A DNA stretch of 64,000 nt, taken from the NCBI GenBank assembly GCA_963740085.1, contig CAVUCU010000001.1, forward strand, positions 928,001 through 992,000. The letters run 5' to 3'. The translations under genes were made by a program, and so were the position numbers. The notes under the pieces were generated by a model. That model saw nothing but the letters and a program-made list of their open reading frames with translations, was not told the origin of the DNA and did no database searches. Of this stretch, positions 1-64,000 are shown piece after piece (position 1 is the first letter of the stretch; every line of letters begins with the position of its first letter). The DNA comes from Nitrospirota bacterium. Lineage in GTDB: Bacteria > Nitrospirota > UBA9217.

Positions 1-432
<432 letters not shown>

Positions 433-441
433 TCAGATCTG

Positions 442-2019
442 CTATATCCGAATCTGCTTCACCGACAGAACATTAGCCATCTTCCTGATCTTCGCCATGA
501 TCTCATCGGACGCTGCGCCGTCGATGCTCACGATAGACATTGCCATCCCGCCCTGTCTCTCGCGGCCGAACTGCATGCGCGCGATATTGATCCCGTTCTG
601 GCCGAGCAGCGTGCCGATACCGCCGATAACACCCGGTTTGTCGTTGTTCATGAGAACGAGCATGTCGCCCTCGGGCACGGTCTCCATGGGGAAGTTGTCC
701 ACCTGGATGATGCGCGGCTCTTTTTTACTGTTCAGCGTCCCTGCAATGGACAAGTCCCTGCCGCCCTCCTTGACCCGCATCGTGATGAGGCTCGTGTACT
801 CGGTGGTATCGGTCGACCGGGACACCTTGATCTCAATGCCGCGGTCCTTTGCAATGAGCGGCGCGTTCACGTAGTTCACAGTCTCGTTGAGAATCGGCGT
901 AAGCAGGCCCTTGAGCGCCGCGAGGGTGATAGGCTCAAGTTTCAGGTTCGATACCTCGCCGCTGTACTCCACCGCCACTTGCGTGAGACCTCCCTCGCAG
1001 AGCTGTGCCTGGAAAAGCCCCATGCGCTCAGCAAGGTTGATGTAGGGCGAGAGCATCGGGAGCTGGTCCGCGGGCACCGACGGTACATTCACGGCGTTCC
1101 GCACCGTCCCGGCGATGAGGTAGTCCACGATCTGCTCGGCAACGGCAACGGCAACGTTCTCCTGGGCCTCATGGGTCGAAGCGCCGAGGTGCGGCGTGGC
1201 GATAAAGTTGTCGAGGGTGAGGAGCGGATGGTTCTCCGGCGGCTCTTTTTCGAACACGTCGAATGCCGCGCCGCCGATCTTGCCGCTCTTCAATGCCTCG
1301 TAGAGGTCCTTCTCGTTCACGATCCCGCCCCTGGCGCAGTTGATGATGCGCACACCGTCCTTCATGCGGCCGATCGTGTCCCTGTTGATCAGGTTCGCAG
1401 TCTCTTTGGTCTTCGGCGTGTGGATCGTTATAAAATCCGCCCGTTTGTAGATCGTCTGCAGGTCCGCGAGCTCGAGCCCGAGGCTCTTTGCCTTTTCCGT
1501 GGAGATGAAAGGGTCATAGGCCAGCACCTTCATGCCGAGCCCGATCGCCCGGTTCGCGACCACGCCGCCGATAGCGCCCATCCCGATGATACCCAGGGTC
1601 TTGGCGTAAAGCTCCACTCCCTCGAACTTCTTCTTTTCCCACTTGCCTGCCTTCAGCGAGGCGTAGGACTGGGGGATCATCCGGGCCAAGGCGAAGATCA
1701 TGCCGATGGTGTGCTCCGCGGTGGTGACCGTGTTGCCGCCCGGCGTGTTCATCACGACCACGCCCTTCTTGGTGGCTGCCGGGATGTCCACGTTGTCCAG
1801 ACCGCTGCCCGCGCGCCCCACCACCTTGAGCTTCGTTGCCTTGTCAAGCAGCCCCGCGGTGACCCTGGTCGCCGAGCGGATGATGAGCGCATCGTAGTCG
1901 CCGATGATCTTTTCGATCTCCTCGACCGACGTCTTGTTCCGGGCGTCAACTTCAAGCCCGGCCTTTTTTAAAATTTCCACCCCGATGGGGGAAAGGTTGT
2001 CGCTGATCAGAACCTTCAT
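442..2019 (-). CDS. serA: D-3-phosphoglycerate dehydrogenase (with ASB and ACT domains)
   Basis: RAGSGLDNVD, GMGAIG, NCARGG, TPHLGAST motifs and C-terminal ACT (NDKPGVIG); AGGAGG RBS before ATG 2019. Confidence 0.96.
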   Translation of the reverse strand: MKVLISDNLSPIGVEILKKAGLEVDARNKTSVEEIEKIIGDYDALIIRSATRVTAGLLDKATKLKVVGRAGSGLDNVDIPAATKKGVVVMNTPGGNTVTTAEHTIGMIFALARMIPQSYASLKAGKWEKKKFEGVELYAKTLGIIGMGAIGGVVANRAIGLGMKVLAYDPFISTEKAKSLGLELADLQTIYKRADFITIHTPKTKETANLINRDTIGRMKDGVRIINCARGGIVNEKDLYEALKSGKIGGAAFDVFEKEPPENHPLLTLDNFIATPHLGASTHEAQENVAVAVAEQIVDYLIAGTVRNAVNVPSVPADQLPMLSPYINLAERMGLFQAQLCEGGLTQVAVEYSGEVSNLKLEPITLAALKGLLTPILNETVNYVNAPLIAKDRGIEIKVSRSTDTTEYTSLITMRVKEGGRDLSIAGTLNSKKEPRIIQVDNFPMETVPEGDMLVLMNNDKPGVIGGIGTLLGQNGINIARMQFGRERQGGMAMSIVSIDGAASDEIMAKIRKMANVLSVKQIRI

Positions 2020-2040
2020 CAAACCTCCTAAATGCTGCAG

Positions 2041-2156
2041 AAAATACGAATATCGAAATCCGGAATCCTAAACAATTTCTAAGATCAAATTCTTAAACGT
2101 TTTGAATTTAGTCGTTTGAATTTGTTTATAGCTTAGATATTCGGATTTAGTATTTG
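2041..2156. repeat. intergenic imperfect palindrome of ~7-nt units (CGAAATC/GATTTAG family)
   Basis: AAATACGAATATCGAAATCCGGAATCCTAAACAA...TTGTTTATAGCTTAGATATTCGGATTTAGTATTT; similar to 53258-53340 and 58048-58175. Confidence 0.7.
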
Positions 2157-2164
2157 CCGTTTTA

Positions 2165-3301
2165 TCACTTCATCAAAATTTCCTGCGCCGCGCCGACGCC
2201 CGTTCCGAGTTTCACCGGATGGCCCAGGCCTTTCAGCACCATTTCAATGCCGGCCACGGCCGTGATCACGTCGAAGGTGTCGGCATAGCCCAGGTGCGCG
2301 ATGCGGAATATCTTGCCCTTCAGCTTGTCCTGGCCGCCGGCGCCGGTAATGCCGTACTTCTCCCGGAGGTTCTTATAGATCGCCTGGCCATCCACGCCTG
2401 CCGGCGCCTCGATGGCAGTCAGCGCATTGCTCGGGCTTTCCTTGGGGAAAAGCTTGAGGCCGAGTGCGGCAACGGCCGCGCGGGTGGCCTTGGCAAGCCT
2501 GGCGTGGCGCGCGAACGCGTTCTCGAGCCCCTCTGCCTGAAGTATCTTGATGCAGGAGTTAAGGCCGATGATAAGCGTCACCGCCGAGGTGAAGTTCGTC
2601 TGGTTCTTTGCCAGGTTCTCGCGCTCTTTCTTGAAATTGAAGTAGAACTTCGGCGTCCTGGCAGTCTCGGCCATCTTCCAAGCCTTGTCGCTCACGGACA
2701 CGAACGCGAGTCCCGGGGGCAGCATCACGCCCTTCTGGGAACCACCGATCATCACATCGATGCCCCACTCATCGGCCTTGATATCGTGCGCCACGAGTGC
2801 CGAGATCGCATCAACGACAACGAGCGCGTCGGTATTTTTTACCACCGCTGCAACGGACTTCACATCGTGGTACACTCCCGTTGACGTCTCGTTGGCCTGG
2901 ATGAACACCGCCTTGATCCTGGGGTTCTTCTTGAGTGCGGCCCCGACCTGCTCCGCCTTTACCGCATAGCCCCACTCCACGATGAGCTCCTCGACCTTCA
3001 TGCCGTAGGCCTGGCAGATCTTGGTCCAGCGTTCTCCGAACTTGCCGCCGTTGATCACGAGCACGTCGTCGCCCGGGCTCAGGAAGTTCGTCACCGAGCC
3101 TTCCATCCCGCCGGTGCCGGTGGAGCACAGGATAAGCACATCGTTCTTTGTCTGAAAGAGCCACTGCAGGCCCTTCTTCGCCGAATCGAGGATCGGCAGA
3201 AAATCCGGCGCGCGGTGATGGATGATCGGCATAGCCATGGCCAGGAGCGCTTCCGGGGGCACCGGGGTCGGGCCAGGGGCTAAAAGATATTTTTTCTGCA
3301 T
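2165..3301 (-). CDS. class V PLP aminotransferase (serine-pyruvate/alanine-glyoxylate type; probable phosphoserine aminotransferase role next to serA)
   Basis: LLAPGPTPVP, NETSTGV, DAIS, GSQKG (PLP Lys), FRIAHLG motifs; GGAGG RBS before ATG 3301. Confidence 0.9.
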   Translation of the reverse strand: MQKKYLLAPGPTPVPPEALLAMAMPIIHHRAPDFLPILDSAKKGLQWLFQTKNDVLILCSTGTGGMEGSVTNFLSPGDDVLVINGGKFGERWTKICQAYGMKVEELIVEWGYAVKAEQVGAALKKNPRIKAVFIQANETSTGVYHDVKSVAAVVKNTDALVVVDAISALVAHDIKADEWGIDVMIGGSQKGVMLPPGLAFVSVSDKAWKMAETARTPKFYFNFKKERENLAKNQTNFTSAVTLIIGLNSCIKILQAEGLENAFARHARLAKATRAAVAALGLKLFPKESPSNALTAIEAPAGVDGQAIYKNLREKYGITGAGGQDKLKGKIFRIAHLGYADTFDVITAVAGIEMVLKGLGHPVKLGTGVGAAQEILMK

Positions 3302-3520
3302 AGGTATACCCTCCAAAAAATTTAGACGATACGTCCGTCAGTTTCTCTGCCTTATAAAAACGCGATATCGTTAGCTGATGACGATGAACAACGAAAATTA
3401 GTGCCCCGCCGGGACGGGACCTATGCCAGGGGTTGGCATGTCGCTGGGATATTGCGGGTGTCTGTGCTGTTTCAAGATAGACTGCCTCTCTCTATGATAA
3501 TTCCCGTTAAAAACCCTTTG

Positions 3521-3550
3521 ACACTAGCATATGCCGCGGAAAATTGTCAA
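3521..3550 (-). promoter_or_regulatory. sigma70-like promoter for aminotransferase-serA-purA operon
   Basis: Minus strand TTGACA followed ~18 nt later by TG-C-TAGTGT. Confidence 0.5.
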
Positions 3551-3608
3551 GAAAATAGTGCGGCCTGCTCCCCCTTGAGCGCGAGCAAGCCCGGGGAACG
3601 AAATCCCG

Positions 3609-4004
3609 CTAATTCGGCACAACATCCAGGTTCACTTCCACCGAAAGCACGGGCGTGACGCGATCATTAGAATAAATACTGATGTGTTTCGAAACAGGAC
3701 CGCTGCTGTTGACCGTGGTCACCGTCGCCTTCACGCGTCCTACGGCCCCCGGATCCAGGTGGTCGGAACTGACCACCGCTGCGGCACAGCCTCAGGAAGG
3801 CTGGACCTTTTCTATGATCAGTTGTTCGCTGCCTACGTTCTTGATCTCGAATATATATTCAGCCTTTGCCCCCTGGACGACCTTGCCGAAATCGTGGCGC
3901 ATCTCTTTGATCTCGATCCTCGGCCCGTCGTTTTCAAGCGCCGCCAGTGGTCCGGCATACAGCAGGCCGGTCAGCAACACGCACATTAAAGCCATCCGCC
4001 TCAT
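3609..4004 (-). CDS. DUF1573-family exported protein with in-frame TGA (candidate selenocysteine, S-U-G-C)
   Basis: Signal peptide, HDFGKV..F.IKNVG..L.I.KV.PS then TGA(3794-3792) GGC TGT, then 60 more sense codons (GCAAAVVSSDHLDPGAVGRVKATVTT...KHISIYSNDRVTPVLSVEVNLDVVPN) to TAG 3611-3609, completing the DUF1573 pattern (SCGC...L.PG..G...SND). Confidence 0.85.
3758..3777 (-). promoter_or_regulatory. SECIS-like hairpin
   Basis: GGTGGTC-AGTTCC-GACCACC, perfect 7-bp stem starting 14 nt after the TGA, G at second loop position. Confidence 0.65.
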
Positions 4005-4068
4005 TTTCCACCCCTTGTCCGCGTTCTTATCCGCAATACGGCGTCCGGATTCCGCGGTCATCGTTTAT

Positions 4069-4773
4069 TTACATCCCCATTTTCTTTTGATAGATCATGC
4101 TGACGATCTCCTCGCGTGAAATGAGCTTTTTTTCTATCAACAGGCTGATGATCGCGTCGAGACGTATGCGATAGTCTTCCAGTCTCTGTTTCGCGTTTTC
4201 ACCACTGGATAGAATGGGTGAAGACGCGTCGGACTCGGAAACCCCCTTCAAGCTCAGATCACTGCCCCGGATAAGCTCCATCTTCCCGCCCGGGGAAGCC
4301 CCCTGTTGAAATGGGGACTGCTCCGGTTTGCGGACCACGGTCTCGCCGTCATAGTATTTCCTGATGGCATCCTTGATCTCGGACTCCAGTACCAGCGAGG
4401 GTTTGATGGTACAACCGGTTATGAACCGGATCTCATCCATAGCCTCAATATCGTAGGGGTCCAGCATCGCCAGGACCAGCGTTGTCCCTTCCTTTTTCAC
4501 GGGCAACACGAGATACTTTTTCGCTGTCTCGGGCTTGATCAGTTTGAAGACTTCCGGCGAAACCTCGGGCTCGAACAAATTGATATAGGGGATCTGTAAT
4601 TTTCGCGCGATCACCCGGGACAGACCCTCTTCCTTGACGAACGCAAGCGATATCAGGACCGCTCCCAGTTTCCCTCCCCAGTTGCGCTGGTGAGAAAGGG
4701 CGGTCTCAAGCTGGAAATCATCAATCAGACCAGCATCCTTAAGCATATCACCCAGTTTCTTAACCTCAGCCAA
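4069..4773 (-). CDS. stand-alone MshEN / T2SSE_N domain protein (putative c-di-GMP receptor)
   Basis: KKLGDMLKDAGLIDDFQLETALSHQ..GGKLGAVL tandem MshEN-like motif plus AKKYLVLP..LAMLDP T2SSE_N; no ATPase domain. Start (TTG 4773) uncertain. Confidence 0.8.
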   Translation of the reverse strand: MAEVKKLGDMLKDAGLIDDFQLETALSHQRNWGGKLGAVLISLAFVKEEGLSRVIARKLQIPYINLFEPEVSPEVFKLIKPETAKKYLVLPVKKEGTTLVLAMLDPYDIEAMDEIRFITGCTIKPSLVLESEIKDAIRKYYDGETVVRKPEQSPFQQGASPGGKMELIRGSDLSLKGVSESDASSPILSSGENAKQRLEDYRIRLDAIISLLIEKKLISREEIVSMIYQKKMGM

Positions 4774-4987
4774 ACGGCCCCCCGGGAACGGACGTATCAA
4801 ACAAAACACCGATCTGCGCAGAATTATATGCCTCGCAGACCGAGAAAGTCAATGATTTTTGAGGAAATATCGCCTTGCACAGGTGAAAGCATCGCAGAAC
4901 CGGAACAGGCCATCCTTATTTACCGCGGAAGAGAGGGCACCTTACCTTCCTCCTGCAAACGGCGAGGTGCGGTCGCTCAAGAATTTG

Positions 4988-5764
4988 TCACGTACCTCTC
5001 GTCACGCGCGACTCGTCGCCCGACTTCATGAGCAGATGCCGGAGTTCCACGTCCGCGAGCGCCGCAAGCAGGCTTGCCTTGATGCCCGGCTGCTCCTTCT
5101 CGAGGCCGGCCAGGAGTCTTTTTATCTTCCCGCGCTTCATGTCCGTATCCCCGCAGGCCGGACAGGCGCAACAGGTCACGGGGAATCCCGCGTTCGTGGC
5201 ATAACGGATGATATCGTCTTCGGGCACATAGACGAGCGGCCGTATGACCACATCAATGCCGTTATCGGCGAGCAGAAGCGGGGCCATGGCCTTGATCTTT
5301 CCGTTGTACAACTGGTTCAGAAAAAGCGTCTCGATGAAATCCTCGCGGTGATGTCCGAGGGCGATCTTCGTGCATCCGAGTTCACGCGCCTGCGTATATA
5401 ACACACCGCGCCTGATCCGCGCACAGAGCGCGCACGGGGTATCGTCCGGCATCAGTTTTTCGAGCATGAGCCCGTGAATGGGCGCAGGGATGATCCGGTA
5501 CTCGAAGTCGCGGGCGCGAAGATACTCTTCCATGAGGCCGGTCTGAAACCCCGGGAACCCCGGATGCACAGTAACGGCGATGAGAGAAAAACTGACCGGC
5601 GCCCGTTTCCGCAGGCTTTCCAGGACATGAAGCAGCGTCCAGCTGTCCTTGCCGCCTGACAGGGCAACCAATATCCGGTCATGGTCCTGTATCATGCCGA
5701 AATCGCCGATGGCGCGGCCGCTCAGCCTCCGGATCTGGTGCTCCAACTGTTCTCTCTGGTGCAT
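4988..5764 (-). CDS. ttcA: tRNA 2-thiocytidine(32) synthetase
   Basis: SGGKDS PP-loop, CALCARIRRG, GHHREDFIET, IRPL, CCACPAC motifs. Confidence 0.92.
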   Translation of the reverse strand: MHQREQLEHQIRRLSGRAIGDFGMIQDHDRILVALSGGKDSWTLLHVLESLRKRAPVSFSLIAVTVHPGFPGFQTGLMEEYLRARDFEYRIIPAPIHGLMLEKLMPDDTPCALCARIRRGVLYTQARELGCTKIALGHHREDFIETLFLNQLYNGKIKAMAPLLLADNGIDVVIRPLVYVPEDDIIRYATNAGFPVTCCACPACGDTDMKRGKIKRLLAGLEKEQPGIKASLLAALADVELRHLLMKSGDESRVTRGT

Positions 5765-6055
5765 GGAGTAAATCCTAAAGCCTGCCAACGGATAAGTCAA
5801 CCAAAAACGGCAGCTGGCCAAAGAAAGCACAAAATTCACCGAGAAGAAACAACATCTTAACGACAAAAAACAGTCATCTTATGAGTGAATCTATTTTCAC
5901 CAAATTACTGCTTGATTTATTTTGTGTTTTATGTGCTTTTTGCCTGCGCACAGCGTTTACGAGTGGAATCGCGAGTGCAGAGTGTGGCTGAACTGCTCTT
6001 TGTAAGGGCAACCGTTTTATGGGGGCGTTCCTGAGGATCGGGTGGAAACAAAACA

Positions 6056-6083
6056 GGCCCCCGGAAACACGCTTCCGGGGGCC
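6056..6083 (-). terminator. intrinsic terminator after H1-like gene
   Basis: Minus strand GGCCCCCGGAA-GCGTGT-TTCCGGGGGCC followed by TGTTTTGTTT. Confidence 0.7.
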
Positions 6084-6104
6084 CTCGATACATGGTGAGG
6101 TTGA

Positions 6105-6446
6105 TTATCTTCTTTTCTTGGTAGCTTTTTTCTTTGCAGTTTTCTTTTTCGCAACCTTCTTTTTCGTTGCCTTTTTCTTCACTGCCTTTTTGACCGTCTT
6201 TTTTGCAGCTTTCTTTTTCGCCGGCTTCTTCGCGGCCTTTTTTACAGCTTTTTTCTTTGCCGGCTTCTTCTTTGCAGGCTTCTTCTTGACTGCGGGCGCC
6301 GCTTTCAGTGCGAACGGCTCACCGATCTCGGTCGTCTCGAGACCACAGCAAAACACCGGCTCTTCATAGATATCGCCGGTCCTTGTCACATCTATCTTCC
6401 TGCCGCACACCTTGCACTCATACTGCATGATCTTTTCAATACCCAT
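6105..6446 (-). CDS. desulforedoxin-like metal-binding domain fused to histone H1-like Lys/Ala-rich tail
   Basis: YECKVCG-x17-CCG then ~55 aa of KKPAKKKA repeats; AGGAGG RBS before ATG 6446; terminator downstream. Confidence 0.8.
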   Translation of the reverse strand: MGIEKIMQYECKVCGRKIDVTRTGDIYEEPVFCCGLETTEIGEPFALKAAPAVKKKPAKKKPAKKKAVKKAAKKPAKKKAAKKTVKKAVKKKATKKKVAKKKTAKKKATKKRR

Positions 6447-6585
6447 ACGCGTTCCCCTCCTTTTAAGCTGATGACCCGTGTATTCACGGGCTGAATGGCG
6501 GTACTGGCACTGTGCGATCTTTCCGGGTTCAGAATACGCCGGGAACCAAAAAGCCGGGCCCCACGTCAATAATTATATTATTATT

Positions 6586-6614
6586 AATGTAGAATCATCT
6601 TCATCAAATGTCAA
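6586..6614 (-). promoter_or_regulatory. sigma70-like promoter for H1-like gene
   Basis: TTGACA-N17-TACATT on minus strand. Confidence 0.55.
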
Positions 6615-6633
6615 GTTTTTTATGGAAAACGGA

Positions 6634-6825
6634 CTAACTCCATACCCGCGGCTGTTTCTTGTTCGCGTTGATCATGGCGGTCTTTCTCATGTCCGCCTGC
6701 TTGAGCTGCCAGATATGCTCCATACCCTCGATTGCCGCTGACAATGCCTCATCGGTAAGCTTGTTGTCCCAGTTCTTTGACTCAGCCAGACGGTAAAGTT
6801 CCAGTATCACTTCATCAAGCGTCAT
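6634..6825 (-). CDS. small hypothetical protein
   Basis: 63-aa helical-looking ORF (MTLDEVILELYRL...) with AAGGAG RBS. Confidence 0.6.
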   Translation of the reverse strand: MTLDEVILELYRLAESKNWDNKLTDEALSAAIEGMEHIWQLKQADMRKTAMINANKKQPRVWS

Positions 6826-6900
6826 ACGATCTCCTTTCAATTCAAAGTGTTATGGCATATTCAGGATCAACAGAATCGATAACAGCGGTCCTTTCCATAC

Positions 6901-6930
6901 AAAAAAAGCCGGAAGAACGATCTCCCGGCC
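6901..6930 (-). terminator. intrinsic terminator downstream of nrdJ-1
   Basis: GCCGGGAGA-TCGT-TCTTCCGGC followed by TTTTTTT on minus strand. Confidence 0.7.
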
Positions 6931-7067
6931 GTAGTCAGATTACATCACGTTCCCTTCATCAATGGTAACAATGAAAGAGGTTTGCCTCACGTTGCCTCCG
7001 GGTTTACCACAAAGGGTTTTGCAGTCTCATTCCGCAATCCGCGATCCGAAATCCGCATTTGTATATA

Positions 7068-9432
7068 TCATCCGCACTTGGAGAACCCGCATCCCCGGCA
7101 GAAGGCACAACCTTCTCCAAATTCAAGCAGGCCTCCGCAGTCCGGACATTCCGGGCAGAGCCCCAGGTGGTTCTTGTTCCCGCCCTTTGAGCAATCAGAA
7201 GAAGTATAGGCAACCGTTGGCTGTGCAGTAGAAACGATGGCCTTGGGCTTATGATGCTGGTGGCCCACCGCGTCCTTGGTATAGCGCTCGAGCGCCCTGG
7301 CGATGGCATCGGGGCAGGACAGGATCGAGCCTCCCTCTCCCCATGCCGGCGACGGGCACCTGATCCCCTTCACCTGCTTTACGATGGAATCGATGGATAT
7401 CCCCGAACGGAGCGCGAGGGAGACCATGCGGGAGACCGCCTCTGACTGGCTCGCGGCGCACCCGCCGGACTTGCCCATGGTGGAGAAGACCTCGCAGATG
7501 CCCTCCTCGTCCTCGTTGATCGTGATATAGAGGTTTCCGCAGCCCGTAGGAAGCTTCTGGGTGACCCCATGGGTGAGCACCGGACGGTTCCGCGGCTTCT
7601 TTTCCTCCGCCAGTTCAGGCGAGGCAGAGGCAACGGCCATGTGCTGGCCCGCGGCAGCCGCTTTGCGCGCCTTCTCCGTGGCGCCCGTGCTGAGCACCTG
7701 CTCGTCGCGCGACCCGTCACGGTAGATGGTCACACCCTTGCAGCCGAGTTTGTATGCCATCATATAGACATTCTTCACATCGTCCCGGGTGGCCGTGTGC
7801 GGAAAGTTCACGGTCTTGGAAACGGCATTATCCGTATATTTCTGGAATGCGGCCTGCATGCGGATGTGCCACTCCGGAGTGATGTCGTGGGCCGTATACG
7901 AACACGCGCTGCACGTCCTCGGGGACCGTCGGGACGCCCGTGCACCCCCCATGCTCGGCGATGTCCTTCATGAGCTCTTCGGAATAGAAACCGCCCTCCC
8001 TGGCAACGCGCTCGAACACGGGGTTCACCTCGAGGAGTTCCGCGCCGTCCATGACCCTCCGGACAAAGGTGAGCCCGAAGAGCGGCTCGATGCCGCTGGA
8101 ACAGCCGGCGATGATGGACAGGGTCCCTGTCGGAGCGATCGTCGTGATCGTCGCGTTTCTGACCGGCGCAGATTCCGGCTTGTCATGGATGCTTCCCTTG
8201 AAGTTCGGAAAGGCCCCGCGCTCTTGTGCAAGCTCCTCGCTCATCTTCCGGCCCTCGTCGGTGATGAACTTCATTACCGTCTCGCCGAGCCTCACGGCCT
8301 GGTCGGAGTTGTAGGGAATGCCCAGTTCAAGCAGCATATCGGCGAACCCCATGACCCCAAGGCCGATCTTGCGGTTCGCCCGTGTCTGCTGGCCGATCTT
8401 TTCAAGGGGATACCTGTTTACATCGATCACGTTGTCGAGGAAGTGGACCGCCTGCCGCACCGCGTGGCGGAGCTTGTCATAATCCACAGCCGTGCCATTG
8501 ACCGCCAGCATCCTCGACAGATTGATCGAGCCGAGGTTGCAGGACTCGTAGGGCAGGAGCGGCTGCTCACCGCAGGGGTTGGTGGACTCCATCCTTCCCA
8601 CGTGCGGTGTGGGATTGTACTGGTTGATGCGGTCAAGAAAGATGATGCCCGGGTCGCCGTTCTTCCACGCCATGTTCACTATGGTCTCGAATACGCGGGG
8701 GGCATTGAGGGTCTTGACCACGGCCTTAGCGCGCGGGGAGACCAGGTCGTACTCTCCGTCAGTGTCCACTGCATCCATGAACCTGTCGGTTATGGCCACC
8801 GAGATGTTGAAGTTGTTCAGCCGGTCGTTCTGCTGCTTGCACGTGACGAAATCGAGGATGTCCGGGTGGTCCACCGAGAGGATGCCCATGTTCGCGCCGC
8901 GCCGCGTGCCGCCCTGCTTCACCGTCTCGGTTGCCGCATCAAACACGGTCATGAACGAGATGGGACCGGACGATACGCCCTTCGTGGACTTCACTACGTC
9001 GTTCTTCGGACGGATGCGGGAAAAGGAGAAGCCCGTGCCGCCGCCGGACTTGTGGATGAGCGCGGCGTTCTTCACGGAATCGAAGATCTCCTCCATGGAG
9101 TCGCCCACCGGCAGCACGAAACAGGCCGAGAGCTGTCCAAGCTCGCGCCCCGCGTTCATAAGCGTTGGGCTGTTCGGCAGGAACTCAAGTGAGGTCATGA
9201 GGCGGTAGAACTCGGTCGCGGTCCGCTCCACGTCAACATCGGATTTGCCATAGGCCAGGTCGCCCTCGGCTATGGTCCTCGCCACGCGGGTGAACATGTC
9301 GACCGCTGTTTCGATCACAGTTCCGTCCCCGTTCCGCTTCAGGTACCTTTTTTCAAGGACCTTGAGGCAGTTCTCTGAAAGATCAAGACCCTTACCGGAT
9401 GCTGTTTTCGAACCAGTAGCCGCACTCTTCAT
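7068..9432 (-). pseudogene. nrdJ: class II (B12-dependent) ribonucleotide reductase with C-terminal TSCPD/Zn domain, interrupted by a +1 frameshift near 7896
   Basis: [33 protein letters not shown] in one frame; [39 protein letters not shown] in the next. Junction TTC GTA T ACG GCC CAC has one extra base. Confidence 0.9.
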
Positions 9433-9544
9433 AAAGCCCCTCCCTGTGATGCTGGCAAGTGATATCAAACGCTGAAAGAGCACCCCTGAGGCTGCTCTTT
9501 AAAATAGTAATAATGGTTGATGGTTTATTGGGTAAACCGGAATG

Positions 9545-9592
9545 CCACACTATTTTGTGGAACGAGGTAATTATAGCTACAACATGTTGTGT
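9545..9592. promoter_or_regulatory. tandem NrdR boxes
   Basis: CCACACTATTTTGTGG (9545-9560) and CTACAACATGTTGTGT (9577-9592) match acaCwAtATaTwGtgt, 32 bp apart, upstream of nrdJ. Confidence 0.85.
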
Positions 9593-9599
9593 TTGTCAA
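9570..9599 (-). promoter_or_regulatory. sigma70 promoter of nrdJ-1 overlapping NrdR box
   Basis: TTGACA-N18-TATAAT on minus strand. Confidence 0.75.
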
Positions 9600-10033
9600 A
9601 TTAAATTTAAAAAAAGATACGAGGACGGCAATATTCGAATCATTCTTATTCCATGCGGTTTTTTTTACCCCTGAGCCGCTCCAAAAGCCCCAGTAAAGGG
9701 CGAAAGAACACAGCGCGTGAAAACTGTACGCCAGTGGCACCTATTTGTGACATACAATTATACAAATGGGTTTTTTGAAGAGTTGATCGGTCTGGTTTAC
9801 TGAAAATTTGGGGTTGAAAGGCTGCCCGCAATTCATCCGGATGCAGGTGATGCCTCGGTACACCGCCCGTCACCTTTTCTCCTGAGCCGGTCTGTCCGGG
9901 ACTATAAAAAAATTCATGTTTACCACGGAGCCCTGTTGATGAACCGTTAAAAATGATAATTCCTAAACGGGTGAACATGGTACTCCGTGGTAAAAAAGTT
10001 TTTAGATCTTCTTGCCGTCCATTTTGAGAAGAC

Positions 10034-12727
10034 TCACTTCGACATCTCCCGGAGGGTCTCTTCAAGCTCCTTCAGGTGCTTGCCGTACCCGGTCCAGTCC
10101 TCTTTCCGAAGCGCTTCCCGTGCCTCGCGCAGCTGTTCCAGCGCCCGGGAGCCCAGTTCTCTGGGTTGTCGCACTGCCGCGGTCGCTCCGGACTCCATCA
10201 TCCGCCTGCTGGGCAGGCTGCCGCTGAACAGACGCTGGATCGAGGCCTCAAGAGTCTCTTCCATCACCACATCGTTCCCGTAGGCAACGATGACCCTGCG
10301 AAGTTCGGGCAGGCCTCCCTTGTCCGTGGCCACGAGGTAGAGCGGCTGGACATAGATGAGCGAATCTTCCAGGGGGATGATCAGGAGGCTGCCGCGGATC
10401 ACATCGGAGCCCCGTTGACCCCAGAGCGTGAGCTGCTGCGAGATAAAGGCATCCTGGTCGATGCGGGCGTCGATCTGGCGGGGTCCGAAGATCAAGCGGT
10501 CCCGCGGGAAGGTATAGACGATGACCTTGCCGTAGTTCTCACCGTCGCATCGAGCCGCCATCCAGGCCGCCAGGTTGTCCCGCTTCGACGGTGTGAACGG
10601 CAGCAGAAGGATGAACTCTTCCGCCTTGCCCCCCGGGAGCTTCGTAATGAGGTAGTAGGGATCCATGGTCGTCTGACGGTACGACGGGACCTCCCAGAGG
10701 TCCTCCTTGTTGTAGAAAACCGCAGGGTCTGTCATGTGGAACGTCTTGAACATCTGCGCCTGGATCTGGAGCAGCGCCCGCGGGTACCGAATGTGGCGCC
10801 TGAGGTCCGGGGGCATCTCGGAGACAGGCCTGAACAGGGTCGGGAAGACCGCGGCGTAGGTTTTCGCAAGGATGTCTTTCTGGTCCACCACATAGAACAC
10901 GACGCTGCCGTCATAGGCGTCCACGACCACCTTGATCGAGTTGCGGATATAGTTGGCCCCTCCGGCAAGGGGTTTCGAATAGGGAAGGTTGCTGCTCCTG
11001 GTGTAGGCATCGATGATCCAGGACAACCGACCGTTGTCGCCGATGACCATGTAGGGATCGGAATCGAAGGAGAGGAACGGCGCGATCTCCATCACCCGTT
11101 TCATGACCGAGCGGTTAAAGAGTATCCGGCTTTCGTTCGTCACATCGCTCGACAAGAAGATATTGAAGTTTCCGAAGTAGGCGGCATAGAGCAAACGCGA
11201 CAGGATCGAGGAGAGCCGGACTCCCCCGCTGCCCGAGTAGACGGTATAGACGTTCTCCTTTGTCGTTGGGTAGCTGAACTCCCTGGTCTTCGTGTTCACG
11301 ATCACGTAGTCGTTCGGGCTTTCACCGTAGTAGATCTCGGGACGCTTTACCTGCGGCCCCGCACTCGTGACGGGCGGGATGTCCTTGATGAAGAACTCCG
11401 GCAGACCTTCCTTCGTGATGCCGCTCACCGGCCCCATTGCCAGTCCGAAGCCGTGCGTGAAGACGAGCCGCTCGTTGATCCAGGACTTGTTCGGCAGATC
11501 TGCATAGGAGAGCTCCCGGGGCGACAGCATGACCTGCAGATAACTGCCATTTACGGTGTAGCGATCATTGTCCACGTCCCGGAAGTGGTAGTAGGTCCGG
11601 ATCTGCTGCAGCTGACTGTAGGTCTTGAGCAGCGGCTCCTCGTCCCAGAGCCGGATGTTCCGGATCGTAGAAAGGTTCTTCCTGATATCGGTGAAGGTAA
11701 GCTGTTTGTCAGCGGCAAAGGGCTGGAGCTCAATATTTTCCAGGTCGTAGCCGAAGCGGGTGAACCTGATATGATCGGCGAGAAACGGCAGCTCGAGAAC
11801 GCTCTCGTTCGGCGAGACCTGGAAGCGCTGGATCGTCGAGGGATAGACCGTCAGCCCCAGGATGTATACGCCGGCAAGCACGACGATCGTGATGAGCGGC
11901 AGGGCAAGGGAGCGGCGCGCGGCAAAGAGAGGGATGATGATCGCCGCAACGACCGAGAGCACGGACATGACCGCAAGCATGGTCAGCCGCACATGCACAT
12001 CAGTGTACGAGGCCCCGTACAGGACCCCGTGCTCGGTCGTGAGCAATCCGAAGCGGTCGAAGACAAAGCCGATGCCGAGCGAGAGCAGAAACAACGATGC
12101 CAGCACCCCGAGGTGACGTTTCATGAAGGGGTCCGCGGAGAAGAACCTGCCCGAGAGCACGATGCCGCCCCGAAGAAGATAGACCGCGGTCGTCAGGACC
12201 ATGGCGATCACGAGCAGGCTGCGCACCATGGTGTTCATCGCGTCAAGAAAGGGATAGCGGAAGAGATAGAACGAGATGTCCCTGCCAAAGAGCGGATCAA
12301 CGAGACCCGCAGGCATGCTGTTCAGGAACAGGAGCGCCTGCTCCCAGTACTGCGTACCGATCGGGAAGGCGAGCACGAACGCGAGAAGCGCTGCCAGATA
12401 CGAGATCCCTTTCATCAGCCGGTTCAGGTCGAGGTGCTGCAATTGCGGTACGCTTTCCCAGAGGGGGTTCACCATTCCGGACGGAAGCGCGCGCTTTCCG
12501 GCGATAAGGAGATTGATGAAGACCGTGAGAAAGGCAGTCAGGCCGAACACGAGACCCATCAGCAGTTTTGCAGTGAAGGTCTTCGTAAAGACCGCTTCAA
12601 AGCCGACTTCGCGGAAGAACTGCCAGTCCACCAGGAATGAAACGATCTCCCGGGCCCCTGCAAGGAGAATGACGGCTGAGACAACGATAACAATGAGGAT
12701 TTTGTTACCCGGTGTTTTTATATTCAT
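10034..12727 (-). CDS. UPF0182 family membrane protein
   Basis: 897 aa; DPLFGRDISFYLF, GASYTD, NIRLWD, QQIRTYY.F.DVDNDRY, THGFG, NYIRNSIK motifs. Confidence 0.93.
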   Translation of the reverse strand: MNIKTPGNKILIVIVVSAVILLAGAREIVSFLVDWQFFREVGFEAVFTKTFTAKLLMGLVFGLTAFLTVFINLLIAGKRALPSGMVNPLWESVPQLQHLDLNRLMKGISYLAALLAFVLAFPIGTQYWEQALLFLNSMPAGLVDPLFGRDISFYLFRYPFLDAMNTMVRSLLVIAMVLTTAVYLLRGGIVLSGRFFSADPFMKRHLGVLASLFLLSLGIGFVFDRFGLLTTEHGVLYGASYTDVHVRLTMLAVMSVLSVVAAIIIPLFAARRSLALPLITIVVLAGVYILGLTVYPSTIQRFQVSPNESVLELPFLADHIRFTRFGYDLENIELQPFAADKQLTFTDIRKNLSTIRNIRLWDEEPLLKTYSQLQQIRTYYHFRDVDNDRYTVNGSYLQVMLSPRELSYADLPNKSWINERLVFTHGFGLAMGPVSGITKEGLPEFFIKDIPPVTSAGPQVKRPEIYYGESPNDYVIVNTKTREFSYPTTKENVYTVYSGSGGVRLSSILSRLLYAAYFGNFNIFLSSDVTNESRILFNRSVMKRVMEIAPFLSFDSDPYMVIGDNGRLSWIIDAYTRSSNLPYSKPLAGGANYIRNSIKVVVDAYDGSVVFYVVDQKDILAKTYAAVFPTLFRPVSEMPPDLRRHIRYPRALLQIQAQMFKTFHMTDPAVFYNKEDLWEVPSYRQTTMDPYYLITKLPGGKAEEFILLLPFTPSKRDNLAAWMAARCDGENYGKVIVYTFPRDRLIFGPRQIDARIDQDAFISQQLTLWGQRGSDVIRGSLLIIPLEDSLIYVQPLYLVATDKGGLPELRRVIVAYGNDVVMEETLEASIQRLFSGSLPSRRMMESGATAAVRQPRELGSRALEQLREAREALRKEDWTGYGKHLKELEETLREMSK

Positions 12728-12894
12728 TCTGTTGCCTCCTCGTACGCATGTAGATGGAAAGAGTTTCGTGCTGTCCTGCCGTAACTGTAGCCGATTTTTC
12801 CCGCTGTGGCAAGGGAAAGCGACCGGGCGGGCTCAAAGAAGATTTGAATGAAAGACGAACGGCAGGCAAAACCCGAGACAACTACTGCTTCATC

Positions 12895-13707
12895 CTAAAA
12901 ATATTCGTCATGTCGAGCTCCGACAACATGGTGGACGATCTCCCACGACGTCTCCTCAATGGATTTATTCGTCGTATCGACGACTGTCCAGTTCCCGTGT
13001 TTCTTGACGAGGCCCCTGACATACTCCACCTCGGCAAAGACCTTCCTGAAATCGTTGTAGCTCGGTTTGAGCCGGGAATTTTTTTGACGCACTGTTCTTA
13101 TCTTTTGGAGGACCTCGGGATCGATGATGAGGCAGACGATCTTGTGCTGGTCGATCTCGAAGAGCTCTTCCGGCAAAGGGATCTCCGGAACGATCGGGAC
13201 ATTAGCGACCTTGTAACCCTCCTGGGCCAGGTAAAAAGAGGTCGGGGTCTTGGATGTCCGCGAGAGGCCGACGAGGACGATATCCGCTTCCTTCAGGCGC
13301 TCGGCGCCCCTGCCGTCGTCGTGCCCAAGGGTATACTCTATCGCATCGATACGCTTGAAATACCGCTCATCCACCTTCCTGAGCAGGGTCGGGGTCTCGA
13401 GCGGGTCGAGCTGGAGATAGGCGGAGAGATTTTTAATGAGCGGGCCCAGAATATCAAGATGGTAAATCACGTTCTTCAGGCAGAATGCGTGGGCATAGTC
13501 CCTCATCTCTTTTCTGACAAAGGTAAAAGCGATGAGGGCCTTGTCCTTCCTGGCCTTGTCGAGGATCGTTTTGAGCTCCGCCTTTGAATCGATATTATGG
13601 AAGACCATCATCTTTGCGCGCGCGTGTTCGAACTGCACGATGGCCGCCCTCAGTATGTGCAGACCGCTTTGACCGGTGGCATCGGAAATAATGTAAATTT
13701 TTTTCAC
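12895..13707 (-). CDS. PEP synthase/PPDK regulatory kinase-pyrophosphorylase (DUF299)
   Basis: ISDATGQS, YFKRIDAIEY..HDDG, GLSRTSKTP, NKSIEET motifs. Confidence 0.92.
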   Translation of the reverse strand: MKKIYIISDATGQSGLHILRAAIVQFEHARAKMMVFHNIDSKAELKTILDKARKDKALIAFTFVRKEMRDYAHAFCLKNVIYHLDILGPLIKNLSAYLQLDPLETPTLLRKVDERYFKRIDAIEYTLGHDDGRGAERLKEADIVLVGLSRTSKTPTSFYLAQEGYKVANVPIVPEIPLPEELFEIDQHKIVCLIIDPEVLQKIRTVRQKNSRLKPSYNDFRKVFAEVEYVRGLVKKHGNWTVVDTTNKSIEETSWEIVHHVVGARHDEYF

Positions 13708-13824
13708 GGTCTTCTCCTCCTTGTTTTTTGCTCACAGAGTGTCAAGATCTACCACAGAACTCACGAAGAGAAGGAACGCCTCCGTGCCCAAACTCAATGT
13801 GTTTGGGTTTTCCCCGGCCATTTC

Positions 13825-14676
13825 TCAGTGCCTCCGTGGTTTGGTTTTTTGCACCTCTTCCTGAGAGAAGCTTCTACTTTCCTGCCAGTCCGTGATCGCC
13901 GCCGCAAATTCCTTCGGCCGTTCCAACTGAGGCATATGGCCTGCACCTTCGATCGTAACAAGCCTTGCCCCGGGTATCCATTTCTGCAACGCCTGAGCCT
14001 GCTTCATTGTAGCCAGGCCGTCCTGAGCGCCCCACACCAGCAGCGTCGGAACAGACGGCTTCGCCAGGGGCTTCGTCATGTTCATGGCAATGTCAAAAGA
14101 GATCCTCGAATAGGCAGGTGCATTCTCCAGTATATTTTCAAAGAACCCGGCAGGCAGTTTGGAACGGTCGGCAAAGGATCGTTTCAGTGTCTGCAGAGAA
14201 AAGGTGAGGTGACGAATGAACCGGTGAAATACCTGGTTCACGACCGGCAGGGCAATGATCTTCCTGATCGGACCCGGAATAAGCGGCATGTACCCTCCGT
14301 TCACGAGTACGAGGAGGGAGACCGCCTTCGGGTAATCGTTTGCAAATTGGATGGCCACTGCCGCGCCTAAGGAATTTCCCACAATGATCACCCGGTCCAG
14401 ATGCAGTGTGTCGGTGAGTTCCTTGAGCTTCTTTGCCATGCCGGAGAGAGACGATTCAAGCAGTTGGGCAGATCGCCCGAATCCCGGGAGGTCAGGTGCA
14501 ACGACCGTGCAGGAGAGGGAAAGCTGCTCCCAGGTGCGGCCCCAGGACATCTCGGCATCCCCCCATGCTGCGTGGATCAGCAAGAGTCCGGGACCTGTCC
14601 CGCCTTTCCAGAAGCGTATTCCGTGCCCGGAGAGGGCGATGTCCTGTGATTGCACTGTTTGGGAACCTTCCTGCAT
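13825..14676 (-). CDS. alpha/beta fold hydrolase
   Basis: DLPGFGRS, GNSLG nucleophile elbow, WGAQD, GAGHMPQLE. Confidence 0.9.
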   Translation of the reverse strand: MQEGSQTVQSQDIALSGHGIRFWKGGTGPGLLLIHAAWGDAEMSWGRTWEQLSLSCTVVAPDLPGFGRSAQLLESSLSGMAKKLKELTDTLHLDRVIIVGNSLGAAVAIQFANDYPKAVSLLVLVNGGYMPLIPGPIRKIIALPVVNQVFHRFIRHLTFSLQTLKRSFADRSKLPAGFFENILENAPAYSRISFDIAMNMTKPLAKPSVPTLLVWGAQDGLATMKQAQALQKWIPGARLVTIEGAGHMPQLERPKEFAAAITDWQESRSFSQEEVQKTKPRRH

Positions 14677-14829
14677 GACATTCTCCGTATCGTCCTCAGA
14701 CAGGTTTGGTCAGTAATAAATAAAATGCCTCTCAGTGTGAAAAAATATATAACCGCGAAGTCGCGAAGAACGCGAAGAAAGGTAAAAGATTCTTCCTCAG
14801 ATACAATGAAGCAAAACCAATATCTTTGA

Positions 14830-14909
14830 ACCACAGAGACGCTGAGGACTTTAAATTTATTATTGTTGAGCCCAGGCCTTGCCATGCTTTTCTCTGCGTC
14901 TCTGCAGTG
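14830..14909. repeat. CACAGAG/CTCTGCG-family intergenic palindrome
   Basis: ACCACAGAGACGCTGAG...TCTCTGCGTCTCTGCAGT. Confidence 0.6.
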
Positions 14910-14995
14910 ACTCTTTTAAACAAAAGCTGTCTCCTTTGCGCTTCTTTCCCGGTGGATCGTTCCCGTCCTGACCAGGCCGGTCAAAATATCCCGAA

Positions 14996-15202
14996 TCACT
15001 TTCGATCTTCCTTACCCCTCTCCGCCGGAACGACCGCGCCCTTTTTGACGGCTTCATCATATTTCCGCTGCGCATGATGAGAGGCCGGCGCCGCGGGATC
15101 GAGCGGAGCGAACGTTCCGCAGCTGCTCAGGATTGATGCAGCCATGATGGCAGGCACTATGCGCCTGGTCAGATGAATGCTCAATAGTATTCTCTCCTCC
15201 AT
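14996..15202 (-). CDS. small putative lipoprotein
   Basis: Hydrophobic stretch ending in LSSC lipobox-like motif; start uncertain. Confidence 0.35.
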   Translation of the reverse strand: MEERILLSIHLTRRIVPAIMAASILSSCGTFAPLDPAAPASHHAQRKYDEAVKKGAVVPAERGKEDRK

Positions 15203-15236
15203 TGCTTTTGACTCCTTGCCCCCGCCCCCGGTTTTT

Positions 15237-15713
15237 TCACTCCACCACCCAGACCGCGCAGTTCTTTGCCTCATGCATGATTTTGCTTGATGTGCTGCCG
15301 AAGAGGAATTCCGCGGACTTCGATTTATGGTGCCGTCCGACGACAACGGTGCAACAGCTGAGCCCGCACTGGGACTGAAGAATGGCCTCGGACAGGGCCT
15401 TCCTTTCGTTCACGCACGACCGGACCCGTACCTTGTCCTCGGGAAACCCGGACTGTATCAGGATCTGCCGATAGTTCTCAAGCATCTTGTTCGCCTCTTC
15501 CATCTTCTGCCTGGTCCAGGCGACCTTCTCCTCCCCGCTATCGAAGAAATCCTCTTCCGGCTCCGGAACGATGGAGAGGAGCGTGACCCGGAACCCGGGA
15601 AATCCACCGAGAAAATCGGCGACATAGAGCACGGCGCGCTTTGAATTATCGGTCAGGTCAACAGCAACCAGAAGATGCTTGTCCTTTACAGGCGTTTCTT
15701 TTTCGGTCTGCAT
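15237..15713 (-). CDS. universal stress protein (USP)
   Basis: HLLVAVD..NS..AV and VVVGRH....FLFGSTSSKIMH.AKNCAVWVV. Confidence 0.9.
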   Translation of the reverse strand: MQTEKETPVKDKHLLVAVDLTDNSKRAVLYVADFLGGFPGFRVTLLSIVPEPEEDFFDSGEEKVAWTRQKMEEANKMLENYRQILIQSGFPEDKVRVRSCVNERKALSEAILQSQCGLSCCTVVVGRHHKSKSAEFLFGSTSSKIMHEAKNCAVWVVE

Positions 15714-15830
15714 GACGATACTCCTTTCAGTTGATACGGACCACGTAGCATGAACTCAAAGAGGATGTGCGAAACAAAATATTATTCGTCGGCTTATTGA
15801 TATTCATCTTCGTGATTGGTCACTTGAGCT

Positions 15831-16823
15831 TTAACAGGCGGCCTTTTCAATAAGTTCCTCCCTCGCCTCTCCCACGTCCTCAAGCAGTTCCCGCGTCTCC
15901 TCATAATAGAGCGGCGCACTCAGGGCAAAGTGCATCAGTACCCGGTTCAGCTTTTCCGGAATGTAGGGATAGATCTTTTTGAGATTGTTCACCCGATTGT
16001 GGAACACGATGTTCACATCGTCCTCGGTCAGGCGGTCAAACGCCTCGGGGGCCTCCCGAAGCAGCTGGTACGTGGTGATGTCACCGCGTCCGGTGATGAA
16101 GAGCAGGACATTGCCGAGACCAAAGAGATCATATCCAAAACGGCTCTCGCCGTGCTGGTAGTTGAAATCGAAGTCGATCCAGCGGTATCTGCCTGTCGTC
16201 GTGTCTTTGATGATATGGTCCCGTCTGATGTCCCCGTGCTTCTCCCCGTTCTCGTGCAGGAACCGGATGGCCTCGATGACCTGGATGAATTCGTCGAGCA
16301 GGGCCGGGTAGTAGTTGAAGAAGAAATCTTCGTGGTCCTTCCCCATCGCAAGGGCATTCTGGCCCAGCGTCTTGCCCTGGATATAGTCCAGGACGCGGAG
16401 CTGGTTCCCTGCTGAATCGAGCACCGTCTCGCCCTGCATGAACTCCGGCCGACCGCGCACCAGTTCGAGGATGCGCGCCTCCTTCTGGGGGCTGCGCACG
16501 CATTCGAATACCAGGTCCCCGATCCTGGCCTGGAACCGCTCCTTGAATACCCATTTCAATATCTTGACATCGCCCGTGAGGAGCTGGCGGGCGCGCTTGA
16601 CCCAGAACTTCTGCTCGTCATCGATGCCGAACCTGCCTTCGCGCTCATTGTTCCGTACAAAATAAGGAATGCCGCGCAGCACCACAACATCGTCATAATC
16701 CACGCGAAAGAAATCCGAGGTGTCCTTGATCCTCACGTGTTTCGGCACGCGCTCGCGTGGGACCCACTGCCGGATCAAGCGCAACAGTTCTTTCTCCGTG
16801 TACCCGTCATTGCCGGTGACCAT
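15831..16823 (-). CDS. protein kinase-like (Hanks/APH fold) protein
   Basis: KILK, E-helix (KEARILE), HGDIRRDHI catalytic loop, IDFD, DLFGLG. Confidence 0.8.
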   Translation of the reverse strand: MVTGNDGYTEKELLRLIRQWVPRERVPKHVRIKDTSDFFRVDYDDVVVLRGIPYFVRNNEREGRFGIDDEQKFWVKRARQLLTGDVKILKWVFKERFQARIGDLVFECVRSPQKEARILELVRGRPEFMQGETVLDSAGNQLRVLDYIQGKTLGQNALAMGKDHEDFFFNYYPALLDEFIQVIEAIRFLHENGEKHGDIRRDHIIKDTTTGRYRWIDFDFNYQHGESRFGYDLFGLGNVLLFITGRGDITTYQLLREAPEAFDRLTEDDVNIVFHNRVNNLKKIYPYIPEKLNRVLMHFALSAPLYYEETRELLEDVGEAREELIEKAAC

Positions 16824-17098
16824 CCGTCTTCTCCTGCGTATGATTATACCAGACACACTCCGTGAGGAAAATGAAATTCGGAACGCAGCGTTTTAAATCT
16901 GTCAGGAAGCAGGCGAACTGTGTCAGGAGCTTGGAATTCAATAGGCAATACTCATTAGTCATTTCTCAATTATTTCCCCCTCTGTATCGTCCCTCATCCC
17001 TCGCCCCTCGTCCCTCATTGCCCCCTTTCCTGACCCTTATGCCCGTCTCTTGGCGCTTAATTTCCCTAACCAGCAAGCCCTGCTCGTGTTGTTTTCTC

Positions 17099-17127
17099 TT
17101 GACTTTTCGGGCAAATAAGGCTAATTT
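17099..17127 (+). promoter_or_regulatory. sigma70-like promoter for scpA cluster
   Basis: TTGACT-N17-TAATTT. Confidence 0.45.
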
Positions 17128-17191
17128 TCTCAAGGGATATCACGCACGGCGCAGTTTGGGAAAGCGCGTGCACGGAGAGGCGCTACTACTC

Positions 17192-17950
17192 ATGTCGTAT
17201 CAGATAAAGCTGGAGATATTCGAAGGCCCCATGGACCTTCTCCTGCACCTGATCAAGAAGCACGAACTCGATATCTACTCAATCCCCATCGCACTCATTA
17301 CCCAGCAGTACCTCGAATACATCGACCTCATGAAGAGCCTCGACATGGAGATCGCGGGCGAGTTCCTGGTTATGGCGTCAACGCTCACGCACATCAAATC
17401 AAAGATGATGCTGCCTCCATCCGAAAACACCGAGGGCGAAGACGACGGCACGGATCCCCAGGCCGAACTCATCCGGCGACTCCTCGAATACAAGAGCTAC
17501 AAGGAAGCAGCGGTAACGCTCGAGGACAAGGAAGGGACCTGGTCGCAGGTGTATACGCGGCCATCCGAGACCATGCCGGACGCGTCGAATGACGATGAAC
17601 CACTGCTCTTCGACTTTCACCTCTTCGACCTTCTCGCCGCGCTCAAAGACGTCATGGCGCGGGTTCCCGATTCCAGTTTCGAGATCACGTCCGAGACCGT
17701 CTCAATCACCGAAAAGATATCCCAGATCCTTTCGCGCCTTGAGGCTGTGGACAGCATGCTCTTCCTCGACCTCTTCGACGGAAGCGCGTCCAAGGCTCAG
17801 GTGATCGGCACGTTCCTGGCGCTCCTCGAACTGGTCAAGACCCGCGTGGTAAAGGCGTTCCAGGTCGAGCAGTTCGGCGCGATCCGGATCATGAAGGCCG
17901 TGACCGAGACCCGGGACAGGGATACTGCCACGGGCAACCTGTTCGGGTAA
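17192..17950 (+). CDS. scpA: segregation and condensation protein A (kleisin)
   Basis: YQIKLEIFEGPMDLLLHLI, EFLVMASTL.HIKS, FLALLELVK..Q..FG.I. Confidence 0.95.
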   Translation: MSYQIKLEIFEGPMDLLLHLIKKHELDIYSIPIALITQQYLEYIDLMKSLDMEIAGEFLVMASTLTHIKSKMMLPPSENTEGEDDGTDPQAELIRRLLEYKSYKEAAVTLEDKEGTWSQVYTRPSETMPDASNDDEPLLFDFHLFDLLAALKDVMARVPDSSFEITSETVSITEKISQILSRLEAVDSMLFLDLFDGSASKAQVIGTFLALLELVKTRVVKAFQVEQFGAIRIMKAVTETRDRDTATGNLFG

Positions 17951-17968
17951 ATACAAAAAACTTTATCG

Positions 17969-18050
17969 CCACAGAGACACAGAGAGAACAGAACACCGAA
18001 AAAAAATACTTTTATTAGGTCATTCCCTCCGTGTCTCCGTGCCTCAGTGG
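17969..18050. repeat. CACAGAG/CTCCGTG-family palindrome, left of HEAT gene
   Basis: CCACAGAGACACAGAG...CTCCGTGTCTCCGTGCCTCAGTGG. Confidence 0.75.
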
Positions 18051-18066
18051 TAAAAGATTTATTTTT

Positions 18067-18915
18067 ATGAAACCCGACATCAAGGCTCTTGCCGGGGCAA
18101 AAAAATTCGGCGAAATCGAGACGGCGATCTACACGGACCGATCTCTCATCGGCGATCTGGTTGCGCTCCTTGCTGAGAAGAACGGCGATGTCCGTTCCGG
18201 CGTGCTGAACCTGTTGTCGCGCATCGGGTTCGACTACCCGAACGACACCCGGCTGCACCTGCCGACCCTGATCGCACTGCTCGACGACCCGGATATGTTC
18301 ATCAAGATCGACGCGGCGAACGCTGTCGGGAACCTGGGTTTCAGCTTCAAGGACGCGGCTGCCGAAGCCGCCCCCAAATTGAAATTGCTTCTGAACCATG
18401 GGCAGAGCCTCGTGCGTCAGGAAGCGGCCTACGCTCTCGGAAACATCGGATTCGCCCATACGGACCTCGTAAAAGACGCTGTCCCGCGTTTGATCCAGAT
18501 GCTCGAAGGAGGCGATGACGACGAGCGCGAGTCAGCCGCGCACGCCCTGGGCAAGGTTGGCATCAACGCGCCCGAGCTGATCAGGGGGATACTTCCCAAG
18601 CTCGTGGAGGTGCTTGAGTTCTCGAAAGAAGCTACCTGCGGCGGCGTGCTCTTCGCCTTGGGCGCTATCGGACTGCATTATCCAGCGGAAGTGGCAGGCT
18701 TGGTTCCGCGGCTGATGCAATACCTGGACAGCGGCAACCCGAACGCGGTAAAGAACGCCGTGGCCGCGCTCGGGAACATCGGCAGCTCGAACGCGGAGCT
18801 CGTGAAGGATGCTATCCCGAAGATCCGCCAGATCTTGGAGAACGCGACGGACGTCGATGTAAAGATGAACGCCAAGGTGGCGCTCGGGAGACTGGGCGAC
18901 CCTTCGGCGATGTAA
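18067..18915 (+). CDS. HEAT-repeat protein
   Basis: About 6-7 repeats of ~39-41 aa (e.g. VRQEAAYALGNIG, ERESAAHALGKVG, VKNAVAALGNIG, with P.L..LL preceding). Confidence 0.88.
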   Translation: MKPDIKALAGAKKFGEIETAIYTDRSLIGDLVALLAEKNGDVRSGVLNLLSRIGFDYPNDTRLHLPTLIALLDDPDMFIKIDAANAVGNLGFSFKDAAAEAAPKLKLLLNHGQSLVRQEAAYALGNIGFAHTDLVKDAVPRLIQMLEGGDDDERESAAHALGKVGINAPELIRGILPKLVEVLEFSKEATCGGVLFALGAIGLHYPAEVAGLVPRLMQYLDSGNPNAVKNAVAALGNIGSSNAELVKDAIPKIRQILENATDVDVKMNAKVALGRLGDPSAM

Positions 18916-18927
18916 AAACAATTTCTA

Positions 18928-19002
18928 ACCACGGAGACACCGAGACACGGAGAAAAAATAAGGTTCCAGAGTATTCCTCCGTGACTTCCGTGCCTCAGAG
19001 GT
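18928..19002. repeat. CACGGAG/CTCCGTG-family palindrome, right of HEAT gene
   Basis: ACCACGGAGACACCGAGACACGGAG...CTCCGTGACTTCCGTGCCTCAGAGGT; right arm nearly identical to that at 18027-18053. Confidence 0.75.
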
Positions 19003-19031
19003 AATTTCTGGTTAGATTCGAAAGGTTCATC

Positions 19032-19715
19032 GTGGAAGATCACCAACTGAAATCGGCTATCGAGGCGCTTGTTTTCGTCTCGGGTAATCCCCTGTCCCTG
19101 GACAGGCTCAAAGACATATTTGAAGAAGCACCGGCAGAACAGATCGAGGCGCAGCTCCGGCTGCTCCAGCAGGAATACATCGACCGGGGCTCGGGTCTTA
19201 TGCTTGCCGAGGTGGCCGGCGGATACCAGCTCGCTACACGGCCGGAGCTCTTCGGATGGGTCCGAAAATTCAAGACCGTAAAAACAACAACCAGGCTCTC
19301 GAAGCCCGCGCTCGAGACCCTCGCGATCGTGGCGTATAAACAGCCCATCACGCGTTCGGAAGTGGAAGCGATCCGGGGCGTAAATATCGGCGGCATCATG
19401 CGGAACCTCATGGAACGCCGCCTCGTGAAGATCGTGGGCAAGAAGGACGTGCCGGGCAAACCCATGATGTACGGTACAACGCTGGAATTCCTCCAGTACT
19501 TCGGGTTAAAAGACCTCTCCGCCCTTCCGACGCTCAAGGAGTTCCAGGAGCTCGAGGCAGGAGAAGAGGTCATGGAAGAGATCGCCCTGGTTGAGGGAGC
19601 TGATGCGGATGCTTCCCCGTTCGGGGAGACGTCCGCAGAAGAGGCTTTGTCCCCGGAAACGGCTGAAACGGGAACAATGACAACTGCATCGACCGAGGAG
19701 AACGGGACAGGATGA
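19032..19715 (+). CDS. scpB: segregation and condensation protein B (kite)
   Basis: IEALVF, VAGGYQLATRPE, LSKPALETLAIVAYKQPITRSE..RGV, YGTTLEFL.YFGL. Confidence 0.96.
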   Translation: MEDHQLKSAIEALVFVSGNPLSLDRLKDIFEEAPAEQIEAQLRLLQQEYIDRGSGLMLAEVAGGYQLATRPELFGWVRKFKTVKTTTRLSKPALETLAIVAYKQPITRSEVEAIRGVNIGGIMRNLMERRLVKIVGKKDVPGKPMMYGTTLEFLQYFGLKDLSALPTLKEFQELEAGEEVMEEIALVEGADADASPFGETSAEEALSPETAETGTMTTASTEENGTG

Positions 19716-20656
19716 TCGAGCTCCAGGATGCTCTGCGCAAGAAAGAGATCTGGGCCATCGGCGGCGGCAAGGGCGGGATCGGTAAAAGCCTGATCACCGG
19801 GAACATCGGCATCACCCTCGCGCGCCTCAAGAAAAAGGTCCTGCTGGTGGACGCTGACCTGGGAGGCGCGAACCTTCACACGACGCTCGGCATCGGCGTC
19901 CCGGAGATGACACTCTCGGATTTTCTGAACCGTCGCGTCAAGACCATCCAGGAAGTTATTATCAAGACCAGCATCCCGAACCTGAGCCTTGTCAGCGGCG
20001 CCCAGGACTTCCTCGACGCGGCCAACCCGAATTTCGCCCAGAAGACGCGTCTGCTCAGACACCTCGAGACGCTGGATGCGGACTATATCCTCCTTGACCT
20101 CGGTGCAGGCACCTCGTTCAACATCCTTGATTTTTTCCTGTTCTCGGACCACGGCATCCTCGTCGTGCTGCCCGAGCCCACGGCCATTGAGAACGCCTAC
20201 CGGTTCATCAAGAGCGCCTTCTACCGCAGGTTCAAAAAGGTGGTGGTCGATCAGAACATCAAGGACCTTATCGATGCGGCCATGGACCAGAAAAACAATC
20301 TGGGCATCCGAACCCCCTACGACCTCATCGAACGCGTGAAGTCGATGGAGCGGGAAGTGGGCGAGGTGCTCGAACTGGAAGTGCTCAAGTTCAAGCCCCA
20401 GCTGATCGTGAACCAGGTCAGGACCAAGAACGACATTCAGATCGGGTTCTCGATGAGAAGCGCCTGCCAGAAATACTTCGGCATCAACGTGGACTATCTG
20501 GGCTATGTGGAATACGACGATTGCGTCTGGCAATCCATTCGGAGCAAACGGCCGCTCATGATCGAATATCCCTACTCGCGTCCGTCTCGCTGCATAGAAC
20601 GGATCGTTCACAACCTGCTCAGAAAAGAGCAGCTTACGCTCAGCATGCTGTTCTGA
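19712..20656 (+). CDS. MinD/FlhG/ParA-family ATPase
   Basis: Deviant Walker A GGKGGIGKS, VDADLGGANL, DLGAGT, PEPTAIENAY; start overlaps scpB stop (ATGA). Confidence 0.9.
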   Translation: MIELQDALRKKEIWAIGGGKGGIGKSLITGNIGITLARLKKKVLLVDADLGGANLHTTLGIGVPEMTLSDFLNRRVKTIQEVIIKTSIPNLSLVSGAQDFLDAANPNFAQKTRLLRHLETLDADYILLDLGAGTSFNILDFFLFSDHGILVVLPEPTAIENAYRFIKSAFYRRFKKVVVDQNIKDLIDAAMDQKNNLGIRTPYDLIERVKSMEREVGEVLELEVLKFKPQLIVNQVRTKNDIQIGFSMRSACQKYFGINVDYLGYVEYDDCVWQSIRSKRPLMIEYPYSRPSRCIERIVHNLLRKEQLTLSMLF

Positions 20657-20824
20657 AAAAAGGGGGAGTTTCATCTTTCGCATACCAGGTCCGTCCCATG
20701 TGTCATACCGGGTTATCCGGCCTGTCAGGCTTCTATACGCTCAGAACCGCTCGAAAGGGGACGGAAACGGGGTTTTTGAAGCGGCCTCTTTGGCGCTTGT
20801 TATTTTTAGCAAGAGGGAATTGCC

Positions 20825-21691
20825 ATGATCAAAAAAATAGAAGATTTGAATTACTACGAACTGCTGGAGATAAGCCCCCGGGCGACCTCCCAGGAGATCC
20901 ACAAGGCTTATGAGCGGGTTCGGCGGGTGTACGAACCGAATTCCATAGCGCTTTACTCGCTCTTCAGCCCCGATGAGACCGCTGCAATCACCCAGCGGAT
21001 CGAAGACGCTTACCGGACCCTGGTGTACGAGGACAACCGGAAACGGTACGACGCACAGTTGAAAGAGAAAGAGCAGGAAGAGCTGCCTGATCTTCCGCCG
21101 CTCCCGGCCGACCCATATCAAACCCGTCAGGACCAGCTGTCATTCCCCTCTGAGCCGACGTACCAGCGCCGTCAGGATCAGCTGCCGCTCCCGTCCGAGC
21201 CGAAATACCAGCGCCGTCAGGATCAGCTGCCGCTCCCGTCCGAGCCGACGTATCAGCGCCGTCAGGACCAACTGCCGCTCCCGCCGGAGCCTCCCAGTCA
21301 GCCCCGTCCGGCCCAGCCGGCGCTCACACTGCCGTCGGAGAACCGCTTTATCAGCGCTTCAGAACCGCTGATAAAGCAAACGGCGCCTCCAAAAACCATG
21401 CATGAGACGGTCACGCCTGTCTCCCACTTCATCGCGGATTTTACCGGACCCGCCATCAAGATGCTGAGAGAGCAGAACGGTCTTCAGATGCGGGATATCG
21501 CCGATAGAACGAAGATCGGAACGCGCTACCTGGAATGCATCGAAGAGGAACAGTACGATAAATTGCCCGCGCGCGCCTATACGCGGGGATTTCTCATGCT
21601 CTATGCCAGGGCACTGGGCTGCGATCCGGAGCGAATGGCAAGTGACTATTTGAAAAGATACGACGCCGCGATGACACCAAAATCGAAATAG
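20825..21691 (+). CDS. degenerate J-domain plus RodZ-like HTH protein
   Basis: NYYELLEI...EIHKAY..IEDAYRTL..RKRYD (HPD replaced by EPN); C-terminal LRE..DIADRTKIGTRYLECIEEE.Y.KLP..Y.RGF..YARALG. Confidence 0.82.
   Translation: MIKKIEDLNYYELLEISPRATSQEIHKAYERVRRVYEPNSIALYSLFSPDETAAITQRIEDAYRTLVYEDNRKRYDAQLKEKEQEELPDLPPLPADPYQTRQDQLSFPSEPTYQRRQDQLPLPSEPKYQRRQDQLPLPSEPTYQRRQDQLPLPPEPPSQPRPAQPALTLPSENRFISASEPLIKQTAPPKTMHETVTPVSHFIADFTGPAIKMLREQNGLQMRDIADRTKIGTRYLECIEEEQYDKLPARAYTRGFLMLYARALGCDPERMASDYLKRYDAAMTPKSK
21116..21295 (+). repeat. in-frame tandem repeat, 4 x 45 nt (YQRRQDQLPLPSEPT)
   Basis: Units start at 21116, 21161, 21206, 21251. Confidence 0.92.
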
Positions 21692-21802
21692 CCGCTGCAG
21701 GTTTACGGAGCGCGGAGAGTTTTACGGGTAAACATTCTGCCTCATCAGACAGCTATGTCGATTCTTTTTCAAACTTGATATGTTCGCGCGACTGTTTGAA
21801 TC

Positions 21803-21909
21803 AAAATTTGAAAAATGCAGAGTGCAAAATGCAAAGGTCAAAATGAGGGGAAAAGACACCATGGCCTGCGGTCATATCTCAATTTTGCAATTTGAATTTT
21901 ACAATTTGC
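21803..21909. repeat. heptamer-unit palindrome (AAAATGC/GCAATTT family)
   Basis: AAAATTTGAAAAATGCAGAGTGCAAAATGCAAAG...TTTTGCAATTTGAATTTTACAATTTG. Confidence 0.6.
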
Positions 21910-21969
21910 TTTGGCTGCGGCCGAAGGCCGCGTGCTGCGGATAGGATGTTCATGATAGAGGAGAGAACT

Positions 21970-23601
21970 ATGGCGCCGGGCATTCTTGTTTTTATAGAAA
22001 ACAAAGATGAAAAATCATTTTTCGAAAACTTATTCAAGACCGATGATGTTCCCGTTTTTGAGACACACCTTGCCCTCGAAGCCATGAGGCTCCTTCAAGA
22101 TAAGGATATCGGCTTGATCATCGCAGGCAGTGTCATGGAAGGGATCGAAGGCGAAAGGTTCAAGTTGCTCGCCGAAAAGATACGGCCCGGAGTCAAGACC
22201 GTCCTTATCGGTCCCGTTTCCCGGGAGAACAATGGATTTCTTATCAACACCGATGAATTCAATAATCTCATCCGCACGTCCGTCAAAACCGAACATGTGC
22301 TGAGGAGAGAACTGGGGGATTCGAAACAGCTCGTCTTCGCTCTCGCCGACCGCCTGCTGCAGATCTTCGGGGTCAATGACCGCTATTTTTTCAATAACGA
22401 CCACCTCGTCGCGGAACTGGCATCCAAGCTGGGCGCAAAGATGGGACTCGAAGAAGATCTTGTGGATTCCATTCGCATGTCGGCGCTGCTCCGGGACCTG
22501 GGCAAGGTGGGAATTCAGCTTCAAATCCTCGAGGGAAATGTCCGGTTGAACCAGACCGAACTTACACCGATCAGAGAGCATCCGATCCATACCGTCCAGC
22601 TCCTGCGACAGATCCAGTTTCCGTGGAACCTGGACTCGATCATCGGCGAGCATCATGAGCACTATGATGGAAGCGGTTATCCCCACGGCTTTAAGGGCAG
22701 GCAGATCAGCATCGGGGCCCGGATCCTCAGCGTTGCTGACGCCTTTTATGCCATGACGACGGACCGCCCTTATCGTAAGGCCCTGTCTCAGGACAAGGCG
22801 CTCGAGGAAATTAGAAAGAACGCAGGCAGCCAATTCGATCCTGAGGTTGTTGAGGTTTTTCTCTCGACCATCAAGGAAGTTCCGGCCGTCAAGATCGCTG
22901 ATAAGAATATATTGATCTTCGAACGTGAAAATCATATCGCGGCATTGATCAAGCTCAGCACGAATGCCGACGAGATGCAGGTTTACCACACGTCCAGCTC
23001 CATCGATGCCATCGTATACATCAGGCATAGGCAGCCCGTCCTTGTCATCACCGACATCGAGGCGCTCCAGCCGGAGGCGACGACCCGGGTTTCTCATATT
23101 GTTCTTCAGATGGCGATAGCTCAGGAACGGAAAGTGCTGATCATTACGCCGGACAAAAATTATCCCAAGATCATCGGGGGTGATGTGGAGTACATTTCAA
23201 AACCCCTTGATATCGGCAAGTTGACGCAAAAGATCCATGAACTGATAAGCAGGGTCCCGCCGCCGGCGCCTCAGGAGCCCAAAGAAGGACTTACCGGCAA
23301 GATCGAGGAATTCAGCCTTCCCGACATCATTCAAATATTGAGTTTAGGCTTGAAGACGGCAAAGGTGGAGATAGAGGGAGACCGGGGAAGCGGCAAGCTC
23401 TATATTCTGAACGGCAAAATCGTGCATGCCTCCGTGGGAAAACTCAGAGGGGCCAATGCCTTCCTGGAGATCGTCAACTGGGAAACCGGGCAATTCTGCA
23501 TCAAGCACGGGCAGGTGACGGACGATATCAATGTGACCGCGAGCACCACCAGTCTTCTGCTCGAAGCCAATAAGAACATTGACAGGGAGTTGACCGCGTA
23601 A
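21970..23601 (+). CDS. HD-GYP-like domain protein with receiver-like and DUF4388 domains
   Basis: LLRDLGKVG (HD replaced by RD), HHEHYDGSGYP, DRPYRK, GSQFDP; C-terminal LTGKIEEFSLPDIIQIL..G.IVHA (DUF4388-like). Confidence 0.85.
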   Translation: MAPGILVFIENKDEKSFFENLFKTDDVPVFETHLALEAMRLLQDKDIGLIIAGSVMEGIEGERFKLLAEKIRPGVKTVLIGPVSRENNGFLINTDEFNNLIRTSVKTEHVLRRELGDSKQLVFALADRLLQIFGVNDRYFFNNDHLVAELASKLGAKMGLEEDLVDSIRMSALLRDLGKVGIQLQILEGNVRLNQTELTPIREHPIHTVQLLRQIQFPWNLDSIIGEHHEHYDGSGYPHGFKGRQISIGARILSVADAFYAMTTDRPYRKALSQDKALEEIRKNAGSQFDPEVVEVFLSTIKEVPAVKIADKNILIFERENHIAALIKLSTNADEMQVYHTSSSIDAIVYIRHRQPVLVITDIEALQPEATTRVSHIVLQMAIAQERKVLIITPDKNYPKIIGGDVEYISKPLDIGKLTQKIHELISRVPPPAPQEPKEGLTGKIEEFSLPDIIQILSLGLKTAKVEIEGDRGSGKLYILNGKIVHASVGKLRGANAFLEIVNWETGQFCIKHGQVTDDINVTASTTSLLLEANKNIDRELTA

Positions 23602-24404
23602 GTTCCCTTATCAAAACCTTTCGCCGCGCCCTGAACTCGTCATCACTGAGTGCAGGCAGACGATGCGGAACGTAGAGAATTTACCTGTAGTGTCGGTATT
23701 TACGTTTACAGGTATTGTAAATGCCGTTAGTGACCATCCCTCTAATCGAGTTCTATCCTTATCTTGGTTTGACAACTTATAGACTTCTTCCTGAATCCAA
23801 TGAAGTTTCTATTCATTGCAACGCATAAGGTTACAAACCGCATTCTTCATCGTCTTTCCGTAAAATACCTGTACGATACGAATACCCGTTCGGTACCCGT
23901 TCATACACAATCACAGTCATTGACATGTTTCCTCATCAGGTCTATATTCATCTTTTGTTCTATTTATTTGGCTCAAGGATGACAATGAGGGCTTATGTGG
24001 AAAAAAGTACCTAGGTCTGGGAATAACAGAAGATCAGGTGAAGATCGAAGAAAACTCAATGATTCAAACTACGAGGGGACTGAACGTAGAAATGGAAAAG
24101 ATCGGAGATATTGGAAGGACCGCAGGTCCTCTTGAGCTTTTATATGATCCTGCAAATACCTTCCTGAAGTCCTCGACAGCGGCGTCATTTTGAAATTGCA
24201 ACCTTCATCTCGAATTATTGTTCTTTACTGGGTGCTACTATTCAGATATACTCTCGCAATAATCTACGCTTATAGTTTCGTGTCGCATTGCGCCGGATAC
24301 GATTCCGTCAGCGTACAACATAAGGGTGGAATTATCAAAACTAACGGATAGCAGCAGGTCGTTGCTTATAAAGTTCATAGACTTCGTTAAAGATAACGAA
24401 CATA

Positions 24405-26144
24405 TTGTTACATGGTGTGGAAAATAGGAAACTGGCAGTGAATAAAATCTTGCCGGATATTTCCGGATACAGAGCCCTCTACAGACTGTCGATCTATATT
24501 GTGATCCTTGCCTGGATCATGGTCGGGCTCTATTTCTATGCGGTTACGAGGTCAGAATCCTCGTCAGTCGGGAGAATCGTTCTATTTCTCCTATCACCCG
24601 AGCAGTTTGGAAAAAAGTTCAGGGAATTAATACTGCTCGCCCCGCTTTTTCTTACCGTTATCAGTTATATCATCTATGACAGGGCCAAGCTTTTTCTGAA
24701 ATCAATCACCTCGGAACAGCAATTACGCCTTCTCCGAGACGATCTCATCCAGCGCACCACCGAGATCACCGCGGCGAATGAAAGGCTGCTCAATGAGATC
24801 GGTGCGCGTAAAACGGTGGAGGAACAGCTCCAGTATGATGCCCTCCATGATGCCCTTACCGGCCTTCCCAACAGGGCGCTGTTCATGGATCGTCTGGTGC
24901 ATGTGATGTCAATGGCGCAACGACACAAGGATTTTATCTATGCCGTGCTGTTTGTCGATCTTGACCGCTTCAAGGTCATCAATGACAGCCTCGGCCACGT
25001 AATCGGGGATCAACTGCTGGTTGCGCTCGGTAAGCGGCTGATGAACTGTATTAGGCCCCTTGATACCGTCGCCCGTTTTGGTGGGGACGAGTTTGCGATC
25101 CTTCTCGAGGACATCAGCGGCATCGGAAACGCAACCTTTATTGCCGAGCGTATCGGGACCTCGATGAATGCTCCTTTCCTGGTGGCCGGCCACGAGGTTT
25201 TTGCAACAGCCAGCATCGGCATCGCGTTGTGCTTGCGAGAGTATGAGAATCCTGATGAGGTCCTGCGTGATGCGGACACAGCGATGTACACGGCGAAATC
25301 GAGCGGGAGGGCGCAATATTGTGTGTTCGAGCCTGGGATGCACGCCCATGCGGTTGAGCGGCTGCGCCTGGAGACCGACCTTCGGAGGGCGGTTGAACGG
25401 AATGAATTCGTTGTGTTCTATCAGCCGATTATTTCGATTGCGACAAATTATATTGTCGGGTTCGAAGCACTGGTCCGCTGGCTGCATCCGGAGCGCGGTG
25501 TCCTCGATCCGGACGCTTTTCTGAAGATGGCGGACGAAACCGGCATGATCGTGTCCATCGACCGGATCGTGCTCCGAGAGGCGTGCCGTCAAATGCAGGA
25601 ATGGTTGGTTCACCACTCCCGTGAGGGGCTTTCCTTCATTAGCACAAACTTATCGAACAAACAGATGGTCCAGCCCGACCTCGTTGATTATGTTGATCGG
25701 GTCCTCAAGGAGACAGGGCTGAATCCGGAGCGACTCAAACTCGAGATCACGGAAGAGGTTATTGTGGACAATCCTGATAAAATGCTCGCTCTCCTGAACC
25801 GTCTGAAGGCGCTGGGAGTGCAGCTTTACATCGATGATTTTGGGACAGGCTATTCGTCGCTCAGCCACCTGCATCGGCTGCCGATAGACGGGCTCAAGAT
25901 AGACCGGTCCTTTATCAAGAATATGGGCGATCATGGGGAAAACCAGGAAATTATCAAAACAATCATGCTGCTGGCCCGAGATTTAAACATCAGTGTTATC
26001 GCAGAGGGAGTGGAAACAAGGAGTCAGATGGGACAGATCCAATCGCTAGGCTGTGAGCAGGGCCAGGGACATTTATTCTCAAGGCCGGTGGATAGCGACA
26101 GGGCACGGGTCCTGCTTGCGAACACCGATACTGCTCGTGCATAA
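24405..26144 (+). CDS. membrane-anchored GGDEF-EAL diguanylate cyclase/phosphodiesterase
   Basis: Two N-terminal TMs, HDALTGLPNR, RFGGDEF, FEALVRW, DDFGTGYSS, AEGVET. Start uncertain. Confidence 0.93.
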   Translation: MLHGVENRKLAVNKILPDISGYRALYRLSIYIVILAWIMVGLYFYAVTRSESSSVGRIVLFLLSPEQFGKKFRELILLAPLFLTVISYIIYDRAKLFLKSITSEQQLRLLRDDLIQRTTEITAANERLLNEIGARKTVEEQLQYDALHDALTGLPNRALFMDRLVHVMSMAQRHKDFIYAVLFVDLDRFKVINDSLGHVIGDQLLVALGKRLMNCIRPLDTVARFGGDEFAILLEDISGIGNATFIAERIGTSMNAPFLVAGHEVFATASIGIALCLREYENPDEVLRDADTAMYTAKSSGRAQYCVFEPGMHAHAVERLRLETDLRRAVERNEFVVFYQPIISIATNYIVGFEALVRWLHPERGVLDPDAFLKMADETGMIVSIDRIVLREACRQMQEWLVHHSREGLSFISTNLSNKQMVQPDLVDYVDRVLKETGLNPERLKLEITEEVIVDNPDKMLALLNRLKALGVQLYIDDFGTGYSSLSHLHRLPIDGLKIDRSFIKNMGDHGENQEIIKTIMLLARDLNISVIAEGVETRSQMGQIQSLGCEQGQGHLFSRPVDSDRARVLLANTDTARA

Positions 26145-26659
26145 TCATCAGCAGACGGCAAAGACGCTGCCATCACCATAGCAATTATCGCCACGAAGCA
26201 CAGTTTGAAGTTGTTGTGTTATCGCCGAAGTTATGGAGTAAGTTACAGTTGGTATACTTTGCCAGCGTTATAAAATTGACTATGCAGACTTGTAATTCCT
26301 CGTAAAGCCAGGATTTGACAGCGTCGAAGAATATCGTTTGAAACTTGCAGTATTTGGTACTTCCTGTACTCTTTCAAGTGTCCATTCATTGAAATACATA
26401 AGTATCAACCTATATTCGCTAACCCTTACATTTCATAAAATCTGCGTGTTAAATCAAATTAGCCTTAATGCTTTGAATTCTCCCACTCGCAACAGACGCA
26501 CAAAAATATACTCATTTTAAATAAATTATCTAGATGTGATATAATTATAAAAAGAATTATAAAAGCTTTTTTTTATGCAAGATCGAAGAGGGCTATTCCG
26601 ATTGACTTCACATAGCTTAGAAACCAGAAATAATTTTCTCAACTGGGAAGGAGAAATCT

Positions 26660-27082
26660 ATGAAACGACGCAATATTTATTACGCAGCTCTACTGGTTTT
26701 GGGCCTGACATTGAGTTACGGACTACAGTTTGCCAATTCGCAACAAGCTGCTCCGAAAGACAACAAAGGGTTCAAAGCAACAGTACAACAGGTCGTTGAC
26801 CTAGGTCCGGAGATCAAGGGAATGGAAGGTCGCCAATTGCGGATGCGGATGCTTACCATAGAGCCTGGTGGTTACATCGGCATCCATAGTCACAAGGACC
26901 GCCCTGCCGTGGTTTATTTCCTCCAAGGGACGGACACCGTGACACTTGAAGACGGTACGGTAAAGGTCTTTCTACCTGGAGATACTTCCTCCGCAAACAA
27001 GGATACGACGCATTGGCACCGGAATGATGGAAAAGATCCTGTCGTTTTGATTGCAGTAGACATATTTCACAACGAGAAGTGA
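26660..27082 (+). CDS. exported cupin domain protein
   Basis: Signal peptide; EPGG.IGIHSH..RP...Y.LQG and HWHRN cupin motifs; AAGGAG RBS. Confidence 0.88.
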   Translation: MKRRNIYYAALLVLGLTLSYGLQFANSQQAAPKDNKGFKATVQQVVDLGPEIKGMEGRQLRMRMLTIEPGGYIGIHSHKDRPAVVYFLQGTDTVTLEDGTVKVFLPGDTSSANKDTTHWHRNDGKDPVVLIAVDIFHNEK

Positions 27083-27127
27083 ACTAGAATTAATCGCTTG
27101 GGTGTCAACAAGCACCTATATGCTTAG

Positions 27128-27160
27128 AAGGACCTCGCAGTTGCAAGGTCCTTCATTTTT
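27128..27160 (+). terminator. intrinsic terminator after cupin gene
   Basis: AAGGACCT-CGCAGTTGCA-AGGTCCTT then CATTTTT. Confidence 0.6.
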
Positions 27161-27332
27161 GCTAACACTGCCTGGATAAATTGCTTGACAGTTCTTAGAC
27201 ACGAACGTGATATGGCCGATTGTGAATGTTGGCATTTTTCAACTTGAATATATTAGTAGTTGCAAACATTGAGAACTACATACTTGTAGGTGAAACACAG
27301 TTTAGAATTTATTCGATAGCGACCAGCACTCC

Positions 27333-30300
27333 TCACGTCCGCTTCAGCTCGCGTTCCTTCCAGATCACATAGATCGCCGGATAAATGATCAGTTCCAGGA
27401 TCGTCGAGGTGATCACGCCTCCGACCATGGGCGCGGCAATGCGCTTCATCACATCGGCCCCCGTACCGTTCGAGAACATGATCGGTACCAGTCCGGCCAG
27501 GATGACCGACACGGTCATGATCTTCGGCCTGATCCTCTTGACCGCGCCCTCCATGACCGCGTCTTCTATGTCGCGGAGTGAATGGATCTTTCCATCGCCT
27601 TTCCATTTATTGTACGCAAGGTCCAGATAGAGCAGCATCACGATCCCGGTCTCTGCATCAAGCCCGGCCAGCGCGATCACGCCGACCCAGACCGCCGTGC
27701 TCAGATGGTACCCGAGGAAATAGAGGAGCCAGACCGTGCCCACGAGCGAGAACGGCACCGCGAGCAGCACGATCGCGGTCTTGGTCCAGGACTCGGTGTT
27801 CATGTAGATGAGCACGATGATGATCAGCAAGGTGAGCGGGATAACGTAGAAGAGCTTGGCCTTCACGTTCTCCATGTACTCATACTGACCGCTCCACTGG
27901 AGCCTGTACCCCGCCGGTACCTTGACATACTCGGCGATGGCCTTCTTTGCCTTCTCAACGTATCCGCCGAAGTCGCTTCCGGATATGCTGAGGGTGACCG
28001 CCGCGGTCAGCATTCCGCCCTCGCTCTGTATCATGCCCGGTCCCCGTTTCACCTGGATATCCGCAAGCTGGCCCAAAGGCACCTGGGCACCTCCCATCGC
28101 CGGCACGAGGACCCGCTGCAGCTTTTCAATGTCATCCCGCAGTTCGCGGCCATAGCGGATGTTCACGGGATAGCGTTCCCTGCCTTCTACCGTGGTCGTC
28201 AGGTTCATGCCGCCGATGGCCGACTGGATCACCTCCTGCACGTCCTCGATCGTAAGCCCGAATCGGGCGATGGCGTCCCGGTTGATCGTAAAGTCGAGGA
28301 AGTATCCCGTGTTCGCCCGCTCTGCGTAGGCGCTTCTCGTGCCAGGCACTTCCTTGAGGGTCCGCTCCACATCGAACCCGATGCGCTCGATCTCGTCCAG
28401 ACGGGGTCCAAAGACCTTGATGCCGAGGGGCGTCCGGATGCCCGTGGAGAGCATATCGATCCTGCCGATGATAGGCATGGTCCAGGTATTTGCCACGCCG
28501 GGAATCTGCAGGGCGTTGTCAAGTTCATCGCGCAGGTCCTCCCACTTTCTGAATTGGGGACGCCATTCTTTTTCGGGCTTCAGGTTCACGATGGTCTCGA
28601 ACATCTCGAGCGGCGCCGGATCCGTGGGCGTCTCCGCGCGTCCGGCCTTGCCGAAGACCGACTCCACTTCGGGAAACTGCATCAGGATCCTGTCCTGGAG
28701 CTGGAGCAGCTGGCCCACGGTAGTGATGGACGCGCCGGGCAGCCCCGAGGGCATGTAAAACAGCGTCCCTTCATACAAGGGCGGCATGAACTCGGACCCG
28801 AGCTTCGTAAAAGGGATGATCGTGACACCGACAATGATGACCGCGATGATGATCACGATCCAGCGAAAGCGGAGGGCGAATTCGGCAACCGGCTGATACA
28901 CCTTCCGGAGCACATGGCTGATGGGATTTGCGTCCTCGTGCCGGATCTTGCCCTTGATGAAGAGCGTCATCAGCACCGGGGTGAGCGTGATGGCCAGAAA
29001 GCTCGCAAAGAGCATGGAAAAGGTCTTAGTGTATGCAAGGGGCTTGAACAGCCTGCCTGCCTGGGCCTCAAGCGTGAACACCGGAAGGAACCCGACGGTG
29101 ATCACGAGGAGCGAGAAGAAGAGCGACGGCCCCACCTCTTTTGCCGCGTCAATGATCACGTCAACCCTCGAGCCCGGCCTGCCCGCTGCCTCCCAGTCCT
29201 CGAGCTTCTTGTGGGCGTTCTCGACCATGATGATCGAGGCGTCGACCATGGCGCCGATGGCTATGGCAATGCCGGAGAGACTCATGATATTCGAGCTGAT
29301 CCCCAGATAGTACATGCAGATGAAGGAGATAAGGATCGCGATCGGAAGCGTCAGGATCACCACCAGGGCGCTCGGCAGATGGAACAGGAATATGATGCAG
29401 ACCACGCTCACGGCGATCCCGAGCTTGATCACCTCATCGCGGAGCGTATCAACGGACCGGTGGATCAACTCCGACCGGTCGTAGGTGGTGACGATCTTCA
29501 CGCCTTCCGGCAGGGACGGCTTGATCTCCTTGATCTTTTCCTTCACCCGCTCGACGACCGCCAGAACGTTCTCGCCGAACCGGACGACCACGATCCCGCC
29601 CACGGTCTCGCCCTTGCCGTCAAAGTCTGAGAGACCGCGCCGGATCTCGGGGCCGAGTTGGACAGTGCCGATGTCCCGGAGCAGGACCGGCGTCCCCTTC
29701 CCGTCGGTACCGACGGCGATCTTTTCGATGTCCGTTTTGTCCTTGATATATCCGCGGCCGCGGACCATGTATTCGCGGCCCGACCACTCCACCACGCGTC
29801 CCTCGACATCGCTGTTGCTCCTCCTGACCGCCTCCATCACCTTCATGAGCGGCAGATTGTAGGCCAGGAGCCGGTTGGGGTCTACGGTGATCTGATATTG
29901 CTTCACGAACCCGCCTACGCTCGCGACTTCGGAAACGCCTGGCACGGATTCCAAGGCATACTTGAGCGTCCAGTCCTGGAGTGACCTGAGCTGGGCAAGG
30001 TCATGTTTTCCGGTTTCATCGACCAGGGCGTACTCAAATCCCCAACCGACACCCGTGGCATCCGGTCCGAGGAGCGGCGTTACGCCGGCGGGAAGTTTGC
30101 CCGACACACCCTGGAGATACTCGAGCACACGGCTCCGCGCCCAATAAATGTCCGTTCCGTCCTCGAAGATCGCGTAGACAAAGGAAAGTCCGAGGAAGGA
30201 CTTGCCCCGCACAGCCCGAACCTTCGGCGCGGCAAGAAGGGTGGACACGATGGGATAGGTGATCTGGTCCTCGACCAGGTCGGGGCTCCTTCCCGGCCAG

Positions 30301-30455
30301 TCGGTGAACACGATCACCTGGACATCGGAAAGATCGGGGATCGCGTCGAGCGGCGTATGGTAGACTGCCCAGATCCCCCAGAGCGTGAGGAAACCCACGA
30401 AGAGGAACACCAGGAACTTATTTCGCGCTGAGAGCTCTATGATCTTGGCTAACAT
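27333..30455 (-). CDS. cusA: heavy-metal (Cu/Ag) RND efflux permease
   Basis: 1040 aa; LDAIPDLSDVQVI, GPDATGVGW, EFMP, PAPLEMFET, RIDMLSTG (Met sites), MKRIAAPMVGG. Confidence 0.95.
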   Translation of the reverse strand: MLAKIIELSARNKFLVFLFVGFLTLWGIWAVYHTPLDAIPDLSDVQVIVFTDWPGRSPDLVEDQITYPIVSTLLAAPKVRAVRGKSFLGLSFVYAIFEDGTDIYWARSRVLEYLQGVSGKLPAGVTPLLGPDATGVGWGFEYALVDETGKHDLAQLRSLQDWTLKYALESVPGVSEVASVGGFVKQYQITVDPNRLLAYNLPLMKVMEAVRRSNSDVEGRVVEWSGREYMVRGRGYIKDKTDIEKIAVGTDGKGTPVLLRDIGTVQLGPEIRRGLSDFDGKGETVGGIVVVRFGENVLAVVERVKEKIKEIKPSLPEGVKIVTTYDRSELIHRSVDTLRDEVIKLGIAVSVVCIIFLFHLPSALVVILTLPIAILISFICMYYLGISSNIMSLSGIAIAIGAMVDASIIMVENAHKKLEDWEAAGRPGSRVDVIIDAAKEVGPSLFFSLLVITVGFLPVFTLEAQAGRLFKPLAYTKTFSMLFASFLAITLTPVLMTLFIKGKIRHEDANPISHVLRKVYQPVAEFALRFRWIVIIIAVIIVGVTIIPFTKLGSEFMPPLYEGTLFYMPSGLPGASITTVGQLLQLQDRILMQFPEVESVFGKAGRAETPTDPAPLEMFETIVNLKPEKEWRPQFRKWEDLRDELDNALQIPGVANTWTMPIIGRIDMLSTGIRTPLGIKVFGPRLDEIERIGFDVERTLKEVPGTRSAYAERANTGYFLDFTINRDAIARFGLTIEDVQEVIQSAIGGMNLTTTVEGRERYPVNIRYGRELRDDIEKLQRVLVPAMGGAQVPLGQLADIQVKRGPGMIQSEGGMLTAAVTLSISGSDFGGYVEKAKKAIAEYVKVPAGYRLQWSGQYEYMENVKAKLFYVIPLTLLIIIVLIYMNTESWTKTAIVLLAVPFSLVGTVWLLYFLGYHLSTAVWVGVIALAGLDAETGIVMLLYLDLAYNKWKGDGKIHSLRDIEDAVMEGAVKRIRPKIMTVSVILAGLVPIMFSNGTGADVMKRIAAPMVGGVITSTILELIIYPAIYVIWKERELKRT

Positions 30456-30465
30456 GAATAACCCC

Positions 30466-30541
30466 AGTTCATAGTTCAGAGTTCAGAGTTCAGGTTCAGA
30501 ATCTAACCTTGAACTTTGAACGTTGAACATTTAACTTTTAA
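30466..30541. repeat. heptamer-unit palindrome (AGTTCAG/TGAACTT family)
   Basis: AGTTCATAGTTCAGAGTTCAGAGTTCAGGTTCAG...TTGAACTTTGAACGTTGAACATTTAACT. Confidence 0.75.
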
Positions 30542-30544
30542 AAC

Positions 30545-31771
30545 CTACTGCCCGAACTGCAGCTGGCTCTCCGAGTCGATCAGGAAGTTGCCCGAGGTCA
30601 CCACCCGCTCGCCCTTTTTGATTCCCTTGAGGACCTCAACCTCGTTCTCGCCGCGCAGTCCGAGGTTGACCTCGCGCATCTCGAAGACACCCGGTTCTTT
30701 TTCCACGTAGACAATCTGACGCGTACCCGAATTCAGCACCGCGCTCCGGGGGATGACGAGTCTGGCGCCGGACGAGGTCATGATCTCGACATTCACATAC
30801 ATGTCCGGTTTGAGAACAAGCCCGGGATTCTTCATCGCGATCCGTACTTTGACCGTTCGTGTCATGGGGTCGAGCACCGGGTTGATAAAGCTCACCGCTG
30901 CGTGCATCACCTTGCCCGAAGAGTACGGCAGGGTCACCCGCGCCTGCTGACCGACCTTCACGAGCGGGACCTCATATTCATAAACATCCGCGAATATCCA
31001 GACCGCGGAAAGGTCCGCGATCTTGAACAGATTCATTCCCGGAGTGATATAGGCGCCGTCGAGCACCATCTTTTCGAGCACAATGCCGTCAAGCGGGGCA
31101 TCGATGGTCATATCCGTCTTCGTTTTTCCTGTCTTCTCGAGCGCCGCGATCTGCTCCTCGGTGATGTCCCACAGGAACAGCCTGCGCTTCGCTGCATCGA
31201 TCAACGATTGCTGCGATGCCTGGACCTCTGCAATGCCTCCTGAAGCCGTGGTCCGCGACCGCAGGGCCAGCAAATACTCCTCCTGGGCAGTGACCAGGTC
31301 GGGGCTGTAGATCGAAAGGAGCGGCTGGCCCTTGACAACCCGGTCTCCGGTAAAGTTCACAAATAATTTTTTTACCCATCCGGCTATTTTTGTGTTCACG
31401 AACGCGAGGCGGGTCTCGTCGACCTCCACCTTTCCGACGGTCCGGATCTGCCTGTCCAGCGTGCGAAACACCGCCGCTGAGGTACGCACCCCGATCAGCT
31501 GACGTTTTTCGTCGGAAAGGGTAATGGTTGGAGCTTCCGTTTCCGGCTCTGATGCCGGGGTAGTCTGCGCTTGTGTCGCCGTTGCCGCACTTTGCGTCTC
31601 TGTCCCGCGTGACAACTGGTCCTGGGCCAGTGCCGTCGTCCCGAAAGCGGTCAGCAGCATCAGGACCATGGCACAGGGTAACTTGTGGATAAATATCAAA
31701 CGTCCCACAGACCTCGGCCTTTCACTTTTCACTTTCCATTTTTCGCTTTTCAATCTCCAATTATTTCCCAT
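30545..31771 (-). CDS. cusB: RND efflux periplasmic adaptor (CusB-like)
   Basis: GWVKKL...G..V.KGQPL.SIYSPDLVTAQEEYL, TRTVKVR, LKPDMY, GNFLIDSES; GGAGG RBS before ATG 31771. Confidence 0.9.
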   Translation of the reverse strand: MGNNWRLKSEKWKVKSERPRSVGRLIFIHKLPCAMVLMLLTAFGTTALAQDQLSRGTETQSAATATQAQTTPASEPETEAPTITLSDEKRQLIGVRTSAAVFRTLDRQIRTVGKVEVDETRLAFVNTKIAGWVKKLFVNFTGDRVVKGQPLLSIYSPDLVTAQEEYLLALRSRTTASGGIAEVQASQQSLIDAAKRRLFLWDITEEQIAALEKTGKTKTDMTIDAPLDGIVLEKMVLDGAYITPGMNLFKIADLSAVWIFADVYEYEVPLVKVGQQARVTLPYSSGKVMHAAVSFINPVLDPMTRTVKVRIAMKNPGLVLKPDMYVNVEIMTSSGARLVIPRSAVLNSGTRQIVYVEKEPGVFEMREVNLGLRGENEVEVLKGIKKGERVVTSGNFLIDSESQLQFGQ

Positions 31772-33020
31772 ACTGTTCCTCCCCCGTCATTTCGCCGATC
31801 ATGGAAAGGGTCTTGTGCAGTTTCGTCAGCTCTTCCTCTTCCATCAACTGATATTTGAGCAGAAGGCTGTTGCTGTCCAAGAGGCTAAAAATATCGGTCT
31901 TGCCAACCCGGTAGTTCGCGGTGGTGGACTGGAGCGCCTGGCTCGCCTCCGGTATAATGCCCGTTTCGTAAAGTTGAAGATGGTGCTCAGAGGTCTTTAC
32001 CGCTGCATAAAGCTCCCGCACCCGCGCCAGGACAACGAGTTGGGCATTGTTGTAATCGTACCGGACCGAGTGCAGTTCCGCGTTCGCGGCCCTTACCCCG
32101 GTGGACTTGTTCCAAAAATAGAGCGGGACCTTTAACATGACGCTCGCCTGCCACACGTCCTGCCTGTCGCCCCGCGTGAACCATCCACCTGACAGGACGA
32201 AGTCGGGTAAAAACTCCTTTTTGCTCAAGGAGACGTCGAATTCGCTCTGCTCCACCATCCGCAGTTTTCCCTGGAGCAGCGGCGAATGGGCCTGCGCCAT
32301 GGCGGCAAGTTCATCGACGCTTTTCTCCAAAGAAGGTCGTGGGAGCTCGGCGGGCCTGCCCAGGGGCGCCAGGGGATCGCGGCCAACGAGCTGGTTGATC
32401 TTGGCCGCCTGCGTCTCTGTCGCGCGTTCTTCTTCCGCTATCTTGTCCAGGAGCATCAGCACCTCGAGCTGTGCGCGGAAGACGTCTTGCTGCATTCCCC
32501 GGCCGGTCCCATACCGGGTCTCGGCGATCTGTTGAAAGTTCTTCATGAGGTCCTTGGTCCGCGTAATGATCTCGGTAGAGCGGTAAGCAAGGTAGTAATC
32601 ATAGTAGGCATTCCGGAGTTCTGACAGTACACGAAGCTGCCTCTCCCGCGCGTTCTCATGTTCACGCTCGGCCACCTTTCCCGCTGAATGGCCCATGGTC
32701 GAGAGCTTGCCCGGGAACGGGACCTGCTGGGAAAAGACCACGCCCTGCATGCTCATATCGTACTGGCCCACACTCCAGGCGAACGGCGCCCCGACATTCT
32801 GGACCATGTAACCGATCATGGGATCGGGCATGGCAGCGGCAAGCGACCTCTTCTCATCAGCAGACTCCGCCTTCTTGTCCGCCATGCGGATCTCGGGATT
32901 ATTAAGAAGGGCCTCCTGCTCCAGGTCCTTAAGCGTAACGACACCGTCATCTGCCCGGGATAGCACAGGAAGCATCATGCCCATTACTATCAGTGCGCTT
33001 ATAATTATTCTACGCATCAC
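31761..33020 (-). CDS. TolC-family outer membrane efflux protein (CusC-like)
   Basis: Signal peptide, NNPEI, PDPM, SQ.VPFPGKL, YGTGRG.QQD, Y.VG; first gene of the RND cluster. Confidence 0.9.
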   Translation of the reverse strand: MMRRIIISALIVMGMMLPVLSRADDGVVTLKDLEQEALLNNPEIRMADKKAESADEKRSLAAAMPDPMIGYMVQNVGAPFAWSVGQYDMSMQGVVFSQQVPFPGKLSTMGHSAGKVAEREHENARERQLRVLSELRNAYYDYYLAYRSTEIITRTKDLMKNFQQIAETRYGTGRGMQQDVFRAQLEVLMLLDKIAEEERATETQAAKINQLVGRDPLAPLGRPAELPRPSLEKSVDELAAMAQAHSPLLQGKLRMVEQSEFDVSLSKKEFLPDFVLSGGWFTRGDRQDVWQASVMLKVPLYFWNKSTGVRAANAELHSVRYDYNNAQLVVLARVRELYAAVKTSEHHLQLYETGIIPEASQALQSTTANYRVGKTDIFSLLDSNSLLLKYQLMEEEELTKLHKTLSMIGEMTGEEQYGK

Positions 33021-33040
33021 TTCCTCCTGGGTAGTATATA

Positions 33041-33056
33041 TGCAAAGTGCTGACCA
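33041..33056 (-). promoter_or_regulatory. sigma54 (-24/-12) promoter candidate for tolC-cusBA
   Basis: TGGTCAGCACTTTGCA with exact GG-N10-GC spacing just upstream of the RBS. Confidence 0.5.
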
Positions 33057-33325
33057 AAGTAAATGAACCCGGAAATCAACGAATTAATATCTGTTCAGTA
33101 TACGAGGGAAGACTTAGCTGCATGGCATGGCGAGCAGGATGCAGATTTCCATACATATTACTATAACACAAAAAGAGGGCGCTCGTGCTTATGCACAGCG
33201 CCCTGTCCACTACTATCGCCAGTATGCGAGCAGGCCGGTAAGCCATCAAGCACCTGGTCAGTTTATTCGCTTACCGCTTTCAAGCTTGCTCGCTTATTCT
33301 CTTCCCGGCTCATGGCGGATTTCGA

Positions 33326-33724
33326 CTATCGCGCGTCAAGGTTAAATGTGGCGGTTGCCGGGGCATTTCCCGGTCGTACCACGGTGACCTCAGTCTTCCA
33401 CGTGCCCTCCATGGCAGGGTTTGCTTTAAACTGATAAACATCGCCATTAAGGACAAGTTTGGGATTCGATGTCATGGGCGCCATACCCGGCATGGGCGGC
33501 ATGAAGAAACGCACCTTGACCTTGGCATCCGTTACTGCCTTGCCCGATCCGTTCGTGACCTTCACGCTCAGTTCATTATCACCCTTCACCAGCGGGTAAC
33601 TGCCGACCGAAAGCGCTATCGTCAAACCGGCCGTTGTTTTTTGAACTTCATATGCCCATGATACCCCGACCGCCAGCGCGAAGATCATGATTACTGCCAG
33701 TGTTATAAGAGAGAACTTTTTCAT
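33326..33724 (-). CDS. YtkA/FixH-like periplasmic Met-rich metal-binding protein
   Basis: Signal peptide, G.NE..V.V....G..V.DA.V...MPPMPGMAPM, G.Y......MEGTW. Confidence 0.82.
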   Translation of the reverse strand: MKKFSLITLAVIMIFALAVGVSWAYEVQKTTAGLTIALSVGSYPLVKGDNELSVKVTNGSGKAVTDAKVKVRFFMPPMPGMAPMTSNPKLVLNGDVYQFKANPAMEGTWKTEVTVVRPGNAPATATFNLDAR

Positions 33725-33889
33725 AAAAATTACGTCCTTTCATATGAGATTTTTGGACTAACTTAAGTTATGGAAACATTTCCGCATCGTTGCACACACG
33801 TTGATCGACACGAAAGTTCCTCTCCATCACGAACATTACAACCTCACCTCTTTCGATCGTCATTGTATTACCTTCTTGCCAGTATGAAA

Positions 33890-33905
33890 TGCAAGACGCG
33901 GGCCA
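33890..33905 (-). promoter_or_regulatory. sigma54 (-24/-12) promoter candidate for YtkA/cus cluster
   Basis: TGGCCCGCGTCTTGCA matches TGGCAC-N5-TTGCW with exact spacing. Confidence 0.6.
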
Positions 33906-34498
33906 GAAAGCTTTTGTGATAAAAATGATTAAAAATCAGTCTGTTGCAAAAAACTGCCGGTTGACCGGGTGGTCGGAATGAAGCATCTGACTGATGGGAT
34001 GTAGGATTTACTACAGTGGAAGATTAAGCAAAGAGGCAAATAAAGTTCAGGACATTCTTCAATAACGCTACCTGAGCGAAGAATCGGCGGCGCTGTTGCG
34101 CTGCTCCTCAGATCATTTGATCCCAAAGGGATCTCGATATATTCATACGAAGATAGCGCTGCAATGTGAGTTGTTGCATTATTCGAATGTTCACGATAGA
34201 AGGAATTATTACGGTAAGTTCTTTCGTATTTTAGTTGAAACGGCTTTTCTCACCACGGGGACGCGGAGACACAGAGGATTGATGTTATTTTATTACGGAG
34301 TGTTAAGAGTAGCGTCTTTTTGTAATTCTCTAAAAGGCCCCGTCAGCGCAGAAGGCCCCGGCAAAGGTCAAGAAGGCCAGGCATGGAAAGAAACACAAGC
34401 ATGAAGCAGCTCCGGCAACGACAGGCTCGGCAACAAAGTAGTGTTCCTCAATACCGCTAATTTAATACTAAGCGGAAAAAGTCATAAACTATGAAAAG

Positions 34499-34532
34499 CA
34501 AAGGGCCCGTCATAATTGACAGGCCCTTTTTT
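34499..34532. terminator. bidirectional terminator after cpoB
   Basis: AAAGGGCCCGTCA-TAAT-TGACAGGCCCTTTTTT. Confidence 0.7.
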
Positions 34533-34591
34533 CAATGAAGGTGTTTCACGTGTAACTGATATGCGAACTATTCGAAACAATTTTGAAACAT

Positions 34592-35434
34592 TTATTTGCC
34601 TATTTTATGCAGCCGGTCCGCTGCAATCTGCGCTTCGGTAGTCCCGGGATGTTCTTTAATGACCGCGTTGAGGTACTCCTTGGCCTTGGCAGTTTTCCTC
34701 TCGTTCAGGTAGGACAGGCCGATCTTGAGCTTGGCACCAGGCACCTTGTCGCTTTTGGGATAGGAGGTGATGACCGATTCAAAGGCCTCGATGGCCCTGG
34801 TGAAGTCCTTCTTTGAAGAGTAGCACTCACCGATCCAGTACTGGGCGGCGGCAGCCAGGTTGGTGTCCGGAAACTGGGCAATGTAATTTTGAAAACCGGC
34901 GAGTGCCAGGTCGAAATTTCCCTTGTCGAAATCGTTCTTTGCCTGGCGGTAGGCCTCGGAGGGCTCCACGGTCTTCGGGGCGGATCCTTTGTCCCTGCTA
35001 GGCTCGGTCCCGGTCTGAGCGGTCGCGGCCATCGAGGTCCCGGCGTTTACCTGTTTGACCTTTGTCTCGAGTTCCTCAATCCGCGCATTGAGCTCCGCTA
35101 TTTTTACGCTCTTGTCGTCAAGTTTCTGCGCAAGCTCCGCGATATGGAAGTTGTTCTCCTCGAGTTTGCCTTGGAGGATCTGGATATCCGTGGCCAGTTG
35201 GTCCGATCTTGCGCCGTAATCGGCCAACGACCTCTCAATGTCACTCGTTCCCTTGACGTTTGTATTGAGGGAGTCAAGGCGCTTCTGCATACGCAGGATT
35301 TGCTCCCTCGTGGCCCTCGTATCCTCACGCTGCGTGGACATGTCAGAGTTCATCTTTACGATCTCCGACTGGGGAACGCATGCGGCCAGCAGCAACAAGC
35401 CGCTGGTGATGGCAAGAAATGTCTTGGTTGTCAT
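34592..35434 (-). CDS. cpoB: Tol-Pal system protein YbgF/CpoB (lipoprotein, coiled coil + TPR)
   Basis: LAAC lipobox, coiled coil, AQYWIGECY, YPKSDKVPGAKLKIG; directly after pal. Confidence 0.9.
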   Translation of the reverse strand: MTTKTFLAITSGLLLLAACVPQSEIVKMNSDMSTQREDTRATREQILRMQKRLDSLNTNVKGTSDIERSLADYGARSDQLATDIQILQGKLEENNFHIAELAQKLDDKSVKIAELNARIEELETKVKQVNAGTSMAATAQTGTEPSRDKGSAPKTVEPSEAYRQAKNDFDKGNFDLALAGFQNYIAQFPDTNLAAAAQYWIGECYSSKKDFTRAIEAFESVITSYPKSDKVPGAKLKIGLSYLNERKTAKAKEYLNAVIKEHPGTTEAQIAADRLHKIGK

Positions 35435-35560
35435 CGTGTTTTTTCCAAATATGAAATGATAGCGAATGGGGATCGGCAACGCCGCTCATGGAAAGCGAGG
35501 AAGGGAAATCCGAGGATGTCCCGTCGAATTTCCCTTCCCCGTTCCATGATAATTTCTATC

Positions 35561-36106
35561 CTACTCGGTCACTCCGATAAAATCGTCTCTCCGGTTTTTC
35601 TGCCAGCAGGCTTCACTGTCCTCACCGCAGACGGGTTTTTCCTTTCCGTAGCTGATGAGCGAGATCCGTTTCGCGGAAATACCCATATCGACGAGATACT
35701 TCTTTGCGCTTGCCGCGCGTCGCTGGCCGAGTGCCTGGTTGTATTCCTTGGTTCCGCGTTCGTCGCAATTTCCCTCGATCTTGACGTTTACTTTGGGATT
35801 GGTCTTGAGCCATTCCGCGTTCGCCGCCATCACGGCCCTGGCGTCATTGCGAACAAAGGACCGGTCGAAATCGAAGTAGATGGGCTGCAGACCCGCTGCT
35901 GCGTGCTCCATGGTTTCCTCTTTTATCGCCGGCTTCGCCGGTTCCTCTTTCATTACAGCAGGCGCTGCCGGCTCGGCAACAGGCTCCGCTGCCTTCGGGG
36001 TCTCCGGTGCTGTGGTCACCTGTGCCTTCTTGGGGCAGCCCCACAAGGCAAACAAGCTAAGCAATACAATTACACCCAGCAAAAAAAACCGTTTGTTCTT
36101 CATCAT
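35561..36106 (-). CDS. pal: peptidoglycan-associated lipoprotein
   Basis: LWGC lipobox, IYFDFD, IEGNCDERGTKEYNQALGQRRA, SYGKEKP, NRR. Confidence 0.95.
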   Translation of the reverse strand: MMKNKRFFLLGVIVLLSLFALWGCPKKAQVTTAPETPKAAEPVAEPAAPAVMKEEPAKPAIKEETMEHAAAGLQPIYFDFDRSFVRNDARAVMAANAEWLKTNPKVNVKIEGNCDERGTKEYNQALGQRRAASAKKYLVDMGISAKRISLISYGKEKPVCGEDSEACWQKNRRDDFIGVTE

Positions 36107-36324
36107 GATCCTCCTTGACAATATGAGAGTACTCTGTATTTGTTGTCGAAAAAAGTACGAGGTGACGCGTCAGATACTGTTCCCAACCGCCGTTTAATTG
36201 CCGTTAACATAGCATACAAGCCGGATGATGTCAACGGGAAAGGGCTGTTTGAGCCTTGATAATTCTCTCCGGGCAACATTGTGATCCATATCACGAATGT
36301 CTGAGTGTACCTTCTTCCATTATT

Positions 36325-36404
36325 CACCGCCGAGACGCGGAGACACGGAGAGATGCAGATCGAAAAATAATAGGATTTTCTCTGAGCTCTGCGTCTCAGC
36401 GGTT
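36325..36404. repeat. CACGGAG/CTCTGCG-family palindrome
   Basis: CACCGCCGAGACGCGGAGACACGGAGAG...CTCTGAGCTCTGCGTCTCAGCGGT. Confidence 0.7.
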
Positions 36405-36450
36405 AAATTCGACATTAACGAAACCATGAATCGCGCAAATATTTTTCATT

Positions 36451-36960
36451 TTACCAACGGTTCTCGTGGACCCGCGAGCCGTCGAAGCGGTCCCCTGCCT
36501 TCTTTTCCTCGGCAGGAAAGCCGATCGGGATGAGCGAAAAAGGTACGATATGGCCCGGCAATTTCAGAAGCTTCTGAAGATTCAGTACCCGGTCCTCAGT
36601 GGGATAGACACCGCACCATACCGCACCGAGCCCCCTGGCGTGGACCGCGAGCAGCACGTTCTCCGTTGCAGCGGCGCAGTCGAGCACCCAGTACCCCTTG
36701 TGTTTCTCGAGCGTTTCGTCTCCGCACACGAGAATGGCAACTCCCGCCTGCTTCAACATTGCGGAATACGGGTGGAACTTCGGGATCTCATCGAGCACTG
36801 CCCGTTCGGTCAGGACGATAAAGTGCCAGGGCCGCTCATTCCCTGCCGACGGAGCGCTCATCGCCGCATGCAAGATCTCGTTGATCACCTCCCGGGATAC
36901 CGGCTTAGGCGTATATTGGCGTATGCTTTTCCGCGAAAGAATCGACTCCATCGTCCCCAT
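36451..36960 (-). CDS. nitroreductase family protein
   Basis: RKSIRQY, APSAGNERPWHF, DCAAATENVLLA..GLGAVW. Confidence 0.93.
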   Translation of the reverse strand: MGTMESILSRKSIRQYTPKPVSREVINEILHAAMSAPSAGNERPWHFIVLTERAVLDEIPKFHPYSAMLKQAGVAILVCGDETLEKHKGYWVLDCAAATENVLLAVHARGLGAVWCGVYPTEDRVLNLQKLLKLPGHIVPFSLIPIGFPAEEKKAGDRFDGSRVHENRW

Positions 36961-37461
36961 TCTCGTTCACCTTCCTTTCCGACCAAGCTCTATTCCGCAT
37001 CGACAACCCCGCTCCCTGCAGAACACGTTCCGCCAGCGAACAGTGCCTTCATTTTGAAAAACCTTCCTCACCCGGCCATCTCCGGCCACGGGAGAGAGTT
37101 GTCGCTCATCCCCTTGACGGAGGAGTGCGGGGAAGGCGAAAAGCCTTGTATGTCCTTAAGTTCATGGGCGATCCATAAAAAATCTCATGCCGATTAACCA
37201 CGAATGTAATCATATCACAAAAAAGCACCGTGATACGGGGTTGCGTACCTTTCGATCAGGCGGGTCCTTTCCGCATCTGCATGCCATTCTTTTTTCTCCA
37301 TGCTCAAGCAATAAAACCTTGTCCTGAATAATTTATGTAGTAAACCGTAATCGTCCGATAACGCACACGGTGTATCTTCACGTAGTTTTCAAGTCATACC
37401 ATGATGTCGATTAGACAATCGCAACAAGCACTAGGCGCTCTTCTGTTTTGTCCAAATGGAT

Positions 37462-37547
37462 GTCATTCCCGAGGATTTAATCGGGAATCCGGTTTTTTAA
37501 AAACCAAGAACAAAACCATATCCCCGATAGAAACATTCGGGGATGAC
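37462..37547. repeat. GTCATTCCCG..CGGGAATC / ATCCCCG..CGGGGATGAC double-hairpin REP-like element
   Basis: Two hairpins bounded by GTCAT...ATGAC terminal inverted repeat. Confidence 0.7.
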
Positions 37548-37657
37548 GGATTCTATCAGGGAGGGAGCAGCGGAAGTATACATCGTGTAACTCAATCCTT
37601 TCTCCGTGTCTCCGTTGTTGGTTCTTACGTTGCGAATTCTCTTTTGAGGAGGTTGCC

Positions 37658-38071
37658 ATGGCTTCTAAAAAAACGATCATTGCTGAGAACGTCCAGGACT
37701 GTCTCAATAAATCAGACTGGGGGGCCGCCATTGCCGAGATGGAAAAACTGTTCGCCATCGACCAGGACCCGCATATCAGGGTGAGGATCGGCGACGCCCG
37801 GCGGAAGCTCAACCGGATTCGCGCGGCGATAAGGGAATATATTCGCGCCGCCGACCTGTTTGCAGAAAGGGGGTTCGTGGTCAAGGCGCTGGCGCAATAC
37901 AATCTGGCCTTGAGGCTCGATTCCTCGAATACGTACGCCCGTACAAGGATAGAGACGCTGGAGATGCTTCGCCCGGCAAGGGCGGTCACGAGGCTTACCA
38001 ATGAACCGATGGAATATTGCCCGCCCCAGCCGCTCGGAAGCCGTTTTGAGGTCCAGGGACGATGCTCATGA
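37658..38071 (+). CDS. TPR-like hypothetical protein
   Basis: GAGGAGG RBS; AAIAEMEKL..DP..R.RIGD...AI.EY..AA.LF..RGF..KA.A.Y..AL helical repeats. Confidence 0.7.
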   Translation: MASKKTIIAENVQDCLNKSDWGAAIAEMEKLFAIDQDPHIRVRIGDARRKLNRIRAAIREYIRAADLFAERGFVVKALAQYNLALRLDSSNTYARTRIETLEMLRPARAVTRLTNEPMEYCPPQPLGSRFEVQGRCS

Positions 38072-38153
38072 TCCTGGAAACGGCATACCTCAGATTAAGT
38101 CGGATATGTCCGGTCCGTCCCTGTCAAATTGCAATGTCAGGATAATCCGGACC

Positions 38154-39896
38154 TCAGCAGTACAGCGGATCGGCGCAGGTGAGCACCTGCTCACGCTTGC
38201 TCCCGCTCCGGAAAATGGTTATTCCTTTCACCCCTTCCCGGTAGGCAAGCAGGAAGGCCTGACGGATATCCGCCCTGGTCGCCTGGGGCGGGAAGTTGAT
38301 GGTTTTCGATACGGCGTTGTCAGTATGGCGCTGGAATGCCGCCTGCATGCGAACGTGCCACTCCGGCGCAATGTCGAAGGCGGTCACAAACAACCGCTTG
38401 ACGTCAGGTGGAACATCGCTCATCGTCTGGATGGATTCTCCGGCAGTGACGCGCACGAGAAGTTGATCGGTATAAAAACCCCGCTTTTTTGCCATTTCAA
38501 TCAACGGGGCATATACCTCGGGCAGATCAACATTGCCGAGGACATGGCGCATGAACGACAAGGCAAAGACCGGCTCGATCCCGCTCGAACAGCCCGCTAT
38601 GATGGACAATGTTCCCGTGGGGGCAACGGTCGTCACGGTCGCGTTCCTGAGTCTTGGGCCGTGCTCACGATCGTATTTGCTTCCCGGATAGTGCGGGAAC
38701 ACGCCGCGCTCGCGTGCAAGCTCTTCGGATTTTTCTCTTCCCTCGGTCTTGAGGAACTTCATGATCTGTTCGCCGGTCTTGACAGCCTCTTCGGAATCGT
38801 AGGGGATGCCAAGCCTGATGAGCATGTCCGCGAAGCCCATCACCCCAAGGCCGATCTTGCGGTTGCCTTTTGCCATGCGGTCTATCTGGTCGAGCGGATA
38901 ACGGCTCATGTCGATCACATTGTCCAAAAAATGCACGGCGGTCCGCACGGTCTTCTTAAGTTTGTCCCAATCGATCTCGTATCCTCCGTTCGTCTCGTTC
39001 ATCATCAGCGCGAGATTGATCGAACCGAGGTTGCACGGCTCGTACGGGAGCAGCGGCTGTTCTCCGCACGGATTGGTGCTCTCCATCTCGCCCAGGAGCG
39101 GGGTCGGGTTGTCGCGATTGATCCGGTCGAAGAACACCAGGCCGGGATCGCCGGTCTTCCACGCCATTTCCACGATTGTTTCGAAGATATCGCGGGCCTT
39201 GAGCGTTTTGACCACGACCTGGTTATGTGGGTTCACCAGGGGCAGATCCCCGTCCGATTCCACGGCCCGCATGAAACCCTCATTCACTGCCACGGATATG
39301 TTGAAGTTCGAAAGCTCCCGGTTGTCAACCTTACAGGAGATGAACTCGATGATGTCAGGATGGTCCACGCGCAGGATGCCCATATTCGCGCCACGACGGG
39401 TTCCTCCCTGTTTGATCACCTCGGTGGCCATGTTGAAGACCCGCATGAACGAGACCGGACCGCTCGCCGCCCCGCTGGTGCTGCGCACGGTATCGTCCTT
39501 GGGCCGCAGGTTGCTGAACGAGAATCCCGTCCCCCCGCCGCTCTGATGGATCAGTGCGGTTTCCTTGACCGCATCAAAGATGGATTCAAGAGAATCTTCC
39601 ACCGGGAGCACAAAACAGGCCGCGAGCTGCTGGAGCGGACGCCCGGCGTTCATCAGGGTGGGGGAATTGGGGAGAAATTCGAGGCGCGAAAGGATATGGT
39701 AAAACTCATTTTCAGTTTTGTTCAGGTCCGCATGGCCATCATACAGGAGGTCGGCCTGGGCTACGTTGTTCGCCACCCTTCGAAACATTTCCTCGGGCGA
39801 CTCCACCACGTTGCTGTGTTCGTCCCTCTTGAGATACCGGTGGCTGAGGACGGTCAGGGCGTTGGGAGTGAGCGTGTGTGGTGGTTTAAGTGACAT
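38154..39896 (-). CDS. nrdJ: class II ribonucleotide reductase, second intact short copy
   Basis: [40 protein letters not shown]; ends in C-x5-C pair; no TSCPD domain. Confidence 0.93.
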   Translation of the reverse strand: MSLKPPHTLTPNALTVLSHRYLKRDEHSNVVESPEEMFRRVANNVAQADLLYDGHADLNKTENEFYHILSRLEFLPNSPTLMNAGRPLQQLAACFVLPVEDSLESIFDAVKETALIHQSGGGTGFSFSNLRPKDDTVRSTSGAASGPVSFMRVFNMATEVIKQGGTRRGANMGILRVDHPDIIEFISCKVDNRELSNFNISVAVNEGFMRAVESDGDLPLVNPHNQVVVKTLKARDIFETIVEMAWKTGDPGLVFFDRINRDNPTPLLGEMESTNPCGEQPLLPYEPCNLGSINLALMMNETNGGYEIDWDKLKKTVRTAVHFLDNVIDMSRYPLDQIDRMAKGNRKIGLGVMGFADMLIRLGIPYDSEEAVKTGEQIMKFLKTEGREKSEELARERGVFPHYPGSKYDREHGPRLRNATVTTVAPTGTLSIIAGCSSGIEPVFALSFMRHVLGNVDLPEVYAPLIEMAKKRGFYTDQLLVRVTAGESIQTMSDVPPDVKRLFVTAFDIAPEWHVRMQAAFQRHTDNAVSKTINFPPQATRADIRQAFLLAYREGVKGITIFRSGSKREQVLTCADPLYC

Positions 39897-40151
39897 GGCG
39901 CAACCTCCTCTCTTTGTATTTTACCACGCACTGAGGAGGAATGAGCGCAATCGTGCGCCGGTCATGGATCAGAGGACAGACTTATATCGTATAACGGACT
40001 ACCGGGAGTAGCCTCATTTTTTAGATCTGATTAATCCGGATCAATTTAAGAGGCTCTGATTTTAAATCGTCAAAAGTTTCCCGTGCCCTTCCCCGTGCCT
40101 CTGTGTCTCCGCGGTTATACCTGATTTTCGACTTTTTTCACATGAACCGAT

Positions 40152-40853
40152 CTAATAGAAATTGATGAAAAGGACCAGGAACGACAGGCTTTTGGCAACT
40201 TCCATCCAGCCGACAGTCTGGAGTTTGACCTTATAGAGTGTGGCTGCGGCAATAATGTTGTCCGTCAATGGGAGGAGGACGACGATCGGGATCTGCATCC
40301 GCCAATAGATGAAGACGGCGAAGGCGGCATACAGGACCGTCAGGACCCGGTACTGCATTTTTCTGAGCAGCAGGGTCTTGACCTTGAATACATTGGCCGT
40401 GAAATACAGTGCCACGCCCAGAAAAAGCCGAAGATCCAGGTGGTCCGTCAGGAGAAATTTTACCAGGACGGCCGCCAGACTGAGAAGGGCAAATCCAAGT
40501 ACCTCGGTGAGGATGAAATGCTCGCCGGCAAACCTGTTCATCAAGAGATAAGCGCCGGGAACGACCAGCAGGGGCAGCAGCCTGGGGATGTTACTGCCGA
40601 AGAGTGCAATAAAGATCGCCGTTGCGATGAAGAGCTGGCCAAGGAAGATCACGAGGGACGCTCTGTCCTCTGTCCGGCGGAGCCATTTTGATAATGCCTG
40701 TTTGGCATTGATCAGCAGGCCGAGGGCCAGGAACAGCGGGATCACGGCCCAGGAGAACGCACGACTTACACCCACTCCGATCAGGGAAACAGTTATCAGG
40801 ACACTCCAGGCGCCGTACTCTTTCAGGAAATATCCTTTTATCTCGGGTCTCAT
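40152..40853 (-). CDS. YwiC-like membrane protein
   Basis: N-terminal KEYGAW and C-terminal VGWMEV motifs, ~7-8 TM segments. Confidence 0.7.
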   Translation of the reverse strand: MRPEIKGYFLKEYGAWSVLITVSLIGVGVSRAFSWAVIPLFLALGLLINAKQALSKWLRRTEDRASLVIFLGQLFIATAIFIALFGSNIPRLLPLLVVPGAYLLMNRFAGEHFILTEVLGFALLSLAAVLVKFLLTDHLDLRLFLGVALYFTANVFKVKTLLLRKMQYRVLTVLYAAFAVFIYWRMQIPIVVLLPLTDNIIAAATLYKVKLQTVGWMEVAKSLSFLVLFINFY

Positions 40854-40985
40854 GGGGGGAAGTATATCATGAAGCGGACAGGAGGATTATGAGACAAATC
40901 ATAAGAGTCGGGAGGCATGGGTCAGGAAAGACAGATAATGAAGACTCCTTGCTGGGTTCGTTTTCCCCTGACCCTTTTTACAATG

Positions 40986-42440
40986 CTACATGATCCCGAC
41001 GATCGAGGCGCGCGCGAAGTTCAGCAGGTTTGTCGGGTACACGCCGATAACGATCACGGCGGTCGCCGAGATCGCAAGCGCGAGCGCAAGGGACGGTGCG
41101 GTTGAGAGTTCGATGGGGGCCTTCGGCTCGCTCATATACATGACCATGATGACCCGGAGATAGAAGTAGGCGCTGATGGCCGAAAACAGCACGCCCACGA
41201 CGGCAAGCCAGACAAGACCGGCCTGCACGGCGGCTTTAAAAATGTAGAACTTTCCCACGAACCCGGCAAGGGGCGGAATGCCCGTAAGCGAGAACATGAA
41301 GATGAGCATGAGAAACGCCGCAGTCTTGTTGGTCTTGCCCAGACCCGCGAAGTCCGTTATTTCCTCACCCCGTTTCCCCGCCTTCCGGAGCATGATCACG
41401 ACTCCGAAAGCACCCATGTTCATGAGCGCGTAGATACAGACATACAGCATTACGCTCGCCGCGCCTTCCGGCCCTCCCGCGGCAAGGCCGACGAGGGCGT
41501 ACCCGGCATGGGCAATGGACGAATAGGCCAGCATGCGCTTGATATTCGTCTGGGACAGGGCCAGGATATTCCCCACCGCCATGGTCAGCACGGCAAGGCC
41601 GGCGAGAATCGCGGTGGAATGTCCGTGCAAAGGCTCGAGCGTGTAGAGAAAGAGGCGAAGCAGGACGGCGAAGCCGGCGACCTTGGGCCCTGCGGACATG
41701 AACGCCGTAACCGGCGTGGGGGCCCCTTCGTAAACATCCGGAACCCACATATGGAATGGCACAGCGGCAACTTTGAATCCGAAGCTCACGATCAGCATGA
41801 TCATGGCCAGAAAAAGCACGGGATTCGTGAGGTCCGCGCCGTGCAGGAACGCGAGGATCCCGGGGAGTTTTGTGGTCCCCGAAAGCCCGTACAGAAGCGA
41901 CATGCCGTACACCATGATCCCGGATGAGAAGGCGCCGAGGACCAGATACTTGATGGCCGCCTCGTTCGACCGGCTGTCCCGCCGCATAAAGCCCGCAAGG
42001 ATATAGATAGAGAGCGCCATGAGCTCCAGACCGAGATATATGGTGATGAGGTCGCCTGCCGATGCCATCATCATCATTCCGCTCGTGGCAAAGAGCATCA
42101 GGGCATAGTATTCACCTCGATGGATCTCCTCGATCTTCAGATAATTGATGGACACCAGGATGCCGAGGCCGCAGGCAACATAGAAGACGAACTTGAAGTA
42201 CGTGGAAAACGGATCGAGCAGGAATGTGCCGTCGAAGAAAGACCCGCTCATCGTCATCAACTCCGTGCTCACATACGCGGCGATGATGATGCCGACCAGG
42301 CTGAACCAGCCGAGAACGGCCTTGTGCTCCTTCTCTACAAAAAAATCGAGGACGAGCACCGAGAGCGCCACAATGATCAAGACAAGCTCGGGAAGTATCG
42401 GGAGGACGATTTGTTGAAATTGCTGATACATGCTGGGCAT
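40986..42440 (-). CDS. nuoN: NADH-quinone oxidoreductase subunit N
   Basis: LELMAL, EAAIKYL, FKVAAVPFHMWVPDVYEGAPTP, SLTGIPPLAGF.GK. Confidence 0.95.
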   Translation of the reverse strand: MPSMYQQFQQIVLPILPELVLIIVALSVLVLDFFVEKEHKAVLGWFSLVGIIIAAYVSTELMTMSGSFFDGTFLLDPFSTYFKFVFYVACGLGILVSINYLKIEEIHRGEYYALMLFATSGMMMMASAGDLITIYLGLELMALSIYILAGFMRRDSRSNEAAIKYLVLGAFSSGIMVYGMSLLYGLSGTTKLPGILAFLHGADLTNPVLFLAMIMLIVSFGFKVAAVPFHMWVPDVYEGAPTPVTAFMSAGPKVAGFAVLLRLFLYTLEPLHGHSTAILAGLAVLTMAVGNILALSQTNIKRMLAYSSIAHAGYALVGLAAGGPEGAASVMLYVCIYALMNMGAFGVVIMLRKAGKRGEEITDFAGLGKTNKTAAFLMLIFMFSLTGIPPLAGFVGKFYIFKAAVQAGLVWLAVVGVLFSAISAYFYLRVIMVMYMSEPKAPIELSTAPSLALALAISATAVIVIGVYPTNLLNFARASIVGIM

Positions 42441-42456
42441 CGGGTTCTCCTTGACC

Positions 42457-43995
42457 TTAATTTCCTATAAGCGTGCCGAGCGCCTGCGAAACCGCCGGAA
42501 CGGACTGCATTTTGGCATTCACGTGCTGGATCAGGTTCGCCACTGAAACGTGCATGACCCCGAAGGCAGCGTTCGGATAGAGGCCGATGACGAATACCAG
42601 CGCAACAAGCGGAAGCGCCGCGACCACTTCACGCGTGTTCATGTCCGCGAGGTGTTCATTGTGCGGATTGGTTATTTTCCCCAGGGCAACGCGCTGATAG
42701 AGCCAGAGCATGTACCCCGCGCCAAGGATGATGCCGAGCGAGGCGATCACGGCATAGGGCTTGTAGTGCAGGAACGCTCCGAGCAGGATCGTGAATTCGC
42801 CGATGAAGCCGTTCATGCCGGGCAGGCCGATGGAGGAAAGGGTAATGATCAGCAGGAACGTGGCATAGACCGGCACCCTTGACGCAATGCCGCCGTAGTC
42901 GGCGATCAGCCTGGTATGCGTGCGCTCATAGATCACGCCCACGGCAAGGAAGAGCGCTCCGGTCGACACGCCGTGGTTCAGCATCTGAAGAATGCCGCCT
43001 TCCATGCCCTGGAGGTTCATCGCGAAGATACCGAGCGTGACAAAACCCATATGGCTCACGCTCGAATAGGCGATCAGCTTCTTGAAATCCGTCTGGGCAA
43101 AGGCCATGTAGGCGCCATAGATGATGCCGATCACGGACAAGATCATGATCGCCGGTGTCCAGGCAATGGCCGCATCGGGGAAAAAAGGCAGCGAGAACCG
43201 AAGGAAACCATAAGCGCCCATTTTGATAAGGATCCCTGCCAGGATGATGCTGCCTGCAGTCGGCGCCTCCACGTGAGCGTCAGGCAACCAGGTGTGAACC
43301 GGGAACATCGGCACTTTGACCGCGAAAGCCGCAAAGAACGCCGCGAATGCCCAGAACTGGAAAGTCGGGGTGAACTTGTGGTCCATGATGGCAAGCACAT
43401 CAAAGGTATGGCCCGCGGCAAAATACACCGCGATGATCGCGACCAGCATAAGCACGCTTCCGACCAGGGTGTAGAGAAAGAACTTGACGGCGGCATAGAG
43501 CCGGTTTGGACCGCCCCACACGCCGATCAGGAGGTACATGGGGATCAGCATTGCTTCCCAGAACAGGTAGAAAAGGAACAGGTCGAGGGACATGAACACA
43601 CCGATGATCGCCGCCTCCAGGAACAACATCGCGATCATGAACTCCCGTACGCGGTCCTGAATGGCCGTCCACGACACCATGATGGAGATCGTGGTGAGAA
43701 GCGTGGTCAGCGCCACGAACAGAATACTGATGCCGTCGACGCCGAGCCGGTAGTTGATGTCCCATGCCGCGATCCAGGACAGGCTCTCGCCGAACTGCAT
43801 ATTCGGTGTGGAGCCGTCGAAGTTCAGGAGGAGCGGCAGACACAGAAGAAGCTCGACAATCGAGAAACCGAGCGCGATCCAGCGAACCGTGGCCGCGTTC
43901 CGGATGAACAGCAGGATGAACGAGCCGAGCACGGGGATGAAGATCATGAGGCTCAGCAGCGGATAATCGAGCTGGTGGAGATTAAGTTCGAGCAT
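42457..43995 (-). CDS. nuoM: NADH-quinone oxidoreductase subunit M
   Basis: LGVDGIS, FWEAMLIPMY, VKVPMFPVHTWLPDAHVEAPT, GFIGEF. Confidence 0.95.
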   Translation of the reverse strand: MLELNLHQLDYPLLSLMIFIPVLGSFILLFIRNAATVRWIALGFSIVELLLCLPLLLNFDGSTPNMQFGESLSWIAAWDINYRLGVDGISILFVALTTLLTTISIMVSWTAIQDRVREFMIAMLFLEAAIIGVFMSLDLFLFYLFWEAMLIPMYLLIGVWGGPNRLYAAVKFFLYTLVGSVLMLVAIIAVYFAAGHTFDVLAIMDHKFTPTFQFWAFAAFFAAFAVKVPMFPVHTWLPDAHVEAPTAGSIILAGILIKMGAYGFLRFSLPFFPDAAIAWTPAIMILSVIGIIYGAYMAFAQTDFKKLIAYSSVSHMGFVTLGIFAMNLQGMEGGILQMLNHGVSTGALFLAVGVIYERTHTRLIADYGGIASRVPVYATFLLIITLSSIGLPGMNGFIGEFTILLGAFLHYKPYAVIASLGIILGAGYMLWLYQRVALGKITNPHNEHLADMNTREVVAALPLVALVFVIGLYPNAAFGVMHVSVANLIQHVNAKMQSVPAVSQALGTLIGN

Positions 43996-44069
43996 GGATC
44001 AGGCTCCTTTATGCAGAGCACAGAGAGCGGAGGATCGAACCCTCCGGCCCACGCGCTTTGCGTATCATT

Positions 44070-45995
<1,926 letters not shown>

Positions 45996-46020
45996 AATAT
46001 CTCCAAAAGGAAGTCTATTG

Positions 46021-46119
46021 AGACTAGAATAGAGTTCATTGAGTTCGTTGAGTCGATGTATCCGAGGCCTTGGTTCTCACTCTATAAACTCTACAAACTC
46101 TATGAACTCTAGTAACTCG
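46021..46119. repeat. 9-nt-unit palindrome (TAGAGTTCA/ACTCTATGA family), 3' of nuoK
   Basis: TAGAGTTCATTGAGTTCGTTGAGT...ACTCTATAAACTCTACAAACTCTATGAACTCTA. Confidence 0.75.
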
Positions 46120-46120
46120 C

Positions 46121-46423
46121 CTAGCCCTTCATGATCGTAAACTCATCCGCGTACACGGTCCCGCGGTTCCGCGAGATCAGGATGATGATCGCAAGCGCAA
46201 CGGCCGCCTCTGCCGCCGCCACGGTGATGACGAAGATCACGAACACCTGGCCGGTGAGCGACTGAAGGTAGTGTGAAAAAGCGACCAGGTTGATGTTCGC
46301 CGCGTTCAGCATAAGCTCGATGGACATGAGAATAATGAATATATTGCGACGGGTAAGCACGCCGACCACACCGATGGTGAACAGCGCCGCGCTCAGCATA
46401 ATATACCAGGATAAAGGGATCAT
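46121..46423 (-). CDS. nuoK: NADH-quinone oxidoreductase subunit K
   Basis: [23 protein letters not shown]; GGAGG RBS before ATG 46423. Confidence 0.95.
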
Positions 46424-46438
46424 AAAACCTCCAAGATG

Positions 46439-46536
46439 AGAGTCCATAGTGTTCATAGAGTCTGTAGAGTTTATAGAGTTAGACCCATGGGTTTAAATTC
46501 TATTAACTCCATGAACTCAATAGACTCGAGAGACTC
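46439..46536. repeat. 9-nt-unit palindrome, 5' of nuoK
   Basis: GAGTCCATAGTGTTCATAGAGTCTGTAGAGTTTATAGAGTT...AACTCCATGAACTCAATAGACTC. Confidence 0.75.
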
Positions 46537-47043
46537 TTAATCACTCGTTCTTTTTTTCGCCAGCATGACCGCCCCGATTAACCCGACGAGGAGGATGACG
46601 GACGCGATCTCGAACGGGATCAGATACTTCTGATAGAGTACGATACCCAGTTCCTTGACCCCTGTGCCGGCAAGCGACATGGATTGACCGGCTTCCGCCG
46701 GGAACGAGCCATGCGAGACCAACAGCATGATCTCTCCCGCGATCAGCACGCCGAACGCGATCATCCAGGGCCAGAACCGGTTCGCCCGGGCAGCGGAACT
46801 TTCCTTGTCCACATTCAACAGCATGACCACAAAAAGGTAAAGGATCAGGATGGCGCCGGCGTACACGATAAGCTGCACTGCGGCGAGGAACTCGGCATGG
46901 AGCAGCACAAAGACCCCCGCAATATGGAAGAACAGGAGCAGCATGAACATGATGCTGTGCACCGGGTTTCGGCGCGTGATGGTGAGAAGCGCCGATGCTA
47001 CGATGACAAGGGCAAAGTATATGAATATGATCTTGCTCATCAT
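46537..47043 (-). CDS. nuoJ: NADH-quinone oxidoreductase subunit J
   Basis: RNPVHS, AEFLAAVQLIVYAGAI..L.LFVVML, PFEIAS. Confidence 0.95.
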   Translation of the reverse strand: MMSKIIFIYFALVIVASALLTITRRNPVHSIMFMLLLFFHIAGVFVLLHAEFLAAVQLIVYAGAILILYLFVVMLLNVDKESSAARANRFWPWMIAFGVLIAGEIMLLVSHGSFPAEAGQSMSLAGTGVKELGIVLYQKYLIPFEIASVILLVGLIGAVMLAKKRTSD

Positions 47044-47510
47044 TGTTTTTTTGCCGCCTTCCTGCCCATATAGTTGTCCCCCACTTCAACAAGCCGGTCC
47101 TGCGTATAGAACGCGTCCTTCCGGGAATAACAGGCAAGCTCGAATTCAGGAGTCATCAGGATCGCGGACACGGGACACGCATCTATGCAAAATCCGCAGA
47201 ACACGCACCGGAACAGGTCGAGTTCATAGGAGGTCACGATCTTTTCGTGCTCTGGCCCCTCGGTGGTGATCACGGTTATTGCCTTGGCGGGACAGACCGC
47301 CTCGCACAAGCCGCATCCGATGCACGCGGCTTTCCCCTCCTCGTTCCGCCGCATGGCATGAAGTCCGCGCGAGCCGGGGATCGGCTTGCGCTTGAACGTC
47401 GGGTACTGCCGGGTGATCGCCGGTTTCAGCATGGTCTTGAGCGTCAAGGCCATACCCTGGGCTAGCTCGACCAGGAAGATCGTTTTAAGCAGCTTTTTTG
47501 CCTTATTCAT
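47040..47510 (-). CDS. nuoI: NADH-quinone oxidoreductase subunit I
   Basis: T.QYP, CIGCGLCEAVCP, CVFCGFCIDACP. Confidence 0.95.
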   Translation of the reverse strand: MNKAKKLLKTIFLVELAQGMALTLKTMLKPAITRQYPTFKRKPIPGSRGLHAMRRNEEGKAACIGCGLCEAVCPAKAITVITTEGPEHEKIVTSYELDLFRCVFCGFCIDACPVSAILMTPEFELACYSRKDAFYTQDRLVEVGDNYMGRKAAKKQ

Positions 47511-47554
47511 CGTGTTAAACTCCTAACTCCGAACTCGCAAACCCTGAACTGCTT

Positions 47555-48640
47555 TTACAACCATCCCATCTGCTTCATACCCGCCGCCACCAGCAGGGTG
47601 CCGAGCGACAGGGGGAGCAGGAACTTCCACGAAAGCTTCATGAGCTGGTCATACCGGTACCGTGGGAGCGTGGCGCGAAGCCACATATAGAAGAAGATAA
47701 AGAAATACAGCTTGGCAAGCAGCCACATCGTCGGTGGAATCGCGGCCAGCAGGGTGTTTATCCAGGAGATCGGGGCGATATGGCCGAGCGTATGCGGCAG
47801 GATCTGCAACGGCAGCCACCCCCCGAGGAACATGATGCTCGCGAGCAGCGACACGACCATCATGCTTATATATTCGGCCATGAAGAACAGGGCAAACCGG
47901 ATGCCGCTGTACTCGGTGAAATATCCGGCCACAAGCTCGCTCTCCGCCTCGGGCAGGTCAAAGGGCACACGGTTCGTCTCGGCGATGCCTGCAAAAAGGT
48001 AGAGGAAGAACGCCACCGGACCAACCGGCAAGGCCGTGATGAACCACCCTTTCTCCTGGGCATTCACAATGTCCGACAGGTTCAGCGACCCGGCCATAAG
48101 CACGACGGTAATGACGGCAAAGGCCATGGGGATCTCATAGCTGATCATCTGGGCAGCCGAACGGAACCCTCCCATAAGGGAATATTTATTATTGGAAGCC
48201 CAGCCTGCCATGATCACGCCATAGGTGCCGATACTGGCAAACGCGAGGATGTAGAGCACACCGATGTTCAAATTTGAAACCAGGAGGGGTACCTCCCTGG
48301 GAAGAAGGCCGAAGATCCTTGTGGGAGGACCGAAGGGGATGACGACGATGGCGCCGAAGGCCATGGTGAGCAGGATAAGCGGTGCGATGCTGAACACCCA
48401 TTTGTCGGCCTTGGCCGGGATGATGTCCTCTTTCATCATGAACTTTAATCCGTCCGCAATAGGCTGGAGCAGCCCGTGCCAGCCGGTCCTCATCGGTCCG
48501 AGCCTCGCCTGCATGTGCGCGAGCACCTTGCGTTCCATATAGGAGAGATAGGCGGCATTCAGCATGACAAATCCCAGCAACAGGACCACCGGAATGACGA
48601 GGCCGGTGAAGACGTTCACTATCTGAGGTATTCCTGGCAT
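47555..48640 (-). CDS. nuoH: NADH-quinone oxidoreductase subunit H
   Basis: ERKV.AHMQARLGP, QPIADGLK, ETNRVPFDLPEAESELVAG, PRYRYDQLM. Confidence 0.96.
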   Translation of the reverse strand: MPGIPQIVNVFTGLVIPVVLLLGFVMLNAAYLSYMERKVLAHMQARLGPMRTGWHGLLQPIADGLKFMMKEDIIPAKADKWVFSIAPLILLTMAFGAIVVIPFGPPTRIFGLLPREVPLLVSNLNIGVLYILAFASIGTYGVIMAGWASNNKYSLMGGFRSAAQMISYEIPMAFAVITVVLMAGSLNLSDIVNAQEKGWFITALPVGPVAFFLYLFAGIAETNRVPFDLPEAESELVAGYFTEYSGIRFALFFMAEYISMMVVSLLASIMFLGGWLPLQILPHTLGHIAPISWINTLLAAIPPTMWLLAKLYFFIFFYMWLRATLPRYRYDQLMKLSWKFLLPLSLGTLLVAAGMKQMGWL

Positions 48641-48649
48641 GTTGTGCTC

Positions 48650-50830
48650 CTACACTTCGATCTTGATGTGTCGTATGGTCCCTATCTCATGGGAGCGCGT
48701 GATCGAACCGCCCGAGGAGAAGAGCAGACGCTCGGCAGTGATCACTTCCTGCTTCATGATCGAATCAGACGACAGTGAAAGGTCTACGTCGGTGTTCAAC
48801 AGAGGCGACTTCTCGCGCGGCCAGCATGAGCCGATGGCGAGATCCGTATACAGGGGCACGACGGACTTGATCTCGTTCATGATATCCCGGGGAGAGGCAT
48901 ACTGCATGGACCCGCCCATACGCTTCGCGACATCCTGGATGATCTCCCAATCAGGCCGCGACTCGCCGACCGGTTCCTCCGCCTTGTCCAGCTTCTGAAG
49001 CCTGCGTTCGAGGTTGGTGAACGTCCCGGTCTTCTCCGCGCTCGCCGCCGCCGGCAGCACCACATTGGCGATCCCCGCCGTCTCGGTCATGAAGATGTCC
49101 TGCACGACCAGGAAATCCAGTTTGCGGAGCGGCTCTCTGAGATGGGCATCACTTCCCACCGGGTCATCGCCCATGATGTAAAGCGCCGCGAGTTTGCCGG
49201 GCGCAATGGCATTGATCATCTCGACGGCATTCATGCCCGGCGTTTCCGGCAGGATCGCATTCCACGCGCCCGCGAACGAGGCGGTCGTGTCGGCATCCAC
49301 GCTGCGATACCCCGGGTAATAGGCCGGATTCACTCCCATGTCGAGCGAACCCTGGAAATTGCTCCGCCGCACCAGCGGATAGTGGGTCACGTTCTTGAGC
49401 TGTCCCGAGAGCACCTTGATATTCACGAACTCCTTGTCGGTCACCCGTGCGGGTACGATGATCGCGACACTCGCAGCCGCTTTCAGAAGATCCGCGGCGG
49501 TCAACACCTCGCTCCTGCCCTTTCCCTTTCCGGAAGAGAGAGCGGAAACCAGTTCTTCGATCGCTTGTTCGGCACCCAGAGGAATTATCACCGAGGCGAG
49601 CTTGTTGAATTTATTGCTCCCGGTGTTCACCAGGATGACCTTCCGTTCCTTCTTGTTCACCGCGCGGACGATCTCGATTCCCGTGAGCGGATTGATCTCG
49701 CCTACATTGCTGTCCAGCACGAGGATGACCTCGTGCTCGCCGATCTTGTTCAATTCACCCGAAAAGAAAGCGGCATCCAGCCCCTTCGGGACCTTGAGCC
49801 TCGCGAGCATATCGACATTGTTCGTCCCGACCACGGTGCGCATGAACTTCTGGAAAAGGTAGCTCTCCTCATTCGTGGTCCGGACCGATCCGAGTCCGCC
49901 GATGCTCTCGGGCCCGCGTTTGTTCTTGATCACCTTGAGATTGGTGGCGATGACCGAAAGCGCCTCGTCCCAGGTGCAGTCCACCAGCTCGCCGCCTACC
50001 CGCATTTTCGGGGTCGTGATCCGCTCGCTGCTGTGAACAGCGTCCCAGCCGAAACGACCCTTGGCGCACAGGTAGTTCTCCCGTGCAGGGCCCACGCGCA
50101 TGATCTTTCCGTCGCGCGTTTCATAGGTGATGCCGCAGCCGCAGCCGCAGTAATTGCAAACCGACTTCGTCCCCTCAAGGTTCCAGGAGCGCGCTTTAAA
50201 CTTGAACTGGCGTGTCGTGAGCGCCCCCACGGGGCAGATCTCGGTGCATTCGCCGCAGAACTCGCAGTCCAGCGGCCGGTCAAAGTCGGTGCTGATGCGC
50301 GCCCTCGTACCGCGTCTGGTGAAGGCCCACTCTCCCACACCATTCTGCTCATCGCAGATCCTGACGCATTTTCCGCAAAGGATGCAGCGGCTGATGTTCC
50401 GCTCGACGATCGGGCTTTCGTAATCCGGCGGCAGGTAGCCCTTTTCAGCATCGAACCGGCCCGCATCGAGTCCGTACTCGTGTGTGAGGTCCTGGAGCTG
50501 GCATTCGCCCGCCTTGTCGCAAACCGGACAGTCCAGGGGATGCTTGATGAGCAGGAGTTCGAGCACCATCCGTCTCGCCTCGATCAGCGCGGGGCTCGTT
50601 GTCCTGACAACCATGTTGTCCATCGCCGGCGTGGTGCACGACGGCGTGAACTTGCGCGGCGTTCCCTCCACTTCAACAAGACAGATCCGGCATGCGCCGA
50701 ACGGATGGAGCTTGTTGTCATGGCACAGGGTCGGGACCCTCGATCCGGCCGCGTTCGCGGCATCAAGGATCGTGGACCCTACCGGCACCTCGACCTTCTT
50801 TCCATCAACTGTTACCGTCATTTTCGACAT
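48650..50830 (-). CDS. nuoG: NuoG / FdhA-like Fe-S subunit lacking a Mo/W ligand
   Basis: CH..GACRIC..SC, HPLDCPVCDKAGECQLQ, CILCGKC, CEFCGECTEICP, CNYCGCGC..LCAKG. Confidence 0.88.
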   Translation of the reverse strand: MSKMTVTVDGKKVEVPVGSTILDAANAAGSRVPTLCHDNKLHPFGACRICLVEVEGTPRKFTPSCTTPAMDNMVVRTTSPALIEARRMVLELLLIKHPLDCPVCDKAGECQLQDLTHEYGLDAGRFDAEKGYLPPDYESPIVERNISRCILCGKCVRICDEQNGVGEWAFTRRGTRARISTDFDRPLDCEFCGECTEICPVGALTTRQFKFKARSWNLEGTKSVCNYCGCGCGITYETRDGKIMRVGPARENYLCAKGRFGWDAVHSSERITTPKMRVGGELVDCTWDEALSVIATNLKVIKNKRGPESIGGLGSVRTTNEESYLFQKFMRTVVGTNNVDMLARLKVPKGLDAAFFSGELNKIGEHEVILVLDSNVGEINPLTGIEIVRAVNKKERKVILVNTGSNKFNKLASVIIPLGAEQAIEELVSALSSGKGKGRSEVLTAADLLKAAASVAIIVPARVTDKEFVNIKVLSGQLKNVTHYPLVRRSNFQGSLDMGVNPAYYPGYRSVDADTTASFAGAWNAILPETPGMNAVEMINAIAPGKLAALYIMGDDPVGSDAHLREPLRKLDFLVVQDIFMTETAGIANVVLPAAASAEKTGTFTNLERRLQKLDKAEEPVGESRPDWEIIQDVAKRMGGSMQYASPRDIMNEIKSVVPLYTDLAIGSCWPREKSPLLNTDVDLSLSSDSIMKQEVITAERLLFSSGGSITRSHEIGTIRHIKIEV

Positions 50831-50853
50831 AGTTTTTACCTTAAACCTTTTTT

Positions 50854-50924
50854 ACCACAGAGATCGAAGAGATTTGAACCCTGGTTTCGAATCTTTCGTT
50901 GTTTTTCTCTGTGTCCTCTGTGGT
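50854..50924. repeat. CACAGAG/CTCTGTG-family palindrome between nuoF and nuoG
   Basis: ACCACAGAGATCGAAGAG...CTCTGTGTCCTCTGTGGT. Confidence 0.7.
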
Positions 50925-50937
50925 GAAGATTTTACCC

Positions 50938-52731
50938 TTAATCTATGGACCAGAACCTGCAGGCCTTGATGCACGATTTGCACTTCGTGCACTTTTCCGG
51001 ATCGATATAAGCGACCTGGCCCTTTTCCCACTTGAGCGCCCCGGTCGGACAGGCCTTGAAGCACTGCCCGCACTTCTTGCATCTATCCTTGTCCACCACG
51101 AACTTGACGAGTGGCGTGCAGACCCTGGCCGGGCAGCGGTGCTCCTTGATGTGCGCCTCGTACTCATCGCGGAAATACTTGATCGTGGTAAGCACCGGGT
51201 TGGGCGAGGTCTGTCCCAGCCCGCAGAGCGAGGTGTCCTTGATCTGCTGGGAAAGGGCGAGCAGCAGCTCGATATCGCCTTCGCGGCCTTCGCCGTTCGT
51301 GATCCGGGTGAGGATCGAAAGAAGCGTTTTGTTGCCGATGCGGCAGGGCACGCACTTGCCGCAGGACTCGTCCTCGGTGAACTCGAGGAAGAACTTTGCC
51401 ATGGCCGGCATGCACGTGGTCTCGTCCATCACCACCATGCCGCCTGACCCCATGATCGCGCCCGTCTTGTTGATGTTCTCGAAATCAACCGGGGTGTCGA
51501 TGAGCGTGTGGGGGATGCACCCGCCCGAAGGGCCGCCCATCTGCACGGCCTTGAACTTCCGATTGTTCTTGATACCGCCGCCGATATCGAAGATCACGGT
51601 CTTGAGCGGGATGCCCATCGGCACCTCGACGAGGCCAATGTTGTTCAGCGCGCCCGAGAGCGCGAACACCTTCGTTCCCTTGCTCTTTTCGGTCCCCAGG
51701 CTCGAGAACCAGTCCGCGCCGTTCAGGATGATCGGCGGGACATTGGCAAAGGTCTCGACGTTGTTCAGCACCGACGGCCGCATCCACAGGCCCTTGACCG
51801 CGGGGAACGGCGGCTTGGCCCGCGGCATGCCGCGCTTGCCCTCAATGGACGCCATCAGCGCCGTCTCTTCACCGCACACGAAGGCGCCGGCTCCCTGATA
51901 GATCTCGATATCGAGGTCGAACCCCGTGCCGAGGATGTCGTTTCCAAGCAGACCCCGTTCCTTGGCCTGATCGATGGCTATCTGGAGACGGTGCACCGCG
52001 AGCGGATACTCGGCTCTCACATAGATATAGCCGTAGTGGGCATTGATGCCCTTGGCGGCAATGATCATGCCCTCGAGCACCGAGTGCGGATCCGCCTCCA
52101 TGACGCTGCGGTCCATGAACGCGCCGGGGTCGCCTTCGTCGCCGTTGCACAGTATGTACTTGATGTCGCCGGTGACCCGCGCGCAAAGCTCCCATTTCAG
52201 ACCGGTCAGGAACCCTGCGCCGCCGCGTCCGCGCAGCCCCGAACGCTTCACCTCCGCCACGACCTGCTCGGGCGTCATTTCCGTGAGCGCCTTGGCCGCG
52301 GCCATATAACCATCGCGGGCAATATACTCCTCTATCTTCTCCGCATCGATGAGACTCCGGTTCCGAAGAGCCCGCAATACCTGGTGCTTGAAGAACGGAA
52401 TATCGTTCATCACGGGAATCGTGTTCTTCGCCGCAGGCGGCGTATAGAGGAACTTCTGGACCGGTCTCCCTTTGATAAAGTGTTCTTCCACGAGGTACGG
52501 CACATCTCCCGGTTTTACCACCTGGTAGAAGATGTCCTCCGGGTAGACGACCATCACCGGGCCCTTGGCGCAGAACCCGTTGCACCCTGTCAGAACGATC
52601 TTGACCTCGTTCTGAAGGTTGCGCTTGAGAAGCTCGGCCTCGAGCGCGTCCTTCACCTTGAGCGATCCGTTTGCCACGCAGCCCGTGCCTGCGCAGATCA
52701 TTATGTTAGAACGGTATGTCGTCGTTTCCAC
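50938..52731 (-). CDS. nuoF: NuoF-like FMN/NAD subunit of HydB/HndC (bifurcating) type
   Basis: N-terminal CAGTGC..GCNGFC, GLRGRGGAGF, NGDEGDPGAFMDR, GGPSG, SCGKCVPC, H..RCP.VC and two C-terminal CxxCxxCxxxC motifs; 597 aa. Confidence 0.92.
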   Translation of the reverse strand: METTTYRSNIMICAGTGCVANGSLKVKDALEAELLKRNLQNEVKIVLTGCNGFCAKGPVMVVYPEDIFYQVVKPGDVPYLVEEHFIKGRPVQKFLYTPPAAKNTIPVMNDIPFFKHQVLRALRNRSLIDAEKIEEYIARDGYMAAAKALTEMTPEQVVAEVKRSGLRGRGGAGFLTGLKWELCARVTGDIKYILCNGDEGDPGAFMDRSVMEADPHSVLEGMIIAAKGINAHYGYIYVRAEYPLAVHRLQIAIDQAKERGLLGNDILGTGFDLDIEIYQGAGAFVCGEETALMASIEGKRGMPRAKPPFPAVKGLWMRPSVLNNVETFANVPPIILNGADWFSSLGTEKSKGTKVFALSGALNNIGLVEVPMGIPLKTVIFDIGGGIKNNRKFKAVQMGGPSGGCIPHTLIDTPVDFENINKTGAIMGSGGMVVMDETTCMPAMAKFFLEFTEDESCGKCVPCRIGNKTLLSILTRITNGEGREGDIELLLALSQQIKDTSLCGLGQTSPNPVLTTIKYFRDEYEAHIKEHRCPARVCTPLVKFVVDKDRCKKCGQCFKACPTGALKWEKGQVAYIDPEKCTKCKSCIKACRFWSID

Positions 52732-52749
52732 GATAATTACTCCGTATTT

Positions 52750-52856
52750 ATATTGAAGATTGTATATTGAAAATTGGAAATTTTAAATTTGAGTGTGAGT
52801 TGCTTTTTGCTTCTCACAATTTTTAATTTCCAATTTCCAATCTTCAATTTCCAATG
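52750..52856. repeat. heptamer-unit palindrome (TTGAAAA/TTTCCAA family)
   Basis: ATTGAAGATTGTATATTGAAAATTGGAAATTTT...AATTTCCAATTTCCAATCTTCAATTTCCAAT. Confidence 0.75.
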
Positions 52857-52861
52857 CGCCG

Positions 52862-53239
52862 TTAGTACGTCGTCTCATGCCCGACAACCAGCGCATACTC
52901 CGGAACCGGCTTGCCCCCCGCCACGTGTTCAGCAAAGATCTTCTTGGTCTTCTCCTCGTTTAACGCGATGTATTTAACGGGAGGATCTCCGGCTATCTCG
53001 ACCGTGATCATCGGCTCCTGGCTGCAGAGCCCGGCGCATCCGGATGTGGTGATCGCGACATCCTTCAACTTGGATTTGGCCAGCTCTTCCATGATCGTGT
53101 TCATGATGCCCCGGGCGCCGGCAGCGATCCCGCAGGTCCCCATATGCACCGTGATCTTTGCCCGGAACCCGCCTTCACGCAGTCCCTGATGGTAATCTTC
53201 CTTGATCTTTTTCAGATCAGCGATCGTAAGCTTTGCCAT
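52862..53239 (-). CDS. thioredoxin-fold [2Fe-2S] ferredoxin (HndB/HydD-like)
   Basis: ITVHMGTCGIAAGAR, SGCAGLCSQEP, HV.GG.PV.EY. Confidence 0.9.
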   Translation of the reverse strand: MAKLTIADLKKIKEDYHQGLREGGFRAKITVHMGTCGIAAGARGIMNTIMEELAKSKLKDVAITTSGCAGLCSQEPMITVEIAGDPPVKYIALNEEKTKKIFAEHVAGGKPVPEYALVVGHETTY

Positions 53240-53257
53240 ATAACCCCCTATCCGGGG

Positions 53258-53340
53258 AAATTCTAAATTCGAATATCTAAATCCTAAGCATTTAGATTTT
53301 TCGATATTGTTTAGAATTTCGGATTTCGTAATGAGAAATT
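53258..53340. repeat. CGAAATC/GATTTCG-family palindrome
   Basis: AAATTCTAAATTCGAATATCTAAATCCTAA...TTGTTTAGAATTTCGGATTTCG. Confidence 0.7.
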
Positions 53341-53344
53341 GCTC

Positions 53345-53854
53345 CTACTCGTACTTCCTGACAATTTCCATCACCTTCGTGGCTGCAACGTCGCCGTAGG
53401 TGTCCTGGCCGATAACGACAACCGGGGCAAGACCGCAGGCGCCGAGGCACCTCACGGCCTCAAGGGAATACTTCTTGTCCCTCGTCACTTCGCCGACTTC
53501 CAGGTCGAGTTCATCCTTGATCTTCTCGAGGATCTCCTCGCTCCGCTTCACATAACAGGCGGTGCCGAGACAAACCCTGATCACGTGCTTGCCGCGCGGT
53601 ACGAGCGTGAAAAAAGAGTAGAAGGTCGCGACGCCGAAGACCACGCTCGGCGACATATCAAGCCCCCTGGCAACATATCGCTGCACCGCATGCGGCAGGT
53701 AGCCGCATACGTCCTGTGCCTGCTGGAGCACGGGTATGAGCGATCCGGGCTTTCCCTTGTACCGCGCGACGATCCCATCGATCTTCAGGTACATTTCGGG
53801 TGTTATGAACTCGTTGTTTGTAGCAGTCTGCTGTTCAACCGCTTCGTTGCTCAT
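53345..53854 (-). CDS. nuoE: NuoE-like [2Fe-2S] subunit (HydC/HndA type)
   Basis: LIPVLQQAQ..GYLP, GVATFYSFF, VCLGTAC, RCLGACGLAP. Confidence 0.93.
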   Translation of the reverse strand: MSNEAVEQQTATNNEFITPEMYLKIDGIVARYKGKPGSLIPVLQQAQDVCGYLPHAVQRYVARGLDMSPSVVFGVATFYSFFTLVPRGKHVIRVCLGTACYVKRSEEILEKIKDELDLEVGEVTRDKKYSLEAVRCLGACGLAPVVVIGQDTYGDVAATKVMEIVRKYE

Positions 53855-53880
53855 CGTTTACCCCTTGGCAATTTGAAATA

Positions 53881-54417
53881 TTACATTTCAAATTTGATCT
53901 GCTCGTTCAGCATACCCCTGATCGCTTCAAGCACCGCCGGATTATTGATCGGCACATCTTCAAGGTCGTTCCTGATCTCCCGTGTATCGAACCGGAAGGT
54001 CCGTTCGCCATCCCGCGCCTCATAGAGAACATCAAGGTCGGGGTGGCCCGCTATCAGCGTGAGCACGGTATCGGCCATGCTGCCGATCGCCGGCCGGTCT
54101 ACATGGCTCCAGAGAAAGGTTGCCGCAACCCTCGCTCCCTTGCCCGGAGCGGAATCCACGGTCACCATCCCGCCCGCCTGCTCCGCCGCCTGCGACAGGA
54201 ATGGTATCCCGAGTCCCGTCTTTTTGCGTTTGGTGCTGAAGAAGGGGTCCCGGACCTTTGCCAGCGTCTCGACATCCATTCCCCTGCCGTCATCATTGAC
54301 CTCGATGCGAAGGAGGTCGCGCGCCCTATCGAGAATAATGATGATCTCTATTGTCTTTGCGTCAGCACGGACCGAATTCTCGGCAATGTCAAGGATATGC
54401 AGGGAGATGTCTTCCAC
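53881..54417 (-). CDS. stand-alone HATPase_c (histidine-kinase-like ATPase)
   Basis: EDISLHILDIAENS (N box), DDGRGM, DPFFSTK..TGLGIP, S.PGKG; GTG start 54417. Confidence 0.88.
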   Translation of the reverse strand: MEDISLHILDIAENSVRADAKTIEIIIILDRARDLLRIEVNDDGRGMDVETLAKVRDPFFSTKRKKTGLGIPFLSQAAEQAGGMVTVDSAPGKGARVAATFLWSHVDRPAIGSMADTVLTLIAGHPDLDVLYEARDGERTFRFDTREIRNDLEDVPINNPAVLEAIRGMLNEQIKFEM

Positions 54418-54421
54418 CTTC

Positions 54422-55168
54422 TCAACACTCCGCCTTCCTGCCGTCTCTTCCTGCCAATGCTTTTTTGATCTCGGCCACGGTCCCGTCTTCGATCGTGAAG
54501 AGCGTAAACCGCTTACCGATGTCTTCAGGACCGTGAGCATCCGAACTGGTAATGACCGGGTACTTCCTGCAATCCGGGAAGCGGTTCGCTGCGACAGCCA
54601 CGGTCATGTGCCGCGAGATCTCAACGGCATCGGGAGCAAGCTGAGGCGGAATAAACCCAAGCTGTCCGATGATGCTGAACGACTCCCGGTCCACATGCGC
54701 CGCGATCACCAGGCTGTCACCGTGTCCTGCGCGCGCCGCTTCAACGATGGCCGCGGCCGGCAGCGATGTCGCGCCGATCAAAAGCCGGTCGCAGAAACCG
54801 GTCACTCCATCCTCATCGTCCGCGATCACCTGCTGTCCAAAGGCGCGCTCATCATTGGCGCCGGTCAGGTTCCGGTAGATGACTTCCTGGAACCGCAGGA
54901 GGTCCTCGTCGAGTTCAAAGAACACCAGGAGGTGCGCTTCTTCCGAGGAAGCGACTTCCATCCCTCCAAGCACCATCAATCCGTTTTGCCTGCCCGCCTT
55001 CTTGACGGCCAGGACGTTCTCGGCGGAATTATGATCACAGATGCCTATGAGGTCGAGCCCTTTTCGCAGGGCCTCGTGCACGATCCCCAGGGGCGACATG
55101 TCCAATTCAGCGCAGGGAGACAGACACGTATGCACGTGCAGGTCGGCCTTAATGCGCCTCAGCGCCAC
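54422..55168 (-). CDS. PHP-domain metallophosphoesterase
   Basis: DLHVHTCLSPC, ICDHNS, GMEV, AAHVDR, SSDAH. Confidence 0.9.
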   Translation of the reverse strand: MALRRIKADLHVHTCLSPCAELDMSPLGIVHEALRKGLDLIGICDHNSAENVLAVKKAGRQNGLMVLGGMEVASSEEAHLLVFFELDEDLLRFQEVIYRNLTGANDERAFGQQVIADDEDGVTGFCDRLLIGATSLPAAAIVEAARAGHGDSLVIAAHVDRESFSIIGQLGFIPPQLAPDAVEISRHMTVAVAANRFPDCRKYPVITSSDAHGPEDIGKRFTLFTIEDGTVAEIKKALAGRDGRKAEC

Positions 55169-55499
55169 GGATCCCCGCCTTGTATAGTCTACCGACCAGC
55201 TCAAACGCCGACAGGCCGCTCACCATGACCGGGATGCCCTCTTCCTCGGCCTTGGCAATGGTGTCCTTTTCCGGCTGCCGTCCCTGAACAAGGATGATGC
55301 CGGACAGGTCCTTGTGCGATGCAACGGCCACGATGTTCTGGTGGATGTGGAGCGTGACCCAGAGTGTCCCCTCATCCGCGTGCGCCAGGACATCCGACAA
55401 GAGATCGCTCACATAGCCGCTCGTCGCTTCACGGTCAAGATGTCCGGATCCGGTTTTTACTTCCAGACCGAATTCCTTTACAAGGTCGCTTAACTTCAT
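55149..55499 (-). CDS. DRTGG-domain protein
   Basis: GYVSDLLSDVLA, LWVT..H.NIVAVA, AEEEGIP. Confidence 0.85.
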   Translation of the reverse strand: MKLSDLVKEFGLEVKTGSGHLDREATSGYVSDLLSDVLAHADEGTLWVTLHIHQNIVAVASHKDLSGIILVQGRQPEKDTIAKAEEEGIPVMVSGLSAFELVGRLYKAGIRGAEAH

Positions 55500-55509
55500 T
55501 GGCCCCCGG

Positions 55510-56463
55510 TCAACTCGTAAAATAGAACTTCATGGTCAAACGCGTTCCGTCGGGCACTGATGAGGTAAGATTCATCTCATCGGAGCATTTTTTCATGTTT
55601 ACCAGCCCCATGCCTGCGCCGAATCCCAGCTCCCGCACCCAGTCAGGGGCCGTGGAGTAGCCCGGCTGCATGGCGCGCTCGACGTCGGGGATCCCGGGGC
55701 CTTTGTCGATGGCCTGAACGATGACCCCCCCCTTGTCGATCTGGGCCAGTATCTCTCCGCCGGTGGTATATGAAGCAAGATTGATCTCCGCTTCATAGGT
55801 TGCCACCCCGATCCGTCTCAGGGTCGGGGCGGTGACGCCCAGTTTTTTGAGCGCGTTCTTGAGTTCGCTGGCCGCCTTGCCCGCGCTTTTCAGGGTCTGG
55901 CCTTCAACATAGTACTTGAAGGAGAAACTGATCTCGTCGGCAATGACGTCCTGAAAGAACTGTCTCATCGCCGGCCGCTGGTCGTCCTCATTGGCCTTTG
56001 ACTCGGTCTGCGTGTATTCGATCTCAAGCTTCTTCAGCAGGCCTTCGACGATGTTCCCCTTGGTGAGGATCCCGACCAGTTGCTCATTGTGGTCTAATAC
56101 CGGGTACCGTCTGAACCCGTATTTGGAAAACTTGGCGAGACAGTGAACAAGCAGCTCGTCGCTGTACAGGCACTCAACAGTCGTCGTCATCTTATCCCTG
56201 ACGAGGGTGTTGATCTCATTATTGCCGAGGGCATTGACCAGGTCTGCCATGCTGACCATGCCTAAGAGCTTTCCGTTCTCGACGACCGGTGTGCCGGAGA
56301 TACGGTTGTCCCGCAGGAGGAGACTGAGATCAGCCATGGTCTGGTCCGGCCTTATGGTAAAGATCGTGGTGGACATGACCTCGCCGACCGTGATCTCGTA
56401 GGCCATTTCCTGTGTCTTGGTCACCCCGGACGGTGTCCCCTGCTCTTTGCGTTGCAGTACCAT
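55510..56463 (-). CDS. CBS-pair plus anti-sigma-type Ser/Thr kinase (HATPase_c_2)
   Basis: Two CBS domains, then AGKAASELK..LK.LG, ATYEAEIN, DKGPGI.D...AM.PGYSTAPDWVRELGFGAGMGL.NMK. Confidence 0.88.
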   Translation of the reverse strand: MVLQRKEQGTPSGVTKTQEMAYEITVGEVMSTTIFTIRPDQTMADLSLLLRDNRISGTPVVENGKLLGMVSMADLVNALGNNEINTLVRDKMTTTVECLYSDELLVHCLAKFSKYGFRRYPVLDHNEQLVGILTKGNIVEGLLKKLEIEYTQTESKANEDDQRPAMRQFFQDVIADEISFSFKYYVEGQTLKSAGKAASELKNALKKLGVTAPTLRRIGVATYEAEINLASYTTGGEILAQIDKGGVIVQAIDKGPGIPDVERAMQPGYSTAPDWVRELGFGAGMGLVNMKKCSDEMNLTSSVPDGTRLTMKFYFTS

Positions 56464-56467
56464 CTGT

Positions 56468-56824
56468 CTATTGCCGCGCGGCCACTCCTTTGAGTCCCTT
56501 CATGTACAGGATACCGCAGGCCTCGAACATGGTAAGCTTCGTCACGAAGAGGGGGATGTCCTTTTGTTTCGCCAGCGCCACCGCATCGGTTTCCGGCTGT
56601 TTGCCGCGCACAACGCAGACCGCCTTGATCTCTGCTATGTCCGCTGTTCGTACTGCCTGGGGATTCGTGAGACCCGTGATCAGAATGCCGTTCGCATGAG
56701 TGCGGCCAAGCACATCGCTCATGAGATCAGCGCTGAAGCAGTGTTCTACCTCGATCTTATCGACAATAGTATTTCCGGTAAGAACCTCCGCACCAAGAAG
56801 GTTCACGATCTCTCTTAAATTCAT
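56468..56824 (-). CDS. DRTGG-domain protein
   Basis: SADLMSDVL, ITGLTNPQAVRTA, VRGK.P, FEACGILY. Confidence 0.85.
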   Translation of the reverse strand: MNLREIVNLLGAEVLTGNTIVDKIEVEHCFSADLMSDVLGRTHANGILITGLTNPQAVRTADIAEIKAVCVVRGKQPETDAVALAKQKDIPLFVTKLTMFEACGILYMKGLKGVAARQ

Positions 56825-56840
56825 CAGGAAAGCTCCGTTG

Positions 56841-58034
56841 CTACCGGTCGCACTCGCCGAGCACGATATCGATCGTCCCGATACAGGCGACAACGTCCGC
56901 CATCATATGGCCGGTCACCATCTTCGAAAGGGCGCTCAGGTTCACGAACGAGGGGGCGCGGATCTTGATCCGGTAGGGTCTGCCGCTCCCGTCGCTTACA
57001 ATATAGAAGCCAAGCTCTCCCTTCGGGCCTTCAGTGGCCACGTACACCTCGCCCTTGGGCATGGGGACCCATTTGCTCATGAGTACGAACTGATGGGCCA
57101 GCGTCTGCATATTCTGCATGACCTTCATCTTCTCGGGGATGGCGTAGCGCGGGTCGTCCGTGACGACCGGTCCGGGCTGCATCATGTCGAGGCACTGCTT
57201 GATGATGCGGTTGCTCTGGCGAAGTTCACCGAGACGCACGACATACCGGTCGTACACGTCGCCGTTCTTCCCAAGGGGAACATCGAAATCCACCTTATCG
57301 TAGGCCGCGTAGGGCTCGACCTTACGCAAATCGTAGTTGACGCCCGATCCTCTCAGTGAAGCCCCGGTAAGCCCGTGCTGTACCGCCTCCTCGGCGGTCA
57401 TTACTCCGATGCCTTTGGTGCGTTTGAGCCAGATACGATTTTCCCGGATCAGCGTATCGTACTCTTCGAGCCTTTTGGGGAAGAGCTCGGTGAACTCACG
57501 GCATTTGTCAATGAATTCCCGGGGGACATCGTTCCGCACCCCGCCGATGCGCGCATAGCTCACGGTCAGTCTCGCGCCGGTCGCCATCTCAAGGAGATCG
57601 AGTATAAGCTCCCGTTCTCTCGCCGCATACAACAGGACCGTCATGGCGCCTATGTCCACCGCGCTGGTGCCAAGCCAGATGAGATGAGAGCTGATGCGCG
57701 TAAGCTCCGCGGTGATCGTCCGGAGAAAATGCGCCCGCTCGGGCACGACGATCCCCGCCAGTTTTTCGACCGCGGTCACATACCCGAGGTTGTTGCACAT
57801 GCATGAGATATAGTCCAGCCGGTCGGTCATCGGGATGACCTGGTGGTATGTCTTGCTCTCCATCCACTTCTCGATTCCCCGATGAAGATAGCCGATCTGC
57901 GGTTCGATGCCGATAATGGTCTCGCCCTGAAGGTCCAATACCAGGCGGAGCACCCCGTGCGTGCTGGGGTGCTGCGGACCCATGTTGAGTGTTATTTCTT
58001 TTTGTACGATCTCTTTTGTCTCGGCAACGGACAT
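56841..58034 (-). CDS. nuoD: NADH-quinone oxidoreductase subunit D
   Basis: NMGPQHPSTHGVLR, GYLHRGIEK, DRLDY, EGPKGELG, DIVLGECDR; no NiFe CxxC motifs. Confidence 0.96.
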   Translation of the reverse strand: MSVAETKEIVQKEITLNMGPQHPSTHGVLRLVLDLQGETIIGIEPQIGYLHRGIEKWMESKTYHQVIPMTDRLDYISCMCNNLGYVTAVEKLAGIVVPERAHFLRTITAELTRISSHLIWLGTSAVDIGAMTVLLYAARERELILDLLEMATGARLTVSYARIGGVRNDVPREFIDKCREFTELFPKRLEEYDTLIRENRIWLKRTKGIGVMTAEEAVQHGLTGASLRGSGVNYDLRKVEPYAAYDKVDFDVPLGKNGDVYDRYVVRLGELRQSNRIIKQCLDMMQPGPVVTDDPRYAIPEKMKVMQNMQTLAHQFVLMSKWVPMPKGEVYVATEGPKGELGFYIVSDGSGRPYRIKIRAPSFVNLSALSKMVTGHMMADVVACIGTIDIVLGECDR

Positions 58035-58047
58035 GTGATCACCATGA

Positions 58048-58175
58048 ACTAAATTCTCATATCGAAATTCTAAGTCCTAAACAATATCAAAAATTCAATG
58101 CCTCAAATACATAAATTTTTATAAATTGGCACCTATCGTTTTATTTAGGATTTAGTGCTTGTTGTTTCGTGCTTG
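58048..58175. repeat. CGAAATC/GATTTAG-family palindrome between nuoC and nuoD
   Basis: ATATCGAAATTCTAAGTCCTAAACAATATC...TTTAGGATTTAGTGCTTGTTGTTTCGTGCTT. Confidence 0.65.
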
Positions 58176-58182
58176 CTGTATC

Positions 58183-58653
58183 TTAGTATCCTTTCAGCGG
58201 ATATTCTTTCCTCAGCGGGTGCCCTTCCCAATCCTCGGGCAGGAGTATTCTGCGAAGGTCCGGATGTCCGTCGAACTTGATCCCCATGAGGTCGTAGGTC
58301 TCGCGCTCGTGCCAGTTCGCCGTTTGCCAGATCGAGGTGACCGAGTCTACGCAAGGGTCCTCATCCGGCACTCTTACCTTCAATCGTATGCGATGGTGGT
58401 GTACGGTCGAGATCATCATATACACGACCTCGAACCGCGGCCCTTCATCTCCCGGATACCGGGAATAATCGACTGCCGTGAGATCCGCAAGGTGGTCCAT
58501 CTTTACCGACGGCTCGTCGCGCAGGAAGCGGCAAATATCCTTGATCAGGTCCTTCTTGACCGACACGCTCACCTGCCCTGCGTAGGTTGTCGAGCCGAGC
58601 ACCTGGCCCGCGAATTTTTCTTCTATTATTTTGGCGATCTGTAAGGGATCCAT
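58183..58653 (-). CDS. nuoC: NADH-quinone oxidoreductase subunit C
   Basis: [50 protein letters not shown]; GAGG RBS before ATG 58653. Confidence 0.95.
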
Positions 58654-58772
58654 TCTACCTCGGAACTCGCTATTATTATAAAGACGCTCTTCAGGATTGA
58701 TGGAGCAAGCCGATGCATGTGGTTCGGTGCCGCCGGTACGACAAGACGGATTTTGATAGTGCCTCGTTGGAT

Positions 58773-59252
58773 CTACTTCCGGATGTAGTGCTCTTTTCTG
58801 ATCTTTTCCTGCAGCTTTATGATCCCGTGCATCAGTGCCTCGGGCCGCGGCGGGCAACCGGGGATGTACACATCAACAGGGATGATATTGTCCACACCCT
58901 GTACAACGGCGTAAGTATTGAAGATGCCGCCTGAGGCGGCGCAGCTCCCCATGGCGATGACATACCGCGGCTCCGGCATCTGATCGTACACGCGCCGCAC
59001 CACGGGGGCCATCTTTTTCGACAGCGTCCCGGCCACAAGGAGCAGGTCCGACTGGCGCGGCGACGGACGGGGCACCGTGCCGAAGCGATCGAAATCATGT
59101 TGCGGCGCGGCATAATACTGGATCATCTCAATGGCGCAGCACGCAAGCCCGAAGGACATGGGCCAGATGGAGCACGACCGGCAATAGTTCAAGAACCCGT
59201 CGATGGTCGTCGAGATGTATCCTTCTTCAAAGACATTCTGTATTACTCCCAT
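58773..59252 (-). CDS. nuoB: NADH-quinone oxidoreductase subunit B
   Basis: [29 protein letters not shown]. Confidence 0.96.
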
Positions 59253-59617
59253 TCGAGGGCCCCCTTCTTCCAGGCATAAAAATACCCAACGAGCAGGATG
59301 GCAATGAAAACCACCATTTCCACAAAACCATACAGGCCAATCCGGCTATAGGCCACGGCCCAGGGATAGAGGAAAACGGACTCGATGTCGAATATGAGGA
59401 ACAGCATGGCGATGATGTAATACCGGATAGAGAACTTCTGGTGGGCGTCCATGAAGGGGGTGATGCCGGATTCGTACGTCAGCAGTTTTTCGGGATAGGG
59501 GTTCCGGGGCCGGAGTATCCAGCTGACGACAAGCATCCCGATGCCGACGGCGGAGCCGACCAGCAGAAAAACAACCACGGGCAGAAAGTGTACCGGAAGA
59601 TAGTTGCCTGGGCTCAT
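59243..59617 (-). CDS. nuoA: NADH-quinone oxidoreductase subunit A
   Basis: [34 protein letters not shown]. Confidence 0.96.
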
Positions 59618-59678
59618 ACGCTTCTCCCTGCAGAAAAAGAAAAATTAGAATTAGCAGGACTTTTTTTAAAACGGGAGC

Positions 59679-59707
59679 ATGATAAGCTAACGCCGCAATT
59701 TTGTCAA
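59679..59707 (-). promoter_or_regulatory. sigma70 promoter of nuo operon
   Basis: TTGACA-N17-TATCAT on minus strand, ~60 nt upstream of nuoA. Confidence 0.7.
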
Positions 59708-59971
59708 GAAAAACTATAAACAAGATAAACAATGTTTTATATTAATTTTTTTTACTCCTCCATAAGAAATAGTGCGGGCGGATTTTTTTATAAATTCCCG
59801 CGGGACGGCAACAATACCTGGGCCGGAAACAGCGACAGGCCCGTGTCACGTTGAAGAAATAGTCCGATGCGTGAACCCGGCCGGGTCAAGTGGGAAAACA
59901 GCGGGCGTCCTTCCCCTTGTTTTCAAGCGCACAATACAGTAGAATAAATAGCATACACCAGTGAGGACAGC

Positions 59972-60601
59972 ATGGACCCCTATTCAAAAGACCAGATCCT
60001 GTCGTTCTACAATTTTCATCTGAAAAAATTCGGCGACAGGCCCGAGGCGCTCCGCTGGACGCCGCAGGGTCAGCTCAAACGATATCATATGCTCGCCGAC
60101 ATCGCGCCGGCACGGGACCTGAACAACGCAACCGTGCTCGATTACGGGTGCGGGACCGGTGACTTTTATAAATTCCTGAAGCGGCGGGGCATCAACGTGA
60201 AGTATACGGGCGTGGACATCAACGAAAACTTCATCAGCCTTGCGAAAAGCAAATATCCCGAGTGCGACTTCAGGGTCATGAACGCGGACGACGACCGGTT
60301 CGAAGGGTTCTATGACTATATCGTCATCTGCGGCGTCTTCAATCTGCAGGTCCCCGGCGTCGACGACGACATGAAGAACGCGCTGGTCGCGCTCTTCAAG
60401 CACTGCAACAAAGGCCTGGCACTGAACGCCCTCTCATCGCATGCGCCCATCAGGGACCCCGAGCTGCACGTCACCTCACCGGAAGAGATGGTGAAGTTCT
60501 CCATCGAGAACCTGTCGCCCTTCATCTCCCTCCGGCACGACCGGATCCAGAACGACTTCACCCTCTATGTGTATACGGCATTGAATGAGGTCGAACTGTA
60601 A
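59972..60601 (+). CDS. class I SAM-dependent methyltransferase
   Basis: VLDYGCGTG, YTGVDI, YDYI..GVFN. Confidence 0.9.
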   Translation: MDPYSKDQILSFYNFHLKKFGDRPEALRWTPQGQLKRYHMLADIAPARDLNNATVLDYGCGTGDFYKFLKRRGINVKYTGVDINENFISLAKSKYPECDFRVMNADDDRFEGFYDYIVICGVFNLQVPGVDDDMKNALVALFKHCNKGLALNALSSHAPIRDPELHVTSPEEMVKFSIENLSPFISLRHDRIQNDFTLYVYTALNEVEL

Positions 60602-60719
60602 GGCCTGCCAACCAAGAACGTCTTTGCCACAAAAATGCGCAAAATTCACGAAAAATTAGGATAGGCTGTCATTTCCTTTTGCGCCAATGTACTTTTTGTG
60701 GCAATTTTTTATTTTTCTC

Positions 60720-61403
60720 TTACGACCTGAAAAATCCCCGATAAAACCTCATAGCGCGCACGCGGTACTCAGTGAATATTTTTTCCGATTCCGCGGCAAG
60801 GGAGGCAAAATCGAAGCCCTGTTCTTGTGCCATCCAGTCCAGAACGATGGCGGGCGTGACCTCTATATGAAACTGGAGCGCATACACCCGGTCGGCATAC
60901 CGGAACGCCTGGTTCGGGAACAGGTCGGAAGACGCCAGCCACGCGCTCTTGCGCGGCAGATCAAAAGTGTCTCCGTGCCACTGGAACACCTGGGCGGCGT
61001 TCCTGCCGGGAAGCGCAAGCGCGGACATGAGGGGGTCGCTCATGCCGTCCGGGGTCAGCGCCACCTCATACCATCCGATCTCTTTCGTCTGACCGGGATA
61101 GACCTTTGCACCCAGCACATGGGCCACCATTTGAGCGCCAAGGCATACGCCGAGCACGTGCTTGTTCGCCTCGATCGCAGCATTGATCAGCTGCGCTTCA
61201 TTGACGAGGTATGAATACCGGTGCATCTCGTACACCGCCATGGGGCCGCCCATAATGATGAGGTGGGTGAAGGAATCCGGATCGGGCACGGTATCTCCGA
61301 TGCTCAGATCGCAGACGGTAGAGGGAATTTTTTCGGCTTTGAGATAGTCAGCGATCGTTCCCGGTCCTTCGGAAAAGACATTTTTTATAATGAGGACATG
61401 CAT
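60720..61403 (-). CDS. class I glutamine amidotransferase
   Basis: MGGPM, GVCLGAQ (Cys), QWHGDTF, QFHIE (His-Glu). Confidence 0.92.
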   Translation of the reverse strand: MHVLIIKNVFSEGPGTIADYLKAEKIPSTVCDLSIGDTVPDPDSFTHLIIMGGPMAVYEMHRYSYLVNEAQLINAAIEANKHVLGVCLGAQMVAHVLGAKVYPGQTKEIGWYEVALTPDGMSDPLMSALALPGRNAAQVFQWHGDTFDLPRKSAWLASSDLFPNQAFRYADRVYALQFHIEVTPAIVLDWMAQEQGFDFASLAAESEKIFTEYRVRAMRFYRGFFRS

Positions 61404-61454
61404 GCGTAATCAGGCTTTTAGACTGAAGACCGAAGTAATCAAGTCTACTTCAGC

Positions 61455-61640
61455 CTATCCACCTTCGGCCTGTTCTCCTTTCCCGATAAAGAACACAAAT
61501 GCCATCGTCGGCCTTTTGGACGAGACCGAGGTGACGAACTGGATACTGTCGAAGACATACCCCTTTGCCGTCCACTCATTCAGGATCCGTTCGATCTCTT
61601 CGTCCGTCACCGTACTTGTTTCAACGACCTTGTAGCCCAT
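61455..61640 (-). CDS. small DUF4177-like protein
   Basis: YKVVE....EEIERILNEW..KGY pattern; ATG at 61640. Confidence 0.65.
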   Translation of the reverse strand: MGYKVVETSTVTDEEIERILNEWTAKGYVFDSIQFVTSVSSKRPTMAFVFFIGKGEQAEGG

Positions 61641-61713
61641 GCCGCTATTATACGAAAGCGGGCGGGAGTTATCAAGGGCCTTCGAACGCGGAGGGGACAA
61701 CGCGGTGTCGACG

Positions 61714-62874
61714 CTACAACGGAGGAGTCGGGGCGCTTTTCCTGACAAACCGGAACAGGAAGGGATACAGGATGCCGCTGATGACAGCCGCTAAAATGAG
61801 GGACCCGGTCATTGTGTGCGAGAGCAGTCCCATCTTTTCTCCGAGCGTCCCGCTCACGACCATCAGCGACAGGGGTGCGGATAGCAGCAGGCTGACCGCC
61901 AGGGAATCCCTGACACAGAGCTTCATGGACCGCATGAACAGGAACAGCACGAGATTGCTGACGAACACCATGACCGTCAGGAGAAGGGCATCCCGGACCG
62001 GCGGAAGAGAGGTGAGCATTTGTAAGTCCAGGTCAGCCCCCACACCGATGAAAAAAAAGGGCGTGAAGAAACCGAACCCCACGGCATTGATCTTCTGCTC
62101 GAACAGGCCCTTGCTCTTGAACACGGCGCTGAACACGAGCCCGGCGATGAAGGAACCGAGAATGGGCTCCACGCCGGCGCCGTAAGCGATCAGCGCCCCG
62201 GCAAACGCCACGGCAATTACCGCGCGCAGCCCCTCTTCAACCGGGTCATCGCTCTCCATCACCTTTTCCACCCGCCCCGGGTTCCACCACGCAAGAACGT
62301 ACATGACCTTCAGGAACAGCGCTGCCAGCGACGTGAGCAGGAGCAGCTTCAGCCCCTGCACAAACGCCATGGCCGTCAGGCCGTGCTGATGATAGATGTC
62401 GATGCCGGTCAGGACGAGTATGGAAAGCAGTTCCCCGGTCAGAGAGATGCCGATGATGTCCGTTCCCAGCTCGGAATGGAGCATCCCTGCCTCTTTGAGC
62501 ACGGGGATGATGATCCCCGCGGACAAAACGGACACCGCGATCCCCGCAAAGAACGGATAACCCAGATACACCATGATGACCGGCGTCAGGATGAGCGAGA
62601 GCAGGGGGATCGACACGTACCAGAGAAACCGCCCTCCCCTGACCAGCTTTCCGATATCAAGCTCCATGCCCGCGATGAACATCAGATACAGAAAGCCGAT
62701 CTCCTTCAGGAGCAGGAACCATTCCGGCTTCCGGGGTACGAGGGTGTGGAACAGAAGGATGCCGAAGATGATCTCGAGGACCGCCGAGGGGATGCTGAGT
62801 CTTCGGGCCACAAAGGGAATGACGGCCGCCCCGGCGACAAGGGCGAACATGATCACAAAGGGCTGCTCCATCAT
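61714..62874 (-). CDS. CPA2 cation:proton antiporter
   Basis: P.AVLEII.G, YLMFIAGME, ILGSFIAG, FTPFFFIGVG; ~12 TMs. The ORF track extension to 63081 is out-of-frame overlap. Confidence 0.88.
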   Translation of the reverse strand: MMEQPFVIMFALVAGAAVIPFVARRLSIPSAVLEIIFGILLFHTLVPRKPEWFLLLKEIGFLYLMFIAGMELDIGKLVRGGRFLWYVSIPLLSLILTPVIMVYLGYPFFAGIAVSVLSAGIIIPVLKEAGMLHSELGTDIIGISLTGELLSILVLTGIDIYHQHGLTAMAFVQGLKLLLLTSLAALFLKVMYVLAWWNPGRVEKVMESDDPVEEGLRAVIAVAFAGALIAYGAGVEPILGSFIAGLVFSAVFKSKGLFEQKINAVGFGFFTPFFFIGVGADLDLQMLTSLPPVRDALLLTVMVFVSNLVLFLFMRSMKLCVRDSLAVSLLLSAPLSLMVVSGTLGEKMGLLSHTMTGSLILAAVISGILYPFLFRFVRKSAPTPPL

Positions 62875-62966
62875 TCTTTCCGATCTCCCCGGTTTCCCTT
62901 GCGGCCCTATCTTCCCGTGAGGCGCGGTTGCAGTGCCGTGCGGCGCCTCCCTCATCTCGGTGGCGA

Positions 62967-64000
62967 TCACAGCGACTCCTCGACCGGCGGGGTCAGAAGC
63001 GTGGAAACGGGTGAACGCTTCACGATATGCCACATGACATCCGGGTTCAGCAGCGATGAGGCCCAGCCCTGTTTTTTCCACGCTCCCGTATCGACCATCA
63101 GCAGATTATACGCGTGGAAGCGCCTCCAGAACGGCCGTTACCGGGTTCCCCTGCAGGAGCGGCGTGTCCACGTTCGTCCTGTACATAAGGCTTGCCTGCG
63201 AAATGGTCTTGCGGAGGGCATCGAACGTTTTCAGGTCCTCGGGCGAGGAGATGTAGTTCGAGGGTCGTGTCAGCAGCGCCGACACGCTGGTGTTCAGGGA
63301 AGACGCGATCTCGAGAGCGGTCTCGATCGTCCGCTGAACATCAGCATCCTGAAGGGCGGGCACCGCGATCCTCTCATAGGGATGCGTGCCCTGCATGACC
63401 ATGACGGGACAGGCGCACCGGACCGACAGGTCATTCAGAAACTTCTTTCCCGCAGTGTGCAATGGTCCCGCACTGAACGCGCTGCGCGGCACGGCGACCA
63501 TCCCGTATTCGCCGGACGCCTCCTGGAGCACCTGGTCAACGGCGCCGGAAAAGGACATGTCCAGCGTCCGCTCCTCGATGGCCCGGAACCGTTCCCGGTT
63601 GATCATCCGTGAGAACTCCCCGGAGCGGCCCGCCGCCTTTCCTGAATAGACAAAGACGATCTTGTGCAGGGGAAAGATGCTGAAGAGATATTCAAGTTCT
63701 GCGAAATAGCGTTCGTCCTCCCTGCCCTCCAGAAATGCCAGGACCGTCGAACCATACTCAAGGGGAAACCGTTCAAAATTGAAGGTGAGGATCTCCGAGA
63801 CGGTTTTGAGAACACCCGGCTCGCCGAGGATCACGACCTTGTCCTTCGGCTTGAGCACGGTGCCGCGCCGCGGGACAATGATGTTGCCGTCGCGGTAAAT
63901 AATGCCGATATTCCACTGAAGCGGCGCAACCAACCCGATCGGTTTGTTGACAAGCCGCGAATTCGGGTGCACCTCGACTTCAAGGATCTCGTTCTTGCTG
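62967..64000 (-). pseudogene. TrkA-C plus USP-like domain protein (5' end outside window), +1 frameshift near 63116
   Basis: EILEVEVHPNS.LV.K..IYRDG...PR..T.L.P.D.V TrkA-C; ORF stops at 63106 but removing one C gives AYNLLMVD...PDVMWHIVKRSPVSTLLTP..TGA 62967, a USP-type C-terminus. Confidence 0.75.

What the first reader, a model, noticed from the sequence alone, without database searches (positions are those of the whole stretch)
3609..4004. Candidate selenoprotein: DUF1573 with S-U-G-C and a SECIS-like hairpin
Seen: the ORF track stops at TGA 3794-3792, but the frame continues for 60 sense codons that complete the DUF1573 domain. The TGA is exactly where the family has the first Cys of its SCGC motif (KVQPS-TGA-GC). 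A perfect 7-bp hairpin (GGTGGTC/AGTTCC/GACCACC) starts 14 nt downstream, with G near the 5' side of the loop. Known: bacterial Sec insertion uses UGA plus an immediately 3' stem-loop. Inference: an exported protein with a UxC redox or metal-binding motif in a family of unknown function that gene callers split into two fragments.
Basis: partly seen in the sequence, partly recalled or inferred. Interest (0 to 1): 0.85.

Follow-up and report, generated by a model that had tools for sequence, protein, structure and literature searches.

The report
Exported Ig-like selenoprotein, U-G-C motif
This is a real gene for a small exported bacterial protein whose in-frame TGA is read as selenocysteine; the family is already on published selenoprotein lists, but its job is unknown and relatives point to a redox role outside the cytoplasm.

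Summary
On the minus strand, 4004..3609 is one 131-codon frame broken only by TGA 3794-3792. It encodes a signal peptide and a complete DUF1573 domain, with the TGA at the first Cys of the S-C-G-C motif. A 7-bp hairpin with loop AGUUCC follows 14 nt later.

The genome has selA, selB, tRNA-Sec and a Sec-containing selD. In a survey of 301 genomes of the phylum (Nitrospirota, by relatives' record titles), 107 of 150 listed matches carry the TGA. In all 52 U-G-C sequences examined it sits at the same column, and the hairpin covaries (6 of 7 pairs). Cys forms lack the hairpin. In the genomes sampled, SelA was found in 5 of 5 TGA-form and 0 of 5 Cys-form genomes.

It is not new in kind. "DUF1573, UGC" is listed in selenoprotein reviews and traces to OS_HP2 (Zhang & Gladyshev 2007). 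This Nitrospirota group scores below the NCBIfam OS_HP2 cut-off.

The function is untested. The model is a PapD/ASH-like Ig fold with U-G-C in a tight turn. Relatives fuse the domain to cytochrome c. Cys forms sit beside DsbA-like genes in genomes where DsbB and VKOR were not found. This suggests a periplasmic redox-relay role.

The parts
3609..4004 (-). Full selenoprotein gene: 131 codons (ATG 4004-4002, Sec-TGA 3794-3792, stop TAG 3611-3609)
   Evidence: Read-through translation. Pfam DUF1573 spans the TGA. The start at 4004 is chosen because 22 orthologues align from this Met. The upstream ATG at 4061 has no counterpart in them.
3939..4004 (-). Probable Sec-type signal peptide (about residues 1-22: MRR, hydrophobic core, L-A-A)
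   Evidence: Judged by eye. The AlphaFold model shows a lone low-confidence helix at 3-16 ahead of the domain. All homologues have a like N-terminus. No signal-peptide predictor was available.
3651..3917 (-). DUF1573 / HYDIN-VesB-like Ig domain (residues 30-118)
   Evidence: Pfam PF07610 77.3 bits and PF22544 49.6 bits. Model pLDDT 91.1 with eight strands. PapD/ASH-like fold matches.
3786..3794 (-). Sec71-Gly72-Cys73 (TGA GGC TGT), the only invariant columns of the 74-sequence alignment
   Evidence: In the model it lies in the four-residue turn between strands 62-69 and 74-78.
3758..3777 (-). SECIS hairpin: 7-bp stem (3777-3771 with 3764-3758) and loop AGUUCC (3770-3765). 21 nt lie between the UGA and the loop.
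   Evidence: Covariation in 23 and in 52 sequences. It fits the four constraints of the published bacterial SECIS model.
4007..4016 (-). Purine-rich Shine-Dalgarno-like stretch (AAGGGGTGGA) just before ATG 4004
   Evidence: Read by eye. Not tested.
4069..4809 (-). Upstream gene for a 246-aa MshEN-domain protein, probably co-transcribed
   Evidence: Pfam MshEN 85.2 bits. It lies next to the selenoprotein gene in 20 of the 22 distinct loci of the window's taxonomic family; of the other two, one is cut by a contig end and one lacks it. No terminator-like site lies between the two genes on the minus strand.
4823..4852 (-). Promoter-like site (TTGACT, 18 nt, TATAAT; 11 of 12) ahead of the MshEN gene
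   Evidence: This is a consensus match only; one site was found and 1.3 are expected by chance.

Best explanation
The gene encodes a 131-residue precursor of an exported, single-domain Ig-like (PapD/ASH-type) protein of Pfam family DUF1573. UGA 3794-3792 is decoded as selenocysteine by SelB and tRNA-Sec, directed by the hairpin 14 nt downstream. This step is inferred from comparative evidence, not from an experiment, and I put it at about 0.95.

After export, the mature protein of about 109 residues presents Sec71-Gly-Cys73 in a tight beta-turn. I propose that this turn is a redox-active selenolate or selenenylsulfide centre. It would take part in periplasmic thiol/disulfide-type electron relay with haem c and DsbA-type partners. 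This step is inferred from domain fusions and operons of relatives, and I put it at about 0.5. The partner in this genome has not been identified.
For: Sec decoding:
- selA, selB, tRNA-Sec(tca) and a selD with its own in-frame TGA are in the genome.
- 28 of 39 match rows in 41 related genomes carry the TGA, as do 107 of 150 listed rows in 301 genomes of the phylum (my hand count).
- In 23 of 23 and 29 of 29 U-G-C sequences the TGA is at the family's first-Cys column. Seven same-phylum relatives and 30 from other phyla have Cys there.
- The hairpin is 89.1% paired in 52 sequences, against 71.9% in shuffles and 18-48% when the 3' partners are slid. 6 of 7 pairs show compensatory changes, and 0 of 500 shuffles reach the covariation score.
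- The loop bases A-G-U-U-C are nearly invariant.
- None of the 7 Cys forms has the hairpin.
- The element meets the four constraints of the bacterial SECIS model quoted in PMC13188914.
- dN/dS after the TGA is 0.15-0.55, against 0.12-0.39 before it, in 9 pairs (one of them without an upstream ratio).
- SelA was found in 5 of 5 TGA-form genomes and 0 of 5 Cys-form genomes sampled.

Fold and site:
- Model pLDDT is 91.1, with U-G-C in the 70-73 turn.
- The fold matches PapD/ASH/HYDIN domains.
- The nearest solved relative, 2qsv, lacks C-G-C at this column, so the motif is not needed for the fold.

Redox role:
- 16 of 20 Cys-form loci of the phylum fuse the domain to a cytochrome c part with two CxxCH motifs.
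- 13 of those 16 have a DsbA-like gene directly adjacent, and one more has it fused.
- 6 also have a TlpA-like gene.
- 9 of 43 Sec-form loci also carry the cytochrome c fusion.
- DsbB and VKOR were not found in 5 of 5 genomes that have the DsbA-like/DUF1573-cytochrome c pair.
- The window's own genome encodes an exported DsbA-like protein with U-P-H-C.
Against: - There is no experimental evidence of selenium insertion, and no RNA run was available.
- In this genome the protein has no cytochrome c part and no redox neighbour. Its neighbours are an MshEN-domain gene, a PP-loop gene and an aminotransferase.
- Across 20 other Sec-form loci the recurring neighbours are housekeeping genes (UvrA, ApbE, PCMT and others).
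- Some relatives keep Sec but lack the second Cys (U-G-x-x-A-R), so a Sec-Cys bond cannot be the universal chemistry.
- Two of the five covariation measures do not exceed shuffles. For pairs with a change on both sides, 98 of 500 shuffles reach the observed value; for further pair types, 496 of 500 do.
- In longer context the fold energy is not significant.
- The protein scores 67.9 bits against a cut-off of 100 for NCBIfam OS_HP2.
Confidence: 0.6

Rival explanations
1. It is a true selenoprotein, but the U-G-C turn is a binding site for a soft metal, a metalloid or sulfane sulfur (for example Cu(I), Hg(II), or arsenic or polysulfide handling), not a thiol/disulfide relay.
For: Several selenoprotein families in the same published tables are metal-related (MerT, cation ATPase, YHS, CobW-like, putative mercuric reductase). 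Relatives with Sec but no partner Cys fit a single chalcogen ligand or carrier. No redox neighbour exists in this genome.
Against: No metal-transport or resistance gene recurs next to the gene in the 42 distinct Sec-form loci examined. The fusions and neighbours of relatives are cytochrome c, DsbA-like and TlpA-like proteins. Those are electron and thiol-exchange partners, not metal handlers.
Confidence: 0.25
2. It is a true selenoprotein, but the Sec-Cys pair is only a structural staple: a selenenylsulfide that survives a reducing, sulfidic periplasm better than a disulfide. The module would be adhesin-like.
For: The domain is a common repeat of giant surface-type proteins. 61,113 representatives match at E <= 0.001, some with up to 31 matched stretches, and many repeats carry C-G-C.
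Against: The fold does not need the motif: 2qsv and several repeats lack it. C-G-C is the only invariant feature in 74 sequences, and Sec persists where the partner Cys is gone. A purely structural Sec has, to my recollection, no precedent.
Confidence: 0.08
3. The TGA is a real stop: a nonsense mutation, a sequencing error, or two separate small genes.
For: Gene callers annotate two fragments. The second fragment has a GTG start at 3776.
Against: The same TGA at the same column appears in 52 examined sequences from many genera, and 107 of 150 listed matches carry a TGA. Purifying selection acts on the downstream codons in frame with the upstream part. One Pfam domain spans the TGA. The hairpin covaries. 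Contigs of runs X1 and X3 show no change at 3792-3794.
Confidence: 0.02
4. TGA is read as an ordinary amino acid because the organism uses a changed genetic code (TGA = Trp or Gly).
For: None beyond the open frame.
Against: The same gene ends with TGA in 4 orthologues (L013, L017, L024, L025). Homologues have Cys at the column, not Trp or Gly. The complete Sec machinery is present, and SelA presence tracks the TGA form.
Confidence: 0.01

Closest known systems
OS_HP2 / 'DUF1573 domain-containing protein (UGC)' selenoprotein family (Zhang & Gladyshev 2007, PMC1976440; tables of PMC9312934 and PMC13188914; NCBIfam NF041425)
   Same: Same Pfam family (PF07610) and the same U-G-C motif. Predicted by in-frame TGA plus a downstream stem-loop. 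Function unknown.
   Different: The window's protein and all 9 other relatives tested (8 from this phylum, 1 from another; 7 Sec-form, 2 Cys-form) score 69-92 bits, below the model's 100-bit cut-off. The 2007 paper reported 2 sequences from worm-symbiont deltaproteobacteria and no Cys homologue. Here the form is widespread in another phylum, with many Cys homologues and cytochrome c fusions. That OS_HP2 equals the 'DUF1573' row is my inference from the row order of the tables and the NCBIfam name. I could not see the paper's Figure 4 or its supplements.
DsbA-like and other UxxC thiol:disulfide oxidoreductase selenoproteins
   Same: Exported, with Sec replacing the first Cys of a two-cysteine redox motif. 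The window's genome itself has an exported DsbA-like protein with U-P-H-C.
   Different: A different fold (Ig-like beta-sandwich, not thioredoxin) and a U-x-C spacing with one residue, not two.
C-x-C redox shuttles such as the C-G-C of yeast Erv2 and C-G-C peptides that mimic protein disulfide isomerase
   Same: A Cys-Gly-Cys unit that can cycle through a strained ring and pass disulfides on to a partner.
   Different: No sequence or fold relation. This is an analogy only.
Bacterial SECIS consensus (bSECISearch model as quoted in PMC13188914)
   Same: Loop of 6 nt (3-9 allowed), stem of 7 bp (4-16 allowed), G then U at loop positions 2-3, 21 nt from the UGA to the loop (16-37 allowed), and -13.0 kcal/mol (limit -7.5).
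   Different: No Rfam family matches. The loop A-G-U-U-C is far more conserved here than the general model demands.
PapD-like / ASH / HYDIN Ig domains; PDB 2qsv (Porphyromonas gingivalis protein of unknown function)
   Same: Fold: Foldseek E 5.8e-7 to 2qsv and 1.2e-6 to a HYDIN PapD-like domain. A profile of Cys forms finds 2qsv at E 1.1e-4.
   Different: 2qsv has no C-G-C at the aligned column. None of these structures gives a function.

Membership tests
Bacterial selenoprotein gene (SelB/SECIS-decoded UGA) | In-frame UGA aligned with Cys in homologues | tested here: met
   U at one column in 23 of 23 and 29 of 29 U-G-C sequences. Cys there in 7 same-phylum and 30 other-phylum homologues.
Bacterial selenoprotein gene (SelB/SECIS-decoded UGA) | Stem-loop just 3' of the UGA that fits the bacterial SECIS model | tested here: met
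   All four quoted constraints are met. Covariation is seen in 52 sequences. The hairpin is absent from the 7 Cys forms.
Bacterial selenoprotein gene (SelB/SECIS-decoded UGA) | selA, selB, selC and selD in the genome | tested here: met
   SelA was found in 5 of 5 TGA-form and 0 of 5 Cys-form genomes sampled.
Bacterial selenoprotein gene (SelB/SECIS-decoded UGA) | Coding conservation continues past the UGA | tested here: met
   dN/dS of 0.15-0.55 downstream in 9 pairs. The Pfam domain spans the UGA.
Bacterial selenoprotein gene (SelB/SECIS-decoded UGA) | Selenium shown in the protein | not testable with these tools
   Needs 75Se labelling or mass spectrometry.
Pfam DUF1573 (PF07610) | Score over the gathering threshold | tested here: met
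   77.3 bits against 26.1, residues 30-118.
NCBIfam NF041425, OS_HP2 family (seleno)protein | Score over the curated cut-off of 100 bits | tested here: not met
   67.9 bits for the window's protein and 69.3-92.5 bits for 10 relatives. Sec was scored as Cys, which may cost a little. So it is a relative of that subfamily at domain level, not a member of it.
PapD-like / ASH Ig fold | Seven- to eight-stranded beta-sandwich that superposes on solved members | tested here: met
   Model pLDDT 91.1. 60 PDB matches at E <= 0.001, led by 2qsv, HYDIN, CEP192 and VesB/VesC domains.
Periplasmic thiol:disulfide relay component (works like, not member of, Dsb systems) | Physical or genetic coupling to DsbA-type proteins and an electron outlet | tested here: inconclusive
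   Coupling is seen in Cys-form relatives (13 adjacent plus 1 fused among 16 cytochrome c fusions) but not at this locus.

The most novel reading that the evidence does not exclude
The [Sec/Cys]-Gly-Cys Ig-like module is a so far unrecognised periplasmic disulfide (or selenenylsulfide) relay. It would connect DsbA-type oxidoreductases to c-type haem, acting as a soluble stand-in for DsbB/VKOR in anaerobic Nitrospirota that lack both. The window's stand-alone Sec form would be the selenium-boosted version, working with the exported Sec-DsbA (U-P-H-C) of the same genome.
Probability: 0.2. Interest if true: 0.75.

Novelty: new member of a known kind. Interest (0 to 1): 0.4.

Why it matters
For annotation, this gene and over a hundred like it in Nitrospirota genomes are stored as two meaningless fragments. 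One C-terminal piece even carries a wrong name. Reading them through restores a conserved exported selenoprotein.

For biology, DUF1573 is a very large family with no known function: 61,113 cluster representatives match at E <= 0.001. Selection for Sec at its one invariant motif says that the motif does chemistry. The fusions to cytochrome c, and the tight pairing with DsbA-like genes in genomes where DsbB and VKOR were not found, give a concrete idea that can be tested at the bench. The idea is that this domain helps make or move disulfide bonds outside the cytoplasm of anaerobes.

Tried and rejected
- PDB sequence search with the read-through protein: 0 hits at E <= 1.
- Rfam on 3400-4200: no match at E <= 1.
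- selD comparison: I compared the hairpin with the one after the selD TGA of the same genome, and no shared loop was evident. I dropped this line.
- Profile search of 1.84 billion representatives: the best 150 are mostly multi-repeat proteins of up to 7,635 residues, so I did not use them to deepen the alignment.
- Neighbour clustering around 20 Sec-form loci outside the window's family: it gave only housekeeping genes (ApbE, UvrA, PCMT, a sigma-54 activator, DksA-type, UbiA, YceD) and no common partner.
- Sequencing runs: no RNA holder listed. Contigs of X2 and X5 do not reach the TGA.
- Complex prediction of a DsbA-like protein with the C-G-C domain of a Cys-form relative: no verdict, score 0.08 against a mark of 0.32. 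I count it neither for nor against binding.
- Literature: 'DUF1573' occurs in 4 papers of the library, and none gives a function. One lists a DUF1573 gene among iron-responsive genes of Bacteroides thetaiotaomicron (passage only). A search on DsbA/DsbB/VKOR in anaerobes (listing only) turned up nothing on such fusions. I did not search further, so I do not claim that the fusion is unpublished.
- Coordinates of the structure model were not available to scripts. I therefore could not measure which conserved residues (N56, K106, N113, D114) lie near U-G-C.
- What I saw of each paper:
  - PMC9312934: the listing, a table passage and a reference passage.
  - PMC13188914: passages.
  - PMC1976440: section 12 and one passage; figures not held.
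  - PMC10434189: one passage.
  - Supplements of all papers: closed. They may hold the OS_HP2 alignment and accession details.

Full report
WHAT IS THERE. On the minus strand the standard-code ORF list shows two pieces: 3792..4061 (89 aa, ending at TGA 3794-3792) and 3609..3776 (55 aa). Read with TGA=U, 4004..3609 is a single frame of 131 residues with U71, followed by 60 sense codons and TAG. Pfam DUF1573 matches residues 30-118, across the TGA, at 77.3 bits against a cut-off of 26.1. The related HYDIN/VesB Ig-like model also matches. The local context is K-V-Q-P-S-U-G-C. Fourteen nucleotides after the TGA lies GGUGGUC-AGUUCC-GACCACC (3777-3758). Taken alone, it folds at -13.0 kcal/mol with z -3.73. 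In 48-66 nt of G+C-rich context the fold is not unusual, with z -0.65 and -1.10.

IS THE UGA SELENOCYSTEINE? The assembly is 3.46 Mb and 98.5% complete.
- It holds selA at 522.6 bits.
- It holds selB, with the SelB winged-helix domain in a 646-aa frame next to selA.
- It holds a tRNA-Sec with anticodon tca nearby.
- It holds a selD that itself has an in-frame TGA (context S-S-C-A-G-U-A-A-K).

Searching 41 related genomes with the read-through protein gave 39 match rows, 28 of them with a TGA inside. Aligning one sequence from each of 30 loci put the TGA at one column in 23 of 23 cases, with Cys there in the other 7.

A profile search of 301 genomes sampled across the phylum matched 128 genomes. 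Of the 150 rows listed, 107 have a TGA inside and 43 have none, by my hand count. I fetched 40 of these regions, from other taxonomic families and from paralogues. Twenty-nine have U-G-C at the same column, followed by a hairpin with the same loop. The other 11 have Sec at what looks by eye like the same column but with other motifs (see below).

The hairpin shows real covariation.
- In 23 sequences, 94.8% of cells pair and 4 of 7 pairs have compensatory changes.
- In 52 sequences, 89.1% pair, against 71.9% in shuffles and 18-48% when the 3' partners are slid. Six of 7 pairs have compensatory changes in 79 cells, and 0 of 500 shuffles reach the covariation score.
- Two coarser measures do not stand out. 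For the number of pairs with any double change, 98 of 500 shuffles reach the observed value. For the number of extra pair types, 496 of 500 do.
- Several compensations pair a Val/Ile change in one arm with a synonymous or conservative change in the other.
- The loop A-G-U-U-C is nearly invariant.

The element meets all four constraints of the bacterial SECIS model as quoted in a 2026 review: loop 3-9 nt, stem 4-16 bp, G in the first two loop positions followed by G or U, 16-37 nt from the UGA to the loop, and at most -7.5 kcal/mol.

Further points support Sec decoding.
- None of the seven Cys-form relatives has this hairpin.
- Codons after the TGA evolve under purifying selection. dN/dS is 0.15-0.55 in 9 pairs, against 0.12-0.39 before the TGA (one of the nine pairs gave no upstream ratio).
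- Four orthologues end the same gene with a TGA stop. That argues against a general reassignment of TGA.
- SelA was found in 5 of 5 TGA-form genomes and 0 of 5 Cys-form genomes sampled, all 95-100% complete.
- Contigs from runs of two studies cover 3792-3794 without change, although one of the runs may be the source sample.

Together these meet every comparative criterion for a bacterial selenoprotein. Direct proof of selenium in the protein is lacking.

WHO CARRIES IT. Record titles of same-genus relatives read 'MAG: Nitrospirota bacterium'. Within the window's taxonomic family, 57 of 63 sampled genomes have the gene. There the order PP-loop gene, MshEN-domain gene, selenoprotein gene, class-V aminotransferase gene is conserved. 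A promoter-like site precedes the MshEN gene and no terminator-like site separates the two genes, so they are probably co-transcribed. These genomes are close kin, so the synteny says little about function.

All 21 database proteins that match are fragments. Ten are N-terminal pieces covering 53% of the frame and eleven are C-terminal pieces covering 40-42%. One of them has been given the name of an unrelated regulator.

IS IT KNOWN? Yes, in kind. [quoted passage not shown] That paper's Table 2 has 'OS_HP2', with two TGA sequences from the delta1 and delta4 symbionts of a gutless worm and no Cys homologue. NCBIfam carries NF041425, 'OS_HP2 family (seleno)protein'. The window's protein hits it at 67.9 bits, below the 100-bit cut-off. 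Ten relatives score 69-92 bits, also below it. This is therefore a sister group of the described subfamily in another phylum, not a new kind of selenoprotein. That OS_HP2 equals the DUF1573 row is my inference from row order and the NCBIfam name. The figure and supplements that would show it were not available.

WHAT MIGHT IT DO? The AlphaFold model was built from 74 of the 89 sequences I had; near-duplicates were left out.
- It is confident, with pLDDT 91.1.
- It shows an N-terminal helix at residues 3-16, then an eight-strand sandwich.
- S70-U71-G72-C73 forms the four-residue turn between strands 62-69 and 74-78.
- Foldseek places it among PapD-like/ASH/HYDIN Ig domains. The best match is 2qsv, a Porphyromonas gingivalis protein of unknown function.
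- 2qsv lacks C-G-C at the aligned column, and some repeats of multi-domain relatives lack it too. The motif is therefore not needed for the fold.
- It is nevertheless the only invariant feature of the 74-sequence alignment.

Selection of Sec at such a site points to chemistry rather than scaffolding.

The informative evidence comes from relatives. Of 20 Cys-form loci fetched from the phylum:
- 16 encode the C-G-C domain fused to a cytochrome c part with two CxxCH motifs and a conserved Met-Pro.
- In 13 of those 16, a DsbA-like gene (F-C-x-H-C and a T-P-T loop) lies directly adjacent, often overlapping by 4 nt. One more has it fused, one is cut by a contig end, and one lacks it.
- The six loci of one taxonomic family add a TlpA-like gene.
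- The remaining four of the 20 are two-domain proteins without haem motifs.

Nine of 43 Sec-form loci also carry the cytochrome c fusion after a U-G-C domain. None of the 43 has a DsbA-like or TlpA-like neighbour within the 1.5-5 kb examined. In 5 of 5 genomes with the DsbA-like/C-G-C-cytochrome c pair, neither DsbB nor VKOR was found.

The window's genome has no DsbB, a marginal VKOR match at 28.5 bits against a cut-off of 27.5, and two DsbA-family genes that each carry an in-frame TGA. One of them is exported, with F-Q-U-P-H-C.

I therefore favour a periplasmic redox-relay role for the U-G-C turn. I hold it at about even odds, for three reasons:
- this locus has no redox neighbour;
- no partner has been identified;
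- some relatives keep Sec without the second Cys, which fits a metal, metalloid or sulfur-carrier site as well.

VERDICT. It is a new member, in Nitrospirota, of a selenoprotein family that is already listed. The added value here is its breadth in the phylum, the strongly conserved SECIS, and a testable lead to function. I score interest at 0.4. The boldest reading not excluded is that this domain is a soluble link between DsbA-type enzymes and haem c in anaerobes without DsbB/VKOR. I give that about 0.2.

Noticed in passing
L040:4211-4219 (same-genus genome, at a contig end): One copy reads S-U-G-U: both Cys codons of the motif are TGA (TGA GGC TGA), followed by the same hairpin. It could be a diselenide form or a single-base error in one assembly.
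   Followed up: partly
L097-L108 except L104 (other families of the phylum): DUF1573-like domains with Sec at what looks by eye like the same column but with other motifs. Eight domains have U-[RK]-x-C-T (a UxxC form), three have U-G-x-x-A-R and one has U-K-R-A, the last four without a partner Cys. Each has a downstream hairpin with a GUUC- or GGUC/GGGC-type loop. The tables I saw list only 'UGC' for this family.
   Followed up: partly
L152:1501-1977 (-) and L155:1501-2070 (+), same genome, outside the window: Two DsbA-family genes with an in-frame TGA at the active site. One is exported, with F-Q-U-P-H-C, and lies between formate-dehydrogenase-type subunit genes and a di-haem cytochrome c peroxidase gene. 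The other has no signal peptide and reads Y-I-U-P-F-C.
   Followed up: partly
L131-L146 (Cys-form relatives): A gene pair conserved in four taxonomic families: a DsbA-like gene followed by a DUF1573(C-G-C)-cytochrome c gene, the two often overlapping by 4 nt. In the five such genomes checked, DsbB, VKOR and SelA were not found. This may be an undescribed route for DsbA recycling.
   Followed up: partly
L003:1501-2421 (-), same genome: selD itself carries an in-frame TGA at the usual Sec/Cys position (S-S-C-A-G-U-A-A-K).
   Followed up: partly
window 7068-9483 (-): A ribonucleotide reductase large-subunit gene appears as two ORFs in different frames that overlap at 7828-7952. The first holds Pfam barrel positions 1-346. 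The second holds positions 466-523 plus a TSCPD domain. This could be a frameshift (real or from assembly) or an unusual arrangement.
   Followed up: no
L013, L017, L024, L025: In four orthologues the same gene uses TGA twice: once as Sec, with the hairpin, and once as its stop codon.
   Followed up: partly
protein P0022: A C-terminal fragment of this selenoprotein is named 'NADH/NAD ratio-sensing transcriptional regulator Rex' by one source. This is most likely a mis-annotation caused by the split gene.
   Followed up: no

What the first reader, a model, noticed from the sequence alone, without database searches (positions are those of the whole stretch)
48650..53854. Complex I with an electron-bifurcating-type (HydABC/Hnd-like) input module
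Seen: inside a complete nuoA-N operon, NuoF is 597 aa with an extra N-terminal [2Fe-2S] domain and C-terminal 2x[4Fe-4S]. It reads GDEGDPGAFM, KVFAL and GGPSG instead of the canonical NuoF ESEPGTFK. A separate HndB-like ferredoxin lies between nuoE and nuoF. Known: these features mark the HydB subunit of bifurcating [FeFe]-hydrogenases and related enzymes. No H-cluster or NiFe subunit is present. Inference: a proton-pumping quinone oxidoreductase that may couple NADH, ferredoxin and quinone (e.g. NADH to quinone driving ferredoxin reduction). I know of no biochemical characterisation of such a complex.
Basis: partly seen in the sequence, partly recalled or inferred. Interest (0 to 1): 0.78.

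Follow-up and report, generated by a model that had tools for sequence, protein, structure and literature searches.

The report
Complex I with bifurcating-type input module
This soil or sediment bacterium of the phylum Nitrospirota encodes a respiratory complex I whose NADH-input part is of the type found in electron-bifurcating hydrogenases, an enzyme class that was predicted from genomes in 2022 under the name Nuo-Bfu and has not, as far as I could find, been tested at the bench.

Summary
On the minus strand, 40986-59617, lies a full nuoA-N set. Its NuoF (597 aa) carries every hallmark of the BfuB/HydB subunit of electron-bifurcating enzymes. A separate HndB-like protein lies between nuoE and nuoF.

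It is not new as a kind. Schut et al. 2022 (PMC9304861) named this class "Nuo-Bfu", listed it for Nitrospirae, and proposed NADH plus reduced ferredoxin to menaquinone with proton pumping. My searches found no biochemical test of it.

What I add:
- Five accessory genes (DRTGG-like, CBS/GHKL-ATPase, DRTGG, PHP, GHKL-ATPase) sit between nuoD and nuoE.
- NuoG is a dead, shortened formate-dehydrogenase-like subunit.
- The HndB-like protein has only three Cys. A fold model docks it on NuoE/NuoF.
- Trees disagree. NuoD groups with ordinary Nitrospirota complex I. NuoF groups with free-standing E-HndB-F-G clusters and with a Syntrophales nuo operon. So the input module looks swapped in.
- The genome also holds an ordinary second nuo operon, Rnf, DsrAB and two selenocysteine Fdh-Bfu clusters.

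Whether ferredoxin is obligatorily coupled cannot be settled here. The scan has noted Nuo-Bfu-like modules before, on other genomes.

The parts
59679..59707 (-). Promoter-like site TTGACA-17-TATCAT (11 of 12) upstream of nuoA
   Evidence: It is the best of 11 promoter-like sites in 40100-60000, where shuffles gave a mean of 9.8, so this is a consensus match only.
59243..59617 (-). nuoA
   Evidence: PF00507, E 1.4e-39.
58773..59252 (-). nuoB
   Evidence: PF01058. NF005012, 245 bits against a cut-off of 116.
58183..58857 (-). nuoC. The listed TTG start overlaps nuoB, so the true start is probably later.
   Evidence: PF00329, residues 98-224.
56841..58034 (-). nuoD
   Evidence: TIGR01962, 569.7 bits against a cut-off of 459; groups (97*) with NuoD of eight ordinary Nitrospirota nuo operons.
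56468..56824 (-). Accessory gene 1: small DRTGG-domain protein, counted from its first ATG
   Evidence: PF07085, E 1.5e-6. Seen at the same place in L001, L002, L003 and L006.
55510..56463 (-). Accessory gene 2: protein with two CBS domains and a GHKL-type ATPase (HATPase_c_2)
   Evidence: PF00571 and PF13581.
55149..55499 (-). Accessory gene 3: DRTGG-domain protein
   Evidence: PF07085, E 5e-5, just under the Pfam cut-off. 79-84% identical copies in L001-L003 and L006.
54422..55204 (-). Accessory gene 4: PHP-domain (metal phosphoesterase-like) protein; start not refined
   Evidence: PF02811 and PF13263.
53881..54540 (-). Accessory gene 5: GHKL ATPase (HATPase_c) without a HisKA domain; start not refined
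   Evidence: PF02518, E 4.1e-15.
53345..53854 (-). nuoE, of BfuC/HydC type. The four [2Fe-2S] ligand Cys (C95, C100, C136, C140) are present. No receiver domain.
   Evidence: PF01257; best solved match 7t2r_C at 156.7 bits, Thermus Nqo2 at 80.9; these Cys are invariant in 17 of 17 rows.
52862..53239 (-). HndB-like thioredoxin-fold protein, 125 aa, with three Cys; probable extra subunit
   Evidence: docking score 0.69 against a best control of 0.00.
50938..52731 (-). nuoF, of BfuB/HydB/HndC type
48650..50830 (-). nuoG, of BfuA type: one 2Fe-2S motif and four 4Fe-4S motifs, then a formate-dehydrogenase-like molybdopterin domain. It lacks the Cys/Sec-His active site and the C-terminal Molydop_binding domain.
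40986..48640 (-). nuoH, I, J, K, L, M, N (membrane arm and the NuoI cluster subunit)
   Evidence: PF00146, Fer4 families, PF00499, PF00420 and three PF00361 hits.

Best explanation
This is a member of the predicted Nuo-Bfu class. The quinone module and membrane arm (NuoABCD, HIJKLMN) are of the ordinary Nitrospirota type. The NADH-input module has been replaced by a Hnd/HydABC-type module: NuoE (like BfuC), an HndB-like small subunit, NuoF (like BfuB) and a catalytically dead formate-dehydrogenase-like NuoG (like BfuA). The module travels with five accessory, probably regulatory, genes. Identity: about 0.9. Most likely mechanism, inferred and about 0.4-0.5: NADH binds at the FMN of NuoF. Reduced ferredoxin delivers electrons through the two C-terminal [4Fe-4S] clusters of NuoF and the [2Fe-2S] of NuoE. 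The two streams merge at the FMN/B1/C1 site, as in a HydABC hydrogenase running towards H2. The merged electrons pass down the NuoG clusters to NuoI, NuoB and menaquinone, and proton pumping by NuoL/M/N is coupled to that step. The reaction should be reversible: proton-motive force plus menaquinol would give NADH plus reduced ferredoxin. Shown here: gene content, motifs, homology and phylogeny. Inferred: assembly into one complex, the ferredoxin coupling and its direction.
For: Architecture: all 14 nuo genes lie on one strand, with no other nuoE/F/G in the operon.

NuoF, NuoE and NuoG each score higher against Bfu-type or formate-dehydrogenase chains than against complex I chains. NuoF: 844 bits to 7t2r_B against 388 to Nqo1. 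NuoE: 156.7 to 7t2r_C against 80.9 to Nqo2. NuoG: 353 and 336 to YjgC and FdsA against 205 to Nqo3.

Bfu signature (features named in PMC12018979, read):
- AFM motif, GGPSG loop and AFVCGEETAL are present.
- B1, B3, B4 and B5 cysteines all align with 7t2r_B.
- The B2 site has C440, H527, C533 and C538, with Thr in place of the fifth ligand, so it is the Zn type.

In my alignment of 83 Bfu-type and 3 ordinary NuoF: GGPSG 83 of 83 against 0 of 3; xDEGDPGAFM 82 of 83, where the ordinary ones read ADE[G/M]EPGTFK; the ferredoxin-domain Cys are in at least 82 of 83 and missing from 3 of 3.

Tree: a 99* branch separates all 83 Bfu-type rows from the ordinary NuoF.

NuoG cannot be a formate dehydrogenase. 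It reads LARLKVP where FdsA has CARVCHSP, and it has no PF01568 domain. So the only evident outlet for the module is the quinone arm.

The same genome has an ordinary nuoA-N operon as well (C1:761393-777040, NuoF about 430 aa, 42% identical). This one is therefore not simply the cell's NADH dehydrogenase.

Ferredoxin is in use in this genome: four POR_N genes and Rnf.

Conservation: the same gene order is found in 4 Nitrospirota and 2 Syntrophales/delta-proteobacterial MAG loci out of 80 loci examined. NuoF at 88% identity or more is found in 17 of 24 other genomes of the same family and 0 of 16 genomes of other families of the phylum (gene context not checked there).

Published proposal of the same mechanism: PMC9304861.
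Against: - No experiment exists, here or (by my searches) in print.
- Both NADH to MQ and Fd to MQ run downhill, so thermodynamics does not demand coupling.
- The Bfu mechanism was worked out for third substrates lying between NADH and Fd in potential. Menaquinone at -74 mV lies above both.
- The genome has Rnf for Fd:NAD exchange, so a ferredoxin-using complex I is not needed in principle.
- Assembly of the Bfu module on NuoI/B/C/D was not modelled.
- My F tree and D tree used the quick method (SH-aLRT support only).
Confidence: 0.5

Rival explanations
1. NADH-only complex I. The extra clusters and domains are inherited baggage, or an electron buffer, and ferredoxin plays no part.
For: NADH to MQ is exergonic on its own (potentials quoted). 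The B2 site is of the redox-inert Zn type. Rnf is present for Fd/NAD exchange.
Against: The ferredoxin-domain Cys and the AFM/GGPSG signature are kept across relatives down to 53% identity. A separate ordinary nuo operon already supplies an NADH-only enzyme. In characterised enzymes, non-bifurcating homologues lack these clusters (PMC9304861).
Confidence: 0.2
2. Dual-donor complex I. Either NADH (at FMN) or reduced ferredoxin (at B3/B4) can feed the quinone arm independently, without obligatory coupling.
For: Both routes exist in the sequence. Ferredoxin-fed complex I relatives exist: cyanobacterial NDH-1, as cited in PMC9304861.
Against: In solved Bfu enzymes the path from C1 to B3/B4 is gated by NAD(H)-dependent movements (PMC12018979), which argues for coupling. 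Nothing here tests it.
Confidence: 0.15
3. NADH is the bifurcated donor: one electron goes downhill to menaquinone and one uphill to ferredoxin, as FixABCX/EtfABCX-type enzymes do.
For: NADH binds at the proposed bifurcation site. Etf-type enzymes that couple NADH to Fd and menaquinone are known (introduction of PMC12018979).
Against: With -280, -500 and -74 mV the gain (about +206 mV) and the cost (about -220 mV) roughly cancel. Nothing is then left for NuoL/M/N, which are all intact (my arithmetic). In known Bfu enzymes NAD(H) and Fd sit on the same side of the reaction.
Confidence: 0.12
4. The E-HndB-F-G genes encode a soluble BfuABC enzyme that merely lies inside the nuo operon. The Nuo arm then works as an 11-subunit complex with another donor.
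For: Close relatives of the module do stand alone in other Nitrospirota (L004-L015).
Against: NuoG has no catalytic site. No third-substrate gene is present. The module sits exactly where nuoEFG sit, in 6 loci from two phyla.
Confidence: 0.03

Closest known systems
Nuo-Bfu, the predicted bifurcating complex I (Schut et al. 2022, Front Microbiol 13:946711, PMC9304861; BfuB clades 38 and 39)
   Same: A nuoA-N operon in which BfuABC-type genes stand in place of nuoEFG. Nitrospirae are named as holders (clade 39; 16 Nuo sequences per the supplement). The predicted reaction is NADH + Fd(red) to menaquinone with pumping.
   Different: The paper describes 14 subunits. Its main text has no occurrence of 'HndB' or 'kinase', and I could not see its Figure 3. 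Here there is a 15th candidate subunit (HndB-like), five accessory genes inside the operon, and a NuoG without the C-terminal domain. The Geobacter-type operons lack these extras (12 loci), and their NuoF forms a separate 100* clade.
NiFe-HydABCSL of Acetomicrobium mobile (PDB 7t2r) and FeFe-HydABC (7q4v, 8a6t, 7p5h)
   Same: Nearest solved relatives of NuoF and NuoE. Full-length alignment with all cluster Cys and the FMN/NAD motifs.
   Different: No hydrogenase subunit here. The fifth B2 ligand (Cys476 of 7t2r_B) is Thr, as in the FeFe and Nfn enzymes. The outlet is the quinone arm.
Four-subunit Hnd/HydABCD-type hydrogenases with a small HndB/HydD subunit (Desulfovibrio fructosovorans Hnd, Thermoanaerobacter tengcongensis Hyd; recalled, not read here)
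   Same: Gene order C-like, small thioredoxin-fold protein, B-like, A-like. Firmicute FeFe clusters in my loci carry the same DRTGG/CBS-ATPase/PHP/ATPase set (L034, L051, L058, L059).
   Different: The A subunit has no H-cluster. The module is embedded in a nuo operon.
Ordinary complex I (Thermus Nqo1-3, E. coli NuoEFG)
   Same: The Q module and membrane arm are standard. NuoD, NuoB and NuoH pass or approach the NCBIfam cut-offs.
   Different: NuoF is below the TIGR01959 cut-off (500 against 559). NuoG is below TIGR01973 (455 against 470). NuoE is below every NuoE model's cut-off. There are extra domains and clusters.
NAD-dependent formate dehydrogenase FdsABG / Fdh-Bfu
   Same: NuoG's best solved matches are YjgC and FdsA. 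The same genome has two real selenocysteine Fdh-Bfu clusters.
   Different: NuoG lacks the Cys/Sec-His pair and the Molydop_binding domain.

Membership tests
Bfu (BfuABC/HydABC) electron-bifurcating family | BfuB with FMN/NAD site motifs AFM, GGPSG and Phe in the AFVCGEETAL loop | tested here: met
   Motifs as named in PMC12018979.
Bfu (BfuABC/HydABC) electron-bifurcating family | B1 [4Fe-4S] plus C-terminal ferredoxin domain with two CX2CX2CX3C(P) motifs (B3, B4) | tested here: met
   C457/460/463/503, C551/554/557/561, C581/584/587/591.
Bfu (BfuABC/HydABC) electron-bifurcating family | [quoted passage not shown] | tested here: met
   C13, C18, C50, C54; C440, H527, C533, C538. Thr478 stands at the fifth-ligand position, so B2 is predicted to hold Zn.
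Bfu (BfuABC/HydABC) electron-bifurcating family | BfuC with the C1 [2Fe-2S] cluster | tested here: met
Bfu (BfuABC/HydABC) electron-bifurcating family | Demonstrated coupling of NAD(H), ferredoxin and a third substrate | not testable with these tools
   Needs enzyme assays.
Nuo-Bfu (Schut et al. 2022) | BfuABC genes inside a nuo operon with all eleven other nuo genes | tested here: met
Nuo-Bfu (Schut et al. 2022) | Placement in BfuB clade 39 of that paper's tree | not tested
   The paper's sequence list was not available: the held supplement is 8,449 characters of legends and one table. My own tree puts it apart from the Geobacter-type clade.
Respiratory complex I (NDH-1, 14 core subunits) | All 14 core genes; Q-module subunits above curated cut-offs | tested here: met
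   NuoD 569.7 against 459; NuoB 245 against 116.
Respiratory complex I (NDH-1, 14 core subunits) | NuoE/F/G of the respiratory type (equivalog cut-offs) | tested here: not met
   NuoF 500.3 against 558.65 (TIGR01959); NuoG 455.4 against 470.05; NuoE 133 against 141. NuoF does pass NF010120 narrowly (394.5 against 389).
[FeFe]- or [NiFe]-hydrogenase (Hnd/HydABC, HydABCSL) | A catalytic H-cluster or NiFe subunit in the cluster | tested here: not met
   no PF02906 or PF00374 hit in any operon ORF. NuoD is the NuoD equivalog.
Metal-dependent formate dehydrogenase alpha subunit | Cys/Sec-His active-site pair and the Molydop_binding domain | tested here: not met

The most novel reading that the evidence does not exclude
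The E-HndB-F-G module with its five accessory genes is a self-regulated, exchangeable input cartridge for complex I. It was installed separately in a Nitrospirota and in a Syntrophales nuo operon, and separately again from the Geobacter type. In sister Nitrospirota the same cartridge stands free, sometimes back to back with an ordinary nuo operon, with its NuoE fused to a receiver domain. There it may dock on the same membrane arm as an alternative input module. In this window the fixed form would be a true three-substrate converter (NADH + ferredoxin, menaquinone, proton-motive force) switched at the protein level by nucleotide-sensing CBS/GHKL/PHP proteins.
Probability: 0.15. Interest if true: 0.75.

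Novelty: new member of a known kind. Interest (0 to 1): 0.35.

Why it matters
If Nuo-Bfu enzymes really merge NADH and ferredoxin electrons before the quinone step, anaerobes living on menaquinone would gain the driving force that NADH alone lacks for full proton pumping. Running backwards, they would have a one-enzyme route from menaquinol and membrane potential to both NADH and reduced ferredoxin. That bears on how sulfate reducers, syntrophs and metal reducers balance their energy budgets.

This locus adds little to the principle, which is in print, and cultured Geobacter species are easier to test. It does show that the input module can be exchanged as a block together with a conserved accessory gene set whose function is unknown. 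It also gives a natural comparison within one genome: an ordinary and a Bfu-type complex I side by side.

Tried and rejected
1. Idea: the free-standing E-HndB-F-G' clusters of other Nitrospirota serve an 11-gene nuo operon that lacks nuoEFG. Rejected for the genomes tested. In 5 of 5 (G001-G005) the single true NuoD lies in an operon with ordinary nuoE/F/G. In one of them nuoE fell under my coverage filter, and two contigs end early.

2. Origin of NuoG. The 28-row tree leaves the deep branches unresolved. I cannot say whether NuoG came from the free-standing G' or from a selenocysteine Fdh.

3. AU test that all 20 nuo-linked BfuB form one clade: lnL 58.8 lower, p-AU 0.038. This is a marginal rejection only, and I named the group after seeing the tree.

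4. Literature on the DRTGG/CBS/PHP/GHKL gene set beside hydrogenases. Searches found nothing relevant, so its role stays unknown.

5. PMC10553843, opened for 'confurcat' and 'complex I', has nothing on this enzyme.

6. Promoter and terminator scan inside the operon. Counts are no higher than in shuffles (11 against 9.8; 19 against 16.2), so there is no evidence for or against internal signals.

7. RNA evidence. Only assembled contigs of two metatranscriptome libraries were available, all from relatives (mostly 90-95% alike, the best pieces about 97-98%). One 984-base contig spans nuoD, DRTGG-like and CBS/ATPase (56119-57100), and others tile 53901-56611. Contigs cannot show a single transcript, and DNA carry-over is possible, so this is a weak hint at most.

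8. Place look-up of earlier notes near the window: nothing.

9. HndB/regulator co-occurrence count (both 19, HndB only 10, regulators only 2, neither 49, of 80). I treat it as rough, because several 'HndB only' hits are probably the homologous N-terminus of NuoF itself.
Full report
**What is there**

The minus strand of the window from 59617 down to 40986 carries nuoA, B, C, D, then five non-nuo genes, then nuoE, a 125-aa thioredoxin-fold gene, nuoF, nuoG and nuoH to nuoN. Each has the expected Pfam family.

The finding's coordinates (48650-53854) cover nuoG to nuoE.

- **NuoF** (50938-52731) is 597 aa from a GTG start. Many relatives are 587 aa, which fits a start at Met11. It has an N-terminal thioredoxin-like 2Fe-2S domain, the FMN/NADH domain, the N3-type 4Fe-4S region and a C-terminal two-cluster ferredoxin domain.
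- **Operon content.** No ORF of the operon hits an H-cluster or NiFe family.
- **Upstream signal.** A near-consensus promoter-like site lies just upstream of nuoA (59707-59679). This is a consensus match only.

**The input module is of the bifurcating (Bfu) type**

Against solved structures:

| Subunit | Best Bfu-type or Fdh match | Ordinary complex I match |
|---|---|---|
| NuoF | 7t2r_B, B subunit of bifurcating NiFe-HydABCSL: E 7.9e-253, 844 bits; then FeFe-HydB and NfnB/StnB chains | Thermus Nqo1: 388 bits |
| NuoE | 7t2r_C: 156.7 bits | Nqo2: 80.9 bits |

The residue-level alignment with 7t2r_B runs over the whole length. It keeps every cluster cysteine and the DEGDPGAFMDR, GAGAFVCGEETAL and GGPSGGC stretches.

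Xiao et al. 2025 (PMC12018979; sections and passages read) name as Bfu signatures:
- the AFM motif
- the GGPSG loop
- a Phe in the 278-287 loop
- the B1, B3 and B4 clusters
- the B5 site
- a His/Cys B2 site that holds Zn unless a fifth Cys is present

All are present here. The fifth position (Cys476 in 7t2r_B) is Thr478, so B2 is predicted to be the Zn type.

In my alignment of 83 Bfu-type and 3 ordinary NuoF:

| Feature | Bfu-type | Ordinary |
|---|---|---|
| GGPSG | 83 of 83 | 0 of 3 |
| xDEGDPGAFM | 82 of 83 | 0 of 3 (they read ADE[G/M]EPGTFK) |
| Ferredoxin-domain Cys | at least 82 of 83 | absent from 3 of 3 |
| H527 | 83 of 83 | 3 of 3 |
| C538 | 83 of 83 | 0 of 3 |

H527 is present in the three ordinary ones too. 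In this small set, C538 and the ferredoxin domain discriminate better.

The curated NCBIfam equivalogs agree that E, F and G are not of the respiratory type:
- NuoF 500 against a cut-off of 559 (TIGR01959)
- NuoG 455 against 470
- NuoE below every NuoE cut-off

NuoF does pass NF010120 narrowly (394.5 against 389).

**NuoG is a dead formate-dehydrogenase-like subunit**

It keeps one 2Fe-2S motif and four 4Fe-4S motifs (read; Pfam). Its best solved matches are YjgC and FdsA (353 and 336 bits), ahead of mycobacterial NuoG (291) and Thermus Nqo3 (205).

Where FdsA reads CARVCHSP, NuoG reads LARLKVP. It also has no Molydop_binding domain. So it has no catalytic site of its own. The only evident outlet for the module is the NuoI/NuoB/quinone path.

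**The HndB-like protein**

[quoted passage not shown] It has only three Cys (C36, C68, C72). These, with His105, are invariant in 17 of 17 relatives. Whether it binds a cluster or a metal ion is open.

A complex prediction of NuoE + NuoF + HndB gave these figures:
- a score of 0.69 against a best control of 0.00 (three controls)
- that mark was reached by 116 of 157 solved complexes and 2 of 215 mismatched pairs in the tool's calibration
- the runs agree in at least 33% of their contacts
- partner pLDDT is at least 77

My own alignments were used, so these counts hold only roughly.

The Cys loops of HndB touch NuoF 205-213 and 362-368 and NuoE 138-154. HndB is homologous to the B5 domain that sits near FMN and C1 in solved enzymes, so the placement may be remembered from those structures. 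I take the result as support for HndB being a subunit, not for where it sits.

**Five accessory genes inside the operon**

Between nuoD and nuoE lie:
1. a small DRTGG protein
2. a protein with two CBS domains and HATPase_c_2
3. a second DRTGG protein
4. a PHP-domain protein
5. a HATPase_c protein without HisKA

The same set accompanies HndB-containing Bfu clusters in very different settings:
- FeFe-hydrogenase clusters of Firmicutes (L034, L051, L058, L059)
- an Nfn-like cluster (L040)
- free-standing Nitrospirota clusters such as L008

So the set follows the Bfu core, not the third substrate. I found nothing in the searchable library on its function.

**It is already in print as a class**

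Schut et al. 2022 (PMC9304861; passages, supplement text) describe a 14-subunit 'Nuo-Bfu':
- 51 sequences in all
- BfuB clade 38: Deferribacteres and Proteobacteria, 26 Nuo sequences
- BfuB clade 39: Planctomycetes and Nitrospirae, 16 Nuo sequences

They predict simultaneous oxidation of NADH and reduced ferredoxin with menaquinone as third substrate. They argue that NADH alone may not drive four protons with menaquinone.

'Nuo-Bfu' occurs in that paper only. Searches for later work found no characterisation. Papers outside the open-access library were not searched.

The paper's main text has no occurrence of 'HndB' or 'kinase'. I could not see its figures or its sequence list.

**Relatives and history**

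| Layout | Loci | Count |
|---|---|---|
| Window's order, nuoABCD, accessory genes, E, HndB, F, G, H..N (Nitrospirota; NuoF 91-94% identical) | L001, L002, L003, L006 | 4 |
| Same, but CBS/ATPase gene upstream of nuoA (Syntrophales/delta-proteobacterial; 63-64%) | L016, L017 | 2 |
| Geobacter/Desulfuromonas-type operons without HndB or accessory genes (53-56%) | 12 loci | 12 |
| Free-standing E-HndB-F-G' clusters, mostly Nitrospirota (65-72%) | L004, L005, L007, L008, L010-L015 | 10 |

In the free-standing clusters, G' (about 820 aa) also lacks the Cys/Sec-His pair. In L005, L007 and L008 that cluster lies back to back with an ordinary nuoA-G operon. In three of three checked (L005, L010, L011) its NuoE carries an N-terminal receiver domain.

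**NuoF tree** (86 rows, quick IQ-TREE, SH-aLRT; left out were L004's frameshifted copy and two rows under 400 aa):
- A 99* branch separates Bfu-type from ordinary NuoF.
- The window falls in a 97* clade of 18 rows: 5 Nitrospirota Nuo rows, 2 Syntrophales Nuo rows and 11 free-standing rows.
- The Geobacter-type rows form a separate 100* clade.
- Forcing all 20 nuo-linked rows into one clade costs 58.8 lnL, p-AU 0.038. This is marginal, and I named the group after seeing the tree.

**NuoD tree** (26 rows) tells a different story:
- The window's NuoD sits in a 97* clade with the NuoD of eight ordinary Nitrospirota operons.
- The Syntrophales NuoD goes with the Geobacter type.

The simplest reading is that a Hnd-like cartridge replaced nuoEFG in a resident Nitrospirota operon, and did so separately in Syntrophales. 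This is an inference from two quick trees.

Orthologues of this NuoF (88% identity or more) occur in 7 of 8 other genomes of the genus and 10 of 16 from other genera of the family. They occur in 0 of 16 genomes from other families of the phylum. Gene context was not checked there.

**The rest of the genome** (3.46 Mb, 7 contigs, 98.5% complete)

- A second nuoA-N operon of the ordinary kind (C1:761393-777040; NuoF 42% identical, NuoD 46%).
- Three more E-F-G Bfu clusters. Two of them, in tandem, have an A subunit that reads CARL*HSPT, a selenocysteine-His formate dehydrogenase site.
- Two group-4 hydrogenase-like clusters.
- Rnf.
- DsrAB.
- Four 2-oxoacid:ferredoxin oxidoreductase genes.

So this is a ferredoxin-rich anaerobe with dissimilatory sulfur metabolism. 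It keeps an ordinary and a Bfu-type complex I side by side, which argues that the two do different jobs.

**Mechanism and its rivals**

The steps shown are gene content, motifs and relationships. Assembly and catalysis are inferred.

I rate the published confurcation model as most likely: NADH + Fd(red) to MQ, pumping, reversible. It uses the module in the same sense as a HydABC hydrogenase running towards H2. It would also lift the driving force from about 206 mV to about 316 mV per electron (my arithmetic on the potentials quoted).

| Explanation | Probability |
|---|---|
| Confurcation, NADH + Fd(red) to MQ | 0.5 |
| NADH-only enzyme | 0.2 |
| Uncoupled dual-donor enzyme | 0.15 |
| Soluble enzyme merely encoded in the operon | 0.03 |

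**Verdict**

This is a new member of a known, still untested kind.

It has variant features worth recording:
- the HndB-like subunit
- the embedded accessory gene set
- the truncated dead-Fdh NuoG
- the evidence for module replacement

Earlier notes of this scan, on other genomes, reached the same closest-known class.

Noticed in passing
own genome C5:409067-413500 and C5:415006-419759 (outside the window): Two tandem BfuC-B-A clusters. Their A subunits carry an in-frame stop in CARL*HSPT, the selenocysteine-His site of formate dehydrogenase. They look like two Sec-dependent Fdh-Bfu enzymes.
   Followed up: partly
L005:8980-9921, L010:2559-3428, L011:8948-9823: In the free-standing E-HndB-F-G' clusters of other Nitrospirota, the NuoE-like subunit is fused to an N-terminal response-regulator receiver domain (3 of 3 checked). 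In L008 a histidine kinase and a receiver gene lie upstream. The window's NuoE has no such domain.
   Followed up: partly
L005, L007, L008 (whole loci): An ordinary nuoA-G operon and a Bfu-type E-HndB-F-G' cluster lie back to back on opposite strands. The five genomes with free-standing clusters that I checked each have a single nuo operon with its own nuoEFG.
   Followed up: yes
L016 and L017 (Syntrophales / delta-proteobacterial MAGs): The same accessory-gene plus HndB design sits inside a nuo operon. Here NuoG is 880 aa and keeps a Molydop_binding domain, and the CBS/ATPase gene lies upstream of nuoA. Its NuoD groups with the Geobacter type, not with the window.
   Followed up: partly
window 7068-9483 (-) and 37477-39896 (-): Two ribonucleotide reductase large-subunit genes each look split or truncated. 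ORF 7828-9483 matches profile positions 1-346 of Ribonuc_red_lgC, and the next ORF, 7068-7952, holds positions 466-523 plus a TSCPD domain. ORF 38154-39896 matches positions 1-347 only, and the ORF after it has no Pfam hit. This may be an intein, a frameshift or a domain insertion.
   Followed up: no
window 40152-40853 (-): A 233-aa ORF directly downstream of nuoN with no Pfam family.
   Followed up: no
window 21892-26144 (+): An HD_5/DUF4388 protein and a GGDEF-EAL protein lie side by side, next to the ScpA/ScpB and ParA-like genes. Ordinary signalling genes.
   Followed up: no
L004:1032-7065: In a Candidatus Sulfobium MAG the closest free-standing module (NuoF 72% identical) follows group-4 hydrogenase-like genes: a fused 30K/49K subunit with a NiFeSe_Hases hit, a 20K subunit and two antiporter-like subunits. 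It could be an Mbh-Bfu-like arrangement. The NuoF there is frameshifted in the assembly.
   Followed up: no
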